In this document: piece by piece, positions 1 to 64,000 of the stretch
How the letters are laid out: each line of letters opens with the position of its first letter
How positions within the stretch are numbered: the stretch's first letter is position 1
NCBI GenBank assembly: GCA_039970455.1
Contig: JBDVLX010000174.1
Coordinates: 7,626-71,625 of the forward strand
Length of the DNA stretch: 64,000 bases
Reading direction: 5' to 3'
Origin: Marinomonas sp.
GTDB lineage: Bacteria; Pseudomonadota; Gammaproteobacteria; Pseudomonadales; Marinomonadaceae
Made by a program: the position numbers and the translations under genes
The notes under the pieces: model-generated
What the model saw: the letters and a program-made list of their open reading frames with translations, nothing else
Told to the model about the DNA's origin: nothing
The model's database searches: none

Positions 1-215
1 AACTGGATCGCCTTGCCACACACACCAAAGAAGTCCGCCGTCAGCTCAAACAAAAAGGCCCAATCGGCCGCCGCCTCGACTTCTTAATGCAAGAACTCAA
101 CCGCGAAGCCAACACCTTGTCCTCCAAATCCATCGTCGTCGAAACCACACAAAGCGCCGTGGAACTGAAAGTCTTGATCGAACAAATGAGAGAACAGATA
201 CAGAATATTGAGTGA
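1..215 (+). CDS. yicC: YicC/YloC family endoribonuclease, 3' end only (partial)
   Basis: Frame starting at nt 3 reads LDRLATHTKEVRRQLKQKGPIGRRLDFLMQELNREANTLSSKSIVVETTQSAVELKVLIEQMREQIQNIE*, the characteristic YicC C-terminus; TGA at 213-215. Confidence 0.93.
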   Translation, partial: LDRLATHTKEVRRQLKQKGPIGRRLDFLMQELNREANTLSSKSIVVETTQSAVELKVLIEQMREQIQNIE

Positions 216-243
216 TAATTTGGAGTAAAAAGGCTCTTCAGCG

Positions 244-463
244 TTAGAACAAACCAATATCGCGATGCCTTTGCACTTTACTCAGTATTTGCCACATCGA
301 TGGTGAGAGCGCTTTATAGAAAGGGTTCGAGTTTCCTGCGCTTAGAGTACGAATAACGTTGAGCTTCTGAATGGGTTTAAAACTCATCTTTTAATACCTC
401 GTCAATACTCGTTGGCTGTACAGCACGATGACTCACTTGAGTGAGTTGGTACGGTCGATCTAG
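244..463 (-). pseudogene. Probable relic of a hipB-like antitoxin/hipA toxin pair (antitoxin C-terminus at 377-463, toxin N-terminus starting at 387)
   Basis: The minus strand reads LDRPYQLTQVSHRAVQPTSIDEVLKDEF* (no start codon). It overlaps an ATG at 387, preceded by GAGGT, that opens the 47-aa ORF MSFKPIQKLNVIRTLSAG... (244-387). Both resemble recalled XRE-antitoxin C-termini and HipA N-termini; not database-verified. Confidence 0.5.
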
Positions 464-466
464 TCA

Positions 467-1849
467 TCAGCATTCAATGACATTAACCGCGAGTCCGCCT
501 CGTGAGGTTTCTTTGTATTTGTCGTTCATGTCTTTACCTGTTTCGCGCATGGTGGCGATGACTTTATCCAGTGAGACGTGATGTTGGCCGTTGCCGCGTA
601 GTGCCATTGACGCTGAGTTGATGGCTTTCATGGCGGCCATGGCGTTGCGTTCGATACAAGGTACTTGAACTAACCCGCCAATGGGGTCGCAAGTCAGTCC
701 GAGGTTGTGCTCCATGCCGATTTCCGCGGCATTCTCAATTTGCTCTGGAGTGCCTCCCATGGCGGCTGCCAATCCAGCGGCGGCCATGGCACAAGCGGAA
801 CCCACTTCGCCTTGGCAACCGACTTCAGCACCAGAAATAGAGGCATTTTCTTTGAATAACACACCAATGGCAGTGGCGGTTAAGAAAAAGTCGATCACCC
901 CTTGATGGTTGGCCTGTGAGCAAAATTCTGTGTAATAGTGCAACACGGCTGGAATAATCCCCGCTGCACCGTTGGTTGGTGCGGTGACAACGCGTCCACC
1001 AGCGGCATTTTCTTCGTTAACGGCCAACGCATAAAGGTTGACCCAATCCATCGCACCCAAAGAAGGTGTGATCAGATGCATGGCAGATTTATTCGATAAG
1101 TCATGATACAAGCTAGCAGCGCGACGCTTCACTTTTAACCCGCCAGGTAAAATGCCTTCTTGTTGAATCCCTTGCTGAACACAGGCTTGCATCACGGACC
1201 AAATATTTAAAATACCGGTTTTTATGCCCTCAACTGAGCGCCACGCTAATTCATTATCCATGACAATTTGAGCAATACTTTTGCTCTCTTGTTTACAGAG
1301 CTGTAATAAAGCTTCAGCGCTATGAAAAACATAGGGAATGGATGTTTGATCTTCAACGATGGCAACCTTGCCTTGCGCGTCTTCTCCGACAATAAAGCCA
1401 CCACCAACCGAATAAAAGGTAGCGCTATGAAGTTCCTGTGCCTCTTGATCGAACGCTTTTAATGTCATGCCGTTGGCGTGGAAATCGAGTCGTTCAACTC
1501 TATGATAAATAAGGTCTTTATCTACCGTCATGGTAATCGGAAATTGACCCAATAGATGCAGCTGAGAGCATGCTTTAATGTGCGCTTCCCGTTCGCTCAC
1601 AGGCGCTGGATCAATGCTTTCTGGCATGTCGCCCTCTAAGCCCATTAATACCGCTGTGCCTGTTCCGTGGCCTTTGCCCGTTGCACCAAGAGAACCATAT
1701 AAATCCACGGTAATACGATGAGTATCGGTGAGTAAGCCTTGTTCTTTGAGTTGGTGGGCAAATCGGTTAGCGGCAATCATAGGGCCAACCGTATGAGAAC
1801 TGGAAGGTCCAATTCCTATTTTAAAGAGGTCGAATAAGCTAATGGCCAT
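467..1849 (-). CDS. sdaA: L-serine ammonia-lyase (Fe-S dependent L-serine dehydratase)
   Basis: [22 protein letters not shown]-terminus, [41 protein letters not shown]; start placed at ATG 1849 (MAISLF). Confidence 0.97.
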
Positions 1850-1869
1850 GCTAATACCTTTTGTATTCA

Positions 1870-2784
1870 CTAGTTTGCATGGAAGTCTCGCATCCATAAT
1901 TGCAAATGTTTAAGCAGCGCCAATGGGGCTTCCGTTAACTGTCGACCAAGACGCGTTGCAATGTGCACTTCGCCAGTAGAAAGTACGGGATCTTCAATAG
2001 GCAATGAGACCACTTGCTGGTCGTCTAATTCTCGACGCACGACAAACTCAGGTAAGATGGTGACGCCCATATTCGATCGCACGAATTCTTTTAGCAGGGC
2101 AAAGGAATTTACCTTCATTGCAGGATTGAGCCTGACTCTATGCTTAAATTCGGCTACGGCGATCAATTGGCGAACACCAAACTCTTTTTCTTGCAGTACA
2201 AGTCGATAAGGCATTAAGTCTTCTAAATGTATTGGTCTGTCTAACTCAATCAAAGGATGGTTTGGTGGCACAATGGCACATAATGGATGCAAGGAAACTT
2301 CATGAGAACGCAATTTGTGATGTTGTGGTGGATGAAACAACACACCAATGTGAGCTTCATCCTCTTCCACTTTCCGAATTAATTCACTGGAGCCTGCCAC
2401 GTGTATAGTCAGTCGCAAATCTGGGTAGATCTTCTGGAATTCTGGCAACACGGATGTCATCAATTCGCCAATAAAACCTTCACCAATCGCCAGTGTGATG
2501 CTTCCTGATTTGAGCCCTTTTAATGACCTTAAATCCGCGAGATAACTTTCCTCATTGGCGACGGCTTCACGATAATATCTAAGCAGTAACTCCCCCGCTT
2601 CCGTTGGACACACGCCTTTGCGATGACGCTCAATTAAAATACAAGAAAGCTCTTCTTCTAGCAGGGTGATTTGGCGACTTATGGCCGACGGTGCGACGCC
2701 CAGTTTATCGGCAGCAGAACGAATCGTGCCTAACGACACCGCTTCATAAAAATACGCCAAGCGTTTGGCATTAATTTCTTTCAT
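1870..2784 (-). CDS. LysR family transcriptional regulator
   Basis: N-terminal HTH GTIRSAADKLGVAPSAISRQITLLEEEL plus substrate-binding domain; ~304 aa from ATG 2784. Confidence 0.95.
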   Translation of the reverse strand: MKEINAKRLAYFYEAVSLGTIRSAADKLGVAPSAISRQITLLEEELSCILIERHRKGVCPTEAGELLLRYYREAVANEESYLADLRSLKGLKSGSITLAIGEGFIGELMTSVLPEFQKIYPDLRLTIHVAGSSELIRKVEEDEAHIGVLFHPPQHHKLRSHEVSLHPLCAIVPPNHPLIELDRPIHLEDLMPYRLVLQEKEFGVRQLIAVAEFKHRVRLNPAMKVNSFALLKEFVRSNMGVTILPEFVVRRELDDQQVVSLPIEDPVLSTGEVHIATRLGRQLTEAPLALLKHLQLWMRDFHAN

Positions 2785-2888
2785 CTTGCTGACCTTAGTA
2801 ACTGTGGAGACGCAAACTACACTATAGAAGAAAAAAGGCATCTAACTTAGGGAGAAAGATGCCAATGGGAGGCGAACTCAGACAAACC

Positions 2889-4049
2889 TTATTTAAGTGG
2901 TAATTGATCTTTCACTAAAGCGCACCAAAACTCGATGGCGCCACCGATCACTTTGTCGTTGAAGTCGTAATGCGGATTATGCAATGACACAGAATCGCAC
3001 TCGCTTTCATCAACTCCTAACCAGAAATACGCACCAGGGCACTCTTCTAACATACAAGCAAAGTCCTCCGACGCCATAGACGGTGGAATATTGTGATGAG
3101 CGTGAGCTTCGCCGCATTGCTTTTTCGCAATTTCGTGGACGATTACCGCGTTTTTCGGTGTATTTACCGTGACTGGATAGCCTTTTTTATAGGTCATCTC
3201 GACACTCAGACCAGGTGCGCTGTTGTAGCTTGCCACGTATTCTGTCATCAGTTTTTCGACTTGCAAACGCACTTCTCTGTTCAAGCAGCGCACCGTTCCT
3301 TTCAAGGAAGCGGTTTCTGGGATCACGTTCATGGCTTCGCCGCTATTAAACATGGTCACACTGACAACCGCGGATTCCAGTGGCGACACATGACGAGAAA
3401 CAATGGTTTGCAAGCGCAATACGAGTTCCGATGCCGCAACAATCGGATCCACGCCCATGTGAGGCATCGCCGCATGACAACCAACGCCTGTCACTGTGAT
3501 TTCAAATGTATCTAGCGACGCCATCATAGCGCCATCATTTACAGCCACATCGCCAGCGGGCAGTCCTGGCCAATTATGCAGACCATAAATCGCGTCCATC
3601 GGAAAACGTTTGAATAGGCCTTCCTCGATCATTTTTAATGCGCCACCCAGCATTTCTTCGGCCGGCTGAAAAACAAAATACACAGTTCCAGAGAAAGGTT
3701 TATGTGCGGCTAGATAACGAGCGGCACCTAACAACATGGCGGTATGACCATCGTGGCCGCATGCGTGCATGCAACCTTGGTGTTGAGACTTGTGATCCGC
3801 ATCGCCTAATTCTTGAATCGGCAACGCGTCCATGTCGGCACGTAAGCCAATCGTTGGGCCTTCGCCGTTTTTGAGCACACCCACAACGCCTGTCACACCA
3901 ATACCTGTGTGAACTTCCATGCCAAAATCCGTTAGAAGAGCAGCCACTTGCTGAGACGTTTTATGTTCTGTGAATCCCAATTCTGGACGTTGATGGAAGC
4001 CTCTACGCCATTCTATTGCTTCGGCAACCAGTTGTTTCATATCAATCAT
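2889..4049 (-). CDS. M20D family amidohydrolase (hippuricase/aminoacylase-like)
   Basis: RRGFHQRPELGF, LRADMDALP, HACGHDGH, FQPAEE, SEDF and LHNPHYDFND motifs; start placed at ATG 4049. Confidence 0.95.
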   Translation of the reverse strand: MIDMKQLVAEAIEWRRGFHQRPELGFTEHKTSQQVAALLTDFGMEVHTGIGVTGVVGVLKNGEGPTIGLRADMDALPIQELGDADHKSQHQGCMHACGHDGHTAMLLGAARYLAAHKPFSGTVYFVFQPAEEMLGGALKMIEEGLFKRFPMDAIYGLHNWPGLPAGDVAVNDGAMMASLDTFEITVTGVGCHAAMPHMGVDPIVAASELVLRLQTIVSRHVSPLESAVVSVTMFNSGEAMNVIPETASLKGTVRCLNREVRLQVEKLMTEYVASYNSAPGLSVEMTYKKGYPVTVNTPKNAVIVHEIAKKQCGEAHAHHNIPPSMASEDFACMLEECPGAYFWLGVDESECDSVSLHNPHYDFNDKVIGGAIEFWCALVKDQLPLK

Positions 4050-4175
4050 AATTATTCCATAAAACAGCAGTCTTACTGCTGAGGTGTTTAATTCCAATTA
4101 CAACAATGATTTATTAAGAGTAATGAGATGGCACCATCCAATGCGCAGCCACCTCATTAGTGACATCTAATCTAA

Positions 4176-4661
4176 CTAGGCGCCTAAAAAGGCATTTGCC
4201 ACAATAGCTGAGCCGACATAAGTACCAGTAAAAACAAGGATAGAGATGATGGCAATTTTAAATCCTGAACGCTTGAATAAATCTACTTCCATTTTCGTGA
4301 TGGCGATTGCCGCATAAGCCAAAATCGGTGTCACCATGGCAAGAAAGCTGATGCCTTTTAATTCAGCCAAAATAGGCTCAGACAAAGGCGACACAGGGAT
4401 CGTCAACAAAACACTCACCAAAGACACCCAAGCAACAGCAGGAAAACCAATGGGAATCAGCTTCGCCAAGATCAAGCCAATAACGACCATGGCATAGATA
4501 ATCAGCATAGCAGGTAGCGTTTCAATTGGGTTGATGCCTGTGCCTGCCCAGTTGCTCACTAAGCTCACTAAAGAGATCACCCCTAGAGTGATCAGGTTTT
4601 CTTTGAAGGTTAGCTTTATTTCTTTTTGGTTTTCCATTGTATTTTCTGTGCTAGAAGTCAT
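4176..4661 (-). CDS. Small membrane protein, usual partner of DUF3100 proteins
   Basis: 161 aa with 4-5 hydrophobic segments; ATG is 1 nt after the DUF3100 stop. Confidence 0.75.
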   Translation of the reverse strand: MTSSTENTMENQKEIKLTFKENLITLGVISLVSLVSNWAGTGINPIETLPAMLIIYAMVVIGLILAKLIPIGFPAVAWVSLVSVLLTIPVSPLSEPILAELKGISFLAMVTPILAYAAIAITKMEVDLFKRSGFKIAIISILVFTGTYVGSAIVANAFLGA

Positions 4662-4662
4662 C

Positions 4663-5502
4663 TTATTTAGCCTCTTCTTTGATCATGCTATCGTTTTTGC
4701 TGCTCGTTAATTTTTTGTAGAACCATTCAGAAAACGGTAACGCAACGAAGATAGCAACATACAACCCTGTCGCGTTTGTTAACAGGTTACTTGCGCCAGC
4801 AAATGCTAATAACTCATCTTTCATTGTCGGGAAAGCCGATGCCAATGTACCAGAACATGCCGCTGTCATACTGCCACTGCCAACGCCACAGGCCATGGCA
4901 AGTGCGCGTGGGTCAAACCAGCCAGTCGTAGCTAAAAAGCCTGCTAATAAAGAGAAGTAGATGGTTCCGAACATGGTGCCCATAACATACACACCCATTA
5001 CGCCAATACCTTCGTTACTTTTCAGGCCGTAGCGATCAGAAATTAACGCGATGTTAGGTTCACGAGCGATGGAAAAAGTCGCACCAATGGATTCACGACC
5101 CATTTTGAATACCAACACAGCAATCGGCATGGCGATTAGCATGGTGCCTAAGTTGCCTAATTCTTGGAAAATCATAGCGCTTCCCGCTTCCGCAATTTTT
5201 GGCAGCGCTGGGCCAATCAAGGTGCCAAATTTAGCGATGAAAGGCAGAATACCAATCACGATCAACGGCGCTGCAATGGATGCACTTTTCTTTGTCAAAA
5301 TTTTTCCCGAAAACTTAGTAATGTTTGGGTTCAAGAAAAGACACAATGCAAAGGCATAAAACAAGGGTAAGAACAGCAGCTTGGCGTTCGCCACTGGAAT
5401 GCTCTGAATACCAATCAATTCAGATAGAACAGAGATGACAGCTACAATTAAATGTAGCCGCCAGTTCAGCAGTAAGCTTAATAAGTTGGATGAGGTGTTC
5501 AT
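4663..5502 (-). CDS. DUF3100 family membrane protein (putative transporter subunit)
   Basis: 279 aa polytopic; QELGNLGTM, GATFSIAREPNIALI and LAMACGVGSGSM motifs recalled for DUF3100. Confidence 0.8.
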   Translation of the reverse strand: MNTSSNLLSLLLNWRLHLIVAVISVLSELIGIQSIPVANAKLLFLPLFYAFALCLFLNPNITKFSGKILTKKSASIAAPLIVIGILPFIAKFGTLIGPALPKIAEAGSAMIFQELGNLGTMLIAMPIAVLVFKMGRESIGATFSIAREPNIALISDRYGLKSNEGIGVMGVYVMGTMFGTIYFSLLAGFLATTGWFDPRALAMACGVGSGSMTAACSGTLASAFPTMKDELLAFAGASNLLTNATGLYVAIFVALPFSEWFYKKLTSSKNDSMIKEEAK

Positions 5503-6024
5503 TCAAGGCTCCGTTATATGTCATTTAATGAGTCATTTAATGGAACGACTTTATATGTTGCTTTTGAATTTAGTCCTTGTTGCTATTTAAGCAACGCAAA
5601 CATATCAACTTGTTTGGAGCGCCTTGAATAATCAAAGATGAGAGGAAAAACAGGGTGCGCTTTAAAAGAGCATTCGTGCATCAAATTAGGAATTTTAGAT
5701 CTTTTTTAGAATTTATTCCCATTGAACTTTCATTATTCGCGCACCATTTTCAAGCACAGTCAAAAATAGTGTGTGGCAAAAAATATTTCAGAATAGGATT
5801 TCAGGTTAATCTATATAGTCCAAAAGAATATTTATCTATGCATTTTTATTCCTATAAAATCTATACAGAACACAAACCTGCGTCATAAAAAAACACAGCC
5901 TTACATTAGTGATCGTCCAACTCTTTTAAATTAAGGTACATTTTTGGCTATGAATATTGGCACTGAACAAGGCTAAATGCGAATATAGACGAAAATAACG
6001 CAACCATGTCTGCGGGTCTTTCTG

Positions 6025-6687
6025 CTAAAACAATTGCTCAAGCTCTTCGATTACTAGAGTGCCAGCTTGTTCACGGTTGAGCAGTTCTCGCATGCGTTTT
6101 GCAACTTGTTCTGCTTTGATTGGACGGTAGCGTTTTATGATGGGGATGTACTTCAATACTGAGTACAAAGAAATGGCAAGTTGTTCACCGAATCGAAGGT
6201 TGTCGCGTTTACCTTCAAGAAAAGAAGGGCGAACAATGGCTATCTGCTTCCAATTCAAGGCTTGTAGGTTTTGTTCTAGTTGGCCTTTTAAGCGCAGATA
6301 AAAGGAAGCCGATTCATGATTGGCGCCAGCAGAGGAGATTAACGCGACTTTTTGTACGCCATTTTGGTTAGCGTATTGAGCAATCTCTGTTGGTATTTCA
6401 AAGTCCACTTTGCGCTGCGCAGACTTACTGCCAGCCTGTTTGAGTGTTGTGCCTATGCAACAAAAAAGCTCATCGCCGTGCAACAAGCTTTGCCATTGAG
6501 CGGTATCGTCAAAATCGACCAGATGTATTTGCAGCTTATTTTTTGGGTCTTGATACGTATCAGCCGCGATTTCTCGACGTACAAAAATATGAACAGTCTG
6601 ATATTTCTCATCAAGCAAAAGCTGTTGCGTCAGTTGCTTACCCACTAATCCAGTTGAGCCAATTATCAAGGCTATCTTTTGCTTCAT
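6025..6687 (-). CDS. NAD(P)-binding Rossmann-fold protein (atypical SDR, YraR/TIP30-like)
   Basis: IIGSTGLVG nucleotide-binding motif, LFCCIGTTLKQAGS, FYLRLKG, VRPSFL. Confidence 0.88.
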   Translation of the reverse strand: MKQKIALIIGSTGLVGKQLTQQLLLDEKYQTVHIFVRREIAADTYQDPKNKLQIHLVDFDDTAQWQSLLHGDELFCCIGTTLKQAGSKSAQRKVDFEIPTEIAQYANQNGVQKVALISSAGANHESASFYLRLKGQLEQNLQALNWKQIAIVRPSFLEGKRDNLRFGEQLAISLYSVLKYIPIIKRYRPIKAEQVAKRMRELLNREQAGTLVIEELEQLF

Positions 6688-6976
6688 AGTAAATCCTGTA
6701 CTTGATCGTTTTTAATATTAAGACAAAAGAGCAACTGCTCTTGTACGTTCGGCTTCTTTTATCGCGACGGTAAACTTAGCATTATATAATGCAAAAAAAT
6801 TGCGGATTCAGATAAGTACTAATAAAGTTAAGAAGATAAGCTATATTTTAGTGACTATCGTTTCATTCTGAAATCAGGCATGATTGTTTAAAATTCATCC
6901 GCTGCAAGAGTTTTAAACGGTTAATGTATAAAGGCATGACGCTTAATCTCTATTTTTCAGGGATTCTCATCGGTTA

Positions 6977-9841
6977 ATGAAAATGTTCCAAAGATTACTT
7001 TTCAGTCTACTCTTTTTTTGCGCTTCTCTGTCTCATGCGCATGAAGACCCTCTGTCTGCGTATTTTGTAGACCTTTGGACTTCTCACGATGGATTGCCTC
7101 ACAACAGCATCAGCGCCATAGCTCAAACGGAAGATGGCTATCTTTGGTTCGCGACATGGGAAGGTGTCGCTCGTTATAACGGCCGAAGTTTTATCTTGTT
7201 TGATCGAAATGAACAAACACACATGCAAGATTCAGGAAGCAAAACATTAGTCGCCGATGAGAATAATCAGCTTTGGGTTGGTGGTGCCCGTGGCAGCTTA
7301 GTCACTCGACAAGGGAAAGTTTGGCGGCCAAATGCGAGTGCCCCCGGTTTAATCAACCACGTACTTATCGACAACAGTAAGAACGTATGGATTGCCATTG
7401 AAAGCTTAGGTGTGATCTTTCGCCCCTTTATCCAAGAAGGCCAATATGGCGAGAATAAATGGTTAATCAAAGACACTAGCGCTTATCGCTTGGCAAAAAA
7501 CAGCCATGGAGTTTACGCTGGCACAGCAAACGGACTCTATCAATTAACTCCCACTTCTGCAGATAAAATCGATACCGATCTCTTCAACCGCGCAACCTAC
7601 ATATCGACTGGCAATAATGGTGACATCCTAATAGGTGCAGAGAATGGAGCCTGGCGTTGGGATGGTGAGTCTATTCACTCTTTCACAAGCGAGCTCAATA
7701 ACCAAAAAATCACTATGGTTGAACAAGACCATAATGGTTCCTATTGGTTTGGCACCATCAACAAAGGTGTCGCTCGTTTAAGCGGCGACGAGCTAGAATT
7801 TATTAGTGTGGAAGATGGTTTGCCACACAACCGTATTTTGTCTTGGTTCGAAGACATAGAACACAGCATTTGGATAGGGACCAATGGCGGCGTTATTCGA
7901 TTAAGAAAATCACTTTTCAACACGACTAGCCGAGTCTCAGGACTCATTGGTAATTACGCTAGAACCCTGTTAGAAACAAGTGACAATCGTTTGTTAGTTG
8001 GAACCAACAGCGGTTTAACCGTAATGAAAGGTGGTCATGTTGATCTCACAATACCGCCTTCTGAAGGTTTGTCTACCTTAAGCCTAGCGAAGAAAAAAGG
8101 TGGCGGAGCTTGGGTGGGAACCTATCAAAAAGGTCTTCTTAGCTGGAAAAATGGCGTCTTACAAGCAGAATTAGACGATAAGTCTGGTCTTCCTACCAAC
8201 CAAGTCAGAGCCATTTTAGAAGACAGCAATGATAACCTTTGGGTTGGGACCACTTTAGGTATCATCAAAAAATCGCCAGATGGCCAATTAGAACATATCA
8301 CCAAGCTTACTCACGGCTTATACGATGATTATGTCATGGCATTAGCAGAAGATGAGCTAGGCCAAATATGGGTTGGTACGGGTTTAGGGGCGGGGTACTG
8401 GAAAGACAACCAGTTTCATCCTCTGGATTTAAGTTCACAGGAAGGCGCCCAGTATGTGTTTGGCTTCTATCTCGAACCAGGTTACGTCTGGCTAGCCACA
8501 GACCGAGGCATTGTTCGATATAGACAATCCGATAAAAGTTTGGCACTCATCGGAAGGCCTCAAGGTTTATTAATCGATAAGTTTTTTCAGATTATAAAAG
8601 ACGACCAAGAGCACTTTTGGCTGTCCAGTAACCGCGGCATTTGGAAGATAAATTACCCTGATGCTCATGCTGTCGCAGACGGACGTCAAACAAGTATTAG
8701 CTTTGAGCATTATGATGAAAATGACGGCATGTCGAGCAGCCAAGCAAATGGCGGTTCAAACCCAGCTGCAGTAAAAACCAAAGACGGCCGAGTACACTTT
8801 GCCACCGCAGATGGTGTGGCTTCTATTCAGCCCAACAGCTTAATCCAACAAGCAAATGCGCCCTTACCTTTAATACTCGAATCGGTGAGTTTCGACTTAC
8901 ATGACATCAACCCAGAAGACGTTGTTATTGCCCCTGCAGGCACGAACCGAGTTTCCATTGCTTATGTAGGTTTGAGCTACATTATGTCTCAGCGCCTACA
9001 ATATCGTACCAAACTAGAAGGTTTTGATGACGAATGGGTGTATCGCGGCAACAAAGCTACTGCAGACTACACAAACCTTCCTCCTGGCCATTATCAGTTT
9101 TACGTCAGCGTTCGCTATCCGTACGGTGAATGGAACAAGAGCGTTCTCTTGTATGAATTCACGTTAGATCCTTTACTCTGGCAACGTAAAGACATTATAG
9201 GCATCACCTTTTTATCCATCATAATCCTCATCGGATCTATCATTGTTTGGCGAGTGAATATTCTTAAAAAGAGTGAGCTGAGACTAAAAGAACAAGTGGA
9301 AGAGCAAACTCAAACTCTGCGTTTACAATCCAAGATGTTTGAAGCGCTCTCCCAAGAAGATGCTTTAACTGGGTTGGCAAATCGCCGAGCCTTCGATGCG
9401 AATTTGAAAAGGCTTTACGAAGCGGCCAAAGCAGACAAACAAGCTCTGTATTTGGCGATTTTAGACATAGACTACTTCAAGAATATTAATGACCAATACT
9501 CCCACTTAGTGGGTGATAAGGCGCTGATTTGCTTTGCGAATATTCTAAATGAACTGGCGACCAGTAAAGATCATGTGGCTCGCTGGGGTGGAGAAGAGTT
9601 CACCATGCTTTATTTAGACGATAATCCGAAGCAGTTCTTCGATAATGTTCATCAACGCATTGAACAAAATAACTATGATCACATCGAAAAAGGCATAAAA
9701 ATTACCGCGAGCATTGGTGTGGCTGGCGGCATTCAGTTAGACGATTATGAAACCACTTTGAAGCAAGCAGATAATGCCTTGTTGAAGGCCAAACATAATG
9801 GCCGAAACAGAGTCGAGTTTTATCAAGACCCAACGTCATAA
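6977..9841 (+). CDS. Diguanylate cyclase with periplasmic two-component-regulator beta-propellers and Y_Y_Y domain
   Basis: Signal peptide, repeated DGLP/LW(F/I)GT propeller motifs, YRTKLEGFDDEW...YTNLPPGHYQF, one TM, then DALTGLANRR and RWGGEEF. Confidence 0.95.
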   Translation: MKMFQRLLFSLLFFCASLSHAHEDPLSAYFVDLWTSHDGLPHNSISAIAQTEDGYLWFATWEGVARYNGRSFILFDRNEQTHMQDSGSKTLVADENNQLWVGGARGSLVTRQGKVWRPNASAPGLINHVLIDNSKNVWIAIESLGVIFRPFIQEGQYGENKWLIKDTSAYRLAKNSHGVYAGTANGLYQLTPTSADKIDTDLFNRATYISTGNNGDILIGAENGAWRWDGESIHSFTSELNNQKITMVEQDHNGSYWFGTINKGVARLSGDELEFISVEDGLPHNRILSWFEDIEHSIWIGTNGGVIRLRKSLFNTTSRVSGLIGNYARTLLETSDNRLLVGTNSGLTVMKGGHVDLTIPPSEGLSTLSLAKKKGGGAWVGTYQKGLLSWKNGVLQAELDDKSGLPTNQVRAILEDSNDNLWVGTTLGIIKKSPDGQLEHITKLTHGLYDDYVMALAEDELGQIWVGTGLGAGYWKDNQFHPLDLSSQEGAQYVFGFYLEPGYVWLATDRGIVRYRQSDKSLALIGRPQGLLIDKFFQIIKDDQEHFWLSSNRGIWKINYPDAHAVADGRQTSISFEHYDENDGMSSSQANGGSNPAAVKTKDGRVHFATADGVASIQPNSLIQQANAPLPLILESVSFDLHDINPEDVVIAPAGTNRVSIAYVGLSYIMSQRLQYRTKLEGFDDEWVYRGNKATADYTNLPPGHYQFYVSVRYPYGEWNKSVLLYEFTLDPLLWQRKDIIGITFLSIIILIGSIIVWRVNILKKSELRLKEQVEEQTQTLRLQSKMFEALSQEDALTGLANRRAFDANLKRLYEAAKADKQALYLAILDIDYFKNINDQYSHLVGDKALICFANILNELATSKDHVARWGGEEFTMLYLDDNPKQFFDNVHQRIEQNNYDHIEKGIKITASIGVAGGIQLDDYETTLKQADNALLKAKHNGRNRVEFYQDPTS

Positions 9842-10719
9842 TCCAGCTGATTCAACAAACTCTGCCGTGCGTGAGCGACTCGCGCTTGGCGCAGAGCACT
9901 AGGCAACCAAAGCAAGTAATATTGAATCTCTCGCGTGCCAATAGGCGAAGGTAATTCAACTAACTCGCCTTTGGCGATCTGCTCTCGACAGAGAAATTCT
10001 GGCATCACAGACCAACCAAAACCTTTTACTAATAACTTCCGTTGAGAGCGTAGATCTTGACTTACCATGGCAGGCACAAGCCCTTCGACACTGATGCGGT
10101 TTTTCACCAGCCAATGGTCTATCAAAGACAACTCTAAGTTGTAAGCCAACAAAGGTTCCGAGCGAATCGCCTCACCATACTTTTCAGCAGCAAGTAACCT
10201 TTCTACCACACTTGGAGAAGCAACTGGCAACACTTTGTTGGTAAAAATGGCTTCACTTTTCAAACGCGTATCAAATGCAGGCTGAGCTGACACGCCTAAA
10301 TCGCAATGGCCCTCTAGAAGCAAACTGGTAATCAAATCGTTATTGCCTGTATGCAAACGCACTTTTATTCCAGATTCCAGCAAGGGCAAAAGTTGCTCGC
10401 TCAGGATTTCCTCTAGAAATCCGCCATATCCAACAATTTGCAGCACACCTTCAATGTCCATTGAACGCGCTCTGGCTGACGATAACGCCGCCTCGGCGAC
10501 GTCCAGTTTGTCACCTATGTCTGCCGCCAATTCATCTGCAGCGGAAGTTGGCTTCACGCCACTTGGGGAACGTTCAAAAAGCGGACGACCGATAACGACT
10601 TCAAGCCCAGATATATGCTGGGATACAGCCGGTTGAGTTAGGTTCAAAGAGCGCGCTGCACTGCTAATGGAACGCTGGCGATACACCTCGATAAAAGTGC
10701 GCATTCTGGATAAAGACAT
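9823..10719 (-). CDS. LysR family transcriptional regulator
   Basis: HTH RSISSAARSLNLTQPAVSQHISGLE; 298 aa; divergent from the HlyD gene. Confidence 0.95.
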   Translation of the reverse strand: MSLSRMRTFIEVYRQRSISSAARSLNLTQPAVSQHISGLEVVIGRPLFERSPSGVKPTSAADELAADIGDKLDVAEAALSSARARSMDIEGVLQIVGYGGFLEEILSEQLLPLLESGIKVRLHTGNNDLITSLLLEGHCDLGVSAQPAFDTRLKSEAIFTNKVLPVASPSVVERLLAAEKYGEAIRSEPLLAYNLELSLIDHWLVKNRISVEGLVPAMVSQDLRSQRKLLVKGFGWSVMPEFLCREQIAKGELVELPSPIGTREIQYYLLWLPSALRQARVAHARQSLLNQLDYDVGS

Positions 10720-10862
10720 AAAAGACCATAAATTTATTTATACCCTATAGAAAATACCATTGTTACCTATTGATGGCCAACCTCCCTTAAGATCCTTTCT
10801 CCATACTCGCACAACGATTTTGCCCGCGAGCCAACGAACACAAAGACGTTAAACAAGAGATT

Positions 10863-11768
10863 ATGAAACGAGATATTTACGCCCTCTTCACGACCATAGT
10901 TCTAATTCTTGCTATCGCATTCAGTGCTTTTTTAATCATTAGTGACAACGCCATTCCCTTCACGACTCAGGCGACGGTGAAAACCTCTGCGATTGAAGTG
11001 GTTCCCGAAGTACAAGGTTACATCAGTGACATCATGGTGGCAGAAGGCCAAACCGTCACTCTTGGTACGCCTTTATTAAGAATCGATCCGACCGACTACA
11101 AGATTGCCCAGAAGAAAGCGCAAGCCAGTGTGATGCAAGCTGAAAGCCAGTGGCAGCAAACACAAAGTCACCTCAGTCGCGTAAAGTCTTTGTATCAATC
11201 AAAATCCGTTAGCAAAGAGTCTTTAGACGAAGCCGAAGCGGCAGATCAAAGCGCGAAAGCTGCTTTACTATCCGCTCAATCCGACGCCGAAACGGCGCAA
11301 CGAAACTTAGATCACACTTTAGTTGTCGCCAAACAGTCCGGTGTGGTGACAAACCTAGCTTATCGAGTGGGCATGCGCATCAGCACAACCTCTCCTGTTT
11401 TGCATCTTATCGATGAAGACAATCTATGGCTTGATGCCGACTTCACAGAAAAAGGTTTGCCTGCGTTAAGAGAGAATAAAGCCGTAAACGTGGTGTTTGA
11501 TGCACAACCCAATGAAGTGTATTCCGGCCATATTTTTGCCATCGACTCCGCAATCTTGTCTGGCGTTGCAGATTCAAGTCAACTTGCACAAGTCACAGAT
11601 GAAAGCCGCTGGATTCGTGCTCAGCAAAAAGCCCGTGTGCGCATTCAACTTGATGAAGCTCCTGAACACATCATCGCAGGCAGCCGAGCCAGTGTCATGA
11701 TGGATGACGAAGGTCATGTCTCTGACATTTGGATGACGATATTGAGCTGGATGAGATACCTTTACTAA
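10863..11768 (+). CDS. HlyD family membrane fusion/secretion protein
   Basis: N-terminal TM, VVPEVQGYISDIMVAEGQTV lipoyl-like motif, coiled-coil hairpin, ADFTEK. Confidence 0.92.
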   Translation: MKRDIYALFTTIVLILAIAFSAFLIISDNAIPFTTQATVKTSAIEVVPEVQGYISDIMVAEGQTVTLGTPLLRIDPTDYKIAQKKAQASVMQAESQWQQTQSHLSRVKSLYQSKSVSKESLDEAEAADQSAKAALLSAQSDAETAQRNLDHTLVVAKQSGVVTNLAYRVGMRISTTSPVLHLIDEDNLWLDADFTEKGLPALRENKAVNVVFDAQPNEVYSGHIFAIDSAILSGVADSSQLAQVTDESRWIRAQQKARVRIQLDEAPEHIIAGSRASVMMDDEGHVSDIWMTILSWMRYLY

Positions 11769-12772
11769 TGTACGAAATCATACGCAAAACCTTAATTATT
11801 GTGATTTGCCTGATGCTCAGTAAGGTACTTCACATGACGGTCAGTGTGTATATGGTGCTGTTTGCCATCGTGCTGGCAAACTTCAGCTTCTCAAAGCACA
11901 TAGTAGATTTGCTCAAACCTTTGCTGCCGTCATTATTTATTACTTTTGTCGCCGTCATTGTGAATCAGCTGTTTGCAGGCCACCCTTTTATTATTTGGAC
12001 CTGCTGCATCGTGTTTTTCGATTCTGTACGTCGTCGAGCAAACAATAATATTCGTATCACAATGGCGACTCTGCCTTTGTTTATGATTATCTTCATCACC
12101 ACATACCAAAACAGCACAACATACAATTCCGCTATTGTTGGCTTTTTCTGGGACATGATGATCAGTGCTGGCGTGGCGGTTTTGGTGACCAGTTTTATAA
12201 ACCATGTCATGCCAGTCAAAGCAAAACCTGTCATGCCAACGGTGGTATTCCAAGAAGTCACTGGCACAGATAGATTGAAGCTGCTGATCTTGGTCGGTGG
12301 TGGGTTGGCCTTCATCATGATCAACGAAGTCACCAGCGCGGTGTTTTGTCTCGTGCCATTGGTGACCTCTGCGATGCAGCCTTCTCACGACCAAATGAAG
12401 AGCCATTCTAGAGAAAAAATGCTGACGCAAATCGGTGGCTGTAGCTTAGCTGTCTTGATGTCTTTGTTTTACTCTGGAACAGAGGTAAATATCTTCTCTT
12501 ATTTCATCATCTCTTCATTGCTGATTTTTCTGATGATCTTTTGGACGCATCATTCAGCCGTCGAAGACAGAGCCATTCACGCCGATGCATTAATGGGCTT
12601 TTTAATTCCATATCAGCTCTATATTGCGCAATATGGCAACAACTTCGGCCTAAACTCCATCTCATTACGCGCTATTGAACTCTTCATTGCCCTCGCCGTC
12701 ATTTACATGGCAGGCCATTGGCTGGATAAATTATCACAGCCAAAACAAGACGATAAACAGCTAAACCACTAG
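11768..12772 (+). CDS. DUF2955/FUSC-like inner membrane protein
   Basis: ~10 hydrophobic segments in two repeats; TAATG coupling to the HlyD gene at 11766-11770. Confidence 0.75.
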   Translation: MYEIIRKTLIIVICLMLSKVLHMTVSVYMVLFAIVLANFSFSKHIVDLLKPLLPSLFITFVAVIVNQLFAGHPFIIWTCCIVFFDSVRRRANNNIRITMATLPLFMIIFITTYQNSTTYNSAIVGFFWDMMISAGVAVLVTSFINHVMPVKAKPVMPTVVFQEVTGTDRLKLLILVGGGLAFIMINEVTSAVFCLVPLVTSAMQPSHDQMKSHSREKMLTQIGGCSLAVLMSLFYSGTEVNIFSYFIISSLLIFLMIFWTHHSAVEDRAIHADALMGFLIPYQLYIAQYGNNFGLNSISLRAIELFIALAVIYMAGHWLDKLSQPKQDDKQLNH

Positions 12773-12946
12773 CGCTTCCCCTTTCTTTAGTGGGACACTG
12801 ATTACATTAAATCTACTGTTTCATTTTCTACTGAGTCATTATGCTTGCTTTCACTTTACTCGCAAAATTAGATCACTCATTTATATTCATTAATAGTTAA
12901 TGAATATGTAGTAAGGTAAGCATTATAAATATTTATTGAGACTTCT

Positions 12947-13654
12947 ATGACAGAAAGGCATTACCGTTATTTACAACAGTACTTCCATGATTTAATTTCC
13001 CAAAAAAAGTTACCTTATGGAACAAAGCTACCTTCGGAAAGAGAGCTTGGAGAGCAATTCAAAGTTTCTCGTGTAACAGTTCGCCAAGCCTTGCAGCATC
13101 TTGAAGCAGAGGGCGTAATTTATCGACAAAATCGCCGAGGCTGGTTTGTCACACCTCCTGCTGTAATTTATGATCCAGCTAAGCATTTAAGCTTCAATTT
13201 ATACGTTTCTAAGCAAGGCTATACACCACATACCGATAAGCTTATGCAACAAGTTGAACCGGCAAATAAAGAAATTGCTCAATTAATGAGCATAGAGAAA
13301 GGGGCACCAATACTGTTTCTACACCGCCGTCGTTACATTGATCGTAGACCTGTTTTAATTGAAAAAATGTATATCAACATTGACCTCTTACCGGGAATTG
13401 AAAACGAAGATCTAACTCAATCTTTAAGTCAATTATTGCTAAATAAATATCAGCATCAATATCGTGATATGGACCTCTCATTCACAGCAACAGCCTTACC
13501 TGAGCATGTTGCGAAAGATCTTGCTACATCTACCGGTCAAGCGGGTTTGCATGTAAAACGCATCAATTTTACTGACGATAAAAAAGTGTTAGAAATTGAT
13601 TATGAATTTTGGCGCCATGATGCTGTAAAAATTGAAATTTCCATTCGTGATTAA
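12947..13654 (+). CDS. phnR: GntR/HutC family phosphonate utilisation regulator PhnR
   Basis: KLPSERELGEQFKVSRVTVRQAL wHTH, YRQNRRGWFV, C-terminal EFWRHDA UTRA motif; precedes the phnS-type gene. Confidence 0.88.
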   Translation: MTERHYRYLQQYFHDLISQKKLPYGTKLPSERELGEQFKVSRVTVRQALQHLEAEGVIYRQNRRGWFVTPPAVIYDPAKHLSFNLYVSKQGYTPHTDKLMQQVEPANKEIAQLMSIEKGAPILFLHRRRYIDRRPVLIEKMYINIDLLPGIENEDLTQSLSQLLLNKYQHQYRDMDLSFTATALPEHVAKDLATSTGQAGLHVKRINFTDDKKVLEIDYEFWRHDAVKIEISIRD

Positions 13655-13783
13655 TGGTTTCAATCCCTAAATTAAAGACGATATGTCTTCTTTTTTATCG
13701 CTCCTTTTTTTTCAAATATCACCCATAAATTTTCTTGATCATCACATGAATGAAATATTTGGCATTCATTTTGCCTCTGTTAA

Positions 13784-13799
13784 TCTGGTATATACCAGA
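13784..13799. promoter_or_regulatory. Perfect 16-bp palindrome TCTGGTATATACCAGA, likely PhnR operator
   Basis: Seen directly 27 nt before the phnS ATG; fits the TGGT-N4-ACCA type of site used by HutC-subfamily GntR regulators. Confidence 0.8.
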
Positions 13800-13826
13800 A
13801 AACTTTTTGATGCATGGAGAAAGAAA

Positions 13827-14855
13827 ATGATACAGAAGACCCTCATGAAACGTCTGGCTGTTTTAGCAGGCATCACTAGCATATCCATTGCTGCACACGC
13901 AGCTAAAACAGAATTAACTGTCTATACAGCAGTAGAAGCTGAAGACCTGAAAAAGTACGCAGCACGTTTTAATGCAGAATACCCTGATATTAAAATCAAC
14001 TGGGTTCGTGACTCTACAGGAGTTGTTACAGCAAAGTTACTCGCTGAAAAAAACAACCCTCAAGCGGATGTTGTTTGGGGTCTTGCGGCAACCAGTTTAA
14101 TGCTGTTGAAAAACGAAGGCGTATTACAATCTTACAAACCTGTTGGCTATGATCAGCTTTCACCAAAATTTAAAGATACAAGTAATGAACCAGTTTGGAC
14201 TGGTATGGACGCTTGGATTGCTGCAGTTTGTTACAACACCGTAGAAGCCGGTAAGTTAGGGTTACCAAAACCCACATCATGGGCAGATCTGACGAACCCT
14301 GTTTATAAAGATCACATTATCATGCCTAATCCGAATTCTTCTGGTACAGGCTTTTTGGATGTAAGTAGCTGGTTGCAAATCTTCGGTGAAAAAGAGGGTT
14401 GGCAGTTTATGGACGGTTTGCATAAAAACATCAACCGCTATACACATTCAGGCTCAAAACCTTGCAAATTGGCAGCTTCAGGAGAAATTCCGATAGGAAT
14501 TTCATTTGCCTTTCGTGCCGCGAAATCTAAGAAACAAGGCGCACCATTGGACATCGTTTTCCCAACAGAAGGTTTAGGTTGGGATATGGAAGCAACAGCG
14601 ATAGTTAAAGGCACTGATAACTTAAAAGCTGCACAAACTTTAGCCAATTGGTCTGTTTCTCGAAAAGCGAACGAGATGTATAACGAAGGCTATGCTGTTG
14701 TCGCTATGCCAGGAGTAGCGAAATCGATTGAATTCTTCCCAGACAACGCTGAATCGTTAATGATCGATAATGATTTTGAATGGTCTGCACAGAACCGTTC
14801 AGAGATCTTAGCTGAGTGGCAAAAGCGCTACGACGGTAAGAGTGAAGCAAAATAA
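13827..14855 (+). CDS. phnS: Putative 2-aminoethylphosphonate ABC transporter substrate-binding protein (PhnS2/AepS type)
   Basis: Signal peptide, LTVYTAVEAE, WVRDSTGVVTAKLLAEK, MPNPNSSGTG, YTHSGSKPC; GGAG RBS before ATG 13827. Confidence 0.88.
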   Translation: MIQKTLMKRLAVLAGITSISIAAHAAKTELTVYTAVEAEDLKKYAARFNAEYPDIKINWVRDSTGVVTAKLLAEKNNPQADVVWGLAATSLMLLKNEGVLQSYKPVGYDQLSPKFKDTSNEPVWTGMDAWIAAVCYNTVEAGKLGLPKPTSWADLTNPVYKDHIIMPNPNSSGTGFLDVSSWLQIFGEKEGWQFMDGLHKNINRYTHSGSKPCKLAASGEIPIGISFAFRAAKSKKQGAPLDIVFPTEGLGWDMEATAIVKGTDNLKAAQTLANWSVSRKANEMYNEGYAVVAMPGVAKSIEFFPDNAESLMIDNDFEWSAQNRSEILAEWQKRYDGKSEAK

Positions 14856-14866
14856 GATAAGTTAAC

Positions 14867-14899
14867 AAATGGGAATAAAGTGCCGCTTTATTCCCATTT
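14867..14899 (+). terminator. 14-bp perfect stem-loop after the binding-protein gene
   Basis: AAATGGGAATAAAG-TGCCG-CTTTATTCCCATTT followed by T-rich sequence. Confidence 0.75.
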
Positions 14900-14918
14900 T
14901 TATTGGAAATCTATGATT

Positions 14919-14981
14919 GCGTTTTTTGTAATAAATACACAATAACGTCGACTATTTCTTTGTATTTATTACAAAAAACGC
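14919..14981. repeat. 21-bp perfect inverted repeat with 21-nt spacer
   Basis: GCGTTTTTTGTAATAAATACA (14919-14939) and TGTATTTATTACAAAAAACGC (14961-14981). Confidence 0.9.
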
Positions 14982-15003
14982 CTTAATTCGAGGAGTGCAT
15001 GCC

Positions 15004-16092
15004 GTGTCCAGTCCAACCTATTTAGAAATGAATAACATCGACCAAATGTTTGGCTCATACCAAGCCCTTAATAATGTGTCTCTTAACATCACAGAAGGTG
15101 AATTTGTGTGTTTTTTGGGGCCATCTGGGTGTGGTAAAACCAGCTTATTACGCATTATTGCTGGATTAGATATGCCAACAAGCGGCTCTATTTTACAAGT
15201 TGGCAAAGACATTACATACGCTCCGATCAAACAGCGGGATTTTGGTATTGTGTTTCAATCTTATGCACTGTTTCCGAATTTAACCGTCAGTGACAATATT
15301 GCTTATGGTTTATCGGCAAAGCATGCTACTGAACGAATGACCGCGAATGATCGACGAGCTCGCGTGACAGAATTATTAGTCACCGTTGGCTTGTCTGGTA
15401 GCGAAGAAAAGTACCCAGCGCAACTTTCAGGAGGGCAGCAACAGCGTGTCGCTCTCGCGCGTGCGTTAGCCACATCGCCCGGTTTATTGTTATTGGATGA
15501 GCCTTTATCGGCATTAGATGCACGTGTGCGTGCGCACTTACGCCAAGAGATAAAGCAACTACAAGAGAAGCTAGGCGTGACCACAATAATGGTAACGCAC
15601 GATCAAGAAGAAGCCTTAACAATGGCCGATAAGATCGTTGTTATGAACCAAGGTGTGATTGAGCAAATCGGTTCACCTCAAGAAGTGTATACGAAGCCAA
15701 ATACGCCTTTTGTCGCCGACTTTGTCGGTGAAATGAATTTCCTCAGCGCTAAGGTGAGTGGCGCGGGCGAGATGGCATCTGGTGGTTTGACATTAAATTA
15801 TAGTCAAGCATCTGATTTGGTTATTGGTGACAGTGCTCAATTGGCGATTCGCCCAGAAGATGTGCGCTTTCATACGGAAAACACGCAAGACAACATACTC
15901 AATGCAACGGTACTGCATTTGGAGTTTCTTGGGTCACGCATGCGCTCATTATTGCAGCTTGAGAATCACGAACGTCCTATTTTGGCGGACATTTCGATGA
16001 ATGAAATGTCACGCTTGAACTTCACCCAAGGTCAAAAAATCACATGTCAGCTACCGGCGGATCGTTTGCATGTCTTTGGAGGTTCTGTATGA
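15004..16092 (+). CDS. phnT: 2-aminoethylphosphonate-type ABC transporter ATP-binding protein (PhnT2 type)
   Basis: [24 protein letters not shown]-terminal TOBE-like region; GTG 15004 lies 8 nt after GAGGAG. Confidence 0.9.
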   Translation: MSSPTYLEMNNIDQMFGSYQALNNVSLNITEGEFVCFLGPSGCGKTSLLRIIAGLDMPTSGSILQVGKDITYAPIKQRDFGIVFQSYALFPNLTVSDNIAYGLSAKHATERMTANDRRARVTELLVTVGLSGSEEKYPAQLSGGQQQRVALARALATSPGLLLLDEPLSALDARVRAHLRQEIKQLQEKLGVTTIMVTHDQEEALTMADKIVVMNQGVIEQIGSPQEVYTKPNTPFVADFVGEMNFLSAKVSGAGEMASGGLTLNYSQASDLVIGDSAQLAIRPEDVRFHTENTQDNILNATVLHLEFLGSRMRSLLQLENHERPILADISMNEMSRLNFTQGQKITCQLPADRLHVFGGSV

Positions 16093-17819
16093 GCGACTCA
16101 TCGTTGACGCCAGCGGTGTCGATTGGATCAAAAAAAGCATCTAAAAACCCTTGGTATGGTCGTCGCAGTGCTGATGAATGGTCTCTTGGTGGAATCCTAA
16201 TCATTGGTGTGCTTGGTTTGCTCATTTGCGTTGTGATGCCAATTTACACCTTATTATCAAAGAGTGTAGAGGACAAAGACGGCCACTTTATTGGGTTGGC
16301 TAACTTTGCCAAATTTATTGAAACCCCAAGTTTATTCAGTTCGATTAGTAACTCTCTCTTCATCGCTTTGGTCTCGACATTGATCGTGACCAGTCTGTCT
16401 TTTTTGACGGCCTATGCCATTTGCCGAACAAGAATCCCATTAAAGGGGTTATTTCGTATGGTTTTGGTGCTGCCTATTTTAGCGCCATCTCTGTTGCCAG
16501 CCATCAGCTTGGTTTATCTCTTTGGTAATCAAGGGATTCTAAAAGAGGTATTAATGGGAGAAAGCATTTATGGCCCTATTGGTATTATCATAGGTTCGTG
16601 CTTTTGGACCTTTCCTCACGCTTTGATGATCATGTTAACCGCTCTGGCAAACACAGATGCGCGTTTGTATGAATCTACGGAAGTGCTTGGCGCATCGCCT
16701 ATGCGTACCTTTTTTACGGTGACATTACCGGCGGCTAAGTACGGCATTATCAGTGTTGCCTTCGTTATTTTTACCTTGGTAATCACCGATTTTGGCGTAC
16801 CAAAAGTGATTGGCGGTCAATTCAATGTGTTAGCTACCGACATCTATAAACAAGTAATCGGTCAGCAGAATTTCGAAATGGGAGCCACCGTCAGTGTGAT
16901 TTTGTTATTGCCTGCCATTTTGACTTTTATTACTGACCGTTGGTTACAGCGTCGTCAATCGGCTCTTCTTACTTCGAAAGCCGTGCCTTGGGTTGCGCCT
17001 ATTCGAAAGCGTATTGATAGTGCGTTCTTTGTGTTATTACTTTTGGTTTCCGGTGTTATTTTGGGTGTGATCGCGATGGCGGTTTACGCTTCACTGGTGA
17101 CTTTCTGGCCTTATAATTTGAGCTTATCGCTGAAAAATTACAACTTCGATTTAATGGACGGAGGCGGTTGGGATTCTTATTTTAACTCCATAGAGCTTGC
17201 GCTTTACACGGCAGCGATTGGCACAGGGTTTATTTTCTTCCAGTCTTATTTAGTAGCGAAACTCGCTGGTTTCAAATTGTTGAAATGGTTCTTCCATCTG
17301 TTTGCTATTTTGCCTTTGGCGGTACCAGGATTAGTACTCGGCTTGGCGTATATCTTTTTCTTTAATGCACCGAATAATCCACTTAACGGCATTTATGGCA
17401 CCATGATTATTTTAGTGGTTTGTACTATCAGCCATTTTTATACAGTGTGTCATTTGACGGCAACGACGGCTTTGAAGCAAATCGACTCGGAGTTTGAATC
17501 GGTTTCTGCATCCTTAAAAGTCCCTCAAATAGTGACATTTTGGCGTGTTTCTTTACCTGTATGTATGCCTGCTGTTTTAGACATTGCGAGCTACTTATTT
17601 GTGAATGCGATGACCACTGTGTCTGCTGTGGTGTTTTTGTATTCTTACAACACAAGCTTGGCTTCGGTTGCTGTGTTAAACATGGACGATGCTGGCGATA
17701 TTGCACCCGCCGCCGCCATGGCCGTAATGATTATGTTGACCTGTATGGTGGCGCGATTAGTCCATTGGATATTGGGTAATGTGGTTTTGAAATACACCCA
17801 AGATTGGCGTCAGCGTTAG
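16089..17819 (+). CDS. phnU: 2-aminoethylphosphonate-type ABC transporter fused permease (PhnU2 type)
   Basis: Two permease repeats with EAA-like loops (LYESTEVLGAS; FESVSASLKVP); ATGA overlap with the ATPase gene. Confidence 0.88.
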   Translation: MSDSSLTPAVSIGSKKASKNPWYGRRSADEWSLGGILIIGVLGLLICVVMPIYTLLSKSVEDKDGHFIGLANFAKFIETPSLFSSISNSLFIALVSTLIVTSLSFLTAYAICRTRIPLKGLFRMVLVLPILAPSLLPAISLVYLFGNQGILKEVLMGESIYGPIGIIIGSCFWTFPHALMIMLTALANTDARLYESTEVLGASPMRTFFTVTLPAAKYGIISVAFVIFTLVITDFGVPKVIGGQFNVLATDIYKQVIGQQNFEMGATVSVILLLPAILTFITDRWLQRRQSALLTSKAVPWVAPIRKRIDSAFFVLLLLVSGVILGVIAMAVYASLVTFWPYNLSLSLKNYNFDLMDGGGWDSYFNSIELALYTAAIGTGFIFFQSYLVAKLAGFKLLKWFFHLFAILPLAVPGLVLGLAYIFFFNAPNNPLNGIYGTMIILVVCTISHFYTVCHLTATTALKQIDSEFESVSASLKVPQIVTFWRVSLPVCMPAVLDIASYLFVNAMTTVSAVVFLYSYNTSLASVAVLNMDDAGDIAPAAAMAVMIMLTCMVARLVHWILGNVVLKYTQDWRQR

Positions 17820-17832
17820 GAGCAAATACTCT

Positions 17833-18753
17833 ATGTCATTAACCGCCATAGTACTGATCTTAATATCGACTTTTATGCATGCAGGTTGGAACTTTTTTGG
17901 TAAAAAGAGCAGCCCGACACTGGGCTTTTTCTTTCTTACTATGATTGGCGGCGTGGTTGTTTTTTTACCTCTTCTCGTCCTTTATATTGATCTGATATTT
18001 GCATTAAACCAACAGATATTATGGCTCTTGCTGTGCTCTGGTTTTTTTCAATCGGTTTATCTTTGGGGGCTAGCGGAAGCTTATCGTTCAGGGGATATGT
18101 CAATTGCTTATCCCACTGCCCGCTCTTCACCCTTGATTATTGTGGGTATATCAAGCTTTTTTCTTGGACAACAAGAAACCATTTCCCTACAAGCTGTTAT
18201 CGGTATTGCGATGATTGTGGTTGGGTGCTTGTTCATTCCTTTGCCTAGTTTCAAAGAGTTTAAGCTTAAAAACTATCGCAACCGCACAACGGCGTTTGCC
18301 ATTGTGGCAGCGTTCGCCACCGCTGGATATTCCCTAGTGGATAATCAGGCAACGGCATTGATGCGCGGCTTGATGGATGCAGACGGATTACCTATTGCCA
18401 GTGCAGGCGAAGTGGCCTTGGTGTATGTCTCCTTACAAAGCGCCTTTGCCGTGATTTGGATGGTTTGGTTTGTACTTCGAACAGCTAAGCAACGCAAAGA
18501 CTTTGTGTTACTCACAAAATCTCAATGGAGAGTTGGTTTGCTAACCGCCGCGTTGATGTTGGGAACTTACTCCTTAGTGATTCTGAGCATGGCGTTTGTT
18601 GATAATGTGAGTTATGTCGTCGCATTACGTCAGTTTAGTATTCCTTTAGGCGTTTTATTTGCCGTCATTGGCTTTGGGGAAAGTCTTAAACTACCCAAAA
18701 TCATGGGTGTGATGATTACTTTTATAGGCTTGATTGCCGTAGCGCTTGGGTAG
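17833..18753 (+). CDS. EamA/DMT family transporter
   Basis: ~10 TM; AYRSGDMSIAYPTARSSP and VSYVVALRQFSI motifs. Confidence 0.9.
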   Translation: MSLTAIVLILISTFMHAGWNFFGKKSSPTLGFFFLTMIGGVVVFLPLLVLYIDLIFALNQQILWLLLCSGFFQSVYLWGLAEAYRSGDMSIAYPTARSSPLIIVGISSFFLGQQETISLQAVIGIAMIVVGCLFIPLPSFKEFKLKNYRNRTTAFAIVAAFATAGYSLVDNQATALMRGLMDADGLPIASAGEVALVYVSLQSAFAVIWMVWFVLRTAKQRKDFVLLTKSQWRVGLLTAALMLGTYSLVILSMAFVDNVSYVVALRQFSIPLGVLFAVIGFGESLKLPKIMGVMITFIGLIAVALG

Positions 18754-18807
18754 ATAAGATATTTTACCTTTATATTTTTACATTGGATAAACAGTTAAGG
18801 AGCCGTC

Positions 18808-19461
18808 ATGGCATTGGCATTTTTTGATCTGGATAACACGTTAGTGAAAGGCGACACCGCACAGGCTTTTTCTGAATATTTAGCGGCAAGCGCCTTGCCA
18901 ACAGCGGATGACTTTTTAGCGGTTAATGATAAGTACATGGAAGAATACGATGATGGCACACTCAATTTAGATGAGTATATGCACTATACGTTAGCGCCAT
19001 TGTTTACTTTAGACAGTGCCAAAGTAGACACTCTTATTCGTGATTTTATAGACACTGTCGTTAGCACAATGATTCCTAAGAGTACTCATACACTACTGTC
19101 CAAGCATAAAGACGCTGGCGATGAGATTGTCATTATTTCGGCTACTGGCATTCATTTAGTTGAGCCGATTGCCAAATATCTGGGCGTAGAAAATGCACTT
19201 GGTGTCAATATCGAGCTTATTGATGGTTACATTACAGGTAAGTTGGTTGGCGTGCCTACCTTCCGTGAAGGCAAGGTCATACATGCCGAACAGTGGGCCA
19301 AAGATCATGGTTATACATTAGATGAAACCTACTTTTACAGCGATTCCCATAATGATTTACCCTTATTGGAAAAAGTACGTTATCCGATAGCTGTTAATCC
19401 GGATTCTGTTCTAGAGAAAATAGCCAAAGATCGAAATTGGCTGATTGTTGAGATGTGTTGA
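18808..19461 (+). CDS. HAD-IB (SerB-like) phosphatase
   Basis: Motif I FFDLDNTL, motif II IISAT, motif III GKV, motif IV YSDSHNDLPLL. Confidence 0.93.
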   Translation: MALAFFDLDNTLVKGDTAQAFSEYLAASALPTADDFLAVNDKYMEEYDDGTLNLDEYMHYTLAPLFTLDSAKVDTLIRDFIDTVVSTMIPKSTHTLLSKHKDAGDEIVIISATGIHLVEPIAKYLGVENALGVNIELIDGYITGKLVGVPTFREGKVIHAEQWAKDHGYTLDETYFYSDSHNDLPLLEKVRYPIAVNPDSVLEKIAKDRNWLIVEMC

Positions 19462-19555
19462 TTTAAATTTCCCAATTACTCTATATAAAACCAATACAGA
19501 TATCACCTTAACATGACATTGGTATGAAATAGCCTTACTAGGAGTAAATAACAGC

Positions 19556-20833
19556 GTGAAGCTAGACGTTGAGACTTTAGACACTTCGATTGAAGTGAGA
19601 ACAACAGTGACCAAAAGCAAAGAATCCATACTGGAAATGTATGTGTTTTTGCCTAAAGATATGGCGATACGTGAACGCAACGTAAACGCCAACATACTGC
19701 TAGATTCAAAAACGTCTCGCTATCATTACTCTATTTCTAAATCGACATTTCCATTATTGAAGCTAAAAGCAGAAAGACCTGAAAACAAAGAAGATTTTCC
19801 GATTTTCCTAAAGGCTTTCAAACTAAAAGTCTCTAAACTCATCCAAGACATTACAAACAACAACGAAACACCTAAGAAATTTCTCGACACCCTATCGTCC
19901 TTATTAACAGACTTAAGAAGTACCCCCACAACAGAGATAAACAAAAAAGACTTTATTGTTGCCGATGAGCTTTGCTCTTATTATGCCGAGCAAATGACTC
20001 TTTTCTATTGTGACAAATGTAAGAAGAGAAAAATCAGTGCCGTTAATTTTGATGAGCTCATCGACTTTGCCAACGAAGAAAGAACCTATAGAAAACAGAA
20101 ATATGGGTTGAAGTCGAAAGAGGCTCAACACATGCGCAGAAAGGAAGATCATTTCTGTAAATCTATCAATATCGCTCAACAAAACCGAAAATTGGGCGTT
20201 GTCCGAGAACAGATAGCCTTTAGCATTAGTGCCTTTTTATCCATGTTGTTAACGACATTGATCGTTTTCTATTTCCAACGAGGCTACGGGACGGTGTCGT
20301 TTGCTGTCTTCATGGCACTTTGTATTAGCTATATTTTTAAAGATCGATTTAAAGAGATTTTCCGAAATTATGTTGTAAAGAAGATGAACAAAGGGAAGTT
20401 CAGCATTAAAAGCACCTTGATTGACAGCACCAAAAAAATTGTGGGGTATTGCTATGATTTAGCTGAATTTAAAACACCAGAAGAAGAGATTTTAAACATA
20501 AGAGGAACCGGAAAATTCACCAAAAAAGATGAAGATGAAGTGGTGATTTATTATAAGAAAAAATACGATATGAATGATAATTTCAAAAACGATTTCACGC
20601 AAATCCGAGACTCTGTCAGCATAAACATCAACACCTTATTAGAGTTCCTTCCAGACGTGACATTGCGATATATGAGCTTGGAAAAAGACGAGCTAATGAA
20701 ACGAAAATTCTCCATGTTGCATGATCTAAATATCATTTTCCGCCTGAATGGAAAAAAGATAGAACGCTATCGACTTAAGATTTCCCATTCCAATATAGAA
20801 AAGCTAGAGCGCGTAAAACTACCAACAAGATAA
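19556..20833 (+). CDS. Hypothetical 425-aa protein with a central two-TM hairpin
   Basis: Long ORF (GTG start after AGGAG), AT-rich; hydrophobic pair at ~aa 219-262 flanked by charged soluble domains. Confidence 0.85.
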   Translation: MKLDVETLDTSIEVRTTVTKSKESILEMYVFLPKDMAIRERNVNANILLDSKTSRYHYSISKSTFPLLKLKAERPENKEDFPIFLKAFKLKVSKLIQDITNNNETPKKFLDTLSSLLTDLRSTPTTEINKKDFIVADELCSYYAEQMTLFYCDKCKKRKISAVNFDELIDFANEERTYRKQKYGLKSKEAQHMRRKEDHFCKSINIAQQNRKLGVVREQIAFSISAFLSMLLTTLIVFYFQRGYGTVSFAVFMALCISYIFKDRFKEIFRNYVVKKMNKGKFSIKSTLIDSTKKIVGYCYDLAEFKTPEEEILNIRGTGKFTKKDEDEVVIYYKKKYDMNDNFKNDFTQIRDSVSININTLLEFLPDVTLRYMSLEKDELMKRKFSMLHDLNIIFRLNGKKIERYRLKISHSNIEKLERVKLPTR

Positions 20834-20961
20834 GTAAAAATTATACCTTTATAGAGAGAAGACATTAGTTCTAGGAAGATGCGAAAAAGAGTGAAAAGAC
20901 TTATTTAAATCTAAGGCAGAATACGCTACTTTATTGTCTTTGTATGGGAAGACAATAAATA

Positions 20962-22671
20962 ATGGCTTTTGGCTTTTACTCACTACGACACGTATGTCTC
21001 ACTCTCTTTTTCTTGTTTATTTCTAGCGTCACTTTCGCTGAGATCTCAAATGTCGATATTGCATCGCCAGACTTTGTCTTAGAAAATTTCCAAATGAGTT
21101 ACTTTGTTGATATTTCTGAAGAAATGACATTGGAAGACGTTCAACAACAAACATTTACCCCTTCAACAAACAGCGTGTCTTTAGGCTCCAAAGCCAAAAC
21201 CACATGGGCAAAGATCGAGCTTCAAAATACAACAAAAACGATCATCACTGCTTTCCTGCACCACCCTTACGCTTACCATAATAAGTCTGTTGTTCTTTAC
21301 GAAGTGGTGGATGGACGCTTAGCCAACACTCGTATCCTAGACATGGATGATCCAGCCAGCTTAACTTGGATGCTAAAAGGCGTCGCGGCCTACGATGTTC
21401 ACTTACCCCCCAAACAACACACTACGCTTTATATAAAAAGCGTTTCCTTTTCCCATCAATGGTTTTCGTTAGATTTGTACGGAGAAGAACAATCTCGCCG
21501 CGCCCTTTTAGGCCAATATACAGAAATTGCTCTGTTAGTCGGAATGCTGTTGGCACTGATTATTTACAACTTAAGCTTATTCGCGTTCTCAGCTCAAAAA
21601 GAGCATTTATTTTACGCTTTATACCTAATCAGCGGAGGCTTCTGGTCAGCCTTATCTTATGGCCTACTTGCCGACCTCTTTGAGGTATACGGCAGTGTTA
21701 CGATCAATTGGCATATTTCGTTGGGCGCAATGCCAGTTTTCTTACTGTTATTTATGATGGAAATTTTTGAAACCAAGAAAAAGTATCCTATAGAACACAA
21801 AGCGCTGGCGATTACTGCCACCTTAATCACCCTCAACTTTATGTATGGTGCGGTCGATATTATCACCTCGCTGAAACACTCAAATATGCTGGCGGCCATC
21901 ATGATGGTGGTCAGTCTCGCGGTTTCTGTTTCTATGATAATACGCCGCCACCCTATTGCCCCGTTCTTCTTATTAGGGCACAGCTTGTTTCTTATCTTTA
22001 GCGTAAAAGCCCTGCTCTTCTATAGCGGTCGAGCTGACTTTACTTATATCAATAGTCACGGCGTTGGCATCGGTATTCTCTTAGAAGGTTTGGTTTTGGC
22101 TTTTATCATTGCATACCGCATTCGCACATTAGAAGCGATAAAAGCCTCTCAAGAGCAATTAAAAATCCAAGCAACAACGGACTCTATGACTCAGCTTTTC
22201 AACCGAGGCTACTTTAACCAACAAGTTAGAAGCCTGATTAATGATTCAAAATGCTTAGAAATGGGCAGCTATATAGCCATCATAGATATCGACTTTTTCA
22301 AAAATATTAATGACTCCTATGGCCACGCTTTTGGCGATAAAGCCATTATTGAGACGGCGAGGGCCATAAAAGAAAATAGTCGAGGAAGTGACGTGGTTGC
22401 CCGCTATGGTGGAGAAGAGTTTGTTATCTTCATGCCAGAAACCACACAATGCCAAGCGTTTGAGCTAGCGGAGAAAATTCGTACCAGCTTAAAAGCCACA
22501 CTTTATACAGACGACCACAAGCCGTTAAACCTTACCGTCAGCATTGGCTTGTGTGAGATAAACGATCAAGAGTCTGACCTAGATATATGCCTAAACAATG
22601 CAGATAAAGCATTGTATATCGCAAAGAAACAAGGAAAAGATCAGACGAAGGTTTATTCTGAAGAAATGTAA
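20962..22671 (+). CDS. Diguanylate cyclase with 7TM-DISM sensor (7TMR-DISMED2 + 7TM + GGDEF)
   Basis: Extracellular domain, seven hydrophobic helices starting GMLLALIIYNL, DSMTQLFNRG, RGSDVVARYGGEEF. Confidence 0.93.
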   Translation: MAFGFYSLRHVCLTLFFLFISSVTFAEISNVDIASPDFVLENFQMSYFVDISEEMTLEDVQQQTFTPSTNSVSLGSKAKTTWAKIELQNTTKTIITAFLHHPYAYHNKSVVLYEVVDGRLANTRILDMDDPASLTWMLKGVAAYDVHLPPKQHTTLYIKSVSFSHQWFSLDLYGEEQSRRALLGQYTEIALLVGMLLALIIYNLSLFAFSAQKEHLFYALYLISGGFWSALSYGLLADLFEVYGSVTINWHISLGAMPVFLLLFMMEIFETKKKYPIEHKALAITATLITLNFMYGAVDIITSLKHSNMLAAIMMVVSLAVSVSMIIRRHPIAPFFLLGHSLFLIFSVKALLFYSGRADFTYINSHGVGIGILLEGLVLAFIIAYRIRTLEAIKASQEQLKIQATTDSMTQLFNRGYFNQQVRSLINDSKCLEMGSYIAIIDIDFFKNINDSYGHAFGDKAIIETARAIKENSRGSDVVARYGGEEFVIFMPETTQCQAFELAEKIRTSLKATLYTDDHKPLNLTVSIGLCEINDQESDLDICLNNADKALYIAKKQGKDQTKVYSEEM

Positions 22672-22677
22672 AAATCG

Positions 22678-22700
22678 AAACGGGGCAATACGCCCCGTTT
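22678..22700. terminator. Bidirectional intrinsic terminator
   Basis: AAACGGGGC-AATAC-GCCCCGTTT between convergent genes. Confidence 0.85.
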
Positions 22701-22710
22701 TACTGATAAA

Positions 22711-23211
22711 TTAGTACTTACCCAATTCAAGTACTGTTTGCTCAAGAACTTTGCTGCCGTCCATTGCTTTAATTGTTACGTAATACGCATGATCTTTACC
22801 ACCAGAGCAAGGTGGCATATAAGCACCCGCTTTATCCCAACCTGGACCACGGTGTTCTGCAATCATTTTGAAAGGTGCTGGTAAAGCGTATGTGTGACCT
22901 AAAACAGAAGGAATTTCTACTTCCGATACAGAAGAGGCTAACGTGTAGCTAATCTGCCCATGACCACCGTTATTCATATTTTGAGAGTCACGGTCGCTGT
23001 ATTCCATAACAATAACGTCTGTTCCTTTTGGCAACTTGCTAAGCGTCAAAGCTGGCGTCGCAGGGCTAATACCACCAAATTTTTGACACTGTTCAGCAGC
23101 TGGCACCGTTGAGCCGTCCCAAAATGTATCCGTTAGTTTAGCATCAAACGCCAGTGCGCCAGTGCTGATAGCAGACAAACCAAGTGATATAGCTAATACT
23201 TTAAGTTTCAT
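22711..23211 (-). CDS. Exported protein, possibly YbhB/YbcL (PEBP/Raf-kinase-inhibitor-like) family
   Basis: Signal peptide (GALA|F), P-x-L...lPKGT...MEYSD, GHG and YMPPCSGGKDHAY resembling the PEBP 'Y-GPCPP-G-H-Y' motif. Confidence 0.6.
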   Translation of the reverse strand: MKLKVLAISLGLSAISTGALAFDAKLTDTFWDGSTVPAAEQCQKFGGISPATPALTLSKLPKGTDVIVMEYSDRDSQNMNNGGHGQISYTLASSVSEVEIPSVLGHTYALPAPFKMIAEHRGPGWDKAGAYMPPCSGGKDHAYYVTIKAMDGSKVLEQTVLELGKY

Positions 23212-23438
23212 AACTGAGATCCCTTTTGTTCCATTTAAATGGCATTATTGACTTAATAACAAAGCTGTTACGTTAGATTACAGAAAAAGTATCACTTTAT
23301 GATGACAAAAAAGAAAGAAATACATTTTCCGATCTCATCTTTCATTTTTACTCAATAACCTCATCTCTCGTTTACCCGAGTTTGTGTTATAGTGATGGGT
23401 CATTAAAAAACATCAAATGGCGGGTTCAAAAAAAGCTC

Positions 23439-24062
23439 ATGGATAAACACAAAGGCAACTTATTCATTTTATCGGCTCCTTCTGGTGCGGGAAAATCTAC
23501 CTTGTACAAAGCCTTACTTAAGCAAGATCAGCAAGTACGCATTTCCATTTCTCACACCACAAGAGCGCCAAGAACAGGTGAAGAAGACGGTCGTGAGTAC
23601 TTCTTCACAGACCCAGAATCTTTCTTGGACATGATTGCGGAAGACGCCTTTTTTGAACACGCTCAAGTATTCGATAATTACTACGGCACATCGAAAGCAT
23701 CCATTTTCGATATGTTGGAGCAAGGCTTAGATGTGATCTTAGAAATTGATTGGCAAGGTGCTCGCCAAGTCCGTCAACTTTACCCTGAAGCCATAGGGAT
23801 TTTCATTCTTCCGCCGTCATTACAAGCCTTAGAAGAACGCTTAAAAGGTCGTGCAACCGACTCAGAAGAAGTGATTCAAAGACGCATGGCGAAGGCCGTT
23901 AATGAAATGTCCCATTACAACGAATACGATTTCGTCATCGTCAATGATGATTTAGATGAAGCTCTTTCTCAAATGGGGGCAATTTTTAAGGCTATGCGCT
24001 CAAAAACCCCGATTATCGAGCAAAAACATGGCAATCTTATAAATGATCTCTTGTCATTGTAA
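23439..24062 (+). CDS. gmk: Guanylate kinase
   Basis: SAPSGAGKST, SISHTTRAPR, LEIDWQGARQV; start placed at ATG 23439. Confidence 0.98.
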   Translation: MDKHKGNLFILSAPSGAGKSTLYKALLKQDQQVRISISHTTRAPRTGEEDGREYFFTDPESFLDMIAEDAFFEHAQVFDNYYGTSKASIFDMLEQGLDVILEIDWQGARQVRQLYPEAIGIFILPPSLQALEERLKGRATDSEEVIQRRMAKAVNEMSHYNEYDFVIVNDDLDEALSQMGAIFKAMRSKTPIIEQKHGNLINDLLSL

Positions 24063-24119
24063 GAAGCCGTTAAGTAGAATTACCCTTGGAAAAATAGATA
24101 ACTGAATACAGAGGTCAAA

Positions 24120-24344
24120 ATGGCTCGAGTTACCGTAGAAGATTGTTTAGAAAACGTTGATAACCGCTTTGAATTAGTGATGGTGTCATCAAAACGTGCA
24201 CGCCAACTAGCGACAGGTGGTGAGGAAGCGAAAGTGCCTTTAGAAGGCGACAAAGTAACGGTTATTGCACTACGTGAAATTGCTGAAAACTTGATTAACG
24301 CAGAAAACGTTGATCAACAAAAACACCCAGTTCACGAGTTTTAA
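24120..24344 (+). CDS. rpoZ: RNA polymerase omega subunit
   Basis: [30 protein letters not shown]. Confidence 0.98.
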
Positions 24345-24405
24345 TTCAATGGTGTCGCTCATAGCACAACCGTCGCGCTTCTACTTTGCCTTTGTGAGGT
24401 GAGCG

Positions 24406-26523
24406 ATGTATACCATTGAAGATTTAGCACTGACACTCAGTCAGTACTTGCCTTATGACCAAGTTGCCAAGGTAAAACGCGCTTACTATTACGCCGAGCA
24501 AGCCCATGATGGCCAACGACGCAAAAGTGGCGAACCTTATGTCACCCATCCTCTCGCTGTCGCCGAAATTCTCTCTGAACTTCGAATGGATTGTGATGGA
24601 CTGACGGCAGCACTTTTACATGACGTCATAGAAGATACCGGCATCAGCCGCGAAGCACTCACTGAACAGTTTGGTGAAGGTGTCGCAAGCTTGGTAGATG
24701 GCGTTAGTAAATTGACTCACCTTGAGTTCAATAACCAGCTCGAAAAACAAGCTCATAACTTCCAAAAAATGGCCATGGCCATGGCAGATGACATTCGAGT
24801 GATCTTGGTTAAATTAGCGGACCGCTTACATAATATGCGCACATTGGACGCCATGCCGGCCAATAAAAAGCGTCGTATCGCCCGCGAAACCCTAGAGATT
24901 TACGCGCCAATTGCAAACCGTTTAGGTATGTACAATGTGCGTGTTGAGTTAGAGTCTCTTGCTTTTCAAGCTTATTACCCGATGCGTGCTCGCATGCTAC
25001 AACGGGCCATCCATAAAATGTATGGTCAGCAACGCATCAAGGACACTCAAAAGATTGAAGATACGATTCGATCAGAGTTGGCAGCAGATTATATCGAAGC
25101 CAGCATCAGTGTTCGTGAAAAACACATTTACAGTATTTACCAGAAAATGGATAAAAAGCGCCGTTCATTGAATGAAATCATGGACGTTAATGGTGTTCGC
25201 ATCGTGACTGATCGTCACGATAGCTGTTACCGCATATTGGGCGTTATCCATTCTCTCTTCAAACCGATTGAAGGCCGCTTTAAAGATTACATCGCTGTCC
25301 CTAAATCCAATGGCTACCAATCGCTTCATACCACTGTTTTAGGTACGAATGGTATTCCAATGGAAGTGCAGATACGCACTGAAGAAATGGATCTAGTCGC
25401 CAATAATGGTATTGCGGCTCATTGGGCTTATAAAGCCAATGGCACCTCCAACACGCCAAGTAATCATGACCGTGCGACAAAATGGGTGAAAAGCCTACTC
25501 GAAATCCAGCAAAAAGCGCGCAACCCTGTCGAGTTTGTCGATAACGTGAAAAGCGATCTGTTCCCAGATGAAGTGTATGTGTTTACGCCAAACGGGCAAA
25601 TCATTGAACTTCCTTCTGGCGCCACTCCGGTAGACTTCGCTTATGGCGTTCACACTGAGATAGGCAACACCTGTATCTCGTGTCGTATTAACCGACGCCT
25701 TGCGCCATTAAGTACTCAACTTGAAAGTGGCCAAACGGTTGAAATCATTACCGCCAATAATGCTCAGCCAAATGTGGCATGGCTAAGCTTTGCGATTACA
25801 GGCAAAGCCCGCACTAACATTCGTCACTATTTGAAAGACAAGCAACGTGAAAACGCCATTTCTATTGGTAGTCGCCTACTCACTCGTTCGTTGAATGCTT
25901 TCAAAACCAATATTGACGAATTGACCTCAGAGCAAATTGCGCAGGTATTAGAAAACCACCAGCTGACGTCTATGGACGACTTATTAGAATCCATTGGGAA
26001 AGGCCGCCATGTTGGCTACTTGGTTGCCAGAGAGCTATTCCCGAATTTTGATGAAGAAACCTTGGTAACGCCTAAATCCTTTAAGGTAAATGGTTCCGAA
26101 GGCATGCTTATTTCTTATGCCAAATGTTGTGCACCGATACCTGGTGACCCGATTGTCGGTTACGTCCAAGTGGACAAAGGCATCATCATTCACCATTTGA
26201 ATTGCCCGAATGTTCAAGATCACTTATCCAGCCCTGAGCGCTTTATTCACATGGCATGGGGCAAGGAAATCGAAGAAGAGCTGCATATCAGCTTGATCGT
26301 AAGTTACATCAATGAACGAGGCGCCGTTGCCAAAATTGCCAGCTCGATCAGCGATACCGATTTCCAAGTTTCAAACTTAGACATTATTGAACGTGGCCGA
26401 GTCAGCCGTTTACGCTTGAATATTACCATTTCCAGCCGTGTTGGTTTGGCCGATGTTATGCGCCGAATCAAGGCCGTACGTTGTGTCGAAAAAGTATCAC
26501 GCGAGACGATAGTGGGGCGCTAA
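24406..26523 (+). CDS. spoT: Bifunctional (p)ppGpp synthetase/hydrolase SpoT
   Basis: HD domain (LLHDVIED, KLADRLHNMRT), RFKDY synthetase motif, TGS and C-terminal ACT regions; gmk-rpoZ-spoT synteny. Confidence 0.97.
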   Translation: MYTIEDLALTLSQYLPYDQVAKVKRAYYYAEQAHDGQRRKSGEPYVTHPLAVAEILSELRMDCDGLTAALLHDVIEDTGISREALTEQFGEGVASLVDGVSKLTHLEFNNQLEKQAHNFQKMAMAMADDIRVILVKLADRLHNMRTLDAMPANKKRRIARETLEIYAPIANRLGMYNVRVELESLAFQAYYPMRARMLQRAIHKMYGQQRIKDTQKIEDTIRSELAADYIEASISVREKHIYSIYQKMDKKRRSLNEIMDVNGVRIVTDRHDSCYRILGVIHSLFKPIEGRFKDYIAVPKSNGYQSLHTTVLGTNGIPMEVQIRTEEMDLVANNGIAAHWAYKANGTSNTPSNHDRATKWVKSLLEIQQKARNPVEFVDNVKSDLFPDEVYVFTPNGQIIELPSGATPVDFAYGVHTEIGNTCISCRINRRLAPLSTQLESGQTVEIITANNAQPNVAWLSFAITGKARTNIRHYLKDKQRENAISIGSRLLTRSLNAFKTNIDELTSEQIAQVLENHQLTSMDDLLESIGKGRHVGYLVARELFPNFDEETLVTPKSFKVNGSEGMLISYAKCCAPIPGDPIVGYVQVDKGIIIHHLNCPNVQDHLSSPERFIHMAWGKEIEEELHISLIVSYINERGAVAKIASSISDTDFQVSNLDIIERGRVSRLRLNITISSRVGLADVMRRIKAVRCVEKVSRETIVGR

Positions 26524-26565
26524 ACAAGTCGCTCTTATTCAACATTTCAAAATAGGATATTGATT

Positions 26566-26952
26566 ATGCCAAAACAAGTTGTTCACACAGAAAACGCACC
26601 TGCTGCTATCGGTCCATACTCTCAAGCAGTTCGCGCAGGAAACACAGTTTACCTTTCTGGCCAAATTCCTTTGGTACCAGAAACAATGGAAGTCATCAGC
26701 GAAGACATCGTTGAGCAAACCACGCAAGTCTTCAAAAACTTACAAGCAGTTTGCGAAGCAGCAGGCGGTTCATTGGAAAACGTGGTTAAGTTCAATATTT
26801 TCATGACAGATCTGGGCAACTTCGCAACAGTTAACGAAGTGATGACTCAATTTGTTAAACAACCATACCCAGCTCGTGCGGCTATGGGTGTTCGCGCTTT
26901 ACCAAAAGGCGTGCAAGTTGAAATCGAAGGTATCATGGTGCTAGAAGACTAA
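26566..26952 (+). CDS. ridA: RidA/YjgF family imine deaminase
   Basis: [30 protein letters not shown]. Confidence 0.93.
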
Positions 26953-26976
26953 TCTCTTCAGCCTATTGAAAACCAT

Positions 26977-27005
26977 AAAAAGAGGCCCTTTATCGGCCTC
27001 TTTTT
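26977..27005. terminator. Bidirectional intrinsic terminator
   Basis: AAAAAGAGGCC-CTTTATC-GGCCTCTTTTT. Confidence 0.88.
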
Positions 27006-27014
27006 TTATGCCTA

Positions 27015-27866
27015 TTAAGACAGATTGCCCTCATTTTTATATTCAAGCAATAGACTTTGATAACCAGAAACATAACTAGGATAACGAGGTCGCCAACCTT
27101 GCAACGAAAGATACTGACCTTGAATTCGCTTGCCTGACGCTGGGATAAAATCATGAACATTTTTGATAGCTGGCGTGACACCTAAACAGGTTGCAAGCCA
27201 TAACTTCACTTCCCACATAGAAACGGGCGTTTGATCTGTGACGATTACTTGATTAGGTAAAGCTTTTCCAGCGACAGCACATTCAGCCAAAGTCACCAAA
27301 GCAGACACAACGTCATCGCGATGAATGCGATTCGTCCAACTGTTCGCCCCCCAGTCTTCGCCACTTTCTATTTTCTGTAGTAATCGAAAACGCCCTGAGC
27401 CATAAATCCCTGAACAGCGAACGGCCACGGTCGGAAATACCGAAGTGAGCGCAAACTCTGTTTCTCGAAGAATGCTCGAGGTCGCTGACTTAGGCTGCGC
27501 AGGCGTTGTTTCATCAATCCACTCACCTTGGCTTTCGCCATAAACACTTGTACTGGAAATAAAAAATATTTGAGGCGGCTTGCTTTGTGATTGGTATCTA
27601 CGAATCAAGGCTTGAGCCGTATTAAAATAGGCGGTTCGATACGCTTCTTCCGTTCGCCCTTTGGGTGTCATGATCAAAAAGATGATATCTACATCAGGAA
27701 GAGCACTGCCTTCCATCGTCACCAAGTCGCCAGTAATACCTATTACACCTGCAGGAAATTCCACGCCAGTTCGACGAATACCAATGACATTATGGCCTTG
27801 CGAAACAAGCTCATGACCTAGCCCTGAACCTAAATCACCACAACCAGCGATCAGTATTGTTGCCAT
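27015..27866 (-). CDS. NAD-dependent epimerase/dehydratase-like SDR (YeeZ-like)
   Basis: ILIAGCGDLG, ISSTSVYG, SGIYGSGR, TNRIHRDD. Confidence 0.88.
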   Translation of the reverse strand: MATILIAGCGDLGSGLGHELVSQGHNVIGIRRTGVEFPAGVIGITGDLVTMEGSALPDVDIIFLIMTPKGRTEEAYRTAYFNTAQALIRRYQSQSKPPQIFFISSTSVYGESQGEWIDETTPAQPKSATSSILRETEFALTSVFPTVAVRCSGIYGSGRFRLLQKIESGEDWGANSWTNRIHRDDVVSALVTLAECAVAGKALPNQVIVTDQTPVSMWEVKLWLATCLGVTPAIKNVHDFIPASGKRIQGQYLSLQGWRPRYPSYVSGYQSLLLEYKNEGNLS

Positions 27867-28027
27867 TTTCTCCTCCAGAGTGATGATTGATGCCTTCGCG
27901 TAACATTTAATAACACAGGATGAATCAAGAAATGTTCAGTAATAACAGAATCAACGAGTATACTTTATTGAATGGTGTATTATCATAGCTATTAACAATG
28001 AATCAGCCTACTTTAAAAAGGTGAGTT

Positions 28028-28933
28028 ATGACATTAACGGAATTGAAATACATAGTAATGCTGGCGGAGAAAAAGCATTTTGGACAAGCAGCAGAAAGCT
28101 GCCATGTTTCGCAACCAACGCTCAGTGTTGCAGTAAAAAAGCTGGAAGACGAACTGGGTACGGCTATTTTCGAACGCAGTAAAAGTTCGGTGTACATCAC
28201 GCCACTTGGCGAGCAAATCATTACTCAGGCAAAGCGCGTTCTCGATCAAGCAAACATGATCAAAGAACTGGCCGCGTCTGGTAAAAACCAATTAAAAGGC
28301 CCATTAAAAGTCGGTGCTATTTTTACCATCGCCCCTTACCTTTTCCCTTTTATGATCCCTTCTTTGCATAAAATTGTGTCTGGCATGCCGTTGTCAATTG
28401 AAGAAGATTTAACGGAAAACCTTCGTCCAAAACTGCGTAACGGCGAGTTAGACGCCATTATCGTCGCTTTACCTTTCCGTGAGCCTGATGTCGTAACACA
28501 ACCTATTTATGAAGAAGAGTTTGTTGTTCTCATGCCAAAGGGGCACCCTTGGACGAAATTAGAGAGCATAGAAACCGACCAGCTATCAACGGACAACCTT
28601 TTATTGCTAGGCAAAGGCCATTGCTTCAGTGAGCAAGTTTTAGAAGCCTGCCCTATTGTGACTGAAAGTGAGTTTGATGATGGCCGAACCGTCGTCAATG
28701 GCAGCTCATTAGAAACCATCCGCTACATGGTGGCGTCTGGCTTAGGTGTGACCGTATTGCCAAAATCTGCGGTCACCAATATCGATCACGATATGTTGGA
28801 AGTTCGCCCTTTTACTGCGCCTGTACCGAAACGCACGGTAGCACTTGCGTGGCGAGCGAGCTTCCCTCGTCCAAAAGCCATTGAAGCCGTAAGCCAATCC
28901 ATTCGTGATGCTTGCAAGCAATTAAATCTGTAG
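28028..28933 (+). CDS. oxyR: Hydrogen peroxide-sensing regulator OxyR
   Basis: LysR HTH; LGKGHCFSEQVLEAC redox Cys pair (C-X8-C); adjacent to recG. Confidence 0.96.
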   Translation: MTLTELKYIVMLAEKKHFGQAAESCHVSQPTLSVAVKKLEDELGTAIFERSKSSVYITPLGEQIITQAKRVLDQANMIKELAASGKNQLKGPLKVGAIFTIAPYLFPFMIPSLHKIVSGMPLSIEEDLTENLRPKLRNGELDAIIVALPFREPDVVTQPIYEEEFVVLMPKGHPWTKLESIETDQLSTDNLLLLGKGHCFSEQVLEACPIVTESEFDDGRTVVNGSSLETIRYMVASGLGVTVLPKSAVTNIDHDMLEVRPFTAPVPKRTVALAWRASFPRPKAIEAVSQSIRDACKQLNL

Positions 28934-28942
28934 GAAGGTCAG

Positions 28943-31024
28943 ATGATTGACGGTTTAGATGCACAGGATGTGCGAGAACTAAAAGGAGTGGGAGACGCAA
29001 TGGCCGAAAAGCTGGCTAAATTGCATCTACACACAGTACAGGATTTGCTGTTCCACTTGCCCATTCGTTACCAAGACAGAACTCGAGTAGTCCCCATCGG
29101 GCAGCTCCGTTTTGGTGACGAAGCCGTTATCGAAGGCCAAGTCTTAGGTAGCGAAATCAAGATGGGCAAACGTCGTAGTTTGCTCTGTCGAATCAAAGAT
29201 CACACCGGCACGCTTTGCTTACGCTTCTTCCACTTTTCAGCGGCGCAAAAAAAACAGCTTGAGACAGGCAAACGCATTCGCTGCTTTGGTGAAATTCGCC
29301 GAGGAAGCACAGGTTTTGAAATCTATCACCCTGAATACAAAGTCATTGGTGATGATGAAACACAAGAAGAGTCCGCGCAGCTCACGCCGATTTACCCTCT
29401 TACGGAAGGTTTGACCCAAACCAAAATTCGCCAACTCTGTGAGCAAGCATTAGAACGCCTAACCCCTTACAATTTAAGGGAATGGCTTCCTGAAGAAATT
29501 CGCTCGCAATTCAGTTTGCCACCATTGAGCGATGCGATCTTGTTTCTGCATCACCCGTCTCGCGAAGCTGACTTAGAACAACTACGCTCCGGCTCTCATC
29601 CTGCTCAATATCGATTGTCTTTTGAAGAGCTCATGGCGCATCAACTCTCTCTCATCGGCAAACGTATCAAGGCAAAGCAAGATATTTCAATCAAGGTGCC
29701 AAATGCAGGCGAACTGAGCCAAGCTCTTTTGGATCAATTGCCTTTTTCACCAACCAATGCTCAGCAGCGCGTTTTTCACGAAATACTGGCAGACTTAAAT
29801 ACTGGCCATCCGATGCTGCGCTTAGTACAAGGCGACGTAGGTTCGGGCAAAACTTTAGTGGCAGCCTTAGCTGCGGCTTCCGTCGTGCAAGCCGGTTATC
29901 AAGTTGCCATTATGGCGCCAACCGAAATCCTCGCAGAACAGCATTACATAAACTTCTCCCAATGGTTTGAGCCTTTAGGTTTAAAAGTGGCGTGGATGAT
30001 TGGCAAACTAAAAGGAAAGGCGCGGGAAAAAGAACTGGCGGATATTGCCTCTGGCGAAGCGCAAATTGTCGTTGGAACCCACGCTCTCTTTCAAGACACC
30101 GTTGAGTTCGATCGCTTAGCCTTGGCAATTATTGATGAACAACATCGTTTTGGTGTTCATCAACGAATGGCATTGCGAGAAAAAGGTATGAAGCACGGAT
30201 TTCAGCCTCACCAATTAATCATGACAGCAACGCCCATTCCTCGCACATTAGCCATGTCAGCTTATGCGGATTTGGATTGCTCAATCATCGATGAATTGCC
30301 GCCAGGACGAACACCTGTCAATACGATTGTGGTGTCAGACCAACGCCGACAAGAAGTCATCGATCGAGTAAAAAGTGGCTGTGAGCAAGGCAAACAAGCC
30401 TATTGGGTCTGTACTCTGATCGAAGAGTCGGAAGCCCTGCAATGCCAAGCGGCCGAGGACACAGCATTATTACTGCAAGAGCAATTACAAGGTTTATCCA
30501 TCGGTTTGGTTCATGGAAGACTAAAAGCGCAAGAAAAGGCCGATATTATGGCCAAGTTCAAAGCGGGTGAGATTCAGCTTTTGGTGGCGACCACAGTCAT
30601 TGAAGTGGGTGTTGATGTTCCAAACTCGAGCTTGATGGTCATAGAAAACCCTGAGCGTCTGGGCTTGGCGCAACTTCATCAATTACGAGGACGTGTGGGT
30701 CGAGGTCAAGCCGCCAGCCATTGTGTTTTGCTCTATAAAGCACCGTTAGGACAACAAGGGAAAGAACGCCTTTCTACCATGCGAGAAACCAGTGATGGAT
30801 TCAAAATTGCTGAAAAAGACCTTGAATTACGTGGACCAGGAGAACTTCTAGGCACAAGACAAACGGGTTTGTGGGAGTTCAAAGTAGCGGATTTGCAAAG
30901 AGACAAAAGTCTATTGGATGATGTGCAACGCGCCGCTTCGATTCTATATTCTCAGTACCCTGAAAGCATTTCCCCACTTCTGTCTAGATGGCTACCCAAT
31001 CACGATCAGTATTTAAACGTATAA
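28943..31024 (+). CDS. recG: ATP-dependent DNA helicase RecG
   Basis: QGDVGSGKT, DEQH, MTATPIPRT, QLRGRVGR, DLELRGPGE. Confidence 0.98.
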   Translation: MIDGLDAQDVRELKGVGDAMAEKLAKLHLHTVQDLLFHLPIRYQDRTRVVPIGQLRFGDEAVIEGQVLGSEIKMGKRRSLLCRIKDHTGTLCLRFFHFSAAQKKQLETGKRIRCFGEIRRGSTGFEIYHPEYKVIGDDETQEESAQLTPIYPLTEGLTQTKIRQLCEQALERLTPYNLREWLPEEIRSQFSLPPLSDAILFLHHPSREADLEQLRSGSHPAQYRLSFEELMAHQLSLIGKRIKAKQDISIKVPNAGELSQALLDQLPFSPTNAQQRVFHEILADLNTGHPMLRLVQGDVGSGKTLVAALAAASVVQAGYQVAIMAPTEILAEQHYINFSQWFEPLGLKVAWMIGKLKGKAREKELADIASGEAQIVVGTHALFQDTVEFDRLALAIIDEQHRFGVHQRMALREKGMKHGFQPHQLIMTATPIPRTLAMSAYADLDCSIIDELPPGRTPVNTIVVSDQRRQEVIDRVKSGCEQGKQAYWVCTLIEESEALQCQAAEDTALLLQEQLQGLSIGLVHGRLKAQEKADIMAKFKAGEIQLLVATTVIEVGVDVPNSSLMVIENPERLGLAQLHQLRGRVGRGQAASHCVLLYKAPLGQQGKERLSTMRETSDGFKIAEKDLELRGPGELLGTRQTGLWEFKVADLQRDKSLLDDVQRAASILYSQYPESISPLLSRWLPNHDQYLNV

Positions 31025-31177
31025 CACACTCTCTGAAATACCCGCCCTTTACCATCGACAGCCTTATCGCTATTGGCTTTAAATTTGCTTAGATATGTTC
31101 AAGATATCATCATAAAATCTTTCGAACTGGGTAGTTTCTTACATTCTGTTCAAGCCAATTCATCTCAAGGAGCTGGT

Positions 31178-31864
31178 ATGTCTTTTTTAGAACAAGCAAA
31201 TCAAGGTGCAGAATTATCAATACAAGGATGCGGTTACAAAATAGAAAACGACCGAGTTATGCTTTCTGCGGACTTTATTGGAAGCAATAGAGATGAACTG
31301 AACATGAGCGGCACAATTCAAATCGCCTTCAATGCCCAGAACCAACAAAGCACTGAACCTCAAAGCGTGCTTCTAGCTTCCACAACGATAGGAGAATTAA
31401 GAGGCCAACACTTCCTTAGTGACTGCTATTACGACTTACTCTTTCAACACCCACCCGCTGGCACTTGGCAGCTTTCATTACAATTGAAAGAGTGGGACGG
31501 TTTAGAATATGCCTTAGTTGATGAAGTGTTTTTCGACTTCCTCTATCAGACCCAAGCCATGTCTGATGCTGCAGATGCCTACAGCAATGAACATACCACT
31601 GACCTAATAGAACCTGAATCAGTCCTTCCAAAAGAGTCCATCACTCACACCGAGCCTGTAATAGAAACGCAAGTTTCTGGCGATGGACATCACATCATCA
31701 ATAAAATAAAAAAAACAGAATTAAGAGCAGTAAAAGGGGTTCCAAAAAGAGCGTTGGAAAGAATCATAGCGGAGCGCCCTTTTCAATCAGAAAGAGCGAT
31801 TATCAATGTCAAAGGAATGGGGCCAAAAATGCTGATGAAAATGCTAGAGCAGCTCTCAAGCTAA
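31178..31864 (+). CDS. Protein with an uncharacterised N-terminal beta-rich domain and a C-terminal ComEA-like helix-hairpin-helix
   Basis: C-terminal INKIKKTELRAVKGV...RPFQSERAIINVKGMGPK tandem HhH; AGGAG before ATG 31178; no signal peptide. Confidence 0.75.
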   Translation: MSFLEQANQGAELSIQGCGYKIENDRVMLSADFIGSNRDELNMSGTIQIAFNAQNQQSTEPQSVLLASTTIGELRGQHFLSDCYYDLLFQHPPAGTWQLSLQLKEWDGLEYALVDEVFFDFLYQTQAMSDAADAYSNEHTTDLIEPESVLPKESITHTEPVIETQVSGDGHHIINKIKKTELRAVKGVPKRALERIIAERPFQSERAIINVKGMGPKMLMKMLEQLSS

Positions 31865-31917
31865 AACAACTCTCAAGCGCAAAAAATATAAAGGGAACGC
31901 AAAGCACGCAGTCTACA

Positions 31918-32394
31918 TTATGGAATGTTTACAACCGTCGTGCTTTTCACTTCTTCCATAGCGACATAAGTTCGCGACTCACGAACGTGCGGCAGAGTTA
32001 GTAAAGTTTCACCTAAAAGTAGACGGTAGGAGTCCATATTTGAAACGCGGGCTTTTAATAGATATTCAAAATCGCCCGCTATCAAATGACATTCTAAAAT
32101 TTCTGGAATTTCAGTAACCGCTGTTTTAAATTCATTAAAGCCTTCAGGGGAGGTTGTTTTCAGTCTAATTTCAACAAAGACCAATAAGCCAGCATCCACC
32201 TTTTTTGGGTTTACCAAAGCACAGTAGCCCGTAATGTAACCCGTTCGCTCTAAACGACGAACACGTTCCAAACAAGGAGTGGCACTCAACCCAACACGGC
32301 TCGCTAGTTCGACATTCGATAAACGGCCATTTATCTGTAATTCACGAAGTATTTTTTTGTCTAAGCGATCGAGTGGTTTTACTGAGTTATCCAT
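31918..32394 (-). CDS. lrp: Leucine-responsive regulatory protein Lrp
   Basis: LDRLDKKILRELQINGRLSNVELASRVGLSATPCLERVRRLE; ECHLIAGDFEYLLKARV. Confidence 0.93.
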   Translation of the reverse strand: MDNSVKPLDRLDKKILRELQINGRLSNVELASRVGLSATPCLERVRRLERTGYITGYCALVNPKKVDAGLLVFVEIRLKTTSPEGFNEFKTAVTEIPEILECHLIAGDFEYLLKARVSNMDSYRLLLGETLLTLPHVRESRTYVAMEEVKSTTVVNIP

Positions 32395-32820
32395 TTGACA
32401 CGGATCTCCTTACGTAGCTTCAATTAATGTCTAAGTCTATCATGCAGATTGCAAATTATGGAAAGAGCTTTATTCAATATATTCAGTAAGGGTATAGCAA
32501 CAAAACCAGAAACAAGCACCAGAATTAAGCAAAAACCCACCCTCGCTACAAAATGGAACATTTTTCTAAAATTCTCGCACCACTTATGATCAAAAATTAA
32601 AAGATCTGTGTAATCCCCCGAAAACCAACACTTTACAGAAAAAAGAATCTTTAAAGGCACAACAATTACACTCTAAATTACGCAAGAAAAGTGCAAATTA
32701 CGCATTGCTTACAATTTTTTCTTCTTGACTATGGCTCAAAAGAGTAATTCTATAGATGTATGTAGTGTTCTTTGTAGAGGAATCATCTACATATAACTGA
32801 CAATAAGAAGAATAGAATGT

Positions 32821-32836
32821 TGGCACCAAGTTTGCT
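32821..32836 (+). promoter_or_regulatory. Sigma-54 (-24/-12) promoter of aapJQMP
   Basis: TGGCAC-CAAGT-TTGCT, an exact match to TGGCAC-N5-TTGCW, 87 nt before the aapJ start. Confidence 0.85.
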
Positions 32837-32923
32837 TAAAAAATACTACAGATAAGATAAATCTGACGTTAAGTTTAGCAATATAACAACATATGTAAAA
32901 AAATGCCCGGGAGGCTTAATATA

Positions 32924-33946
32924 ATGAAATCGAATGTTAGTAAAATACTATCTACTGCCGCTGTTGCAGCGACTCTAAGTACAGCAGCGACTGCAGCTAC
33001 ACTAGATGACGTTAAATCTAAAGGCTTTATCCAATGTGGTGTTAGCCAAGGCGTTCCAGGCTTCTCCAACGCAGATTCTGATGGTAACTGGACTGGTATT
33101 GACGTTGACGCTTGTCGCGCCGCTGCTGCAGCCATTTTTGGTGATGCTCAAAAAGTAAAATTCACTCCTCTTTCTGCTAAAGAGCGTTTTACAGCTCTAC
33201 AATCTGGCGAAATCGACGTTCTTTCTCGTAACACTACTTGGACTTACACTCGTGACTCGTCTCTAGGTTTAGACTTCACAGCTGTTAACTTCTATGACGG
33301 TCAAGGTTTCATGGCTCGTAAAGACCTAGGCGTTGAATCTGCTTTGGATCTTGATGGTGCAACAGTTTGTACAGAACAAGGTACTACAACTGAATTGAAC
33401 ATGGCTGACTTCTTCCGTAAGCACAAATTATCTTACGTTCCAGTTGTTGTTCAAAAAGCAGACGAAGCACTAGCCGCTTACGCTTCTGGCCGTTGTGATG
33501 TATTCACAACAGATAAATCAGGTCTTGCAGCTCAGCGTTCTAAGTTAGCCAACCCTGCTGATCACATGATTCTTCCAGAAACGATTTCTAAAGAGCCTCT
33601 AGGTCCTGTTGTTCGTCACGGCGACAACCAGTGGAAAGATATCGTAACTTGGGCAATGTTCGTTCAGGTTAACGCGGAAGAAATGGGCATCACTTCTGAA
33701 AACGTTGCTAAAATCAAAAGTGAAACAAATGATCCAGGCATTGCGCGCTTACTAGGTAAAGAAGGCGACATGGGTGCTCAACTAGGACTTTCTAGTGATT
33801 GGGCTTACAACATCATTGCTCAAGTAGGTAACTACGGTGAAGTATTTGAACGTAATGTTGGTCCATCTACTCCAGTTGGTCTTCCACGTGGTATTAACAA
33901 CCTATGGACTGAAGGCGGTGTAATGTACGCGCCACCAGTACGTTAA
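32924..33946 (+). CDS. aapJ: General L-amino acid ABC transporter substrate-binding protein (AapJ/BztA)
   Basis: Signal peptide, CGVSQGVPGFS, RFTALQSGEIDVLSRNTTWT, ISKEPLGP, YAPPVR. Confidence 0.95.
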   Translation: MKSNVSKILSTAAVAATLSTAATAATLDDVKSKGFIQCGVSQGVPGFSNADSDGNWTGIDVDACRAAAAAIFGDAQKVKFTPLSAKERFTALQSGEIDVLSRNTTWTYTRDSSLGLDFTAVNFYDGQGFMARKDLGVESALDLDGATVCTEQGTTTELNMADFFRKHKLSYVPVVVQKADEALAAYASGRCDVFTTDKSGLAAQRSKLANPADHMILPETISKEPLGPVVRHGDNQWKDIVTWAMFVQVNAEEMGITSENVAKIKSETNDPGIARLLGKEGDMGAQLGLSSDWAYNIIAQVGNYGEVFERNVGPSTPVGLPRGINNLWTEGGVMYAPPVR

Positions 33947-33981
33947 TTATTAATACCTAGAGCAACCTGCTTCGGGTATTT

Positions 33982-34012
33982 ATTCAGCGGTGATTTTTCA
34001 TCGCCGCTGAAT
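33982..34012 (+). terminator. Stem-loop between aapJ and aapQ (mRNA stabiliser or attenuator)
   Basis: ATTCAGCGGTGAT-TTTTC-ATCGCCGCTGAAT with one G-U pair. Confidence 0.65.
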
Positions 34013-34064
34013 TTCTCCCCCCTTTCTTACACATCTGACGAGCATTCCATTTGCCTGAACTAAG

Positions 34065-35240
34065 ATGAGCGATAAAACAACTTCAAGTAACAAAAGCCTT
34101 TTGCACGATGCAGGCACCCGTGCCTTGATCTTCCAAATAGTGCTTCTAGCCGTGGTAGTCTTCGTAGGTTATTACCTATTCAGTAACTTACAAGCCAACC
34201 TAGCTAATCAAGGTATTTCCACTGGTTTTACATTTCTAAATCAGCCAGCCGGATTTCCCATCCTTATTCATTTGATTGAGTACACAGAAGCAAACACCTA
34301 TGGTCGCGCATTTGTGGTTGCCTTAATCAACACCATTGTTATTTCCTTAATGGGGATTGTGTTAGCAACTGTCATAGGTGTCATCATGGGTGTTGCCCGA
34401 CTGTCGAAAAACTGGCTAGTCGCACGTTTAGCAACCGTCTATGTTGAAACCTTGCGTAATATCCCATTACTACTGCAAATGTTCTTTTGGTATTTTGCAG
34501 TACTTTCAGCGCTACCAGCACCACGTAATAGTTATGAGTTTGCAGACTTCCTATTAAACAAACGCGGAATCTACTCTCCTAACCCTATTTTTCAAGATGG
34601 CTTCGGCCTTGTCATCTTCGGCTTTATTTTATCTATTATTGCTTCTATCGCTGTGATTGTCTGGGCAAAAAAACGACAAACAAGAACTGGTCTTTGGTTT
34701 CCCGCTTATTGGTCTTCTTTAGGTTTAATTCTTGTTATTACCTTTTTGTCCCTTGCTGTTGCAGGCTTTCCAATAGAGTTCGATTTACCACAAAAGAGTC
34801 GCTTCAATATCACTGGCGGTATGGTTCTACCTCCTGAGTTTGTCGCTGTTCTTTTGGCTCTATCCACCTACACGGGCTCTTTCATCGCTGAAATCGTCCG
34901 TGCAGGTATTTTGTCTGTTAACTGGGGGCAAACAGAAGCAGCAAGATCTTTAGGCTTAAAAGACAGTTTGACTCAACGTTTAATTGTATTGCCTCAAGCA
35001 TTGCGCGTTATCATCCCACCATTAACAAGCCAATATTTAAACTTAGCGAAAAACTCTTCGCTAGGTGCAGCTATTGCCTACCCTGAACTGGTTGCTGTTG
35101 TTATGGGTACGACGCTAAACCAAACAGGTCAAGCAATAGAAACCATTGGTCTTTGTATGCTTGTTTACGGTTCATTGAGCTTATCTATCTCTATGTTCAT
35201 GAACTGGTACAACAAAAAAATGTCATTAGTGGAACGCTAG
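34065..35240 (+). CDS. aapQ: General L-amino acid ABC transporter permease AapQ
   Basis: RNIPLLLQ, FIAEIVRAGI, GQTEAARSLGL, LAKNSSL. Confidence 0.94.
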   Translation: MSDKTTSSNKSLLHDAGTRALIFQIVLLAVVVFVGYYLFSNLQANLANQGISTGFTFLNQPAGFPILIHLIEYTEANTYGRAFVVALINTIVISLMGIVLATVIGVIMGVARLSKNWLVARLATVYVETLRNIPLLLQMFFWYFAVLSALPAPRNSYEFADFLLNKRGIYSPNPIFQDGFGLVIFGFILSIIASIAVIVWAKKRQTRTGLWFPAYWSSLGLILVITFLSLAVAGFPIEFDLPQKSRFNITGGMVLPPEFVAVLLALSTYTGSFIAEIVRAGILSVNWGQTEAARSLGLKDSLTQRLIVLPQALRVIIPPLTSQYLNLAKNSSLGAAIAYPELVAVVMGTTLNQTGQAIETIGLCMLVYGSLSLSISMFMNWYNKKMSLVER

Positions 35241-35250
35241 GAGGCTAATC

Positions 35251-36351
35251 ATGGCTATTATATTTAAACCATCACCAAGCCTCCCACCACCAGTTAATTC
35301 GGTCGGTGCAGTGGCATGGGTTCGTCAAAATCTATTGTCGTCCCCTCTTAATATTTTCCTGACACTGTTTAGTGTTTATATTTTATACCTATTGCTTCCA
35401 CCAGTTATTCAATGGGGCATTATCGATGCAACATGGACAGGTGAATCAAAAGCAACTTGTACTGGCGGCGGTGCTTGTTGGGCATTTATAGGGGTTTACT
35501 TCGAACAATTTATGTATGGGTTATATCCATCAGAAGAAACATGGCGTATTAATATTGCCTTGATTCTATTGGTGGTAATGGTTGGTGCTTTCGCCATTAA
35601 GTCCGTCAATAAATTGCACCTATCCATTGGGATCATCGTTGTCTACCCTATCATTGCCTACTTCTTGTTTGCTGGTGGCGTACTTGGGTTGGAAGTTGTT
35701 GAGACTTCTCTATGGGGTGGCTTATTCCTAACGACTCTTTTGGGTGTCATTGGTATTGTTGCTTCCCTTCCTCTGGGTGTCTTGCTGGCTCTAGGCCGTC
35801 AATCAAGTATGCCGATCACTAAGTCTGTTTGTATTGTGTTCATTGAAACCATTCGGGCTGTGCCTTTGATCACCATCTTGTTTATGGCATCCGTTATGAT
35901 TCCATTGTTCCTACCTGATGGTATGAACTTTAATAAGCTAATGCGTGTATTGATTGGTATTACCTTATTCTCCGCCGCTTACATGGCCGAGGTAATTCGT
36001 GGTGGCTTGCAAGCTATTCCAAAAGGTCAGTATGAAGCCGCTGATGCAATGGGATTATCTTACTGGCAGTCAATGGTTTTGGTTATCTTGCCACAAGCAT
36101 TGAAATTGGTTATTCCTGGTATCGTAAACACCTTCATTGGTCTGTTTAAAGATACCACTCTAGTTTACATCGTCGGTATGTTTGATTTGCTAGGTCGAAT
36201 CCAAGCCGCTACACATGATGCAAATTGGTTAGGAACAACCATAGAAGGTTATGCCTTTGCTGGATTCATTTACTGGGCGGCCTGTTTTGGTATGTCTCGC
36301 TACAGTATGAGAATCGAGCGTAAGTTAGAAACTGGGCACAAGCGAAATTAG
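35251..36351 (+). CDS. aapM: General L-amino acid ABC transporter permease AapM
   Basis: IRAVPLITILF, AYMAEVIRGGLQAIPKGQYEAA, FKDTTLV. Confidence 0.94.
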   Translation: MAIIFKPSPSLPPPVNSVGAVAWVRQNLLSSPLNIFLTLFSVYILYLLLPPVIQWGIIDATWTGESKATCTGGGACWAFIGVYFEQFMYGLYPSEETWRINIALILLVVMVGAFAIKSVNKLHLSIGIIVVYPIIAYFLFAGGVLGLEVVETSLWGGLFLTTLLGVIGIVASLPLGVLLALGRQSSMPITKSVCIVFIETIRAVPLITILFMASVMIPLFLPDGMNFNKLMRVLIGITLFSAAYMAEVIRGGLQAIPKGQYEAADAMGLSYWQSMVLVILPQALKLVIPGIVNTFIGLFKDTTLVYIVGMFDLLGRIQAATHDANWLGTTIEGYAFAGFIYWAACFGMSRYSMRIERKLETGHKRN

Positions 36352-36373
36352 TTAAGAATTTGAGGTCTATATA

Positions 36374-37153
36374 ATGTCAAATACAAATATGGCTCGTGCT
36401 CAGCTTGCGCAGGGCGAAGAAGCAATCATCGAATTTAACGATGTAAACAAATGGTACGGTGATTTCCACGTATTAAAGAACATCAATTTCAGCATTAAAA
36501 AAGGCGAGCGTATCGTTGTATGCGGCCCTTCTGGTTCTGGTAAATCAACCATGACGCGTTGTATCAACCGTCTAGAAGAGCACCAAAAAGGAACCATTCT
36601 GGTTGATGGCGTTGAAATGAACGATAACCTGAAGAACATCGAAGCGATCCGCAAAGATGTTGGTATGGTTTTCCAGCACTTCAACCTGTTCCCACACCTA
36701 ACCATTTTGGAAAACCTGACTTTGGCGCCAATTTGGGTACGTAAAACACCAAAGAAAGAAGCTGAAGAAATGGCAATGCATTACTTGGAGCGTGTAAAAA
36801 TCGCTAACCAAGCATTGAAATACCCAGGTCAGCTTTCTGGTGGTCAGCAACAACGTGTGGCGATTGCTCGTGGCTTGTGTATGCAACCTCGTATCATGTT
36901 GTTTGATGAGCCAACCTCTGCACTTGACCCTGAAATGATCAAGGAAGTATTGGACGTTATGATCCAATTGGCAGAAGAAGGTATGACAATGGTATGTGTA
37001 ACCCATGAAATGGGCTTCGCAAAAACCGTTGCCGACCGAGTTGTGTTCATGGATGCTGGTGAAATCGTTGAAGCCAATGAGCCAAATGAGTTTTTCAACA
37101 ATCCTCAGCATGATCGTACTCAAAACTTCCTAAGCCAAATCCTAAATCATTAA
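36374..37153 (+). CDS. aapP: General L-amino acid ABC transporter ATP-binding protein AapP
   Basis: [31 protein letters not shown]. Confidence 0.95.
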
Positions 37154-37193
37154 TTCGAAACTCGAAACTTCGTTTTAAAATCTGGTATATTGG

Positions 37194-37218
37194 AAAAAGC
37201 CCCGACGAGGGGCTTTTT
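37194..37218 (+). terminator. Intrinsic terminator after aapP
   Basis: AAAAAGCCCC-GACGA-GGGGCTTTTT. Confidence 0.88.
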
Positions 37219-37248
37219 TATGTCTGATAGTTTTAATCGAGAACCTTT

Positions 37249-38520
37249 ATGGAAGCCTTACCAGACCACCAGCAAAGTCAGAGAATACGAGTGGTGCATT
37301 TAGCAGATCACTCTGGTCGTTTGCAGGTTCTTTTCCCTGAAAGCAATATGCTCGATATTGCTGCTGTATCACGCATTACAAAGCGCCGTTTAGAGCCCGT
37401 TGCCCACTTTCATCCATCGGGCGATGCTCTTATAAAACCCAACAGCGTAATGACAATTATAGAAAGCAGCTTATTGGAAAATGACCAAGCTTTTCTTATC
37501 CGTACAAAAGCCGGCGGACAATACCGAGAGATCACAGGAAACCAATTAAAAGAGCTGTTTTCAGGCCCGCTTAACCGCTTTGAAAGCATTTCTATTCACA
37601 CTTCTGCGATCAACAAACCGACTGAAAACCACGAAAATGACGAAGAACAGATCCTTCAAGCGCTCGGTAAATTTCAATCCATACGACTCAAGCAACGTTT
37701 GGAAGAAACATTAGAGATTCCGCCTTTGCCCGCTTCTTCCCATAGAATCATCAAACTGTCATCAGATAAGTCCGCAGGGACAGATGAGCTATGTGAAGTC
37801 ATTGCATTAGACCCAAGTTTATCTGCACAGGTCGTTAGCTGGGCGTCTTCTCCTTATTATGGAGCGCCGGGGTCAATTGAGTCTGTAGAGGATGCCATTA
37901 TTCGCGTTCTCGGCTTTGAAATGGTGATGAATTTAGCGCTTGGACTATCAATGGGTAACGCCTTCAAGACACCAGAAGAAGGACCTCGTCACTATGAAGA
38001 CTTCTGGCTAGATTCGGTTTCACGTGCCGTTCTCATGGAATCCTTAGTAAAGGCTATGCCAATAAAAAACCGTCCAAAGCTGGGCCATGCTTACTTAGCA
38101 GGCTTGCTGCACAACTTTGGATTCCTTGCGATTAATGCTATTTTGCCGCCCCATTTTTCCATCTTATCTCGCTACCAAGAAGCCAACGCGCATTTGGCGG
38201 CTGAGTTCACTGAAATGCACATACTGCATTTTACCAAGGAACAATTGGCATCTTGGCTATTACGTTATTGGAGCTTGCCAGACAATATTTGGATGGCCAT
38301 AAGATACAGTAAAAAACCTCATTATTATGGAGAACACGCCATATTAGCCAAGCTGCTCTATGTGACTTACCAACTCCGTCATGAGGCCGATATTGAGCCT
38401 GAAGTGCTCAATGAAATAGGCTTAACACTTGAGGAAGTCGAAAACTGCGAAAAAGAGGTTTTCAAAAAATCGGCCGAGTTGCATAAAATGGCGTCTTTAA
38501 TTAACAAGATAAATGCCTAG
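37249..38520 (+). CDS. YbaK-like + HDOD domain protein (SadB-like)
   Basis: HDOD core LEIPPLP...DPSLSAQVVSWASSPYY...AIIRVLGF...GLLHNFG; the N-terminus resembles the degenerate YbaK domain of Pseudomonas SadB; same recG-linked position. Confidence 0.82.
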   Translation: MEALPDHQQSQRIRVVHLADHSGRLQVLFPESNMLDIAAVSRITKRRLEPVAHFHPSGDALIKPNSVMTIIESSLLENDQAFLIRTKAGGQYREITGNQLKELFSGPLNRFESISIHTSAINKPTENHENDEEQILQALGKFQSIRLKQRLEETLEIPPLPASSHRIIKLSSDKSAGTDELCEVIALDPSLSAQVVSWASSPYYGAPGSIESVEDAIIRVLGFEMVMNLALGLSMGNAFKTPEEGPRHYEDFWLDSVSRAVLMESLVKAMPIKNRPKLGHAYLAGLLHNFGFLAINAILPPHFSILSRYQEANAHLAAEFTEMHILHFTKEQLASWLLRYWSLPDNIWMAIRYSKKPHYYGEHAILAKLLYVTYQLRHEADIEPEVLNEIGLTLEEVENCEKEVFKKSAELHKMASLINKINA

Positions 38521-38526
38521 TTTATT

Positions 38527-39087
38527 ATGACATTGATGAATCAATCCGCGACCTTGCAGTTTGGCTATCGATGGGCGCCAGTGCATAGAGTCAACAAGGT
38601 AAAAGTACCAACCACTCTTTGGCCTTGGCTTATTACCAAATCCTCTTTAACAGCCAAGCTACAAACGCTAGGAGCACTGACAGTTGAAGTACTTGAAGAC
38701 ACTTGGGGAACACCAACGGCACGAGAAAGAAAACGCCTTTCTCTGCGCCCCCGCGAGGCGGCTCGCATTCGCACCGTTTTATTAAAAGTCGATGGTGTCA
38801 GTGTTATTTATGCGCGCTCTATTATTCCAGCCAAATCCTTAAAAGGTCATTGGCGACAAGTAAAACACCTCAAAAACAAACCGTTAGGCGGATATTTATT
38901 TAAACACAGAGCGCTTGTTAGAAGCGGTGTCGAAGTCACTCAACTGCCTAAACAAATGTTTCCAAATCAATCAAATGGCGTATGGGCGAGACGTTCTATT
39001 TTCCAGCAATACGGAGCGGGAATACTTGTCAACGAAGCCTTCTTTGATGATATCAACCAACTAAAATCACCATTTGGTTTTATATGA
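38527..39087 (+). CDS. ubiC: Chorismate pyruvate-lyase
   Basis: WLITKSSLTAKL, RTVLLKVDG...YARSII, PLGGYLF, WARRS, LVNEAF; precedes ubiA. Confidence 0.93.
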   Translation: MTLMNQSATLQFGYRWAPVHRVNKVKVPTTLWPWLITKSSLTAKLQTLGALTVEVLEDTWGTPTARERKRLSLRPREAARIRTVLLKVDGVSVIYARSIIPAKSLKGHWRQVKHLKNKPLGGYLFKHRALVRSGVEVTQLPKQMFPNQSNGVWARRSIFQQYGAGILVNEAFFDDINQLKSPFGFI

Positions 39088-39938
39088 ATAAATTGAAAGT
39101 TTACCTAGAGCTAACTCGGTTCGATCGCCCTATTGGGTCTTTATTATTAATGTGGCCAACCTTATGGGCGTTATGGCTCGCCTCTGATGGTACGCCTGAT
39201 TGGCACCTCGTTATTATTTTCATTTTGGGCGTGTTTAGTATGCGTTCTGCTGGCTGCGTTATTAATGATTATGCCGATAGAAAAGTTGATGGCAGCGTTG
39301 AGCGTACCAAGAATCGACCATTGCCTTCGGGCAGTGTTTCAGAAAAAGAAGCTCTAACACTTTTCGCAACACTTTGCTTGGTAAGCTTTATTCTGGTTCT
39401 TTTCACTGACGTTCGAACCATTTTGCTGTCGTTTGTCGGGTTAGGACTTGCAGCACTTTATCCCTTTATGAAGCGATATACCCACTTACCGCAGCTGTTC
39501 CTAGGTTTGGCTTTTTCTTGGGCAATACCTATGGCTTATAGTGCTCAAGGTGGTGATTTAAGCGACCCTATACTTTGGATGCTGTTTGTTGCCAACTGCT
39601 TCTGGACGATCGCATACGATACCTATTATGCGATGACAGACCGCGAAGATGACCTCAAAGTCGGCATCAAATCGACAGCCATCTTATTTGGGGAGCACGA
39701 CCTGCTTATCATTCTTTGTCTGCAAGGTCTGACTTTGTCTCTCTTAACTTGGGTCGGATTACTAGCTGGATTAGGTTGGCCGTATTTTATTGCCCTTATG
39801 TGTTGTGCCGGGTTATTTTATTTGCAATTTAAACAGGCTCGGAGCCGTGATAAAGCCGCCTACTTCCGCTCATTTCTAGACAATAACCGTATTGGCTTTT
39901 GTATCTTCGTTGGTCTAGTTTTAAGCTATTTTCTGTAA
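39084..39938 (+). CDS. ubiA: 4-hydroxybenzoate octaprenyltransferase
   Basis: RFDRPIGSLLLMWP, GCVINDYADRKVD, YDTYYAMTDREDD. Confidence 0.97.
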   Translation: MNKLKVYLELTRFDRPIGSLLLMWPTLWALWLASDGTPDWHLVIIFILGVFSMRSAGCVINDYADRKVDGSVERTKNRPLPSGSVSEKEALTLFATLCLVSFILVLFTDVRTILLSFVGLGLAALYPFMKRYTHLPQLFLGLAFSWAIPMAYSAQGGDLSDPILWMLFVANCFWTIAYDTYYAMTDREDDLKVGIKSTAILFGEHDLLIILCLQGLTLSLLTWVGLLAGLGWPYFIALMCCAGLFYLQFKQARSRDKAAYFRSFLDNNRIGFCIFVGLVLSYFL

Positions 39939-39958
39939 TATATGGCAAAGTTGTGACA

Positions 39959-39992
39959 TTTTAACCAAACTGTCACATTTGACGGCTTTAAT
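39959..39992 (+). promoter_or_regulatory. Pho box and -10 element upstream of phoBR
   Basis: TTTTAAC-CAAA-CTGTCAC, a 10-nt spacer, then TTTAAT; this is the canonical Pho-promoter geometry. Confidence 0.78.
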
Positions 39993-40022
39993 AAAACCGT
40001 TCCTGAGATGAGGGTAGATCCT

Positions 40023-40718
40023 GTGACCGGTAAAAAAGTATTAATTATTGATGACGAGTCTTCAATACGCGAAATGATCGCGATTGCTCTAGAAATGGCA
40101 GGCTATGAATATTTAGAAGCCGAAAATATTCAGCAAGCCCACGAAATTATCGTCGACCATCGACCAGATTTAATTCTTGTTGATTGGATGATGCCGGGCG
40201 GCAGTGGCATTGAGCTCACTCGTCGCTTGAAGAAAGACAACACAACGGCTGAAATTCCAGTCATCATGTTGACGGCGAAAAGTGAAGAAGACAACAAAAT
40301 CCAAGGCTTAGAAGTCGGTGCGGATGACTACATTACCAAACCTTTCTCTCCTCGTGAATTGGTTGCGAGATTAAAAGCCGTATTGCGCCGAGCAACACCT
40401 CAAGGCATTGATGAACCGATTGAAATTGAAGGGTTAATGCTAGACCCTATCAGTCAACGAGTCACAATAGGGGCTCGCCCTTTGGATATGGGGCCAACGG
40501 AATACAGATTGCTAAAATTCTTAATGACACACCAAGAACGCGCCTACTCTAGAGCACAACTTCTAGATCAGGTTTGGGGTGGTAATGTCTATGTAGAAGA
40601 GCGCACCGTTGATGTTCATATTCGTCGTTTACGCAAAGCAATTGGCAGTTCTCATGATTTCTTGATACAAACCGTTCGCGGAACTGGCTACCGATTTTCA
40701 GCAAAAAGGTCAGCATGA
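40023..40718 (+). CDS. phoB: Phosphate regulon response regulator PhoB
   Basis: LVDWMMPGGSG, GADDYITKPFSPRELVARLK, RTVDVHIRRLRK; GTG start after GAGG. Confidence 0.97.
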   Translation: MTGKKVLIIDDESSIREMIAIALEMAGYEYLEAENIQQAHEIIVDHRPDLILVDWMMPGGSGIELTRRLKKDNTTAEIPVIMLTAKSEEDNKIQGLEVGADDYITKPFSPRELVARLKAVLRRATPQGIDEPIEIEGLMLDPISQRVTIGARPLDMGPTEYRLLKFLMTHQERAYSRAQLLDQVWGGNVYVEERTVDVHIRRLRKAIGSSHDFLIQTVRGTGYRFSAKRSA

Positions 40719-42043
40719 AAAGCATTTGGCGAAATACCATACTAAGTTGGCTGTCGGGCCTCGCAGCTTGCATTGTCATTGGCCTTATCATTGGTCAATT
40801 GTTAGGGGTGTTATTGCTGTATGTTTTAGGATCTTTGTATTGGCAGCTATACCAGCTTTACCAATTCCATAGCTGGCTGCGCTATTCCAGTAAAGCATCG
40901 CCTCCGGAAGCCAGTGGAATTTGGGGAGACGTTTTTGACGCCGTTTACCGTTTGCAAAAAAAGCAACGTAAATCAAAACGTCGAATGCGCCAAGCATTAA
41001 CACGGATCGAAAGCTCGACGACCGCCTTAAAAGAAGGCGTGATTATGGCGGACAATCAAGGTAATTTAGAGTGGTGGAACAATTCTGCAGCTCACTTCTT
41101 TGGTCTGATGCGCCCTGTAGATCGAGGTCAGATAATCACCAACATCGTTCGCAGTCCGGAATTTTTCCGCTACTTCTCACAAAAACGCTTTGGGGAACCA
41201 CTGGTTATTAAATCCCCTGCAAAAGAAGGTGTTTACCTAGAAATACAAACAACGCTGTACGATAAAAATGATCACCTAATTTTTGTCCGTGATGTCACCC
41301 GTTTGCATCTTCTTGAACAAATGCGCAAAGACTTTGTTGCCAACGCCTCTCACGAGCTCAAAACACCTTTGACAGTGATTAAAGGTTATCTAGAAACCCT
41401 CGACATGTTTAAAGACAGTCTGCCGAAAAGCATGCAAAAAGGCATAGTTAACATGTCTGAACAGTCTGAGCGTATGGAACACCTCATTGAAGACTTGCTT
41501 CTTTTATCTCGTTTAGAAAGTGATGAAAAACGCGAAGAGAATCAATGGCACAAAGTCTTAGACGTTGTAAACGCCATTCAAAGTGCTGTGGAATCCATTG
41601 TGACTGAGCAGCACATCATCTCTGTCAAAATTCCTGATGAAGCTTATGTCTACGGTTCCTACAAAGAGCTCTATAGCGCTTTCTCTAACCTAATTGTTAA
41701 TGCCATTAAATACTCACCGGATGGTGGCGAAGTGGAAATCAAATGGGAATCTAGTCATCTCAATGGCGTATTCTCTGTGAAAGATGCTGGTTTAGGAATA
41801 GACCCTAGACACATTCCAAGGCTCACTGAGCGCTTCTTTAGAGTAGACAAGGGAAGAGGCTCAAAAACCGGAGGAACAGGCCTTGGGTTAGCCATAGTGA
41901 AGCATGTGTTGTTGCATCATGACGCTAAGCTTCAAATTCGCAGCCAACCGGGCCATGGCAGTACTTTTTCCTGCTATTTCCCAGCCAACCGAACACAGCA
42001 TGAGTCTGTCTCGACCCTCATTTTCAAAGGCAATGAAAGCTAA
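40715..42043 (+). CDS. phoR: Phosphate regulon sensor kinase PhoR
   Basis: PAS region, MRKDFVANASHELKTPLTV, NAIKYS, RFFRVDKGR...GGTGLGLAIVKH. Confidence 0.96.
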   Translation: MKSIWRNTILSWLSGLAACIVIGLIIGQLLGVLLLYVLGSLYWQLYQLYQFHSWLRYSSKASPPEASGIWGDVFDAVYRLQKKQRKSKRRMRQALTRIESSTTALKEGVIMADNQGNLEWWNNSAAHFFGLMRPVDRGQIITNIVRSPEFFRYFSQKRFGEPLVIKSPAKEGVYLEIQTTLYDKNDHLIFVRDVTRLHLLEQMRKDFVANASHELKTPLTVIKGYLETLDMFKDSLPKSMQKGIVNMSEQSERMEHLIEDLLLLSRLESDEKREENQWHKVLDVVNAIQSAVESIVTEQHIISVKIPDEAYVYGSYKELYSAFSNLIVNAIKYSPDGGEVEIKWESSHLNGVFSVKDAGLGIDPRHIPRLTERFFRVDKGRGSKTGGTGLGLAIVKHVLLHHDAKLQIRSQPGHGSTFSCYFPANRTQHESVSTLIFKGNES

Positions 42044-42058
42044 GCTGTTCCTAAAAAA

Positions 42059-42085
42059 AATAGGGAAGCCATTTGCTTCCCTATT
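42059..42085. terminator. Bidirectional terminator
   Basis: AATAGGGAAGC-CATTT-GCTTCCCTATT between convergent genes. Confidence 0.85.
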
Positions 42086-42111
42086 TATTACCTAAACACC
42101 TTCACGCCCGT

Positions 42112-42963
42112 TTATAAGCTGTTAAATAGTTGTGCGATAAAGTCTTCTTTTTCCTTGTCTTGGTCAATTAAGCTCAAGGTCACGGTTAAGAAGGTTGAAT
42201 CATGTTTCTTCTCTGTCGTAGATACTGATTGCACATAATAATTTAAACGGTTCATCGTGCCTTTATGCTCCAAATCCAGCACGGCTTGCCCTAACACCTG
42301 AGGCACCACATCGTCACTTTTAATCAACATGGTGGCTTCTTGCTTGCTAAATTGGATGACCATGCAGCGAAATTGCTTTTCCTCGAATCGTACAATCGTC
42401 GGCAATTTCACATCTTTCACTGTCACAACGGGGTCATCAGGGTGAGTGAACTTAGTTGCTTGAATAGGTTGAGTAGATTTCCCCGCCCCCATTAGGACAT
42501 CAATAGAAGCGGAAGCCACACCTTGGTTTCCTGTGTTAGCTTGACGAGGTTGTTGCGACACTAAGCGACCTTCCAACTTATGCTTCTTCGCAGCAGACAC
42601 CACTTTATTAATTAACTGCTCGCCTGAGAACGGCTTACCAAGATAATCCGTTACGCCTGCTTGTACCGCTTCAACAACATGGCTTTTATCACCTCGACTG
42701 GTAATCATGACAAATGGCACGTCGGCTTTCTGATATTGCGGCTGTTCGCGACACCATCTCAGTAACTCAACGCCTGTCATTTCAGGCATTTCCCAATCAC
42801 AAAGCACCATATTAAATTGCATTTTGGTCAATAGCTGCTGTGCTTTTCGACCATTAATCGCATCTTCAATTTCGACCGCTGGAAATTGCTTGCGCAAAGT
42901 TCTACGAATCAAGTCTCGCGTAAAAGATGCGTCATCAACTACTAGTATTTTCAGTGCCATCAC
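42112..42963 (-). CDS. Response regulator: receiver domain plus uncharacterised C-terminal beta domain
   Basis: VVDD...LCDWEMPEMTG...TSRG...GKPFS intact receiver; syntenic with the regulator between phoR and phoU in Pseudomonas. Confidence 0.88.
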   Translation of the reverse strand: MMALKILVVDDASFTRDLIRRTLRKQFPAVEIEDAINGRKAQQLLTKMQFNMVLCDWEMPEMTGVELLRWCREQPQYQKADVPFVMITSRGDKSHVVEAVQAGVTDYLGKPFSGEQLINKVVSAAKKHKLEGRLVSQQPRQANTGNQGVASASIDVLMGAGKSTQPIQATKFTHPDDPVVTVKDVKLPTIVRFEEKQFRCMVIQFSKQEATMLIKSDDVVPQVLGQAVLDLEHKGTMNRLNYYVQSVSTTEKKHDSTFLTVTLSLIDQDKEKEDFIAQLFNSL

Positions 42964-43739
42964 AATATTCCATTCGTTTTATCTAACAAGGCTGAGAAAT
43001 CGCCGTGCGCCGTTCTAAAAGTGGAAACCCACAGCAAAGTTGCCGCAACAACCGCAATGGGCATCATAAACAAATTCAACAAAGGAATCGCTAAACCAAC
43101 CATAACAACACCGCCAAAAGTCCAGCACAACAAGGGCTTGGAGCGAAGAGCTTGTCTCATGTCGCCAAATTTGACCTTGTTATTATCAAAGGCGTAATCC
43201 ATAAACTGCAAAGCGAGCATCCAAGCAGAAAACAAAAGCAACAACACAGGCGCAATAACATTTACAATGGGTATAAAGGACAATAGCAGCAATAATAAAA
43301 AGCGCGGTAGAAAATACAGAATTTTCTGACATTCCCTTTGCAAGCTGCGACCTATAATTTTCATTATCACGCTTGCGGTTAATTGCTCATCAAAGGTCTT
43401 ACCGGTTTCTTTTTCTTCCACTTTCTCAGCTAAAAAAGCCATAAACGGCGAGGCCAGAATATTGATGCCAACAGAAAAACTGTAAAAAAGCAGAACACTA
43501 ATAACGGCACCAAAGATCAAATAGAACAACCAATTCAGAAAAGAAAACCAATCTGGCACATAGTTCATTGCCGAATCTAGCAAACTTTGAAAATAGCTAA
43601 ACGCAAGCATGTAAATTAATCCCATTAAGGCAAAATTGGCCAACAATGGAATCAAAATGAATAGCCTCAAATCTCTCGAGAGAAGCAAAGGAGCGGCTTT
43701 TAGAAAAGCGCCTACGGCTTTAAAGGGCTGGGTAATCAA
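42960..43739 (-). CDS. cysZ: CysZ/EI24 family membrane protein
   Basis: NILASPFMAFLAEKVE, ALQFMDYAFDN, PIAVVAATLLW. Confidence 0.85.
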   Translation of the reverse strand: MITQPFKAVGAFLKAAPLLLSRDLRLFILIPLLANFALMGLIYMLAFSYFQSLLDSAMNYVPDWFSFLNWLFYLIFGAVISVLLFYSFSVGINILASPFMAFLAEKVEEKETGKTFDEQLTASVIMKIIGRSLQRECQKILYFLPRFLLLLLLSFIPIVNVIAPVLLLLFSAWMLALQFMDYAFDNNKVKFGDMRQALRSKPLLCWTFGGVVMVGLAIPLLNLFMMPIAVVAATLLWVSTFRTAHGDFSALLDKTNGIL

Positions 43740-43941
43740 AGTACAAATTGCCTTTTAGTAAAGTAAAAAACACAGAGTATCACGGAGACTTTCTTGCCTC
43801 CACAAACTACTTCATGATTCCCTTTCTGTTCCATGTTTTGTGTCTTTATTGAGTAGAACAAACCACTATTTAACAACACAAACTCTCTTTTTTTGTCTAT
43901 TATAGAAAGCTCTTTTGAATTAGTCGTAAGGTGCTTTTCTT

Positions 43942-44451
43942 ATGCGTTTTTTCACTCTGTTAATATTGCTGCTTTCTAGCCCTCTCTCCCTGCCTTCTTA
44001 CGCATTAGAAAAGCCGTCTCATAGAGTTGTTTTAACCGTATCTGGGGCAATTAATGTGACGAATGTTAACCAAGAAGCGGCATTCGACATGACGATGCTA
44101 CAGGCTTTACCGCAATACGTTGTAACAACGAAGAACCCTTGGGCGAAAGCAGCGCATACTTATCAAGGCTTTTCAGCTATCGACCTACTCAACTCTTTGG
44201 GCAATAAGGGCAACTTACTTCAAGTCACCGCCTTAAATAAATACATGACTGAGATTCCGCTTTCTGACTTCGTGGAGCAAGGTGCAATTTTTGCTACACA
44301 CCAAGATGGTGTACCTATGAGCGTTCGGAACCTTGGTCCAATTATGGTGATTTACCCTTTTGATGCGAATGAAAACTTAAGGTCAGAGCTGTATTACAGC
44401 CGATCTATTTGGCAAGTAAGCAGTATTAAAACCCTTATTGTTGCGGAGTAG
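43942..44451 (+). CDS. Exported protein with a molybdopterin-oxidoreductase-like fold and no Cys
   Basis: Signal peptide; VLTVSG, TTKNPW, ALNKY, DGVPMSVRNLGPIMVIYP, SIWQV motifs. Confidence 0.75.
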   Translation: MRFFTLLILLLSSPLSLPSYALEKPSHRVVLTVSGAINVTNVNQEAAFDMTMLQALPQYVVTTKNPWAKAAHTYQGFSAIDLLNSLGNKGNLLQVTALNKYMTEIPLSDFVEQGAIFATHQDGVPMSVRNLGPIMVIYPFDANENLRSELYYSRSIWQVSSIKTLIVAE

Positions 44452-44454
44452 AAG

Positions 44455-46257
44455 GTGCTTTTATCCAAACAAAAAGCATGGCTAGCAAGCTTCCGTAAAT
44501 CGGTTCTATATGCTTTCATCATCCTTATCATCACGATTTCTATTACGCTATTTGGCATTATCACTTACACAAATGAAAGTACGAAGGACAATAGCCGTAG
44601 AATCTTTGAAAGCTCTCTATGGTGCGCACTGCAGCTGCAAATACAGTCTTATCGGTTATTGGATTACCTCATTAACCTGGATGGAAGCACCTTCCCCTTA
44701 AAAGGCGAAGCATTTTTCGAATACGACCTGCTTATGAGTCGTATCGACTTACTTAGAGAAGGCGAAATCGGTTCGCTTATTCGCAACTTTGAAGAAGGAC
44801 GCATCGTAAAACACCTCAACCTAATCAACGGTGAATTAGAGCTATTAAGCTTTCATATATCCAAATTAGAGCAAAATGACCTATCCTATTTAACCAGCAT
44901 AATTGAGCGTATTCAGCGCCTTCAGCCTAAAATTGATGAGTTTGTCTCTCTGGTGAATAAAGGCAGTACGGATTACATAAATAAAGAACATCAAGATTTT
45001 GAGCAAAGTCTAAGCGCCATCCAGTTTTTATCTATGGCGCTATTAATCTGTTTGTTACTCTTATCTTTCTTTACGGTTAAAGCTCTGCTTGAGTTGCAAA
45101 AGGCATTAAAAGACAGCAATAAACTGAAAGCAGGTATGCAGGCTGTTCATGAAGACAAAACCAATATGCTGGCCTTTATTCATCAGGAACTTAGGTCGCC
45201 GATCAACGCTATTTTGGGTATTGCTCAGACGGTCAAAAATGCACCTTCTACTCAATCATCTACCGAGCTTTCCAAACACATTGAAGAGGCAGGTGATCAA
45301 TTACTTCAAAACATCGAAATGTTCTCTGATTTAGCGCAAATTGAGACGGATGAATTCTCTCTTCTGCATACAACCGATAACCTTCAAAAGCATGTGGAAG
45401 CCTGCCTGACACAATTTGAATCTCAAATGACTCGTAAAGGTCTACAAGGCATTGTTTACATCGATCCTCTTTTACCAAAAGACATTACCATCGACTTCAA
45501 TCGATTAAAAAAAATCATTATCAGCTTACTGCAAAACGCATTAACTCACACGCCTTCTGGCAGCATCAGTGTGCAAATTCGCCCTTCTATTCTTGCCATT
45601 CCATTAATGACAACACCTCCCGTATCTACGCAAGAAACAAGAATGCTGCAAATTGCTGTGAAAGACACAGGCTTAGGCATGCCAGGGCAATTGCAAGATA
45701 ACTTGAGAATGAGCCCATTACTTCCCCAAGATGACGAATCCATATTAAGACGAATTGGCTTGAACTTAGCTCTATGTCATAAGTTAGTGAAATTCATGAA
45801 TGGTGAAATTCATTTTTATAATGCACCTCAAAAAGGCTGTGAGTTCTGGGTCGATGTTCCCTATTATGTTGAACGTGATGACACCCAAATTGACAAGCCT
45901 GAGAAAGCATCAAACCACCAGTTTTGCGCGAATAAGCATGTACTTATCATTGAAGAAGATTCACACTTGGCGAAAGTTCTGTCCAATCAGCTAGCAACAT
46001 TAGACATTAAAGTAACCCTTTTTAGAGAGGGACACATTCCGTCAAAAGAAAAGCTGGATGCCATCATTCTTGGTAATTCAACTTGGCTAGAAAGAAACGG
46101 ATTCGATATGATGGAGCAGTGGAAAAAGCAAGGAACCCCTATTCTTAGCTACAGTACTGATGCGATTAAACAATATGGGCTGCATATCACACCTCTATCG
46201 TTTCCGCTGTTACAGAGCCAGATAGAGAAAATAGTCACTCAGCGTTTTAAACAATAA
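44455..46257 (+). CDS. Hybrid sensor histidine-kinase-like protein with degenerate H-box and receiver
   Basis: Two TM, HQELRSPINAILG in place of SHELRTP, N-box QNALTHT, VKDTGLGM, G2 IGLNL, receiver DAIILG. Confidence 0.85.
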   Translation: MLLSKQKAWLASFRKSVLYAFIILIITISITLFGIITYTNESTKDNSRRIFESSLWCALQLQIQSYRLLDYLINLDGSTFPLKGEAFFEYDLLMSRIDLLREGEIGSLIRNFEEGRIVKHLNLINGELELLSFHISKLEQNDLSYLTSIIERIQRLQPKIDEFVSLVNKGSTDYINKEHQDFEQSLSAIQFLSMALLICLLLLSFFTVKALLELQKALKDSNKLKAGMQAVHEDKTNMLAFIHQELRSPINAILGIAQTVKNAPSTQSSTELSKHIEEAGDQLLQNIEMFSDLAQIETDEFSLLHTTDNLQKHVEACLTQFESQMTRKGLQGIVYIDPLLPKDITIDFNRLKKIIISLLQNALTHTPSGSISVQIRPSILAIPLMTTPPVSTQETRMLQIAVKDTGLGMPGQLQDNLRMSPLLPQDDESILRRIGLNLALCHKLVKFMNGEIHFYNAPQKGCEFWVDVPYYVERDDTQIDKPEKASNHQFCANKHVLIIEEDSHLAKVLSNQLATLDIKVTLFREGHIPSKEKLDAIILGNSTWLERNGFDMMEQWKKQGTPILSYSTDAIKQYGLHITPLSFPLLQSQIEKIVTQRFKQ

Positions 46258-46281
46258 ATACATTCTAACAAGGCACTTTAA

Positions 46282-46617
46282 ATGATCGACCACTCCTATC
46301 TCGACTCACTTGTTGAGCTACTTGGAAAAGACACCATAAACGGAATACACTTAGTTTATGTAGATGAAAGTGCCGAAAAGCTGCAAGATTTATTAACCGC
46401 ATGGAAAGCAAAGAACTACACAGAGCTGCAAGACATCAGTCATTCATTGAAATCTTCCAGCTTAAGTATGGCTATGACAGACTTTGCAGAACAATGCCGG
46501 ATAATAGAAGAACTGTCGCAAACAGCAGATGAGCAAGGCGTTAAACCAATCATAGAGAGCTTGTCTGTTATCTATCACAAGTCCTTAGAAGAACTCGTGG
46601 CCTATTTCGAAGACTGA
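46282..46617 (+). CDS. Stand-alone Hpt domain protein
   Basis: 111 aa, helical; ISHSLKSSS phosphoacceptor motif. Confidence 0.88.
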   Translation: MIDHSYLDSLVELLGKDTINGIHLVYVDESAEKLQDLLTAWKAKNYTELQDISHSLKSSSLSMAMTDFAEQCRIIEELSQTADEQGVKPIIESLSVIYHKSLEELVAYFED

Positions 46618-46643
46618 TAAAAAAAGAAGCAACCTGAATTCGC

Positions 46644-47150
46644 TTAAACTGCAAAGCTCCAGTTCATATCCGTTGCGGAAACAAAAGTCGCCACGAAGGA
46701 TTCAATTCCCGCTTGATCAACTTCAGTAAAACGTTCGACCTTTGGACTGTCCATATCAAAAACGCCAATCAACTTACCCTGTGAAATAACAGGCACTACC
46801 AGCTCAGAAGCAGAAGCGGCGTCGCAGGCTATGTGTCCATCAAAAGCATGAACATCTTCGATACGTTGTGTTTGTTGGGTTTTCGCCGCTTCACCACACA
46901 CTCCTCGACCAAAAGGAATACGAGTACAAGCCACTTTGCCCATATAAGGTCCAAGCACTAATTCTTCATCACGAGCAAAGTAAAAACCAGACCAGTTAAG
47001 ATCAGGAACAGTCTGCATGACAAAAGCAGAAAATTGAGCAGCATTACAGATGAAATCTCGCTCTCCACTGAGCAAGGCCGCCAGTTGAGCGTTTAATTCT
47101 TGATAGGTTTCTTGCGGGGAAGAGGTTGTATTTACTTCTATTGTAAACAT
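46644..47150 (-). CDS. msrC: GAF-domain free methionine-(R)-sulfoxide reductase (MsrC/YebR)
   Basis: LNWSGFY, LGPYMGKVACTRIPFGRGVCG, HIACDAASASE with all three Cys. Confidence 0.9.
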   Translation of the reverse strand: MFTIEVNTTSSPQETYQELNAQLAALLSGERDFICNAAQFSAFVMQTVPDLNWSGFYFARDEELVLGPYMGKVACTRIPFGRGVCGEAAKTQQTQRIEDVHAFDGHIACDAASASELVVPVISQGKLIGVFDMDSPKVERFTEVDQAGIESFVATFVSATDMNWSFAV

Positions 47151-47238
47151 GAAGGTTATCACCAAAAAAGACAAAGCCAGATGATAACAAAATCTGTACA
47201 GAGGAGAGAAACAGATAAAAGGGATTGATTAAGAAAGT

Positions 47239-47279
47239 ATCGATCTCATGCTAGCCCAAGGCAATAGCATGAGATCGAT
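47239..47279 (-). terminator. Long hairpin after phoU
   Basis: 15-bp stem ATCGATCTCATGCTA / TAGCATGAGATCGAT. Confidence 0.75.
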
Positions 47280-47287
47280 TGGCACTA

Positions 47288-48001
47288 TTACACGCCTTTT
47301 ACTTCATCTGCTAAATCATTCACGTTCACGTGGCGTACATCGACACCTTTCACCATGAAGATCAAATGCTGACAAGTGTGGCGAGCATGGTCACCAATGC
47401 GTTCAAGCGAACGAAGTACCCAAATGACATTGATCACGCTCGAAATACTGCGTGGATCTTCCATCATATAAGTCACTAAAGAGCGCAAAGCCGCTTCGTA
47501 TTCACGGTCTACTTCACGGTCTTTTTTCGCTACTTTAATTGCCGCATCGATATCTAATCGAGCGTAAGCGTCCAATGAGTCATGAATCATTCGTGACACC
47601 ATTTGACCAATACGGCTGATCTCAACATAACCGCGTGGAGATTCACCACCGTCGATCAAATCAGAAGTCAATTTGGCGATCTTTTTCGCTTCATCACCTA
47701 TTCGCTCTAATTCACTCACGGCTTTACTGATCGACAGAATCATACGCAAGTCAGAGGCTGCAGGCTGACGCTTAGCAAGAATGCGCGTACATTCTTCGTC
47801 TATCAAGCCATCTAGTTCATTAACAGAAGCGTCTTTTGCTCTGACTTCTTCTGCTAATTCGCCGTTAGCGTCTAAAAGAGCCTGAACTGCATCTTGAACC
47901 TGAGTCTCAACAATACCGCCCATGGTCAAAAAGTGTTGGCGCAACATTTCTAGCTCGTTATTAAACTGCTGAGAAATATGATCCGTTGTTAATTCTTTCA
48001 T
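47288..48001 (-). CDS. phoU: Phosphate signalling complex protein PhoU
   Basis: HISQQFNNELE, QPAASDLR, LERIGD twice. Confidence 0.97.
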   Translation of the reverse strand: MKELTTDHISQQFNNELEMLRQHFLTMGGIVETQVQDAVQALLDANGELAEEVRAKDASVNELDGLIDEECTRILAKRQPAASDLRMILSISKAVSELERIGDEAKKIAKLTSDLIDGGESPRGYVEISRIGQMVSRMIHDSLDAYARLDIDAAIKVAKKDREVDREYEAALRSLVTYMMEDPRSISSVINVIWVLRSLERIGDHARHTCQHLIFMVKGVDVRHVNVNDLADEVKGV

Positions 48002-48015
48002 AATCCGTCCTCCGC

Positions 48016-48846
48016 CTAGCCGTAGCGACCTGTGATGTAATCTTCTGTTTGTTGCTTACTTGGGTTAGTAAATAAAGAATTCGTATCGCCAAATTCAATC
48101 AAATCACCCATGTACATGAAGGCAGTGTAATCCGATACACGCGCTGCCTGCTGCATATTGTGAGTTACGATCGCAATGGTGAAATCGTTTTTCAGTTCGT
48201 GGATTAACTCTTCAATTTTCAATGTTGAGATTGGGTCCAAGGCAGAAGCTGGCTCATCCAACAATAAAACTTCAGGTTTTACCGCTACCGTACGAGCGAT
48301 AACCAAACGCTGCTGCTGACCACCAGACATGCCCAAAGCACTTTCGTGTAGACGGTCTTTTACTTCGTCCCACAATGCCGCTGAACGCAACGCCCATTCA
48401 ACGGTTTCGTCAATCACACGCTTTTGGTTAATGCCTTGAATACGCAAGCCGTACGCTACGTTTTCGTAGATGCTTTTTGGGAATGGATTTGGCTTTTGGA
48501 ACACCATACCAACACGACGACGCAATTCTGCTACGTCCGTGCCTTTTTCATAAATATTGCTGTCATGCAGGTTGATCTCACCGGTAATACGGCAGCTATC
48601 AACCAAGTCATTCATGCGGTTGAAACAACGCAACAGCGTTGATTTACCACAACCAGAAGGACCGATGAAAGCCGTTACCTTCTTCTCAGGGATGATCATA
48701 TCCACGCCTTTAAGCGCTTCTTTTTCCCCATAGTAAAGATGCAAATCTTTAACAGAAAGGCAAACGGTTTCATCTTCGATGCGCAAAGCTTGCTGGCTAC
48801 GCTGCATCGCTGAAATATCAATTGAGTGTGTTTTTGCTTCGCTCAT
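48016..48846 (-). CDS. pstB: Phosphate ABC transporter ATP-binding protein PstB
   Basis: [37 protein letters not shown]. Confidence 0.98.
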
Positions 48847-48863
48847 AATCTTTTCTTCTCCGC

Positions 48864-50579
48864 TTACATTTCTAGCGATTTGTATTTTTCACGTAGGTGA
48901 TTTCGAATCGTTACTGCTGAAAGATTCAGTAGTGCAATAACCATCACAAGTAATAACGCTGTTGCATAAACAAGTGGTCGCGCTGCTTCCACGTTCGGGC
49001 TTTGGAAACCTACATCATAGATGTGGAAGCCTAAGTGCATGAACTTCTGATCCAAATGTATGAATGGGTAGTTTCCATCCAATGGCAAAGTTGGAGCTAG
49101 TTTCACAACACCCACCAACATCAAAGGCGCAACCTCACCAGCGGCACGAGCCACCGCCAAGATAACACCTGTCATGATTGCTGGGCTGGCCATTGGAAGA
49201 ACCACACGCCATAGGGTTTCGGCTTTTGTCGCACCTAACGCCAAGCTACCTTCGCGTACGTTACGAGGAATACGAGACAAACCTTCTTCTGTCGCCACGA
49301 TAACCACTGGCACAGTTAACAATGCCAAAGTAATCGATGCCCACATCAAGCCACCCGTACCAAAGGTTGGTGACGGCAATGCTTCTGGGAAAAACGCTTG
49401 GTCGATTCCTGAACCTAAAAAGTAGATAAAGAAACCCAAACCAAATACACCGTAAACAATAGAAGGAACACCAGCCAAGTTGTTTACTGCGATACGAATC
49501 ACACGAGTAATAACACCTTGTTTCGCGTATTCACGAAGATAAACGGCCGCAACAACACCAAAAGGCGTAACCAATACTGTCATTAACAATACCATCATCA
49601 CAGTACCGAAGATCGCAGGGAAAACACCACCTTCTGTATTCGCTTCACGAGGATCATCGGTTAGGAATTCCCATACTTTATTAAAGTAGAAACCTAACTT
49701 CTCGAAAACGCCCATCGCATTAGGACGGAAAGCGTGAACGATTTTCGATACTTGGATTTCATGTACCGTACCGTCCATTACTCTTACAGTGAATGAGTCA
49801 CGATTGATCTGCTGGTATAGATCTGCAAGGTTCGCTTGCAAGCCTTTATACTCTTCATCGTATTGTGAACGCTCTGCCGCAAGGTCCGCTTCTACTTCTA
49901 GTGTTAATTCACCGTTCAGTTCAAAGCGACGCTGCTTAAGACGAATACGCTCAAGGGCATGGTTGATTTTACCGATATCACCTTTTTCGATGTCTTTGAT
50001 TTCGTCATGGATAACCGCAGCACGCTCGATGCTTTTCTCGAAAGTTGCCCAAGTCGCCAAAGCAGAATCTGTCGGCGTTAAGTCCGATGTTTCAGACACA
50101 ACCTGACCATCTTCTTTCACTGACATTAGGTAACCGTAAAGATTACCCCATTCATGACGCTCTGCAGCGAACAACATTTCCGGTGTTTGAATGTCGCTTA
50201 GGTATTTATCCAACACCCAACCAAAATCCGCACCGTAAACATCGCGGTTACCCATTTTAAGAAGCGTACGCTTAAGCAAAGGGTCGCCACCTTCAGGGAG
50301 GTTTACACCGGCTTCACGTAATTGAGCAGCCGTTACTTCTACGCTCTCAACACGTTCTGCCGCAATGGTGTAAGACTTCTCACCAGGCAATGAATAAGTC
50401 GCTTGCATCACATCCGCTGGCCAAAAATGACCCAAGCCTCTGACAGCAATCAAAAGTAATAAACCGACTACCATGATGACCGAAATCGCCACAGCACCTG
50501 CATTTAGCCACACCCATGGATCACCAGATTTAACCCATTGAGATACGGACTGTTTTTCCATTTTCATTTCGCTACTCAT
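48864..50579 (-). CDS. pstA: Phosphate ABC transporter permease PstA (long form with large periplasmic insert)
   Basis: [38 protein letters not shown]. Confidence 0.97.
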
Positions 50580-52853
50580 TACAATGACCCGTATTTTTTG
50601 CGTAGGTGCTGACGCACGGTTTCAGCGATCGTATTCACTACAAAAGTGAAGATGAACAGAACAAACGCTGCCAAGAACAGAATACGATAATGTGAACTTC
50701 CCACTTCTGATTCCGGTACTTCTACCGCAAGGTTCGCTGCTAACGTACGCATACCTTCGAAGATGTTGAAGTCCATAATTGGCGTATTACCAGTCGCCAT
50801 AAGAACGATCATGGTTTCACCTACCGCACGACCCATACCAATCATGACGGCAGAGAAGATACCTGGGCTCGCTGTTGGCAATACAACGCGAGTCATGGTT
50901 TGCCAATAAGTTGCACCCAATGCTAGAGAACCTTGAGTTAAGGCTTTTGGCACACTGAAAATTGCATCTTCCGTGATAGAGAAGATGGTTGGGATAACCG
51001 CAAAGCCCATCGCAAAACCAACAACTAAAGCGTTACGCTGGTCGAAAGTGATGCCTAAGTCATGAGTAATCCAGCCGCGAATGTTGCCACCGAAGAAGCT
51101 TAATTCAATGATTGGGCTCAAGATCAAACAGAACCAAGCAAGGAAAACAATCACAGGAATAAGCAATAATGGCTGCCAGCCGTCTGGCACTAACCAGCGA
51201 ATGTTGGTTGGCAATCTTGACCATAGATAAGCAAATAGCAGAATACCAGCAGGTAAAACCACCAATATGCTAAAGGTTGCCGCTAAGTTTTCTTCAAGGA
51301 AAGGCGCAAAGAAAAGACCCGCTAAGAAACCTAGGATAACCGTTGGCAAAGCTTCCATCAGCTCGATCACAGGCTTGATCTTACGACGCAAGGCTGGCGC
51401 CATGAAGTAAGCCGTGTAGATCGCACCACAGATTGCCAAAGGCACAGCCATCAGCATAGCGTAGAACGCCGCTTTTAAGGTACCAAATGCCAAAGGCATC
51501 AAGCTGTACTTAGGCTCGAAGTCGTTACTTGCTGAAGACGACTGCCAAGTGTAAGTCGGCTCTGGGTAACTTTCGTACCAAACTTCACCCCAGATAGACG
51601 ACCAAGACACTTCTGGGTGCTCGTTATCTACGTGGTAGAAATGCAGACCTTTACCGTCTTCTAGTAATAAACCATTCGCGCGAGGAGAGAAACTAATCAA
51701 ACGAGCTGTTTCATCACTCAAACGTTCATCGATTACTTTACGCTTAGAGGTGGCGTTGTAAATCGCCACTAAACCGTTTTCGTCCAATGTGGCAAAACCT
51801 TTACGGCGTTGTTCCATAGCCGTATCAACAATCGCATTTGGCTGCTGAACATCACGGATGAAATGCAGTTTTTCTTCGTTGGTTTCGTCATCACGAACGT
51901 TAAACCATTGGCTCACACGACCAGAAGAATCCGCCACCATTACCGAGGTTTTACCTACTAGAGGTTTTACCTACTAGGTAGTTCATTGAAACAAGCTGGG
52001 AATTCTCAGAAACCAATGAAGCGCTGTCTTTCAGACTAATGTTATCGAAGTCACGTAGATCAAACTCGCTGAATTCACCTGAGTTTGTTGCGATATACAA
52101 AGAACGCTGATTACCACTGATGAGTAGACTGTTGATGTCCGCAATGAATGGAATCGCTTCGCGTTGTTCAGTTAACTCAACTTCTTCGGTGATGAAATTA
52201 ACATCTTTAGTTACTTTCAAAACCGATGTTTGAGATTCGCCAGAAGCAGCGATCGTCAAACCATCTTCACTGTCGCGAATCGCCAATTTCTCAATGGCGA
52301 AATCCGCAACCTTGATGGCTTCTTCACCATAAGGATACTCAACAAAAGGCTTAATCTGACGCTTTCCATCAGGGTACGAAGTACGGTAGCTGTGCTGTTT
52401 AATCACCACTTTACCGTCGGCGTAACCGAATGCCAGTAAACGACTCGTATCAGACTCAACGGTGAAACTTGTCACCTCTTCTGCACGGGCGCTTTCTATT
52501 GTCTCAATGACAGAACCGTCCTCGATAGAAAAGAATACGATGGCACCATTGCTGGCAACACGCATACCAATTTCAGATTGCTCTTCCGTTGCTAAATAAA
52601 GGCTTTTACCTTCATCTTGAGCAGGCAAAGAATAACTTGCCTTAGGGTCTATTGAAGCACCAGAAAATAATGGCGCTACTTCATAAAAGAGATAGAAACA
52701 GATCAGAAGTACAGCAAGAATTACGCTGCTCCCTCCGACTGCTATGCCCATTCCAGCCGCTTTGTCTTTCAGGGCTCGAAACTTACGATGACGCTTTAAA
52801 GCTGGCGTGTTGAAATCCAGTTCTGGCATCTGATGGTCAGTCGATTTAGTCAT
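50579..52853 (-). pseudogene. pstC: Phosphate ABC permease PstC (long form), frameshifted by a 16-bp tandem duplication into ORFs 51951-52853 and 50579-51940
   Basis: Removing one GAGGTTTTACCTACTA copy fuses the frames as ...MNYLVGKTSVMVADSSG... (2259 nt, 752 aa); the C-terminal part has PLAFGTLKAA and GRAVGETM. Confidence 0.92.
51945..51976. repeat. Exact 16-bp tandem duplication (GAGGTTTTACCTACTA x2)
   Basis: Copies at 51945-51960 and 51961-51976. Confidence 0.97.
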
Positions 52854-52872
52854 CCGAATTCATCTTTGTTGT

Positions 52873-52890
52873 GTGACAATTTTATGACAC
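52873..52890 (-). promoter_or_regulatory. Pho box upstream of pstC
   Basis: Minus strand GTGTCAT-AAAA-TTGTCAC, a near-consensus 11-bp-period repeat. Confidence 0.8.
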
Positions 52891-52904
52891 TAGGAGAGAA
52901 GTAA

Positions 52905-52935
52905 AAAGCAGGAGAGCGTTACGCTATCCTGCTTT
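52905..52935 (-). terminator. Stem-loop after pstS
   Basis: AAAGCAGGA...TCCTGCTTT stem with a U-tract on the minus strand. Confidence 0.7.
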
Positions 52936-52965
52936 CAAGTGCATCACCAGTGTCGCCAAGCGAAC

Positions 52966-53934
52966 TTAGTTAATGCCTAAAGTATCAAGGTATTTATCAG
53001 CAACTTTAGCCGGTAGAGGTACGTAACCGTCTTTTACAACAACCTCTTGACCCATTTTCGAAAGAACCATTTTAACGAATTCACGCTGTAGTGGTGCTAG
53101 TGGCTTGTTAGGTGCTTTGTTTACGTAAACGTAAAGGAAGCGAGACAGTGGGTATTTACCAGCTGCTGCGTTTTCTGGCGTCGCTTCTACTAATGCGCCA
53201 CCTTCTTTCTTAGAAAGAGGTAATGCACGTACAGAAGACGTTTTGTAACCGATACCAGAGTAACCAATACTGTTAAGAGAAGTAGAAACAGACTGTACAA
53301 CAGAAGCAGAACCAGGCTGTTCGTTTACAGAGTTTTTGAAGTCACCTTTGAAAAGTGCGTTGTCTTTGAAGTAACCGTAAGTACCAGATACTGAGTTACG
53401 ACCGAACAATTGAACGTCACGGTTAGCCCAAGCACCAGTCAAACCTGCTTTACCCCAGTTAGTGATGTCTTCGCTGTGGCCACCTTTACGAGTAGAAGAG
53501 AAGATCGCATCAACTTCAGGAAGAGACAAACCTTTTACTGGGTTATCTTTGTGTACGAAAACTGCTAGAGCGTCGATAGCAACTGGGATAGCCGTTGGCT
53601 TGTAACCGAATTTCTTCTCAAACGCTGCAATTTCTTTGTCTTTCATAGTACGAGACATAGGACCGAAGTTAGACGTGCCTTCTGTCAATGCTGGTGGCGC
53701 AGTAGAAGAACCAGCCGCTTGAATTTGGATGTTTACATTTGGGTATAGACGTTTGAAGTCTTCAGCCCATAATGTCATCAAGTTAGCCAAAGTATCAGAA
53801 CCAACACTTGAGATGTTACCAGAAACACCGCTAGCCTTAGTATAAGTATTCAAACCTGCATCAACGTCCGCAACAGCGTTAAAAGAAACACTTGCCGCTG
53901 CTGTCATAGCTAAACCCGCAACTAGTTTTTTCAT
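52966..53934 (-). CDS. pstS: Phosphate ABC transporter substrate-binding protein PstS
   Basis: Signal peptide, [46 protein letters not shown]. Confidence 0.96.
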
Positions 53935-54002
53935 CACATAAACCCCAATGGTTATAGTCAAATATTTATGAGCAACTGCCCATAGCTCGTTCGATGGAAC
54001 AC

Positions 54003-54036
54003 ACTATAAAAAAGTTATGTGACAGAAATGTTAAAC
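54003..54036 (-). promoter_or_regulatory. Pho box and -10 element upstream of pstS
   Basis: Minus strand GTTTAAC-ATTT-CTGTCAC, a 10-nt spacer, then TATAGT; same pattern as the phoB promoter. Confidence 0.78.
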
Positions 54037-54339
54037 AGTGAAATATTTCAAAACTATTTTTCAACCCGACCAAAAAGCGAGGATTAAAGCCGCACCAAAA
54101 CGCCACTTTTTTCGAGAGATATCATCTCGGGATAACAAAAAGAGCAGTTTTTCACTTATAAAGACGTATTTTATTCATAAAATGCCACGAACTGCCGCGA
54201 GTAAGCCCCTGAAATATTCCCATAAGTAGCGTTATCCAATAGACTAGCTGTCCGGATTTTACTGGTTAGGTTTTAACCTTATAAAAAAGGCCTAAAAAGC
54301 ATCCGGCAATAACGATTAAAAAACTCTGTGGGTATTTCA

Positions 54340-54867
54340 ATGTTAAACAAACTGGTCTGTTCAGCCGAAGCTGTCTCCCATTACACAGGGCGATGTGTGG
54401 CTTGGCTTACTTTATTTATGATGCTGCTTACTTGCCTGATCGTACTGTTACGTTATGGCTTTGGTATTGGCTCTATCGCACTGCAAGAATCGGTTCTGTA
54501 TCTTCATGCGTTAGTGTTTATGTTAGGCGCAGCTTATACACTTAAAGACGACGAACATGTACGCGTAGATGTGTTCTACCGAGATTTCTCTGCTACCAAA
54601 AAAGCATGGGTGAACATTCTTGGCGGCATATTCTTTCTTTTACCTTTCACGATTTACACCACTTATTTAAGCTTAGATTACGTGAGTGCGTCTTGGCGTG
54701 TATTGGAAACTTCCCCAGAGCCAGGTGGACTGCCTTTTGTCTATCTATTAAAAACACTGATTCCTATCATGATGGTATGCCTAATTATTCAAGGCTTAGC
54801 TGATATTGCAAAAAACATAGCCGTAGTTAAGACAGGAAAAACTCAAAAGGACGTAACTCATGATTGA
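54340..54867 (+). CDS. dctQ: TRAP transporter small permease DctQ
   Basis: 4 TM; LQESVLYLHALVFMLGAAYTLKDDEHVRVDVFY. Confidence 0.93.
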   Translation: MLNKLVCSAEAVSHYTGRCVAWLTLFMMLLTCLIVLLRYGFGIGSIALQESVLYLHALVFMLGAAYTLKDDEHVRVDVFYRDFSATKKAWVNILGGIFFLLPFTIYTTYLSLDYVSASWRVLETSPEPGGLPFVYLLKTLIPIMMVCLIIQGLADIAKNIAVVKTGKTQKDVTHD

Positions 54868-56248
54868 ATTTATCCCCTTATGGCTCTTTGCAGCCGTTTG
54901 CGTTTGCTTACTGTTCGGCTACCCTGTTGCCTTTTCATTAGGTGGAACCGCGTTAATATTCGCCGCTGTTGGATCATTGGCTGGCACATTTGACAGCGTC
55001 TTCCTAGAAGCTCTGCCAAACCGCTTATTCGGCATTGTTGGCAATGAAACCCTCATCGCAGTACCACTCTTTGTCTTGATGGGCGTGCTCTTAGAAAAAT
55101 CCAAATTGGCTGAGAAGCTGCTTGAGTCCATGGCCATGCTATTTGGCACCATGCGAGGCGGTCTTGGTATTTCGGTTATTTTGGTAGGTATGCTGTTGGC
55201 TGCGAGTACCGGCATTGTCGGTGCAACGGTTGTCACCATGGGCATGATCTCTTTGCCAACCATGTTGCGCCGTGGTTACGATCCTGCGCTAGCAACAGGA
55301 ACCATCTGTGCCACTGGAACATTAGGTCAAATCATTCCACCGTCGATCGCCTTGGTTCTATTAGGCGATGTAATGTCCAACGCGTTCCAAAAAGCGCAAC
55401 TGGAAATGGGGATTTTCTCGCCTAAAACCATCTCGGTTGGTGACTTGTTTGTCGGCGCCTTGATTCCGGGCTTAATCCTGGTTTGTCTGTATATTCTTTA
55501 CGTAATAATGGTCGCTTGGTTGCAACCTCACAAAGCGCCTGCGGTGCCTCGCGAGGAATTGCGCAACGGATCAACAGAGCCTTTAGCGGTTCAATTGATT
55601 AAAGGCTTGGTACCACCGCTTATTCTTATTTTTGCTGTATTGGGTTCTATCCTTAGCGGTATCGCAACCCCTACAGAAGCAGCAGGTGTTGGAGCATTGG
55701 GTGCGGCTATTTTAGCTTGGGCCAGCGGCAAATTAGACCTCCCTACTCTTAAAGACGCCGTTTATTCAACGACCAAAGTCACCTGCATGGTGTTTATGAT
55801 TTTGATCGGTGCCTCTTTATTCTCGCTAGTTTTCCGAGGATTTGGTGGCGAAGAGCTGATTCATGATTTCTTCTCTCAGCTGCCTGGTGGCGTTGTGGGT
55901 GCGATGATTGTTGTTATGTTGCTGATGTTCTTCCTTGGCTTCATCTTAGACTTCATTGAAATCACCTTCGTGGTTGTGCCAATCGTTGCGCCAGTTTTAT
56001 TGGCAATGGGCTTAGACCCTGTTTGGCTCGGCATCATGATGGCGATCAACTTACAGACGTCTTTCTTAACACCGCCATTTGGCTTCGCATTATTTTACCT
56101 ACGTGGTGTGGCACCGCCGGAAATCAAAACTCAGTCTATTTATAAAGGTGTACTACCCTTTATTCTTATTCAGCTCTTTGTGCTGCTATTGCTATCAATA
56201 TGGCCAGAGTTGGCGACTTGGTTACCAGAACAAGTATATGCAAATTAA
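54860..56248 (+). CDS. dctM: TRAP transporter large permease DctM
   Basis: LIAVPLFVLMG, GTLGQIIPPSI, TPTEAAGVG, QTSFLTPPFG. Confidence 0.95.
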   Translation: MIEFIPLWLFAAVCVCLLFGYPVAFSLGGTALIFAAVGSLAGTFDSVFLEALPNRLFGIVGNETLIAVPLFVLMGVLLEKSKLAEKLLESMAMLFGTMRGGLGISVILVGMLLAASTGIVGATVVTMGMISLPTMLRRGYDPALATGTICATGTLGQIIPPSIALVLLGDVMSNAFQKAQLEMGIFSPKTISVGDLFVGALIPGLILVCLYILYVIMVAWLQPHKAPAVPREELRNGSTEPLAVQLIKGLVPPLILIFAVLGSILSGIATPTEAAGVGALGAAILAWASGKLDLPTLKDAVYSTTKVTCMVFMILIGASLFSLVFRGFGGEELIHDFFSQLPGGVVGAMIVVMLLMFFLGFILDFIEITFVVVPIVAPVLLAMGLDPVWLGIMMAINLQTSFLTPPFGFALFYLRGVAPPEIKTQSIYKGVLPFILIQLFVLLLLSIWPELATWLPEQVYAN

Positions 56249-56300
56249 TTAAGCTACTTACGAAACAACAAATATAAATATCTACAGTGAGGATTAGAAT

Positions 56301-57260
56301 ATGAAAGCAATGCAAATAAATGCCTATGGCCCAGCGAGTGATTTGTCATTAGTCGACGCCAAAACGCCAAGTATTAATGCTGATCAAATTCTTGTTCAAG
56401 TCGGCGCAGCCGGCGTGAACCCTGTCGATACTTATATTCGTTCCGGTACTAATAACTACTCCACAACCTTTCCGCATACTCCGGGGTTAGACGGAGCGGG
56501 AACTGTTGTGGAACTTGGCTCTCAAGTCACTGGCTTTGAAGTGGGTCAACGAGTGTACTTTAGCCGCAACCTGTCTGGCTCCTCTGCCGAGTTTGCTGTT
56601 TGCGCAACGACTCACACTTATCCATTAGCTGACGCCTTATCGTTTGAAGAAGGCGCTTGCTTAGGCATTCCTTACACCACAGCTCACCGAGCTTTGTTTG
56701 GTCGAGCGAATGCTAAAACTGGCGACAAAGTTCTGGTTCATGGCGCAACAGGCGCGGTTGGTATTGCAACGGTTCAATTGGCATTATCAGCAGGCATGGA
56801 CGTGGTCGCCAGTGCAGGAACACAAGCAGGAGCAGATCTTCTGCGTGCACAAGGCGTAAGCACAGTGATTATGCACAATGAAGACAACCACCTCGAAGCT
56901 TTTCAATCATTGGAAACAGGCTTTGATGTGATTATCGAAATGTTAGCAAATCACAACTTAGACCAAGACTTAAAAGCCTTGACGACTGGCGGTTGCGTCG
57001 CTGTCGTTGGTAATCGTGGCACAGTAGAAATTAACCCTCGTGATTTAATGGCACGAGACGCTTCTGTTGTTGGTGTAGCTCTTGCGAACATCAAGCCAGC
57101 CGAATTGTCTTTGATTGCCAAAGCCTTGCGACCTCTTTTTGAAAAAGGCGTGCTTAAACCTGTGATTCGTCATTGCTACGACTTAACAGAACTGGCACAA
57201 GCCCATGAAGATGTTTTGAAATCGGGCGCTTTAGGCAACCTTGTGGTTCGTGTCGGCTAA
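56301..57260 (+). CDS. qor: NADPH:quinone oxidoreductase (zeta-crystallin-like MDR)
   Basis: AAGVNPVDTYIRSG, PGLDGAG, VHGATGAVG. Confidence 0.9.
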   Translation: MKAMQINAYGPASDLSLVDAKTPSINADQILVQVGAAGVNPVDTYIRSGTNNYSTTFPHTPGLDGAGTVVELGSQVTGFEVGQRVYFSRNLSGSSAEFAVCATTHTYPLADALSFEEGACLGIPYTTAHRALFGRANAKTGDKVLVHGATGAVGIATVQLALSAGMDVVASAGTQAGADLLRAQGVSTVIMHNEDNHLEAFQSLETGFDVIIEMLANHNLDQDLKALTTGGCVAVVGNRGTVEINPRDLMARDASVVGVALANIKPAELSLIAKALRPLFEKGVLKPVIRHCYDLTELAQAHEDVLKSGALGNLVVRVG

Positions 57261-57300
57261 TACAATATTAGCGACGACAAATGCTAAGTACTAACAGAGT

Positions 57301-57333
57301 AAACACGATGCTTTCACTTGAAACGTCGTGTTT
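57301..57333 (+). terminator. Intrinsic terminator after qor
   Basis: AAACACGATG...CGTCGTGTTT stem followed by a T-run. Confidence 0.7.
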
Positions 57334-57397
57334 ATTTTTATCGCTAATGTTATAACGCGCTATACTTTTTTATTTACTCTGTACAAAAGGTCTCTTT

Positions 57398-58171
57398 TTG
57401 ACTCAACCTGATTCTGACATTATCAGCTTGCCAAGCGAAGCCCATGCCCATGATCACGATTACCATCAATTGGTGGTTGTGCTTGATGGTAATACAGACT
57501 TCGATATTCAAGGTAAAGGTAAGCAACTCCATACTGGTGAAGGCTGCATTCTGCCTTCAGCAAATAGTCATGCCTTCGCAGGACTAGGAGACAATCAGAT
57601 CATGGTGGTTAACCTGCCGATTCCGCCACAAAAAAGCATTACAGATGAAGAATATGAAGTGGTTTCGCGCTTATTTGATCAAGCAGCTTATTTTCAACTT
57701 AACCCTCGTTTACAGATATTGGCGTCCGCTTTGTCTGGTGAGTTGCAGCAATACCCGAATGACTCCATTCTTGCTCGCGCCTGCGGTAACACCTTACTCA
57801 GTGCGATTCGCCATCAAATGAACAGCAAAGACGTTCGTACTCGTGGCAACCAACTGGATATCGACAAGCTAGACCAGTTTATCGAACTTAACCTTTCCCG
57901 TCGCGTGCATATTGATCAACTCGCCAACTTCTGTTTCTTGAGTGTGAGCCAATTCCATGAGCGTTTTAAAGATAAAACAGGCATGACGCCGCATCAGTAT
58001 TTGATGCGAAAACGCTTAGAACGGGCTCAAGATTTACTTCGAGATGGTTTCCCTCCTATCCAAGTTGCAGAAATGTGCGGTTTCTCAAGCCAGAGCGCCA
58101 TGACCAATGTTTTCTCCCAAACGCTAAACATCACACCGCTCAAATACCAAAAGCAATTTGGCAATCGTTAG
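57398..58171 (+). CDS. AraC family regulator upstream of putA (PruR-like position)
   Basis: Cupin HAHDHDYHQL N-terminus; C-terminal LSVSQFHERFK...GFSSQSAMT double HTH. Confidence 0.9.
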   Translation: MTQPDSDIISLPSEAHAHDHDYHQLVVVLDGNTDFDIQGKGKQLHTGEGCILPSANSHAFAGLGDNQIMVVNLPIPPQKSITDEEYEVVSRLFDQAAYFQLNPRLQILASALSGELQQYPNDSILARACGNTLLSAIRHQMNSKDVRTRGNQLDIDKLDQFIELNLSRRVHIDQLANFCFLSVSQFHERFKDKTGMTPHQYLMRKRLERAQDLLRDGFPPIQVAEMCGFSSQSAMTNVFSQTLNITPLKYQKQFGNR

Positions 58172-58474
58172 TCTTTTTCAACATCACTGAAACGCCCTAT
58201 TTATAGGCACTCCCCGCTTTTTTATCTATTTTGTGCACAACAACAAAACACGCCCAACTTTATTCTTCTCAAGCCGGACTTTCTTATAAAAAAAGACGAT
58301 TTTTTCGAAAGACAGCGAATCCCCTCTGTCACTAAAGTGTCAGCATTATCCATATACGCATTACGCCACTTTGATTGATCAATAAGTGGCCAGAAAAATG
58401 CTTAATGCTCTATAACAATATGCGACCTTGGTAAAAAGCAACTATGCTTTTTATGCAGCTCGGGAGACCCAATC

Positions 58475-61400
58475 ATGTTTAAAGCGATTGATGTGTTACA
58501 GCCAGAATTCATTCAAAAACCACTCAATGAATTATGGACGCTCATTTCCCCTCTTTACAAAGCGGACGAAGAAAGCTGGTTAAAGGAACTTTTACCTTTA
58601 GCAAAACCAACAGAGCAAGAACTCGCCAACCACACTAATGCGGCGTCTCAATTAATCGCTGAAGTGCGAAAAGACGACGACAGCATGTCGATGATCGACG
58701 CACTTTTGTTGGAATACAGCCTAGACACCAAAGAAGGCATTCTATTAATGTGCCTTGCAGAAGCATTAATGCGTGTGCCTGACAAAGAAACCGCCGATGC
58801 GTTTATCAAGGATCGCTTAAGCGTAGCTGATTGGGCTTCCCACGCAAAAAATTCCGATTCCTTCTTCGTTAACGCCTCCACATGGGGATTATTGTTAACG
58901 GGAAAAATCGTCACCATGGACGAGAAACAAGACGGATCGCCAGCCAACCTTGTTAATCGCATGGTAAACCGTGTTTCTGAGCCTGTGATTCGCAAAGCGA
59001 TGAACCAAGCTATGAAAGTCATGGGGCATCAGTTTGTTTTAGGCCGTGACATAAAAGAAGCCCTGTCTCGTGGTAAAGGTTACCGAGACAAAGGCTACAC
59101 CTATTCTTTCGATATGTTAGGAGAAGCAGCTCTGACGGCGGCGGATGCAAACAAATACCTAACATCTTACGAGCGAGCAATTGAATCCGTAGGTAAAGAC
59201 ACTTACAACCAAAAACACCGCCCAACCATTTCGATCAAACTGTCTGCGCTTCACCCACGCTATGAAGTGGGCTCTGAAGAACGCGTCATGACGGAATTGT
59301 TCGACAGTGTTAAAGGTTTGATTACCAAAGCGCGCGCCTTGAATGTCGGCATCACCATTGATGCTGAAGAAGCCGACCGCTTAGAGCTCTCTTTGCATTT
59401 ATTTGAAAAACTCTACCGCGACGAAACCACTCGTGGTTGGGGCTTATTTGGTCTTGTTGTACAAGCTTACTCAAAACGCGCTCTTCCTGTATTAGCTTGG
59501 CTTGCAGCATTGGCCAAAGAGCAAGGTGATCGCATTCCTGTTCGTCTAGTAAAAGGCGCTTACTGGGATTCTGAAATCAAACTGTGCCAACAACGTGGTA
59601 TCAATGGCTACCCTGTTTACACACGCAAAGAAGCGACTGACGTTTCTTACCTTGCTTGTGCGCACTTCCTGCTAAGTGAACACACGCGTGCAAACATTTT
59701 CCCTCAGTTTGCGAGCCATAACGCACACACCATTGCGACAATTCATTGTTTAGCACAGCAACTTGGTGCGACATCAGATGAGTTTGAATTCCAGCGTTTG
59801 CACGGAATGGGTGATGCACTTTATAACCATTTGATTAAAGAAAACGACATCTGTGTCCGTATTTATGCACCAGTAGGTAGCCATAAAGACTTGCTTCCTT
59901 ACTTGGTTCGTCGTCTTCTTGAAAACGGCGCTAACAGCTCGTTTGTTCATCGCTTGATTGATGCCAGCTATCCAATTGAAGATTTGGTTGACCACCCAGT
60001 GACGACCTTGGAAAGCCGTAAAACCTTGGCGAACCAACACATCAATCTGCCAATTGACTTGTTTGATGATCGTAAAAACTCTTTCGGCCCTAACATTGAA
60101 ATTGACTCTGATTGGACACCGTTTAAAGCGAAAATCGACGAGTTTATGGCGCAGAACACACAATGGCGCGCTTTCCCAATCGTCGGCGGCGAGAAAGTTG
60201 AAACTGGTCAAAGTCACGCCATTTTAAGTCCTTATGATCATAGCCAAGCGGCTGGACAAATTGATTGGGCAGACAGCGCAACCGTAACCAAAGCCATCGA
60301 CATCGCAGAAGCGGCTTTCCCTGCGTGGTCAACACGTTCAGCCAATGAGCGTGCCGACTGCTTAGACCGTGCTGCAGACTTGATGGAAGAAAACTACGCA
60401 GAACTCATGGCACTTTGTCATCGTGAAGCGGGTAAAACCATTCAAGACAGCATTGATGAAGTGCGTGAAGCCGTGGATTTCTGTCGTTACTACGCGCAAC
60501 AAGCGCGCAGTCACTTCGCAAATCCAACAGCCTATACAGATTTCTTAGGAAACAAAAAACAGGCACAGTTAAAAGGTCGTGGCGTCTTTGCTTGTATCAG
60601 CCCTTGGAACTTCCCATTGGCTATTTTCACGGGACAAGTCGTTGCTGCACTTGTAGTGGGTAACACGGTCATTGCAAAACCCGCTGAACAAACCAGTTTA
60701 ATTGCCTTCCGTGCCATTGAATTACTTCATCAAGCTGGTATTCCAACGGACGTATTGCACCTTCTTCCGGGTGATGGCGCAACAGTCGGTGCACCGTTAA
60801 CCAGTGATAAACGCATCGCAGGTTTAGCGTTTACTGGTTCAACCGGAACAGCACAATTGATCAACCGTACTTTAGCGGCGCGTGGTGTCACTCCAGCTCC
60901 TGTGATTGCTGAAACCGGCGGTCAAAACGCCATGTTGGTGGATTCTACTTCTTTGCCTGAACAAGTGGTTCGCGATGCTGTTCGTTCAGCCTTTGCTTCT
61001 GCTGGTCAGCGTTGTTCTGCTCTGCGTGTTTTGTTCATTCAAGAAGACATCGCAGATCGCGTGATTCCAATGATCAAAGGCGCGATGCAAGAACAAAGTG
61101 TTGGCTTGCCTTATTTGCACAGCACAGATGTTGGCCCAGTAATCGATAAAAAAGCACAAAACATGCTGCTTGATCACATTGAACATATGAAGGCTGCGGG
61201 TAAATTAATCGCGCAAGCAGCTTTACCTGAGTTCGCGGATAAAGGCACTTACGTTGCACCAACGGCGTTTGAAATTGACAGCATTGATCAATTAACCGAT
61301 GAGAAATTCGGCCCAATTCTTCATGTTGTTCGTTACAAAGCCCGTGACCTAAATAAGATCATCGATACGATCAACAACTCAGGTTTTGGTTTGACGCTTG

Positions 61401-61597
61401 GCGTTCATAGCCGTAACGAAACCACTTGTGCCAACATCGCCAGCCGCGCACGCGTTGGTAACCTCTACATCAACCGCGACCAAGTCGGTGCGGTTGTTGG
61501 CGTACAACCTTTTGGTGGTCAAGGCTTATCTGGCACGGGGCCAAAAGCAGGCGGTCCACACTACTTACAACGCTTCGCCATTGAGCAAGGCCTTTAA
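58475..61597 (+). CDS. putA: Bifunctional proline dehydrogenase / L-glutamate gamma-semialdehyde dehydrogenase PutA (no N-terminal RHH)
   Basis: SFDMLGEAA, RLVKGAYWD, RRLLENGANSSF, AETGGQNA, SAGQRCSALR, GTGPKAGG. Confidence 0.98.
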   Translation: MFKAIDVLQPEFIQKPLNELWTLISPLYKADEESWLKELLPLAKPTEQELANHTNAASQLIAEVRKDDDSMSMIDALLLEYSLDTKEGILLMCLAEALMRVPDKETADAFIKDRLSVADWASHAKNSDSFFVNASTWGLLLTGKIVTMDEKQDGSPANLVNRMVNRVSEPVIRKAMNQAMKVMGHQFVLGRDIKEALSRGKGYRDKGYTYSFDMLGEAALTAADANKYLTSYERAIESVGKDTYNQKHRPTISIKLSALHPRYEVGSEERVMTELFDSVKGLITKARALNVGITIDAEEADRLELSLHLFEKLYRDETTRGWGLFGLVVQAYSKRALPVLAWLAALAKEQGDRIPVRLVKGAYWDSEIKLCQQRGINGYPVYTRKEATDVSYLACAHFLLSEHTRANIFPQFASHNAHTIATIHCLAQQLGATSDEFEFQRLHGMGDALYNHLIKENDICVRIYAPVGSHKDLLPYLVRRLLENGANSSFVHRLIDASYPIEDLVDHPVTTLESRKTLANQHINLPIDLFDDRKNSFGPNIEIDSDWTPFKAKIDEFMAQNTQWRAFPIVGGEKVETGQSHAILSPYDHSQAAGQIDWADSATVTKAIDIAEAAFPAWSTRSANERADCLDRAADLMEENYAELMALCHREAGKTIQDSIDEVREAVDFCRYYAQQARSHFANPTAYTDFLGNKKQAQLKGRGVFACISPWNFPLAIFTGQVVAALVVGNTVIAKPAEQTSLIAFRAIELLHQAGIPTDVLHLLPGDGATVGAPLTSDKRIAGLAFTGSTGTAQLINRTLAARGVTPAPVIAETGGQNAMLVDSTSLPEQVVRDAVRSAFASAGQRCSALRVLFIQEDIADRVIPMIKGAMQEQSVGLPYLHSTDVGPVIDKKAQNMLLDHIEHMKAAGKLIAQAALPEFADKGTYVAPTAFEIDSIDQLTDEKFGPILHVVRYKARDLNKIIDTINNSGFGLTLGVHSRNETTCANIASRARVGNLYINRDQVGAVVGVQPFGGQGLSGTGPKAGGPHYLQRFAIEQGL

Positions 61598-61611
61598 GAG
61601 GAGACAACATT

Positions 61612-62310
61612 ATGACAATCGTACAACCTATCCAAATTCAGGTCGCTCAAAAAGTCTTCGAAGCATGGGACAAACTTGGCGTCATTGGTCGTGCTGAAAA
61701 GCTAGAAAAAGCCCTTGCTGCTTTTCCTGACGATCAAGGCAAAATGGCACAATGGCAAATCGACAACGCCAAGCGTGAAATTGCCGAAACACGAGTCATG
61801 CCAGGGCCAACAGGCGAACGCAATGAGCTTTCTAGCCAAGGTCGAGGGCCGTTTCTGTGTGTTTCTCTACCCAATAACGGTTCAACAGAACAGGAAACAG
61901 AGACCGTAGGTTTAGTCGGTCAGATTTTTACTGCGCTTATTGCTGGCAATCCAGTAATTACTGTCGGTCAAGCAGGCCAAGATATCATGGACAAAATCAC
62001 GCCATATGTTGCAGAAGGCGTGATCCAAAATATTGCGGATTCAGCTTTAGATTCCTTGATTGAAGCAAATCACCTTGCTGGTATTGCTACCTTGTGTGAT
62101 GAGGATCAAGCACAGCAGCTCAATCAACGACTTGCAGCAAAAGGCGGCTTAATCTGTCAATTGATCGAAGAAACCGACAGAGAGAGCCTAAGCACCATTG
62201 CGAAGCCTCATTACTTGTTGAGGTTTGTGACAGAACGCACCATCTCTAACAACACCACAGCCATCGGTGGAAACGCCACGCTACTCGAACTCGGCAGCAT
62301 GGATGATTAA
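61612..62310 (+). CDS. Non-catalytic ALDH-fold protein resembling the PutA C-terminal domain
   Basis: MPGPTGERNEL...GRG, ALIAGNPV and the ending RFVTERTISNNTTAIGGNATLL match the CTD of long PutAs; no ETGG or catalytic Cys motif. Confidence 0.8.
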   Translation: MTIVQPIQIQVAQKVFEAWDKLGVIGRAEKLEKALAAFPDDQGKMAQWQIDNAKREIAETRVMPGPTGERNELSSQGRGPFLCVSLPNNGSTEQETETVGLVGQIFTALIAGNPVITVGQAGQDIMDKITPYVAEGVIQNIADSALDSLIEANHLAGIATLCDEDQAQQLNQRLAAKGGLICQLIEETDRESLSTIAKPHYLLRFVTERTISNNTTAIGGNATLLELGSMDD

Positions 62311-62356
62311 AAATACGCGATAACAAAGCCTATTTTTTTATTAAAACACTCGACAC

Positions 62357-62404
62357 AAAAAAGCCCCTTGGATCTCTCATCAGAGTGATTCAAGGGGCTT
62401 TTTT
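62357..62404. terminator. Bidirectional terminator
   Basis: AAAAAAGCCCCTTG...CAAGGGGCTTTTTT between convergent genes. Confidence 0.88.
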
Positions 62405-62420
62405 CGTCCGTAGTGATTAC

Positions 62421-63530
62421 TTACTCAACTTCACGTCCGTTGATGTAAGCTCGCTCAGAAACTTCGTGCCATGCTCTTACTTTGCCACCGAAGTCTTTGA
62501 AGGAGTCGTAGACTTTTTGGCTTAATGGGTCTGCCGCTGCCACTTCTTCTAAGGTTTCTTCAGACGCTTTTTTCAGTGCAGACATAACGTCGCTAGGGAA
62601 AGGTTTCAAAACAACATTGTGCTCATTAACCAATGTTTCCAACGCTGCGTTATTCAGAGCAGTAAACTCATCTAGCATTTCCGCGTTTGCTTGACGAACA
62701 GCAGAACGCACGATCATTTGAAGATCTTTTGGTAGTGCTTCAAAGGCTTCTTTGTTGAATATGGCTTCCATTGTGGAGCCTGGCTCATGCCAACCTGGGT
62801 AGTAGTAGAACTTCGCTGCCTTGTACAAGCCAAATGCTAGGTCATTGTATGGGCCAACCCATTCTGTCGCATCGATCGCACCTGTTTGCAATGAAGTAAA
62901 GATTTCACCACCAGGCAAGTTGATTGGCGTTCCGCCCACTTTTTTCAATACTTCACCTCCAAGGCCAGGAATACGCATTTTCAGGCCTTGGAAGTCTTCT
63001 AAAGAATTGATTTCTTTGTTGAACCAACCGCCCATTTGCACGCCAGTATTACCTGCCGCCATCGGAATCAAGTTAAATGGTTCGTAGATTTCTTCCCACA
63101 GTTTTAAACCGCCACCATGATGAATCCAAGAGTTGATTTCTTGCGCTGTGAAGCCAAAAGGAACCGCGGTGAAAAATTGCGCTGCTGGCGCTTTGCCTTT
63201 CCAATAATAAGCTGCACCATGACCCATTTCCGCTGTGCCGCGAGAAACAGCATCGAACACTTCAAGAGGTGGAACCAACTCGCCTGCCGCATAGACTTTG
63301 ATACTTAAGCGTCCATTCGACATATCATTAATATTTTGCGCTAGATTCTCTGCGCCTGTCCCTAAACCAGGGAAGTTTTTTGGCCAAGTAGTCACCATTT
63401 TCCAATTAATGACTTCTGCTTTTTGCTCTGCTTTTGCGGTTTCTTCTTTCTCAGAACCTCCGCATGCAGCCAAAGTGACAGCAGCTAGGCCAACAAGTGT
63501 TAACTTGCTCCACGTTTTTGTTATTTTCAT
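62421..63530 (-). CDS. dctP: TRAP substrate-binding protein (TakP/2-oxoacid-binding subfamily) with lipoprotein signal
   Basis: WKMVTTWPKNFPGLG, GNTGVQMGGWF, KMRIPGLGG, AIDATEWVGP; lipobox LAAC. Confidence 0.92.
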   Translation of the reverse strand: MKITKTWSKLTLVGLAAVTLAACGGSEKEETAKAEQKAEVINWKMVTTWPKNFPGLGTGAENLAQNINDMSNGRLSIKVYAAGELVPPLEVFDAVSRGTAEMGHGAAYYWKGKAPAAQFFTAVPFGFTAQEINSWIHHGGGLKLWEEIYEPFNLIPMAAGNTGVQMGGWFNKEINSLEDFQGLKMRIPGLGGEVLKKVGGTPINLPGGEIFTSLQTGAIDATEWVGPYNDLAFGLYKAAKFYYYPGWHEPGSTMEAIFNKEAFEALPKDLQMIVRSAVRQANAEMLDEFTALNNAALETLVNEHNVVLKPFPSDVMSALKKASEETLEEVAAADPLSQKVYDSFKDFGGKVRAWHEVSERAYINGREVE

Positions 63531-63725
63531 TTTTTATCCCTCAAGAGACCAACTAAAATTATTTTTATAATGCTTAGCCTTATTTAAAAGATCCTAAAAT
63601 AAGGATAGAAAAAGGCTCTTTGATCACACTTTATGCACTAAGCAAGACCGATAGTATGAATTGCTGAACCTCCTCTCAAGACCTTTTTAAGTTTTTCTTT
63701 CTTTTATTCTGACTTTTAAGACAAA

Positions 63726-63756
63726 AAAGCCCCAACATCGTGGATGTTGGGGCTTT
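63726..63756 (-). terminator. Intrinsic terminator between the two dctP paralogues
   Basis: AAAGCCCCAACATC-GTG-GATGTTGGGGCTTT with a U-tract on the minus strand. Confidence 0.88.
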
Positions 63757-63803
63757 ATAGAAGATTAATGACTCATTTTTACACGAGCATTAATGCTTAT
63801 GGC

Positions 63804-64000
63804 TTAGTCGTTTGCGCGAGCGTTAATAAAGGCACGCTCAGACACATCATGCCATTCGCTTACTGAATCCAAGAAGCCTTTGAAAGAGTCATAAACACGC
63901 TGACTGTCTGGGTCATTCGCAGCAATCTCTTTCAGTGTTTCATCAGAAGCGACTTTTAGGGCTTCTAACAAATCTTTTGGATAAGTTTTTAGAACAACAC
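63804..64000 (-). CDS. dctP: Second TRAP substrate-binding protein, 3' end only (partial)
   Basis: Reads VVLKTYPKDLLEALKVASDETLKEIAANDPDSQRVYDSFKGFLDSVSEWHDVSERAFINARAND*, collinear with the C-terminus of 62421-63530. Confidence 0.9.
   Translation of the reverse strand, partial: VVLKTYPKDLLEALKVASDETLKEIAANDPDSQRVYDSFKGFLDSVSEWHDVSERAFINARAND

Follow-up and report, generated by a model that had tools for sequence, protein, structure and literature searches.

The DNA analysed here, which we call the window, is a stretch of 64,000 nucleotides from a Marinomonas genome that is 99.96% complete. The locus consists of six open reading frames in one orientation, phnR, phnS, phnT, phnU, EamA and HAD. 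A first, sequence-only reading had placed these six co-oriented genes at the same coordinates, and the profile matches agree with it. The features are given below in window positions.

12947..13654, + strand: phnR-like GntR/UTRA repressor, 235 aa (TIGR03337, 287.1 bits against a cut-off of 296.75; PF00392 and PF07702)
13739..13756, + strand: degenerate Pho-box-like direct repeat with an 11-bp period (position conserved in relatives; putative function)
13767..13772, + strand: -10-like hexamer, 10 nt after the Pho-box-like repeat
13784..13799, no strand: palindromic operator TCTGGTATATACCAGA, 16 bp, putative PhnR site (motif conserved before phnS2)
13827..14855, + strand: PhnS2/AepX periplasmic binding protein, 342 aa (TIGR03261, above cut-off)
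14995..16092, + strand: PhnT2/AepV ABC ATPase, 365 aa (TIGR03265, above cut-off)
16089..17819, + strand: PhnU2/AepW fused double permease, 576 aa (TIGR03262, above cut-off; ATGA overlap with the ATPase gene)
17833..18753, + strand: EamA/DMT membrane protein of the phosphonate-associated DUF6 type, 306 aa (TIGR03340 best match, below cut-off; PF00892)
18808..19461, + strand: HAD-IB phosphatase with a DLDNT motif, 217 aa (TIGR01490, above cut-off)

TIGR03337 was by far the best match of the phnR-like protein. An upstream ATG (13683) was rejected as the start of the binding protein because the reading frame would cross the operator, and the start was set at 13827. Scans for sigma-70 promoters and terminators stayed at chance level (7 against 16.9 and 10 against 6.6, respectively). 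Contigs of two sequencing runs matched the stretch, one of them spanning the phnU2–EamA–HAD junction; these may be the source itself.

The palindrome seen in the sequence-only reading proved to be a real conserved element. The motif was present before phnS2 in 36 of the 37 related loci examined and in 7 of 8 further sister loci, it also precedes phnW in many clusters, and it is common to phnWX clusters and the phnWX-less cluster. All 21 Marinomonas loci read apart from the window retained it. Genome-wide, there was a single strong site (27.5 bits); the next best scored 15.6 and lay within a coding region. The operator-like site C115:5286 was set aside as chance on account of its position within a coding region and its far lower score. 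The phnR-like protein itself was 66–78% identical to those of phnWX-less Marinomonas clusters and 55–58% identical to those of phnWX-bearing sister clusters. The same reading had seen no Pho box before phnS; however, 20 relatives were found to carry a Pho-box-like direct repeat, 45–49 nt before the operator. Scored against a pattern which we take to be the Pho-box consensus, the repeat reached at least 13 of 18 matches in 19 of these 20, a score attained by 205 of 42,000 shuffles. The copy in the window is degenerate (11/18), and since 4,039 of 42,000 shuffles score as high, its support is positional. With a matrix built from the relatives the window repeat scored 14.7, a value reached at 40 of 6.68 million genome positions. 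A PhoB gene is present in the genome, and the two conserved sites suggest that PhoB would activate the operon and that a ligand would lift repression by the PhnR-like protein.

Transporters of this kind are known from the uptake of 2-aminoethylphosphonate (AEP), the ester twin of which, O-phosphoethanolamine, is a lipid head group. PhnS2, PhnT2 and PhnU2 exceeded the NCBIfam cut-offs (537.7 against 392.75, 519.6 against 457.7 and 818.3 against 593.25 bits, respectively), and the binding protein was 67% identical to that of a LysR-phnW-phnY locus (L294) of Sinorhizobium meliloti SM11. Judged by sequence, the transporter ranks as orthologous to AepXVW and has an unchanged predicted pocket: like the AepXVW system it has three genes, passes the same cut-offs and shows the same pocket columns, a likeness drawn from the families and the SM11 locus. 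However, aepXVW typically adjoins phnWX or phnWAY (PMC8316502, Murphy et al. 2021), whereas the Marinomonas cluster and genome lack phnW, phnX and phnA. In the transporter tree the Marinomonas sequences formed one clade (support 100) nested among phnWX clusters. The binding protein carries the invariant acids E37, D62 and E255, and a single fixed difference, outside the predicted pocket, separates phnWX-less from AEP-cluster binding proteins. Since the pocket gives no sign of altered specificity, and since one locus nested in the phnWX-less clade (L041) has phnWX adjoining the same transporter, AEP is probably still bound and carried; both observations count against an ester as the substrate. 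The AepX of S. stellulata binds AEP at 23 nM, with four ligands tested and esters not among them, and among phosphonates it shows high specificity for AEP (PMC8316502). The nearest fold to the binding protein was that of the sugar-phosphate binder AfuA (TM 0.8). The phosphate residues of AfuA, Ser37 and Thr150, correspond to T64 and T174, which are kept, a point in favour of a phosphate ester. The sugar residues His205 and Asp206 are replaced by F229 and R230, and AfuA-like sugar-phosphate transport is therefore not supported.

The reported lack of phnW, phnX, phnA, phnY and phnZ from the cluster was borne out, and the absence extends to the whole genome and to pbfA and phnJ. A whole-genome profile search detected no phnW, phnX, phnJ or phnA and no orthologue of phnZ, pbfA or phnY; nothing passed the cut-off of TIGR01422 (PhnX). 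A second phnWX locus under the same operator, which the sequence-only reading had named as evidence against itself, was searched for genome-wide and none was found. Since no PEP mutase scored above the cut-off in this genome, there was no sign of a phosphonate-decoration pathway, and a link to phosphonate biosynthesis was not supported. Of 64 Marinomonas genomes, 21 carry the phnR-S-T-U-EamA-HAD set. None of these 21 had phnW or phnX, and 18 had none of phnW, phnX, phnA, phnJ and phnZ, with phnJ detected in 2 and a phnZ-like gene in 1; these absences come from profile searches of draft genomes, the PhnA search having detected 2 of 2 positive controls. It is quite improbable, in our judgement, that the cluster still serves AEP by an unrecognised breakdown, by storage or by use of the uncleaved compound, with HAD and EamA handling by-products. 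The unchanged pocket and operator, the known specificity of AepX and the L041 arrangement would all suit this explanation, but the genome offers no second operator site, no gene of the PhnW, PhnX, PhnA, PhnJ, PhnZ or PbfA type and no PEP mutase above cut-off, and we know of no means by which a SerB-fold HAD could cleave the unactivated C–P bond of AEP.

EamA and HAD had been taken to stand in the cluster instead of phnWX. This did not hold, since their orthologues (EamA 55–60% and HAD 52–56% identical) stand beside phnWX in all eight nearest outside relatives examined (G452, G459–G462, G465, G682 and G695), where the order is S-T-U-phnW-phnX-EamA-HAD; a search of the family of G299 gave 9 of 263, and 8 of the 9 were examined. 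These clusters have the same operator and are sister to the Marinomonas one in the transporter tree, but they retain phnW, phnX and mostly phnZ, all of which the Marinomonas cluster lacks. EamA follows phnX in all eight; in the window it begins 13 nt after phnU2, at the place of phnW-phnX. Because of this order in 8/8 outside relatives, we read the phnWX-less cluster as the product of an old and clean deletion of phnWX in a Marinomonas ancestor. The same end state was reached independently in one Marinospirillum genome (L113), in which no phnX, phnJ or phnA was found. The gene order and the tree would fit an ancestral cluster with two arms and one importer, PhnWX acting on the C–P compound and HAD on the C–O–P compound, from which the Marinomonas ancestor dropped phnWX and retained the ester arm.

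The synteny survey proposed in the sequence-only reading showed EamA and HAD to be conserved together with the cluster in 21 genomes, and the genes are under purifying selection. Across the six genes median dN/dS was 0.03–0.10; silent sites were saturated in most pairs, and phnWX-bearing clusters gave similar values, which argues that the module is old and maintained. There is only a slim chance that the operon is what remains of a phnWX cluster in slow decay, HAD being a spare histidinol- or general phosphatase and the transporter a minor phosphate importer. Its patchy spread (21/64 genomes), the partial losses in G059 (HAD only) and G060 (EamA-HAD only), the frameshifts in clusters L044 and L134 and the worn Pho box of the window would agree with decay, and the losses, the frameshifts and the worn Pho box also count against ester use; PA1143 and PA3255, moreover, rescue a PA0335 mutant as side-activity histidinol-phosphatases (HolPases) (PMC12220765). 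Against decay stand the dN/dS values at saturating silent divergence (transporter 0.03–0.06, regulator 0.03), the operator kept in 21 of 21 loci besides the window, the clean 13-nt phnU2–EamA junction and the repetition of the end state in Marinospirillum. An order-wide search of 401 genomes gave no close orthologue outside the genus among the matches listed.

Histidinol phosphate is phosphoethanolamine with an added imidazolylmethyl group, and the closest characterised kin of the HAD hydrolyse this amino-alcohol phosphate, which favours an ester substrate. The protein matched TIGR01490 (143.3 against a cut-off of 98.3) and scored 226.1 on NF052360, below the cut-off of 280. It has motifs I–IV intact, a C1 helical cap and no predicted membrane segment; its structure model (pLDDT 95) gave TM scores of 0.92 to 3FVV and 0.7 to SerB. 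By sequence the HAD is a paralogue of the PA0335-type histidinol-phosphatase; its catalytic residues are all in place, but Asp18 is missing. The enzyme shares the HAD-IB fold with PA0335/paHisN (PMC10804674) and the paralogues PA1143 and PA3255 (PMC12220765), with D7, D9, T113, K156, D179 and D183 numbered identically (the numbering was carried over via shared catalytic positions, PA0335 itself being outside the alignment). D16, Y47 and Y57 are also kept, but position 18 is Ala. Asp18 was missing in all cluster-linked HADs read (five Halomonas rows are N-terminally cut, so that position 18 is unread in them) and kept in 39 of 40 other HAD-IB rows, again in favour of an ester. In a quick tree the HAD fell in a separate clade, outside the 99-supported Asp18 housekeeping clade, and the genome holds a separate housekeeping HisN-type gene on C17. 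The deep branches of this tree would fit either a single origin or several origins of the cluster HADs. At locus L178 a separately transcribed HAD is preceded by its own operator and Pho-like repeat, which we also count for an ester.

In paHisN, D16 and D18 adjoin the amino group and the imidazole of the substrate, and with the D18A change kcat/KM for histidinol phosphate is 1,370 instead of 400,000; about 31% of cluster-I homologues lack Asp18 (PMC10804674). For a natural D18A homologue, named a HolPase, the value with histidinol phosphate is still 15,500 /M/s, which counts against an ester role. The HAD was rejected as a canonical PA0335-type HolPase (A18 instead of D18, NF052360 score, tree position), as SerB (D16-T-A18 rather than ExI, Y47 rather than Met; TIGR00338 33.7 against 144.15) and as the phosphonatase PhnX (no TIGR01422 match). 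The HAD beside phnU2 in the SAR324 locus L072 was not accepted as cluster-type, as it grouped on a long branch with housekeeping HisN. A metagenome scan with P0038 was uninformative (80 loci, none with phnS2, phnW, phnX or EamA nearby), and 12 metagenome HADs placed in the tree were housekeeping-type. Plasmid matches H56 and H49 are HADs outside clusters of this kind.

The sole NCBIfam match of EamA was TIGR03340 (phn_DUF6; 185.9 against a cut-off of 288.15), on which an EamA from a phnWX cluster scored similarly (199.5). An ESM Atlas search returned generic EamA clusters only; DUF6/EamA proteins in phnX operons have been noted before (PMC3266647). The proposed export of the amine product by EamA was not supported, since 7 of 80 loci pair EamA with phnWX but have no HAD, and EutB (ethanolamine ammonia-lyase) is encoded in 20 of the 21 cluster genomes. 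Amine export is weakly indicated at most; as a guess, EamA might serve as an overflow valve that lets out phosphate, amine or AEP that enters alongside and is not broken down.

Many Marinomonas species kept the uptake operon, to all appearance functional, though every known AEP-breaking gene was lost, which suggests that importer and HAD take phosphorus from an AEP look-alike phosphate ester such as phosphoethanolamine. The sole enzyme left in the cluster is a phosphatase, which agrees with this; the PhoX encoded in the genome counts against it. We see about an even chance that during phosphate starvation the operon serves to take up an amino-alcohol phosphate ester, phosphoethanolamine being the likeliest, and to hydrolyse it in the cytoplasm. 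The AepXVW/PhnS2T2U2 transporter would import the ester, the HAD-IB enzyme, its catalytic machinery intact, would free the phosphate in the cytoplasm, and ethanolamine would pass to EutBC encoded elsewhere. The idea first proposed, that such an ester is imported and dephosphorylated, survived the genome-based tests; the unchanged pocket means that AEP is probably still bound. The PhoX and EtoX route of Phaeobacter MED193 (PMC10132767) has the substrate and end products that we propose, but there the ester is hydrolysed before it reaches the cytoplasm and ethanolamine is then taken up, whereas here the ester would enter intact and be hydrolysed in the cytoplasm. The Km of PhoX for phosphoethanolamine is weak (953 uM), and a PhoX-independent route has been reported and not identified (PMC10132767).

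In the main texts of mostly open-access papers we found no paper on the phnWX-less variant or on HAD-IB in AEP clusters, and no assigned role for the HAD-IB or EamA companions, the HAD of the sister clusters included. Time and again, accessory genes in AEP clusters have proved to encode new enzymes, among them PbfA, PbfB–D, PbfF and PbfG. This operon gives a clean test of the HAD-IB and EamA roles because evolution removed everything else. If the importer carries phosphoethanolamine, it becomes a candidate for the route that bypasses PhoX (PMC10132767), part of the roughly 31% Asp18-less paHisN cluster-I homologues would be reassigned (PMC10804674), and high aepX transcription would be a weaker sign of AEP mineralisation alone (PMC8316502). 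More tentatively, AepX-type importers in general might carry both AEP and phosphoethanolamine, and the HisN paralogues without Asp18 that recur beside them might be an unrecognised family of phosphoethanolamine phosphatases acting in the cytoplasm. The operons of Marinomonas and Marinospirillum that lack phnWX would then be natural knock-outs exposing a PhoX-independent route for lipid head-group phosphorus, many proteins now called histidinol-phosphatases would be misnamed, and aepX transcripts in the ocean would be no pure proxy for phosphonate turnover. A 'phosphonate transporter' annotation in Marinomonas need not mean phosphonate use.

An ester other than phosphoethanolamine seems unlikely; it could be N-methyl-phosphoethanolamine, phosphocholine, aminopropanol phosphate, serinol phosphate or what the PF01663 enzyme found in other clusters releases from a diester. 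Varied substituted substrates are suggested by the sister loci: in 3 of 8 a PbfC-like FAD oxidase gene separates EamA from HAD, and 7 of 8 have PhnZ-like genes. In Pseudomonas and in other Marinomonas loci, HADs without Asp18 are also accompanied by a PF01663 phosphodiesterase-family gene and by phnR-like or phn-LysR-like regulators. However, no PF01663 protein scored above cut-off in this genome, the phosphoserine-phosphatase fingerprint (ExI/Met) is missing from the HAD, and no single alternative is pointed to. The Pseudomonas GntR-SBP-phosphodiesterase-permeases-ATPase-HAD operon (L172, L174 and L175) resembles the Marinomonas one in its phnR-like regulator, PF13343 binding protein, Asp18-less HAD-IB and position away from phnWX, but has an unrelated binding-protein subfamily, split permeases, the extra PF01663 enzyme and no EamA; the Marinomonas operator motif had no match in it. 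In two tested genomes of this set phnX lies elsewhere. From its gene count the Pseudomonas operon would be AepSTU (PPUBIRD1_3890–3895), which has an auxiliary role only in AEP uptake.

The six open reading frames that the sequence-only reading had proposed were confirmed in position. The features of the region were as follows.

9823-12772: LysR regulator divergent from an HlyD-type adaptor and a DUF2955 membrane protein, immediately 5' of phnR
12947-13654, plus: phnR-like regulator (NCBIfam, 287.1 bits against a cut-off of 296.75)
13739-13756: degenerate Pho-box-like repeat
13784-13799: operator palindrome
13827-14855, plus: phnS2, binding protein (above the NCBIfam cut-off)
~14868-14905: long inverted repeat with a run of T's after it, seen in the sequence
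14995-16092, plus: phnT2 (above the NCBIfam cut-off)
16089-17819, plus: phnU2 (above the NCBIfam cut-off)
17833-18753, plus: EamA (sole NCBIfam match phosphonate-associated DUF6/EamA, below cut-off)
18808-19461, plus: HAD-IB hydrolase (best named NCBIfam match Pseudomonas-type histidinol-phosphatase, below cut-off)
near 19513-19530, minus: Pho-box-like repeat (13/18)
19556-20833, plus: ORF of 425 aa for which two membrane segments are predicted
~40032-40700: phoB, with a Pho-box-like site upstream
53014-53934: pstS, with a Pho-box-like site upstream

The spacing (ATGA overlap of phnT2 and phnU2, then gaps of 13 nt before EamA and 54 nt before HAD) would fit a single transcript. The inverted repeat between phnS2 and phnT2 may make the binding-protein mRNA more stable, or may cause attenuation of the genes that follow. 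The closest named relatives were Marinomonas; conservation of the LysR, HlyD-type and DUF2955 genes beside the cluster was not seen in relatives. The 425-aa ORF had no Pfam or NCBIfam match, its ESM Atlas matches being unnamed 486-496-aa clusters only (0.97), and since it followed HAD in the closest relative only (74%) we place it outside the conserved cluster.

Profile searches of the whole assembly (99.96% complete, 207 contigs) detected no phnW, phnX, phnJ or phnA above cut-off, and tblastn with PhnW, PhnX, PbfA, PhnY, PhnZ and PbfC-like oxidase from related loci gave distant 20-32% paralogues or nothing. Thus phnWX was not found elsewhere under the same operator, a finding that would have spoken against the sequence-only reading; an operator profile scan of this genome gave a single strong site, the cluster's own. 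A weaker operator-like palindrome ~190 nt upstream of a possibly secreted 759-aa ORF (G000:C115:5476-7752), inside the divergent gene, is probably due to chance.

Among 64 Marinomonas genomes, phnS2 exceeded the cut-off in 24, an orthologue of this HAD (~60% or more) accompanied the housekeeping copy (~40%) in 23, and both genes occurred together in 21. The loci showed the order phnR-S-T-U-EamA-HAD or, for G047 and G037, whose flanks were covered over a short length, U-EamA-HAD with phnS2 4-5 kb upstream; the G057 locus is spread across two contigs. The pair phnW and phnX was present in 4/64 genomes, none of them among the 21; phnA in 0/64 (control search positive, 2/2); phnJ in 10, including two of the 21; and a phnZ-like gene in 6, including one. 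Hence 18 of the 21 lacked all five markers. The 21 genomes are kin and so represent one event. Counting against a maintained, conserved module were two genomes with C-P lyase in which HAD alone (G059, L127) or EamA-HAD alone (G060, L128) was left, without regulator or transporter, and the frameshifts in two clusters (L044, L134). One further locus, L138 (G040), carried phnX-pbfA-phnW and phnR without the phnS2 transporter, which L136 and L137 have.

The sequence-only reading had EamA and HAD standing in place of phnWX, and this did not hold. In all eight sister loci examined (phnWX-bearing, outside Marinomonas, closest to the window cluster) the order was S-T-U-phnW-phnX-EamA-HAD, with an FAD oxidase between EamA and HAD in three and a phnZ-like gene next after HAD in seven. 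In a quick S2+U2 tree Marinomonas formed one clade (100), which grouped with the sister clusters (99) inside a wider set of phnWX and phnWAY clusters. Order and tree position therefore mean that the window cluster arose from the parent cluster by loss of phnWX and not by a replacement of genes. Close HAD orthologues occurred in 9/263 genomes of another family, eight of which supplied the sister loci, and their clade included protein names from Hahella and Alkalimarinus. Across 80 phnS2 loci, EamA was found in 21 (15 with phnWX, 7 of those 15 without HAD) and HAD-IB in 17 (9 with phnWX); DUF6 had already been reported in phnX operons (PMC3266647). Marinospirillum L113 showed the identical six-gene order on another branch, adjoining Nitrincola clusters that retain phnWX; searches of its genome (completeness not given) for phnX, phnJ and phnA found none, and it is an independent loss in a single genome. 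L041, nested within the phnWX-less clade, carries phnWX in an apparent regain: a mosaic (L041:5645-17038) of an upstream HAD-phnX-phnW, this HAD being a different one, divergent from a different phnR (36% identical), then Marinomonas-type S-T-U-EamA, with a 411-aa PF01663/sulfatase-like gene at the former HAD place, and phnZ. This regain suggests that the transporter still carries 2-aminoethylphosphonate (AEP).

Pairwise dN/dS among 19 phnWX-less loci (12-37 usable pairs of 171, 134-159 per gene being dropped as saturated) gave medians of 0.028 for phnR, 0.059 for S2, 0.044 for T2, 0.031 for U2, 0.068 for EamA and 0.104 for HAD. Sister clusters with phnWX gave similar values. These sequences indicate that the module persisted long after phnWX loss.

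PhnS2 was 67% identical to the protein of the S. meliloti SM11 LysR-phnW-phnY locus, the arrangement described for the AepXVW transporter, whose AepX binds AEP at 23 nM, the ligands assayed there being phosphonates only (PMC8316502). The PhnS2 model (pLDDT 90) was closest to AfuA, VcA0625 and P5PA, binders of phosphate esters, ahead of Salmonella PhnS. By alignment, T64 and T174 stand where AfuA has its phosphate residues, F229/R230 where it has its sugar residues, and D253 at the place of its Glu229 (PMC4546632). Over 27 columns, phnWX-less and phnWX binding proteins were not separated, and one position only was fixed-different between window-type and sister-cluster proteins. The binding protein probably still takes ligands of the original class, small amines that carry a phosphoryl group.

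HAD had complete motifs I-IV, and its model (pLDDT 95) matched 3FVV and SerB. The histidinol-phosphate phosphatase (HolPase) fingerprint is D16, D18 and Y47, with D16/D18 near the amino group and imidazole; D18A lowers paHisN (PA0335-type) efficiency ~290-fold, and a natural D18A homologue retains 15,500 /M/s (PMC10804674). The window HAD had D16, Y47, Y57, T113 and A18. D18 was absent from all cluster-linked HADs readable at this column and kept in 39/40 others, which formed a clade (support 99) with this genome's housekeeping C17 gene, itself adjoining rppH-ptsP. Cap residues were near-identical in phnWX-less and sister-cluster HADs, so the HAD substrate exists in both cluster kinds.

The operator lay 5' of phnS2 in 36/37 loci, with or without phnWX. 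When the promoters were aligned, a repeat with an 11-bp period came up 45-49 nt ahead of the operator, with a -10-like hexamer 10 nt further on. Scored over 18 positions against the Pho consensus, 19/20 relatives reached at least 13, as did 205/42,000 shuffles; the window copy scored 11, not significant alone, and the pstS and phoB promoters in the window 15 and 14. The earlier statement that there is no Pho box thus fails for the lineage and is uncertain for this strain. At locus L178, HAD is transcribed separately with its own operator and repeat, which ties it to the regulon.

Gene content and order, absent genes, selection and residues were observed directly; every ligand, substrate and regulatory link is inferred. 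With an importer whose pocket is of the AEP type, control of the Pho type and no enzyme other than a phosphomonoesterase, the cluster would most simply be a means of drawing phosphate from an ester resembling AEP. Histidinol phosphate minus its imidazole arm is phosphoethanolamine. This genome has PhoX, but in Phaeobacter the Km of that enzyme for phosphoethanolamine is 953 uM, and a route that does not depend on PhoX has been reported (PMC10132767), which leaves room for high-affinity uptake beside PhoX. Export of the amine product by EamA, as first proposed, is unnecessary for ethanolamine, since EutB occurs in 20 of the 21 cluster genomes (55/64 overall). The phnWX-less operon is real, and each of its parts falls into a family already known; no earlier description seems to exist of the operon as conserved without phnWX, or of the ester arm proposed for it. 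The main-text literature covered described neither a phnWX-less variant nor a HAD-IB accessory in AEP clusters, including the portions covered of PMC10574752, PMC8154272, PMC10590968, PMC13576164, PMC12366243, PMC9311074, PMC5082522, PMC9162365 and PMC8041468.

PA1143 and PA3255 act on pNPP as phosphatases and have HolPase as a side activity, their main role being given as unknown (PMC12220765). PA3255 is presumably the end gene of an AepSTU-like operon. Asp18-less HADs were also paired with PF01663 enzymes, alongside regulators resembling phnR or phn-LysR, in Pseudomonas (L172, L174, L175) and Marinomonas (L183-L186). The recurrent pair joins a PF01663 protein of 268 aa from the alkaline-phosphatase family to a HAD-IB lacking Asp18 (L172:2912-9267, L174, L175, L183-L186). 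Its transporters vary (a PF13343 or a peptide-type ABC system, or no transporter), and it resembles a module for turning a diester into phosphate.

Follow-up and report, generated by a model that had tools for sequence, protein, structure and literature searches.

Based on profile searches, a structural model and comparisons across the genus, we consider it reasonably probable that the three genes at positions 43,942 to 46,617 of the window (the whole 64,000-nucleotide stretch of Marinomonas sp. DNA analysed here) are the Marinomonas version of PruR-DTB pterin sensing, with a transmitter that has turned pseudokinase and modulates a phosphorelay without catalysis. PruR-DTB denotes PruR paired with a kinase of the TorS/BaeS type bearing a DcpA-type periplasmic domain, a class that has been named and is uncharacterised (PNAS 2024; PMC11194511, PMC13259868). 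As read from the window, the module comprises three tightly spaced open reading frames on the + strand, i.e. a pruR homologue (43942..44451, 169 aa), a DTB-type sensor pseudokinase (44455..46257, 600 aa), whose GTG start lies 3 nt past the pruR stop, and a stand-alone Hpt protein (46282..46617, 111 aa; Pfam Hpt 40.6 bits, cutoff 24.6). Gene pair and domain order are the same as in canonical PruR-DTB members, which we found in Hydrogenophaga, Siculibacillus and Aestuariispira. The canonical proteins carry SHE, GGTGLGL, the receiver Asp, Lys-Pro and a fused Hpt, whereas in the Marinomonas clade the acceptor is Gln, the G2 box has degenerated, the true receiver is gone and the Hpt is encoded by a separate gene. 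An earlier note on this DNA knew of no characterised system of this kind; that view needs revision, as the accessory protein is PruR, for which structures and a function with DcpA are known, and PruR-kinase pairs already bear a name. The novelty lies in the Marinomonas variant, set apart by the acceptor Gln, a WX7Q motif, the degenerate G2 box, the missing true receiver and the separate Hpt.

The exported protein is a homologue of PruR, a periplasmic pterin-binding protein with the SUOX fold. In the PDB, its homologue profile matched 7kos_A (E 2.8e-57), as well as 7rkb, 7kp2 and 7kom, and the alignment-based AF2 model (pLDDT 91.8) aligned with 7kos_A in Foldseek at a target TM of 0.94, an rmsd of 1.3 A and 39% identity, as compared to a target TM of only ~0.23-0.41 for SUOX enzymes. 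Pfam Oxidored_molyb was detected at 25.6 bits (cutoff 24). The hydrophobic N-terminus reads as a predicted Sec signal peptide (aa 1-21, 43942..44004, +), ending in PSYA and followed by LEK; model pLDDT is low in the first 20 residues and above 90 in the remainder, and an N-terminal secretion signal is a feature of the PruR family. The Moco-ligating Cys is replaced by the PW motif Pro66-Trp67 (NPWAK, 44134..44148, +), of which W67 is invariant and P66 at least 90% conserved among 121 PruR homologues. Asn99 and Tyr101 (LNKYM, 44233..44247, +), involved in pterin hydrogen-bonding and stacking, and Trp157 (SIWQV, 44404..44418, +), the second pterin-stacking residue, are invariant in the homologue profile. 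With a constant offset of 3, P66-W67, N99, Y101 and W157 correspond to P69-W70, N102, Y104 and W160 of the A. tumefaciens protein, i.e. all five PruR hallmark residues are retained. With all known contact residues present, the window protein is a likely binder of a reduced pterin, as expected of PruR.

The absence of Cys from the exported protein (0 in 169 aa), pointed out in the earlier note, is correct, and the PruR match supports the accompanying proposal of a periplasmic accessory that binds a ligand other than Moco. The absence is, however, not special to this locus but a trait of the PruR family, in which Trp takes the place of Cys; the 121 homologues share no conserved Cys column. PruR has solved structures and a defined function together with DcpA. 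In the A. tumefaciens PruR-DcpA system (7KOS/7KOU; Feirer 2015, Greenwich 2024), the exported PruR is of similar length (~170 aa) and has the same pterin-site residues (PW, N, Y and W); its gene likewise directly precedes, and is coupled to, that of a protein in which two TM segments enclose the DcpA-type periplasmic domain. There, the output is GGDEF-EAL and the periplasmic motif WX7E, as opposed to a kinase-like transmitter and WX7Q here.

The pseudokinase is arranged as TM1, periplasmic domain, TM2, DHp, CA and pseudo-receiver, with cytoplasmic domains of the TorS/BaeS type (Pfam HisKA 36.8 bits, HATPase_c 50.8 bits). According to a hydropathy scan, its sensor domain (aa 39-188, 44569..45018, +) is flanked by hydrophobic segments near aa 17-38 and aa 190-212, and this span of ~150 aa agrees with the ~138-150 aa expected for the class. 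In BLASTP it matched, at E 5e-6 and 1e-7, the sensor domains of canonical hybrid kinases linked to PruR, and the designation DcpA-type refers to these kinase sensor domains rather than to a comparison with DcpA itself. With a mean pairwise identity of 65%, this is the most conserved domain among the orthologues. The WX7E motif is described as invariant in the DcpA-type periplasmic domains of the family; the Marinomonas proteins instead have WX7Q (Trp56 to Gln64, 44620..44646, +), with both W and Q present in 63/63 orthologues. Outside Marinomonas, four of five relatives retain the Glu and one (P0251) has Ser. As the invariant periplasmic Glu of the family is Gln here, PruR docking may differ.

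In the H-box, KTNMLAFIHQELRSPINAILG (45157..45219, +), Gln244 (CAG, 45184-45186) occupies the phosphoacceptor column and is preceded by His243 (CAT, 45181-45183), exactly as the earlier note had read it. Among the 63 kinase-like orthologues (all from Marinomonas where named, with identities from 97% down to 29%), the acceptor column is Q57/H3/N2/R1, and given this near fixation the Gln itself looks selected. The CA domain (Pfam match aa 347-470, 45493..45864, +) keeps the N-box Asn361 (62/63) and, of the G1 box, Asp404 (63/63), Gly406 (63/63) and Gly408 (62/63), while LQxNLR replaces the F box and the G2 box is reduced to RIGLNL (aa 433-438, 45751..45768, +), 3 residues shorter than the canonical GGTGLGL. 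The G2 degeneracy first seen in the window recurs across the orthologues, with K/R/Q/E/D in the column of the first Gly and S28/N21/G9 in that of the third. With conserved N- and G1-boxes in the most constrained domain of the protein, CA may bind nucleotide or even support some catalysis, a point against a purely contact-based mode of action.

The C-terminal domain (aa 494-600, 45934..46254, +) contains DAIILG (46057-46074) and LSFPL (46195-46209), and the observation that phospho-Asp and KP are missing extends to the 63 orthologues, in which the Asp column is G56/T5/S1/M1 and the Lys column, F in 53, is never K. Pfam gave no Response_reg match in the 600-aa protein. Searched against the Aestuariispira kinases, the profile of this domain preferred the first, intercalated receiver-like domain (iE 1e-6 and 6e-5) over the true receiver (0.55), and a freshly decayed true receiver was rejected as its origin; the domain is probably an ancestral pseudo-receiver. 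The downstream Hpt keeps its His, as noted before (SHSLKSSS; His54, CAT at 46441-46443). This His is invariant in 10 Marinomonas Hpts, as read from loci, and aligns with that of the fused Hpt of canonical relatives; the best curated match of the Hpt is the TorS C-terminus (40.8 bits). Hence, of the features of a functional hybrid or unorthodox kinase, the acceptor His, a complete set of N, G1, F and G2 boxes, and the receiver Asp and Lys are lacking, and the protein scored below the cutoffs of the curated BarA, TorS, LuxQ, RcsC and ArcB equivalogs. Together, the residues support a kinase-like protein incapable of canonical His-to-Asp chemistry.

Judging from the alignments, the altered motifs are not products of chance or recent decay, since they are shared by orthologues spanning 97-29% identity. 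All 63 open reading frames are intact, and dN/dS is ~0.1 in pruR, the kinase-like gene and Hpt (0.09-0.10 for the kinase-like gene, with 0.05-0.12 per domain at a dS of ~0.8 and the lowest values, 0.05-0.07, in CA; 0.06-0.15 for Hpt). The earlier note had proposed an orthologue alignment as a check and had taken mostly canonical SHE and Asp together with high dN/dS as the sign of recent decay; the Gln-dominated acceptor column, the Asp-less receiver throughout and the low dN/dS are the opposite, and bear out its notion of a catalytically altered sensor. Recent pseudogenisation is countered by the same dN/dS, and the comparison supports an altered state that is old and under purifying selection. 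In basal Marinomonas lineages, the acceptor His is kept although the G2 box is already degenerate and the true receiver absent, which suggests, with the order read from a rough NJ tree, that loss of the His followed loss of kinase competence. The nearest canonical relatives, from Aestuariispira, possess HisKA, CA, pseudo-receiver, true receiver and fused Hpt; compared with these, the Marinomonas lineage has probably dispensed with the true receiver, retained the more ancient pseudo-receiver and moved the Hpt into a gene of its own.

Linkage was assessed in 12 loci, the window and 11 fetched ones. The pruR and kinase-like genes lie side by side in 12/12, and the Hpt gene is found in nine (the window, L001-L004, L007 and L014-L016), overlapping the kinase-like gene by 4 nt in L014 and L016; the remaining three, from sp. 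C2222, the P0050 genome and M. pollencensis, retain the pair without Hpt. Co-occurrence of the three genes, a check named in the earlier note, holds for the pair and only partly for Hpt, and a general lack of conserved linkage, which would have spoken against a module, is not what the loci display. As Hpt is missing in 3/12 loci, it cannot be the sole output.

Because the phosphorylation residues are lost, yet selection is strong genus-wide, the pseudokinase probably signals through protein contacts. We propose that PruR carrying a periplasmic pterin would bind the four-helix periplasmic domain, and that the resulting conformational change would be relayed via TM2 to DHp, CA and pseudo-receiver. 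What would change are the contacts that the pseudokinase makes with other proteins, not any phosphoryl chemistry performed by it, and the candidate partner is either the Hpt or a genuine hybrid kinase from another locus. Where present, the Hpt may carry phosphoryl groups from the receiver of another kinase. The idea that the kinase-like protein itself chemically feeds or drains the Hpt finds no footing, as the receiver Asp is absent and the T/N at +4 is not conserved.

Four further readings assign the module an activity, and a fifth none. As a possible though less probable alternative, the protein may solely modulate a genuine kinase in the manner of RetS or DivL, forming heterodimers with or docking on, for example, the BarA-like PpoS under the control of PruR, with the neighbouring Hpt as a leftover of unrelated role. 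The persistence of pruR and the kinase-like gene after Hpt loss is compatible with this, as are the precedents RetS-GacS and DivL-CckA and the existence of a BarA/UvrY-type PpoS/PpoR system in Marinomonas. Among curated families, the core also scores highest with BarA, but 123.8 bits (cutoff 890) amounts to a likeness generic to hybrid kinases. A leftover Hpt is moreover difficult to reconcile with its invariant His, the purifying selection acting on it and its translational coupling in most lineages.

It is unlikely that the module is a split kinase resembling CheA, in which CA binds ATP and phosphorylates His54 of Hpt directly, from where the phosphoryl group passes to a response regulator; equally unlikely is its fuller form, a CheA-style kinase under PruR/pterin control, independently derived from a HisKA hybrid kinase, in which Gln244 shapes Hpt docking. 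In CheA, a His-less DHp-like domain operates with a His domain of the Hpt fold, and the retained N-box and G1 residues, the low dN/dS of CA, the invariant Hpt His and the adjoining or overlapping genes would all fit. However, G2 is required for catalysis in CheA and EnvZ, and here it retains one Gly of three and is shortened by three residues, with the F box replaced. The loci that retain the kinase-like gene without Hpt, and the DHp His still present in basal lineages, also argue against direct Hpt phosphorylation.

We regard a sensor with phosphatase activity only, draining a response regulator or the Hpt, as improbable. Some HisKA kinases retain phosphatase activity as His-to-Gln or His-to-Asn variants, and the Glu at +1 is kept in 61/63 orthologues. 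The phosphatase T/N at +4 is nevertheless not conserved (S33/P16/A5/H3/F2/Y2/R1/T1), and draining the Hpt requires the receiver Asp that is absent here. A conventional kinase using His243 as phosphoacceptor, the shifted-His route of the earlier note, is very improbable: the window protein has a His beside the canonical position, as do 21/63 orthologues, but 42 sequences carry another residue at -1 (column composition N22/H21/S8/T3/V3/A2/L2/E2) while the remaining H-box is conserved, the -1 His is restricted to subclades of the tree, and the degenerate G2 box and missing receiver Asp remain. A functionless, decaying relic of a PruR-DTB system, suggested by the loss of several catalytic motifs and by single lineages without Hpt or pseudo-receiver (the M. 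dokdonensis protein has 447 aa and has lost the latter), is just as hard to sustain with every open reading frame intact, purifying selection in every domain and many invariant lineage-specific motifs such as WX7Q and LQxNLR.

Returning to the favoured reading, a PruR-coupled pseudokinase acting on a phosphorelay, its architecture and logic would make it a convergent analogue of RcsD in split form, in which the signal enters via the pseudokinase. RcsD, too, sits in the membrane and combines a periplasmic domain with a HisKA-like domain devoid of His, a degenerate ATPase-like domain, a receiver-like domain (ABL) and a His-bearing Hpt, and its pseudokinase is likewise the entry point of regulatory input. 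The likeness is architectural only and not one of family homology (75.3 bits against the NCBIfam RcsD equivalog cutoff of 634); in RcsD the Hpt is fused and the input is IgaA, whereas in Marinomonas the Hpt is a separate polypeptide and the input is PruR. DivL of Caulobacter and RetS of Pseudomonas are kinase-like proteins that also act on a genuine kinase through contacts, but the acceptor is Tyr in DivL, a cytoplasmic protein with polar location, and still His in RetS, and neither has a PruR-type periplasmic ligand-binding partner. PsmA, a hybrid-kinase-like pseudokinase of Streptomyces (PMC12963549), is similarly conserved at the genus or family level and devoid of the H-box His and a phosphatase motif; its His position is variable (E/D/Q/V/Y), in contrast to the nearly fixed Gln of Marinomonas, and PsmA is itself a cytoplasmic partner of DivIVA that has no sensor domain. 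In TorT-TorS, a periplasmic binding protein likewise controls an unorthodox kinase via a periplasmic helical domain, but TorT has the periplasmic-binding-protein fold, not SUOX, and TorS is catalytically complete.

PruR-linked kinases account for about one quarter of the pterin-sensing gene pairs that have been catalogued (more than 5,500), and no experimental work has been published on any of them. Within the Marinomonas clade there is a natural series of states, in which the His is kept with the ATP lid lost, the His is changed to Gln, the Hpt is lost or the Gln has apparently reverted to His. Because the protein that binds the ligand and the probable class of ligand are established, the series lends itself to asking how a bacterial histidine pseudokinase hands on a periplasmic signal without phosphoryl chemistry, and also how a complete hybrid kinase can give rise to a phosphotransfer scaffold like that of RcsD.

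Concerning the surroundings of the module, a functional tie to the neighbouring pst-phoU genes was considered and rejected: relatives outside Marinomonas have no pst nearby, so the adjacency is genus-level synteny only. Pfam annotation of most of the larger open reading frames of the window revealed neither a hybrid kinase that could serve as partner nor an HD-GYP protein nor a gene of pterin metabolism. Apart from PhoBR and one receiver protein, this set contains no candidate for a partner kinase or response regulator, which counts against the favoured reading. A scan of the locus for promoters and terminators gave fewer matches than shuffled sequence, and the one RNA-seq run that bears the species label of the runs containing the window (X24) had zero reads at the locus. 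The receiver protein of the window has a C-terminal domain without family assignment, and its linkage to the module is not conserved. The present annotations of the first two genes, 'molybdopterin-dependent oxidoreductase' and 'sensor histidine kinase', are both misleading.

The locus is a PruR-DTB signalling module. This kind of system is known, but its Marinomonas form has not been described before: it occurs across the genus, evolves under purifying selection, is catalytically disabled and resembles RcsD. The three ORFs of the module are closely packed on the + strand. The first (43942-44451, +) encodes an exported protein of 169 aa, which scores only slightly over the Pfam threshold for Oxidored_molyb (25.6 vs 24 bits). 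The second, a kinase-like protein of 600 aa (44455-46257, +), begins with a GTG 3 nt past the TAG of the first and matches HisKA and HATPase_c, with no Pfam match to Response_reg; 24 nt separate its stop from the start of the 111-aa Hpt ORF (46282-46617, +; Pfam Hpt). The earlier note's interpretation holds in part, whereas all its sequence details are borne out, i.e. His243 (45181-45183, +) followed by Gln244 (45184-45186, +), the G2 remnant RIGLNL, DAIILG and LSFPL in the kinase-like protein, His54 within SHSLKSSS in the Hpt protein, and an exported protein with no Cys.

We identify the exported protein as PruR. With a profile built from 121 homologues, the matches are solved structures described as 'pterin binding protein', namely 7KOS/7KOU (PruR of A. 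tumefaciens, E 2.8e-57), 7RKB, 7KP2 and 7KOM, and the alignment-based AlphaFold model (pLDDT 91.8) fits 7KOS with a target TM of 0.94 and an rmsd of 1.3 A, while sulfite-oxidase-family enzymes give a distant subdomain match only. The published PruR hallmarks are complete and invariant: P66-W67 in place of the Moco Cys, N99, Y101 and W157. The absence of Cys is a family rule rather than a peculiarity of the locus; no conserved Cys column is present anywhere in the PruR family.

In PruR-DcpA systems, the partner that pterin-loaded PruR binds is a diguanylate cyclase-phosphodiesterase, through its periplasmic domain (2024 PNAS paper and 2026 review; PMC11194511, PMC13259868). The second, uncharacterised class, PruR-DTB, joins DcpA's type of periplasmic domain to a TorS/BaeS-type kinase and accounts for about 23-29% of >5,500 pairs (PMC11194511, PMC13259868); no later characterisation of any DTB was found in the literature searched. 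Canonical DTB kinases adjoin PruR homologues in Hydrogenophaga, Siculibacillus and one metagenome, each combining HisKA, HATPase_c, Response_reg and Hpt in one polypeptide of 712-871 aa. A receiver + HD-GYP (RpfG-like) gene lies directly upstream of pruR in two of these three loci (L010 and L011, relatives outside Marinomonas), an arrangement that points to c-di-GMP turnover as an output, reached via a response regulator, of at least some PruR-DTB systems. The Marinomonas sensor domain is homologous to those of PruR-linked kinases (BLASTP E 5e-6 and 1e-7), the comparison being with these kinases only. In the canonical PruR-linked kinases, SHE, GGTGLGL, the receiver Asp and Lys-Pro are all present and the Hpt is fused; the family's 'invariant' periplasmic WX7E is replaced by WX7Q in 63/63 Marinomonas sequences.

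Full-length relatives of the kinase-like protein number 62 in a protein search (97% to 29% identity), every named one a Marinomonas, before generic hybrid kinases follow at E ~1e-21. At 97% amino-acid identity, Marinomonas sp. GJ51-6 is the nearest genome; the members of related clusters that have names are M. balearica, M. communis, M. algicola, M. piezotolerans and M. dokdonensis. An exhaustive phmmer search of 1.84 billion representatives with the sensor half (aa 1-230) returns just 27 proteins. One member of the M. communis cluster (identity at least 90%) bears the NCBI label Vibrio hepatarius, probably because the assembly was mislabelled or contaminated or because the gene was transferred recently. 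The orthologue of M. dokdonensis and its relatives has merely 447 aa, ending after the CA domain without a pseudo-receiver, and its H-box has decayed further (IIKEMHRNF).

Residue counts in an alignment of 63 kinase-like sequences support an Asp-less receiver, as noted earlier: the phospho-Asp column holds G56/T5/S1/M1, and the receiver Lys column is Phe in 53 and Lys in none. At the H-box, Gln is maintained as the acceptor residue (Q57/H3/N2/R1), followed by Glu at +1 in 61/63; the +4 column, the phosphatase T/N position, is mixed (S33/P16/A5/H3/F2/Y2/R1/T1). The -1 column has His in just 21 sequences (N22/H21/S8/T3/V3/A2/L2/E2), leaving the proposed 'shifted His' phosphoacceptor unsupported. 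The G2 box is three residues shorter and has lost two of three Gly, while the N-box Asn (62/63) and the G1 Asp and Gly columns (63/63, 63/63 and 62/63) persist. The near-fixation of Gln, unlike the variable residue at the acceptor His position of the Streptomyces pseudokinase PsmA (PMC12963549), suggests a structural role for this side chain. For the window against two strains (dS ~0.8), Nei-Gojobori dN/dS is 0.09-0.10 in both pruR and the kinase-like gene and spans 0.06-0.15 in Hpt; within the kinase-like gene it is 0.08-0.09 for the periplasmic and DHp domains, 0.05-0.07 for CA and 0.10-0.12 for the pseudo-receiver. These low values speak against the recent decay that would have refuted the earlier note; the catalytic substitutions are old and under selection.

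Across 12 loci (the window and 11 fetched), pruR adjoins the kinase-like gene in all. The expected three-gene linkage hence holds for this pair and only partly for Hpt, which comes next in nine (window, L001-L004, L007, L014-L016), overlapping the kinase-like gene by 4 nt in L014 and L016. Its His is invariant wherever the gene occurs. In L006 (Marinomonas sp. C2222), L013 and L017 (M. pollencensis) it is missing, with no space for it. Since C2222, its sister genome (still with His-Gln in the H-box) and M. pollencensis all lack it, there were at least two independent losses; the pruR/kinase-like pair outlives Hpt, which therefore cannot be the sole output.

Judged from its residues, the transmitter is incapable of canonical His-to-Asp transfer, and the Hpt is intact. 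We propose that the PruR/pterin signal travels onward as a conformational change, perceived through a periplasmic domain that is the most conserved of the protein's domains (65% mean pairwise identity), and that this change would shift contacts with Hpt or with a true hybrid kinase whose gene lies elsewhere, Hpt then carrying phosphoryl groups supplied by another kinase. The layout of pseudo-HK, receiver-like domain and Hpt, with regulatory input at the pseudokinase, resembles RcsD, and kinase-like modulators have precedents in DivL and RetS. As the nucleotide-contact residues are conserved, the CA domain may still bind nucleotide and, with lower probability, may phosphorylate Hpt directly in the manner of CheA.

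Among canonical kinases, those of the alphaproteobacterium Aestuariispira are the closest relatives. These (879 and 841 aa) start with the sensor, HisKA and CA and finish with the true receiver and Hpt; between CA and the true receiver they have an additional, receiver-like domain that resembles the ABL domain of RcsC. The profile made from the C-terminal domain of the Marinomonas proteins matches this receiver-like domain (iE 1e-6 and 6e-5) and far more weakly the true receiver (iE 0.55); Marinomonas hence seems to have kept the former and not the latter. The separate Hpt gene starts precisely at the domain boundary of the fused Hpt. The likeliest history is that the true receiver was lost, the older pseudo-receiver kept and Hpt turned into its own gene. 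In a rough NJ (distance) tree, canonical kinases are outermost and Aestuariispira is nearest to the Marinomonas clade. The basal Marinomonas lineages, i.e. the M. algicola cluster and two metagenomic forms (one being L007), retain the H-box His and already have WX7Q, a degenerate G2 and no true receiver; forms whose acceptor residue is Ser or Asn follow, then a large Gln crown clade. Two crown sequences with an acceptor His, C2222 (VLHEMRHP) and a relative, are nested amid Gln forms, which looks like a Gln-to-His reversion.

No partner for the module is seen in the window. A 283-aa response regulator (42112-42963, -) between phoR and cysZ, with a receiver and a ~150-aa C-terminal domain without Pfam match, also occurs in the C2222 locus; it is not a conserved partner, as in most Marinomonas an opp-type ABC operon takes its place upstream of pruR. 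Downstream, a GAF protein and then phoU and pstBAC are conserved neighbours in the genus and not outside it, which we read as synteny rather than a functional link. Two large sensory diguanylate cyclases (6977-9841, +, Reg_prop/Y_Y_Y-GGDEF; 20962-22671, +, 7TMR-DISM-GGDEF) and an HDOD protein (37249-38520) are c-di-GMP-related signalling genes of the region, with no evident tie to the module.

The long pstC-type gene, one 752-aa ORF in C2222, is frameshifted in the window into ORFs 50579-51940 and 51951-52853 (-), with the break at 51940-51980 in a 16-bp tandem duplication (CTAGTAGGTAAAACCT x2). The extra 16 bp are missing from a contig of the near-identical public run X2, and contigs of run X1 end there, so the frameshift is strain-specific or an assembly artefact. 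Positions 42000-48100 recur identically in runs X1-X3 at low depth (~7-8x), and no reads of RNA run X24 (about 6% sampled) mapped to them. The single species label of X1-X3 is also attached to very large PacBio and RNA-seq runs of 2026. Perhaps the bacterium is a minor associate within a larger sequencing project.

Follow-up and report, generated by a model that had tools for sequence, protein, structure and literature searches.

An exact 16-bp tandem duplication interrupts pstC in a Marinomonas genome with a second pstC null allele in a near-identical lineage

In the 64-kb stretch of Marinomonas DNA analysed here (the window), the phosphate-transporter gene pstC is split by an exact 16-bp tandem duplication at 51945-51976. 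A nearly identical genome lacks this duplication and carries a nonsense codon elsewhere in the same gene, and at least two independent pstC knockouts are therefore present in one near-clonal Marinomonas lineage from one study. We read the duplication as a real loss-of-function allele of pstC that arose very recently, as one of two or more such knockouts and not as a device, and we place the probability of this reading at about 60%. Taken alone, the duplication would be an ordinary frameshift, and it becomes notable through the second pstC knockout and the PhoB change found in the near-identical genome. If confirmed with reads and isolates, the locus would provide a natural example of a Pst/Pho circuit repeatedly rewired in the wild, such rewiring having been described so far mostly from laboratory selections and from the laboratory strain S. 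meliloti Rm1021. It would also bear on phosphorus handling by a marine, probably host-associated bacterium.

The duplication and the disrupted gene

The 16-bp unit, GAGGTTTTACCTACTA, occurs twice head-to-tail on the + strand, with copy 1 at 51945-51960 and copy 2 at 51961-51976, in the context ...ACC GAGGTTTTACCTACTA GAGGTTTTACCTACTA GGTAG.... The gene itself lies on the minus strand, and in its sense the unit reads TAGTAGGTAAAACCTC. Tandem Repeats Finder returned the duplication as the top-scoring tandem repeat of the 64-kb window (period 16, 2.1 copies, 100% match), with a score of 66 against 46 for the runner-up, while the chance expectation for an exact 16-bp tandem duplication is 64000 x 4^-16, or about 1.5e-5 per 64 kb. 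The duplicated bases sit within codons 293-298 of the long-form PstC, and the 16 extra nucleotides of copy 2 shift the frame by +1. Across the break, the sense strand reads ATG AAC TAC CTA GTA GGT AAA ACC TCT AGT AGG TAA, in which the new stop (TAA at 51953-51951) is located two codons past the frameshift. This premature stop is followed by 10 nt (AACCTCGGTA) and then by ATG GTG GCG GAT, the next ATG lying at 51940.

As a result, pstC is divided into two ORFs of 300 and 453 aa. The N-terminal fragment (51951-52853, minus strand) ends in ...NYLVGKTSSR before the stop and holds the cytoplasmic N-tail, TM1 and approximately the first five propeller blades of the predicted domain described below. 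The C-terminal fragment (50579-51940, minus strand) starts as MVADSS... from the ATG at 51940 and holds the last propeller blades and the TM2-TM6 permease core. Removal of one copy in silico yields a single 752-aa PstC, reading ...NYLVGKTSVMVAD..., with 99% identity to a 752-aa protein of a Marinomonas MAG (P0001), indicating that loss of exactly one copy restores the ORF. The repaired protein is also 98% identical to a protein of Marinomonas sp. 2405UD66-6. The position and sequence of the duplication, the 752-aa reconstruction and the ATG 10 nt past the new stop had all been given in the first-pass annotation, and each was reproduced on re-reading. A search for microhomology at the duplication end points found 1 nt (G) in common. 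Programmed +1 frameshifting over the insertion (TCT AGT AGG TAA) was considered and rejected on sequence grounds, the stretch being without a slippery re-pairing site and the product gaining five residues within an invariant strand. A short CTAC-TAG-GTAG palindrome was also observed close to the duplication.

Hydropathy analysis placed TM1 at approximately residues 35-57, with the following hydrophobic segment near residue 451, so that the break, after residue 298, falls in a large extracytoplasmic region. This agrees with the earlier placement of the break in the large periplasmic region after the first TM. In the AlphaFold2 model of the 99%-identical P0001, whose membrane part is poor, residues 67-404 form an all-beta domain of about 29 strands with a pLDDT of roughly 70-95. 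The top PDB matches of this domain were seven-bladed WD40 propellers, with a target TM-score of up to 0.69, and the propeller matches obtained with Pfam were all sub-threshold. The long-form PstC is thus predicted to carry a periplasmic WD40-like beta-propeller; a literature search for a beta-propeller described in PstC returned nothing relevant. In the same model, the frameshift site is located between strands 287-292 and 299-303, that is, within a blade. The break also lies inside a motif with the invariant residues Y292, L293, G295, S298, M300 and D303, and the motif SM-YL-G--S-MVADSSGRVSQWFN is conserved in the 15 relatives read at this site.

No single polypeptide spans TM1 to the permease core in the split gene. 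From its start at M300, the C-terminal fragment first runs through about 150 periplasmic residues, yet it has neither TM1 nor a signal sequence, and the nearest AGGT lies 14 nt upstream of the ATG at 51940, too distant for a good Shine-Dalgarno sequence. The earlier claim that the downstream fragment keeps the whole permease core needs one correction, since TM1 is left on the N-terminal fragment. At 214.6 bits (cut-off 196.45), the C-terminal fragment nevertheless satisfies TIGR02138, the equivalog model for PstC. The ABC permease domain PF00528 was matched in pstC at 4e-12.

The surrounding operon has the order pstS-pstC-pstA-pstB-phoU, and the neighbouring ORFs pass the PstS, PstA, PstB and PhoU models. 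On the minus strand, we identified intact genes for the phosphate-binding protein PstS (52966-53961; TIGR02136, 290 bits), a 571-aa long form of PstA (48864-50579; curated model passed), the ATPase PstB (48016-48846; TIGR00972, 414 bits) and PhoU (47288-48001; TIGR02135, 226 bits). The gene pstA is translationally coupled to pstC, whose stop its start overlaps. The phoBR pair is located 6 kb away from the pst-phoU operon, on the + strand, and comprises phoB, wild type in the window (40008-40718), and an intact sensor kinase gene phoR (40715-42043; TIGR02966, 405 bits). A search for further disrupted genes among those checked in the 64-kb window found none, every other one being full length, and the many disrupted neighbourhood genes of a symbiont-type general erosion are absent from these 64 kb. 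A candidate second Pst system at 32903-37153 was considered and proved to be an amino-acid ABC transporter; gene content was read for the 64 kb, and the rest of the genome may encode a Pit transporter or a further Pst system. Annotation should treat the two ORFs as parts of a single disrupted pstC and not as separate genes.

Intact relatives and a second null allele

Among the best 120 protein homologues of PstC, 115 are 749-755 aa long, and the remaining five (553-745 aa) each align over 74-99% of the query in one piece; pstC is unsplit in nearly all of these 120. At the DNA level, all 80 related loci from species-representative genomes gave one unbroken matching segment. In the 41 closest loci this segment began at residue 1, in the distant ones at residues 2-50. 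A single copy of the 16-mer was found in 15 of the 15 relatives read at the site. Contigs of public runs were also aligned to the window, and copy 2 is absent in X1, X3-X6, X25 and L001. These include a strain diverged by 1.6-2.4%, which has a single copy in X3, X4 and X25 (from the same study as X1 and X2) and in the sea-water metagenomes X5 and X6. Since pstC is intact and the unit single-copy in homologues and related loci, the frameshift is, as judged from these comparisons, a private and recent event.

Sequence nearly identical to the window occurs in the runs X1 and X2, both from one study. X2 shows 0 differences over 24001-63900 and a single one in 4001-24000, an X1-like T at 18116 that lies close to a contig end; the private C of the window at this position occurs in no indexed run. 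Between 4001 and 63900, four SNPs and the absence of the duplication set X1 apart from the window. One SNP is synonymous, in phnS2, and another causes T95I in a phosphonate-associated membrane protein. The third, C>A at 40195, results in PhoB P63Q. The fourth changes GAG to TAG at pstC codon 188 (52290-52292, minus strand), giving the nonsense mutation E188*, an independent null allele. The same haplotype, with one 16-mer copy, E188* and PhoB P63Q, was found in the 25-kb contig JBDVCW010000188.1 (GCA_039942295.1). In the 22 kb read, this contig is identical to the window at all other positions, and its assembly record is without a pstC gene call. A literature search with the assembly accession gave no result. 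The window assembly and X2 probably derive from the same reads, as do X1 and GCA_039942295.1, and the members of each pair are not independent replicates.

Alignment of PhoB to E. coli PhoB (PDB 1b00) equated D59 with D53 and P63 with P57. P63 is the proline of the D-W-M-L-P loop, four residues past the phospho-acceptor aspartate, and this proline is widely conserved in receiver domains. The P63Q change may dampen the response to Pst loss; alternatively, it may predate the pstC knockout and have rendered the gene dispensable.

All five differences between X1 and the window are located in phosphorus-related genes, namely the phn cluster (12947-18753), phoBR and pst-phoU. Such genes account for 24% of the 59.9 kb under comparison, which gives 0.24^5 = 8e-4, a post hoc value that assumes independent and uniformly placed mutations. 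On the 25-kb contig, the three differences are all in phoB or pstC, and each of them damages a protein. Overall divergence between X1 and the window is about 7e-5 differences per base. The Pst-PhoR-PhoB circuit appears to be a recurrent target in this population.

Expected effect and competing explanations

In the preferred reading, replication slippage or a template switch duplicated 16 bp in codons 293-298 of pstC. The frame shifts and translation ends two codons on, which leaves TM1 and about five blades on the N-terminal fragment, and the rest of the propeller and TM2-TM6 on an ORF without an export signal or a good ribosome-binding site. The C-terminal fragment, if made, could presumably not insert in the right topology, and PstSCAB would be inactive. 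The premature stop and the long untranslated stretch would probably also lower expression of the coupled pstA-pstB-phoU genes via polarity. Loss of Pst would remove the signal that holds PhoR/PhoB off in high phosphate, leaving the Pho regulon partly or fully constitutive. By extrapolation from other bacteria (E. coli, S. meliloti), high-affinity phosphate uptake is expected to be lost and the Pho regulon derepressed. With regard to expression, three total-RNA runs under the host label gave 0 reads on the pst operon. An earlier proposal had described a Pho-constitutive mutant able to revert, and its loss-of-function part gained support from the private frameshift, the cut in a conserved motif and the independent nonsense allele of the sister lineage. 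Reversion by slippage could take place mechanistically, as in phnE of E. coli K-12, and would then be a by-product of the mutation.

Each run contains 1.3-1.7 million contigs totalling 320-440 Mb, and the organism label also covers oligo-dT RNA-seq runs; the libraries therefore look eukaryote-derived, and the Marinomonas population probably lives in association with a eukaryote. Such a niche may offer ample phosphate or organic phosphorus.

A transporter unneeded in a phosphate-replete, probably host-associated niche could decay neutrally, with pstC drifting separately in each sub-lineage and no benefit arising from Pho derepression. Two distinct null alleles in near-identical genomes are consistent with this, as is the resemblance of the samples to eukaryote-derived libraries, and in the sister lineage a damaged PhoB would shut off the pst operon, leaving pstC neutral. 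However, no other broken gene was found in 64 kb, pstS, pstA, pstB and phoU are still intact, and two hits in a 2.26-kb gene at a divergence of about 7e-5 are far above what drift predicts. We consider this explanation possible, though on balance unlikely.

Somewhat more doubtful is the proposal that, in a host-dwelling Marinomonas population, the Pst-PhoR-PhoB circuit is under recurrent positive selection, in which independent pstC knockouts would lock the Pho regulon on, the PhoB change would retune it and the duplication would act as a reversible knockout. The locked-on regulon would then include the lineage-specific 2-aminoethylphosphonate uptake cluster, and the reversible allele would be comparable to phnE of E. 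coli K-12 but would act on the master phosphate signal.

The duplication could also be an assembly or sequencing artefact, the true sequence being single-copy and the second copy arising from contig ends joined across thin coverage. The informative runs were read as assembled contigs, with a word depth near 7. The genomes probably represent metagenome bins, and in such bins several strains can be blended into one consensus. The full duplication is read from the window's assembly together with six bases of one X2 contig. That contig matches the window (0 mismatches) as far as 51967, six bases past 51961, the point at which an allele with one copy would part from the window (AGGTTT vs GTAGTT). 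X2 coverage fails exactly at the site, with contigs stopping at 51967 and restarting at 51979 and a neighbouring depth of 2.4, as an artefact would lead one to expect. The gap is also without k-mers common to both alleles, which points to thin coverage rather than a clean bubble. In addition, the sampled duplication-junction words (junction-only query) occur in no indexed run, and the exact protein of either pstC fragment had no match in a 15-billion-protein collection. Against this, the 16-bp unit is shorter than the word length of assemblers and poses no repeat-collapse problem, and the X2 Logan contig, built by a different assembler and needing at least two reads, contains the six duplication-specific bases with 0 mismatches. 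The window holds no other tandem duplication of this kind, and the sister sample carries a second, unrelated pstC knockout, which lends plausibility to a real lesion. An artefact is consequently judged improbable.

Contingency loci are long-standing repeat tracts that vary among strains. The pstC allele shares with them a change in the copy number of a tandem unit inside an ORF, which shifts the frame. A reversible switch of this type would gain and lose the duplication at high frequency, toggling Pst and the Pho regulon, and the first-pass annotation had raised such a function. The 16-mer, however, is not a pre-existing repeat tract: it is a unique and conserved coding sequence, encoding a conserved strand, present in one copy in every relative with no copy-number variation among them, and the pstC tract is a one-off duplication of it. 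The other null allele, a nonsense mutation, is not switch-like either. The X2 contigs break here and at two further polymorphic sites, a pattern that could reflect more than one haplotype in the sample, but low depth explains these breaks equally well, and k-mers common to both alleles are absent as well. Short tandem duplications can be lost by slippage, and the 8-bp insertion of phnE reverts readily under selection (Iqbal 2004, cited in PMC6469041). We regard a switch as very improbable; the locus is a disrupted member of the PstC family that lacks the standing, strain-variable repeat tract of a contingency locus.

It is scarcely credible that re-initiation at the ATG 51940 yields two fragments that assemble into a working permease, as the earlier idea of a tolerated split subunit would have it, for although the stop-to-ATG gap is 10 nt and the C-terminal fragment passes the PstC model, this fragment is led by about 150 propeller residues with no TM1 or signal peptide, the AGGT 14 nt before the ATG is a poorly spaced Shine-Dalgarno sequence, the cut separates two adjacent propeller strands in an invariant motif and not at a domain boundary, and a naturally split homologue is absent among the 80 loci and nearly all of the best 120 proteins.

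Comparison with known systems

By analogy, the preferred loss-of-function allele resembles the pstC allele of Rm1021 in its effect and phnE of E. coli K-12 in its mutational form. In S. meliloti Rm1021, a truncated pstC leads to defective transport and constitutive PhoB, and a repaired pstC allele restores regulation (Yuan et al. 2006, as described in PMC5127829). Both cases involve a strain-specific truncated PstC in an otherwise intact pstSCAB-phoU operon. They differ in that the Rm1021 lesion is another mutation, in a short-form PstC of an alpha-proteobacterial laboratory strain, whereas in Marinomonas a long-form PstC with a predicted propeller carries a 16-bp tandem duplication, observed in environmental or host-derived assemblies.

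The phnE gene of E. coli K-12 is cryptic through an 8-bp insertion (Makino 1991 and Iqbal 2004, cited in PMC6469041). Like pstC, it encodes a permease of a Pho-regulon ABC transporter, and in both genes a short tandem insertion shifts the frame. The function of phnE returns when slippage removes exactly the extra copy, and loss of one copy in silico restores the ORF of pstC. Reversion has been demonstrated and is readily selected in phnE, whereas for the pstC allele it is a possibility only. The units also differ in length (8 bp vs 16 bp), and loss of pstC would alter signalling as well.

In E. coli, loss of any PstSCAB component lifts the repression of PhoR/PhoB in high phosphate (the Wanner paradigm; PMC6469041), and most PHO-constitutive mutations map to the pst operon, their commonest target (PMC6469041). 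The E. coli pst mutants come from laboratory selections, whereas here two natural alleles co-occur in one population. Also unlike those mutants, one of the Marinomonas alleles is accompanied by a change in the receiver domain of PhoB, which may dampen the response.

Periplasmic domains of the long-form permeases

Between its TM1 and TM2, the long-form PstC (window 50579-52853, minus strand) is predicted to carry a periplasmic WD40-like beta-propeller with seven blades (residues ~67-404). At ~50% identity, this propeller is conserved across Marinomonas, Methylophaga, Oceanococcus and further gammaproteobacteria. Pfam returned no family above threshold for the propeller region, and a description of the domain was not found in a literature search. 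The PstA of the window (48864-50579, 571 aa) is likewise a long form. The PstA model covers residues 303-563 only, leaving ~280 N-terminal residues without an assigned fold, which probably form a second periplasmic domain.

PhoB and the genes between phoR and phoU

The PhoB substitution P63Q (window 40195, phoB codon 63) was present in the sister assembly GCA_039942295.1 (position 4908 of L082, its phoB-carrying sequence) and in X1, a sequencing run that contains nearly the window's sequence. This proline is the counterpart of P57 in E. coli PhoB and lies four residues after the phospho-acceptor Asp. P63Q and the pstC nonsense allele E188* belong to one shared haplotype. Between phoR and phoU, the window encodes a response regulator that lacks any output domain (42112-42963) and, within 43942-47174, a hybrid histidine kinase of 600 aa, an Hpt protein and a GAF-domain protein.

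Phosphonate uptake cluster and contig ends in X2

A 2-aminoethylphosphonate uptake cluster (12947-18753) comprises phnR, phnS2, phnT2, phnU2 and a phn-associated DUF6 membrane protein, and holds the remaining two SNPs of the window versus X1. The cluster seems, from sequence comparison, to be accessory to the window lineage, because it had no counterpart at 90% identity or above in the 1.6-2.4% diverged strains of runs X3, X5 and X6. In X2, the run from sample S2, contigs end at or beside three sites of difference between the window and X1 (14836/14837, 18116-18119 and 51967), and continue unbroken across the positions of the X1 private alleles, 40195 and 52292. At 18116, X2 carries T, as in X1. 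The presence of more than one haplotype in S2 could be the source of this pattern, as could low depth alone.

Very deep contigs (depth 360-550) match short stretches of two ABC-ATPase genes, phnT2 (15097-15138) and pstB (48296-48510). These stretches are conserved nucleotide-binding motifs, and the contigs belong to other organisms that are abundant in the same samples; the depth there is not the window genome's own coverage.
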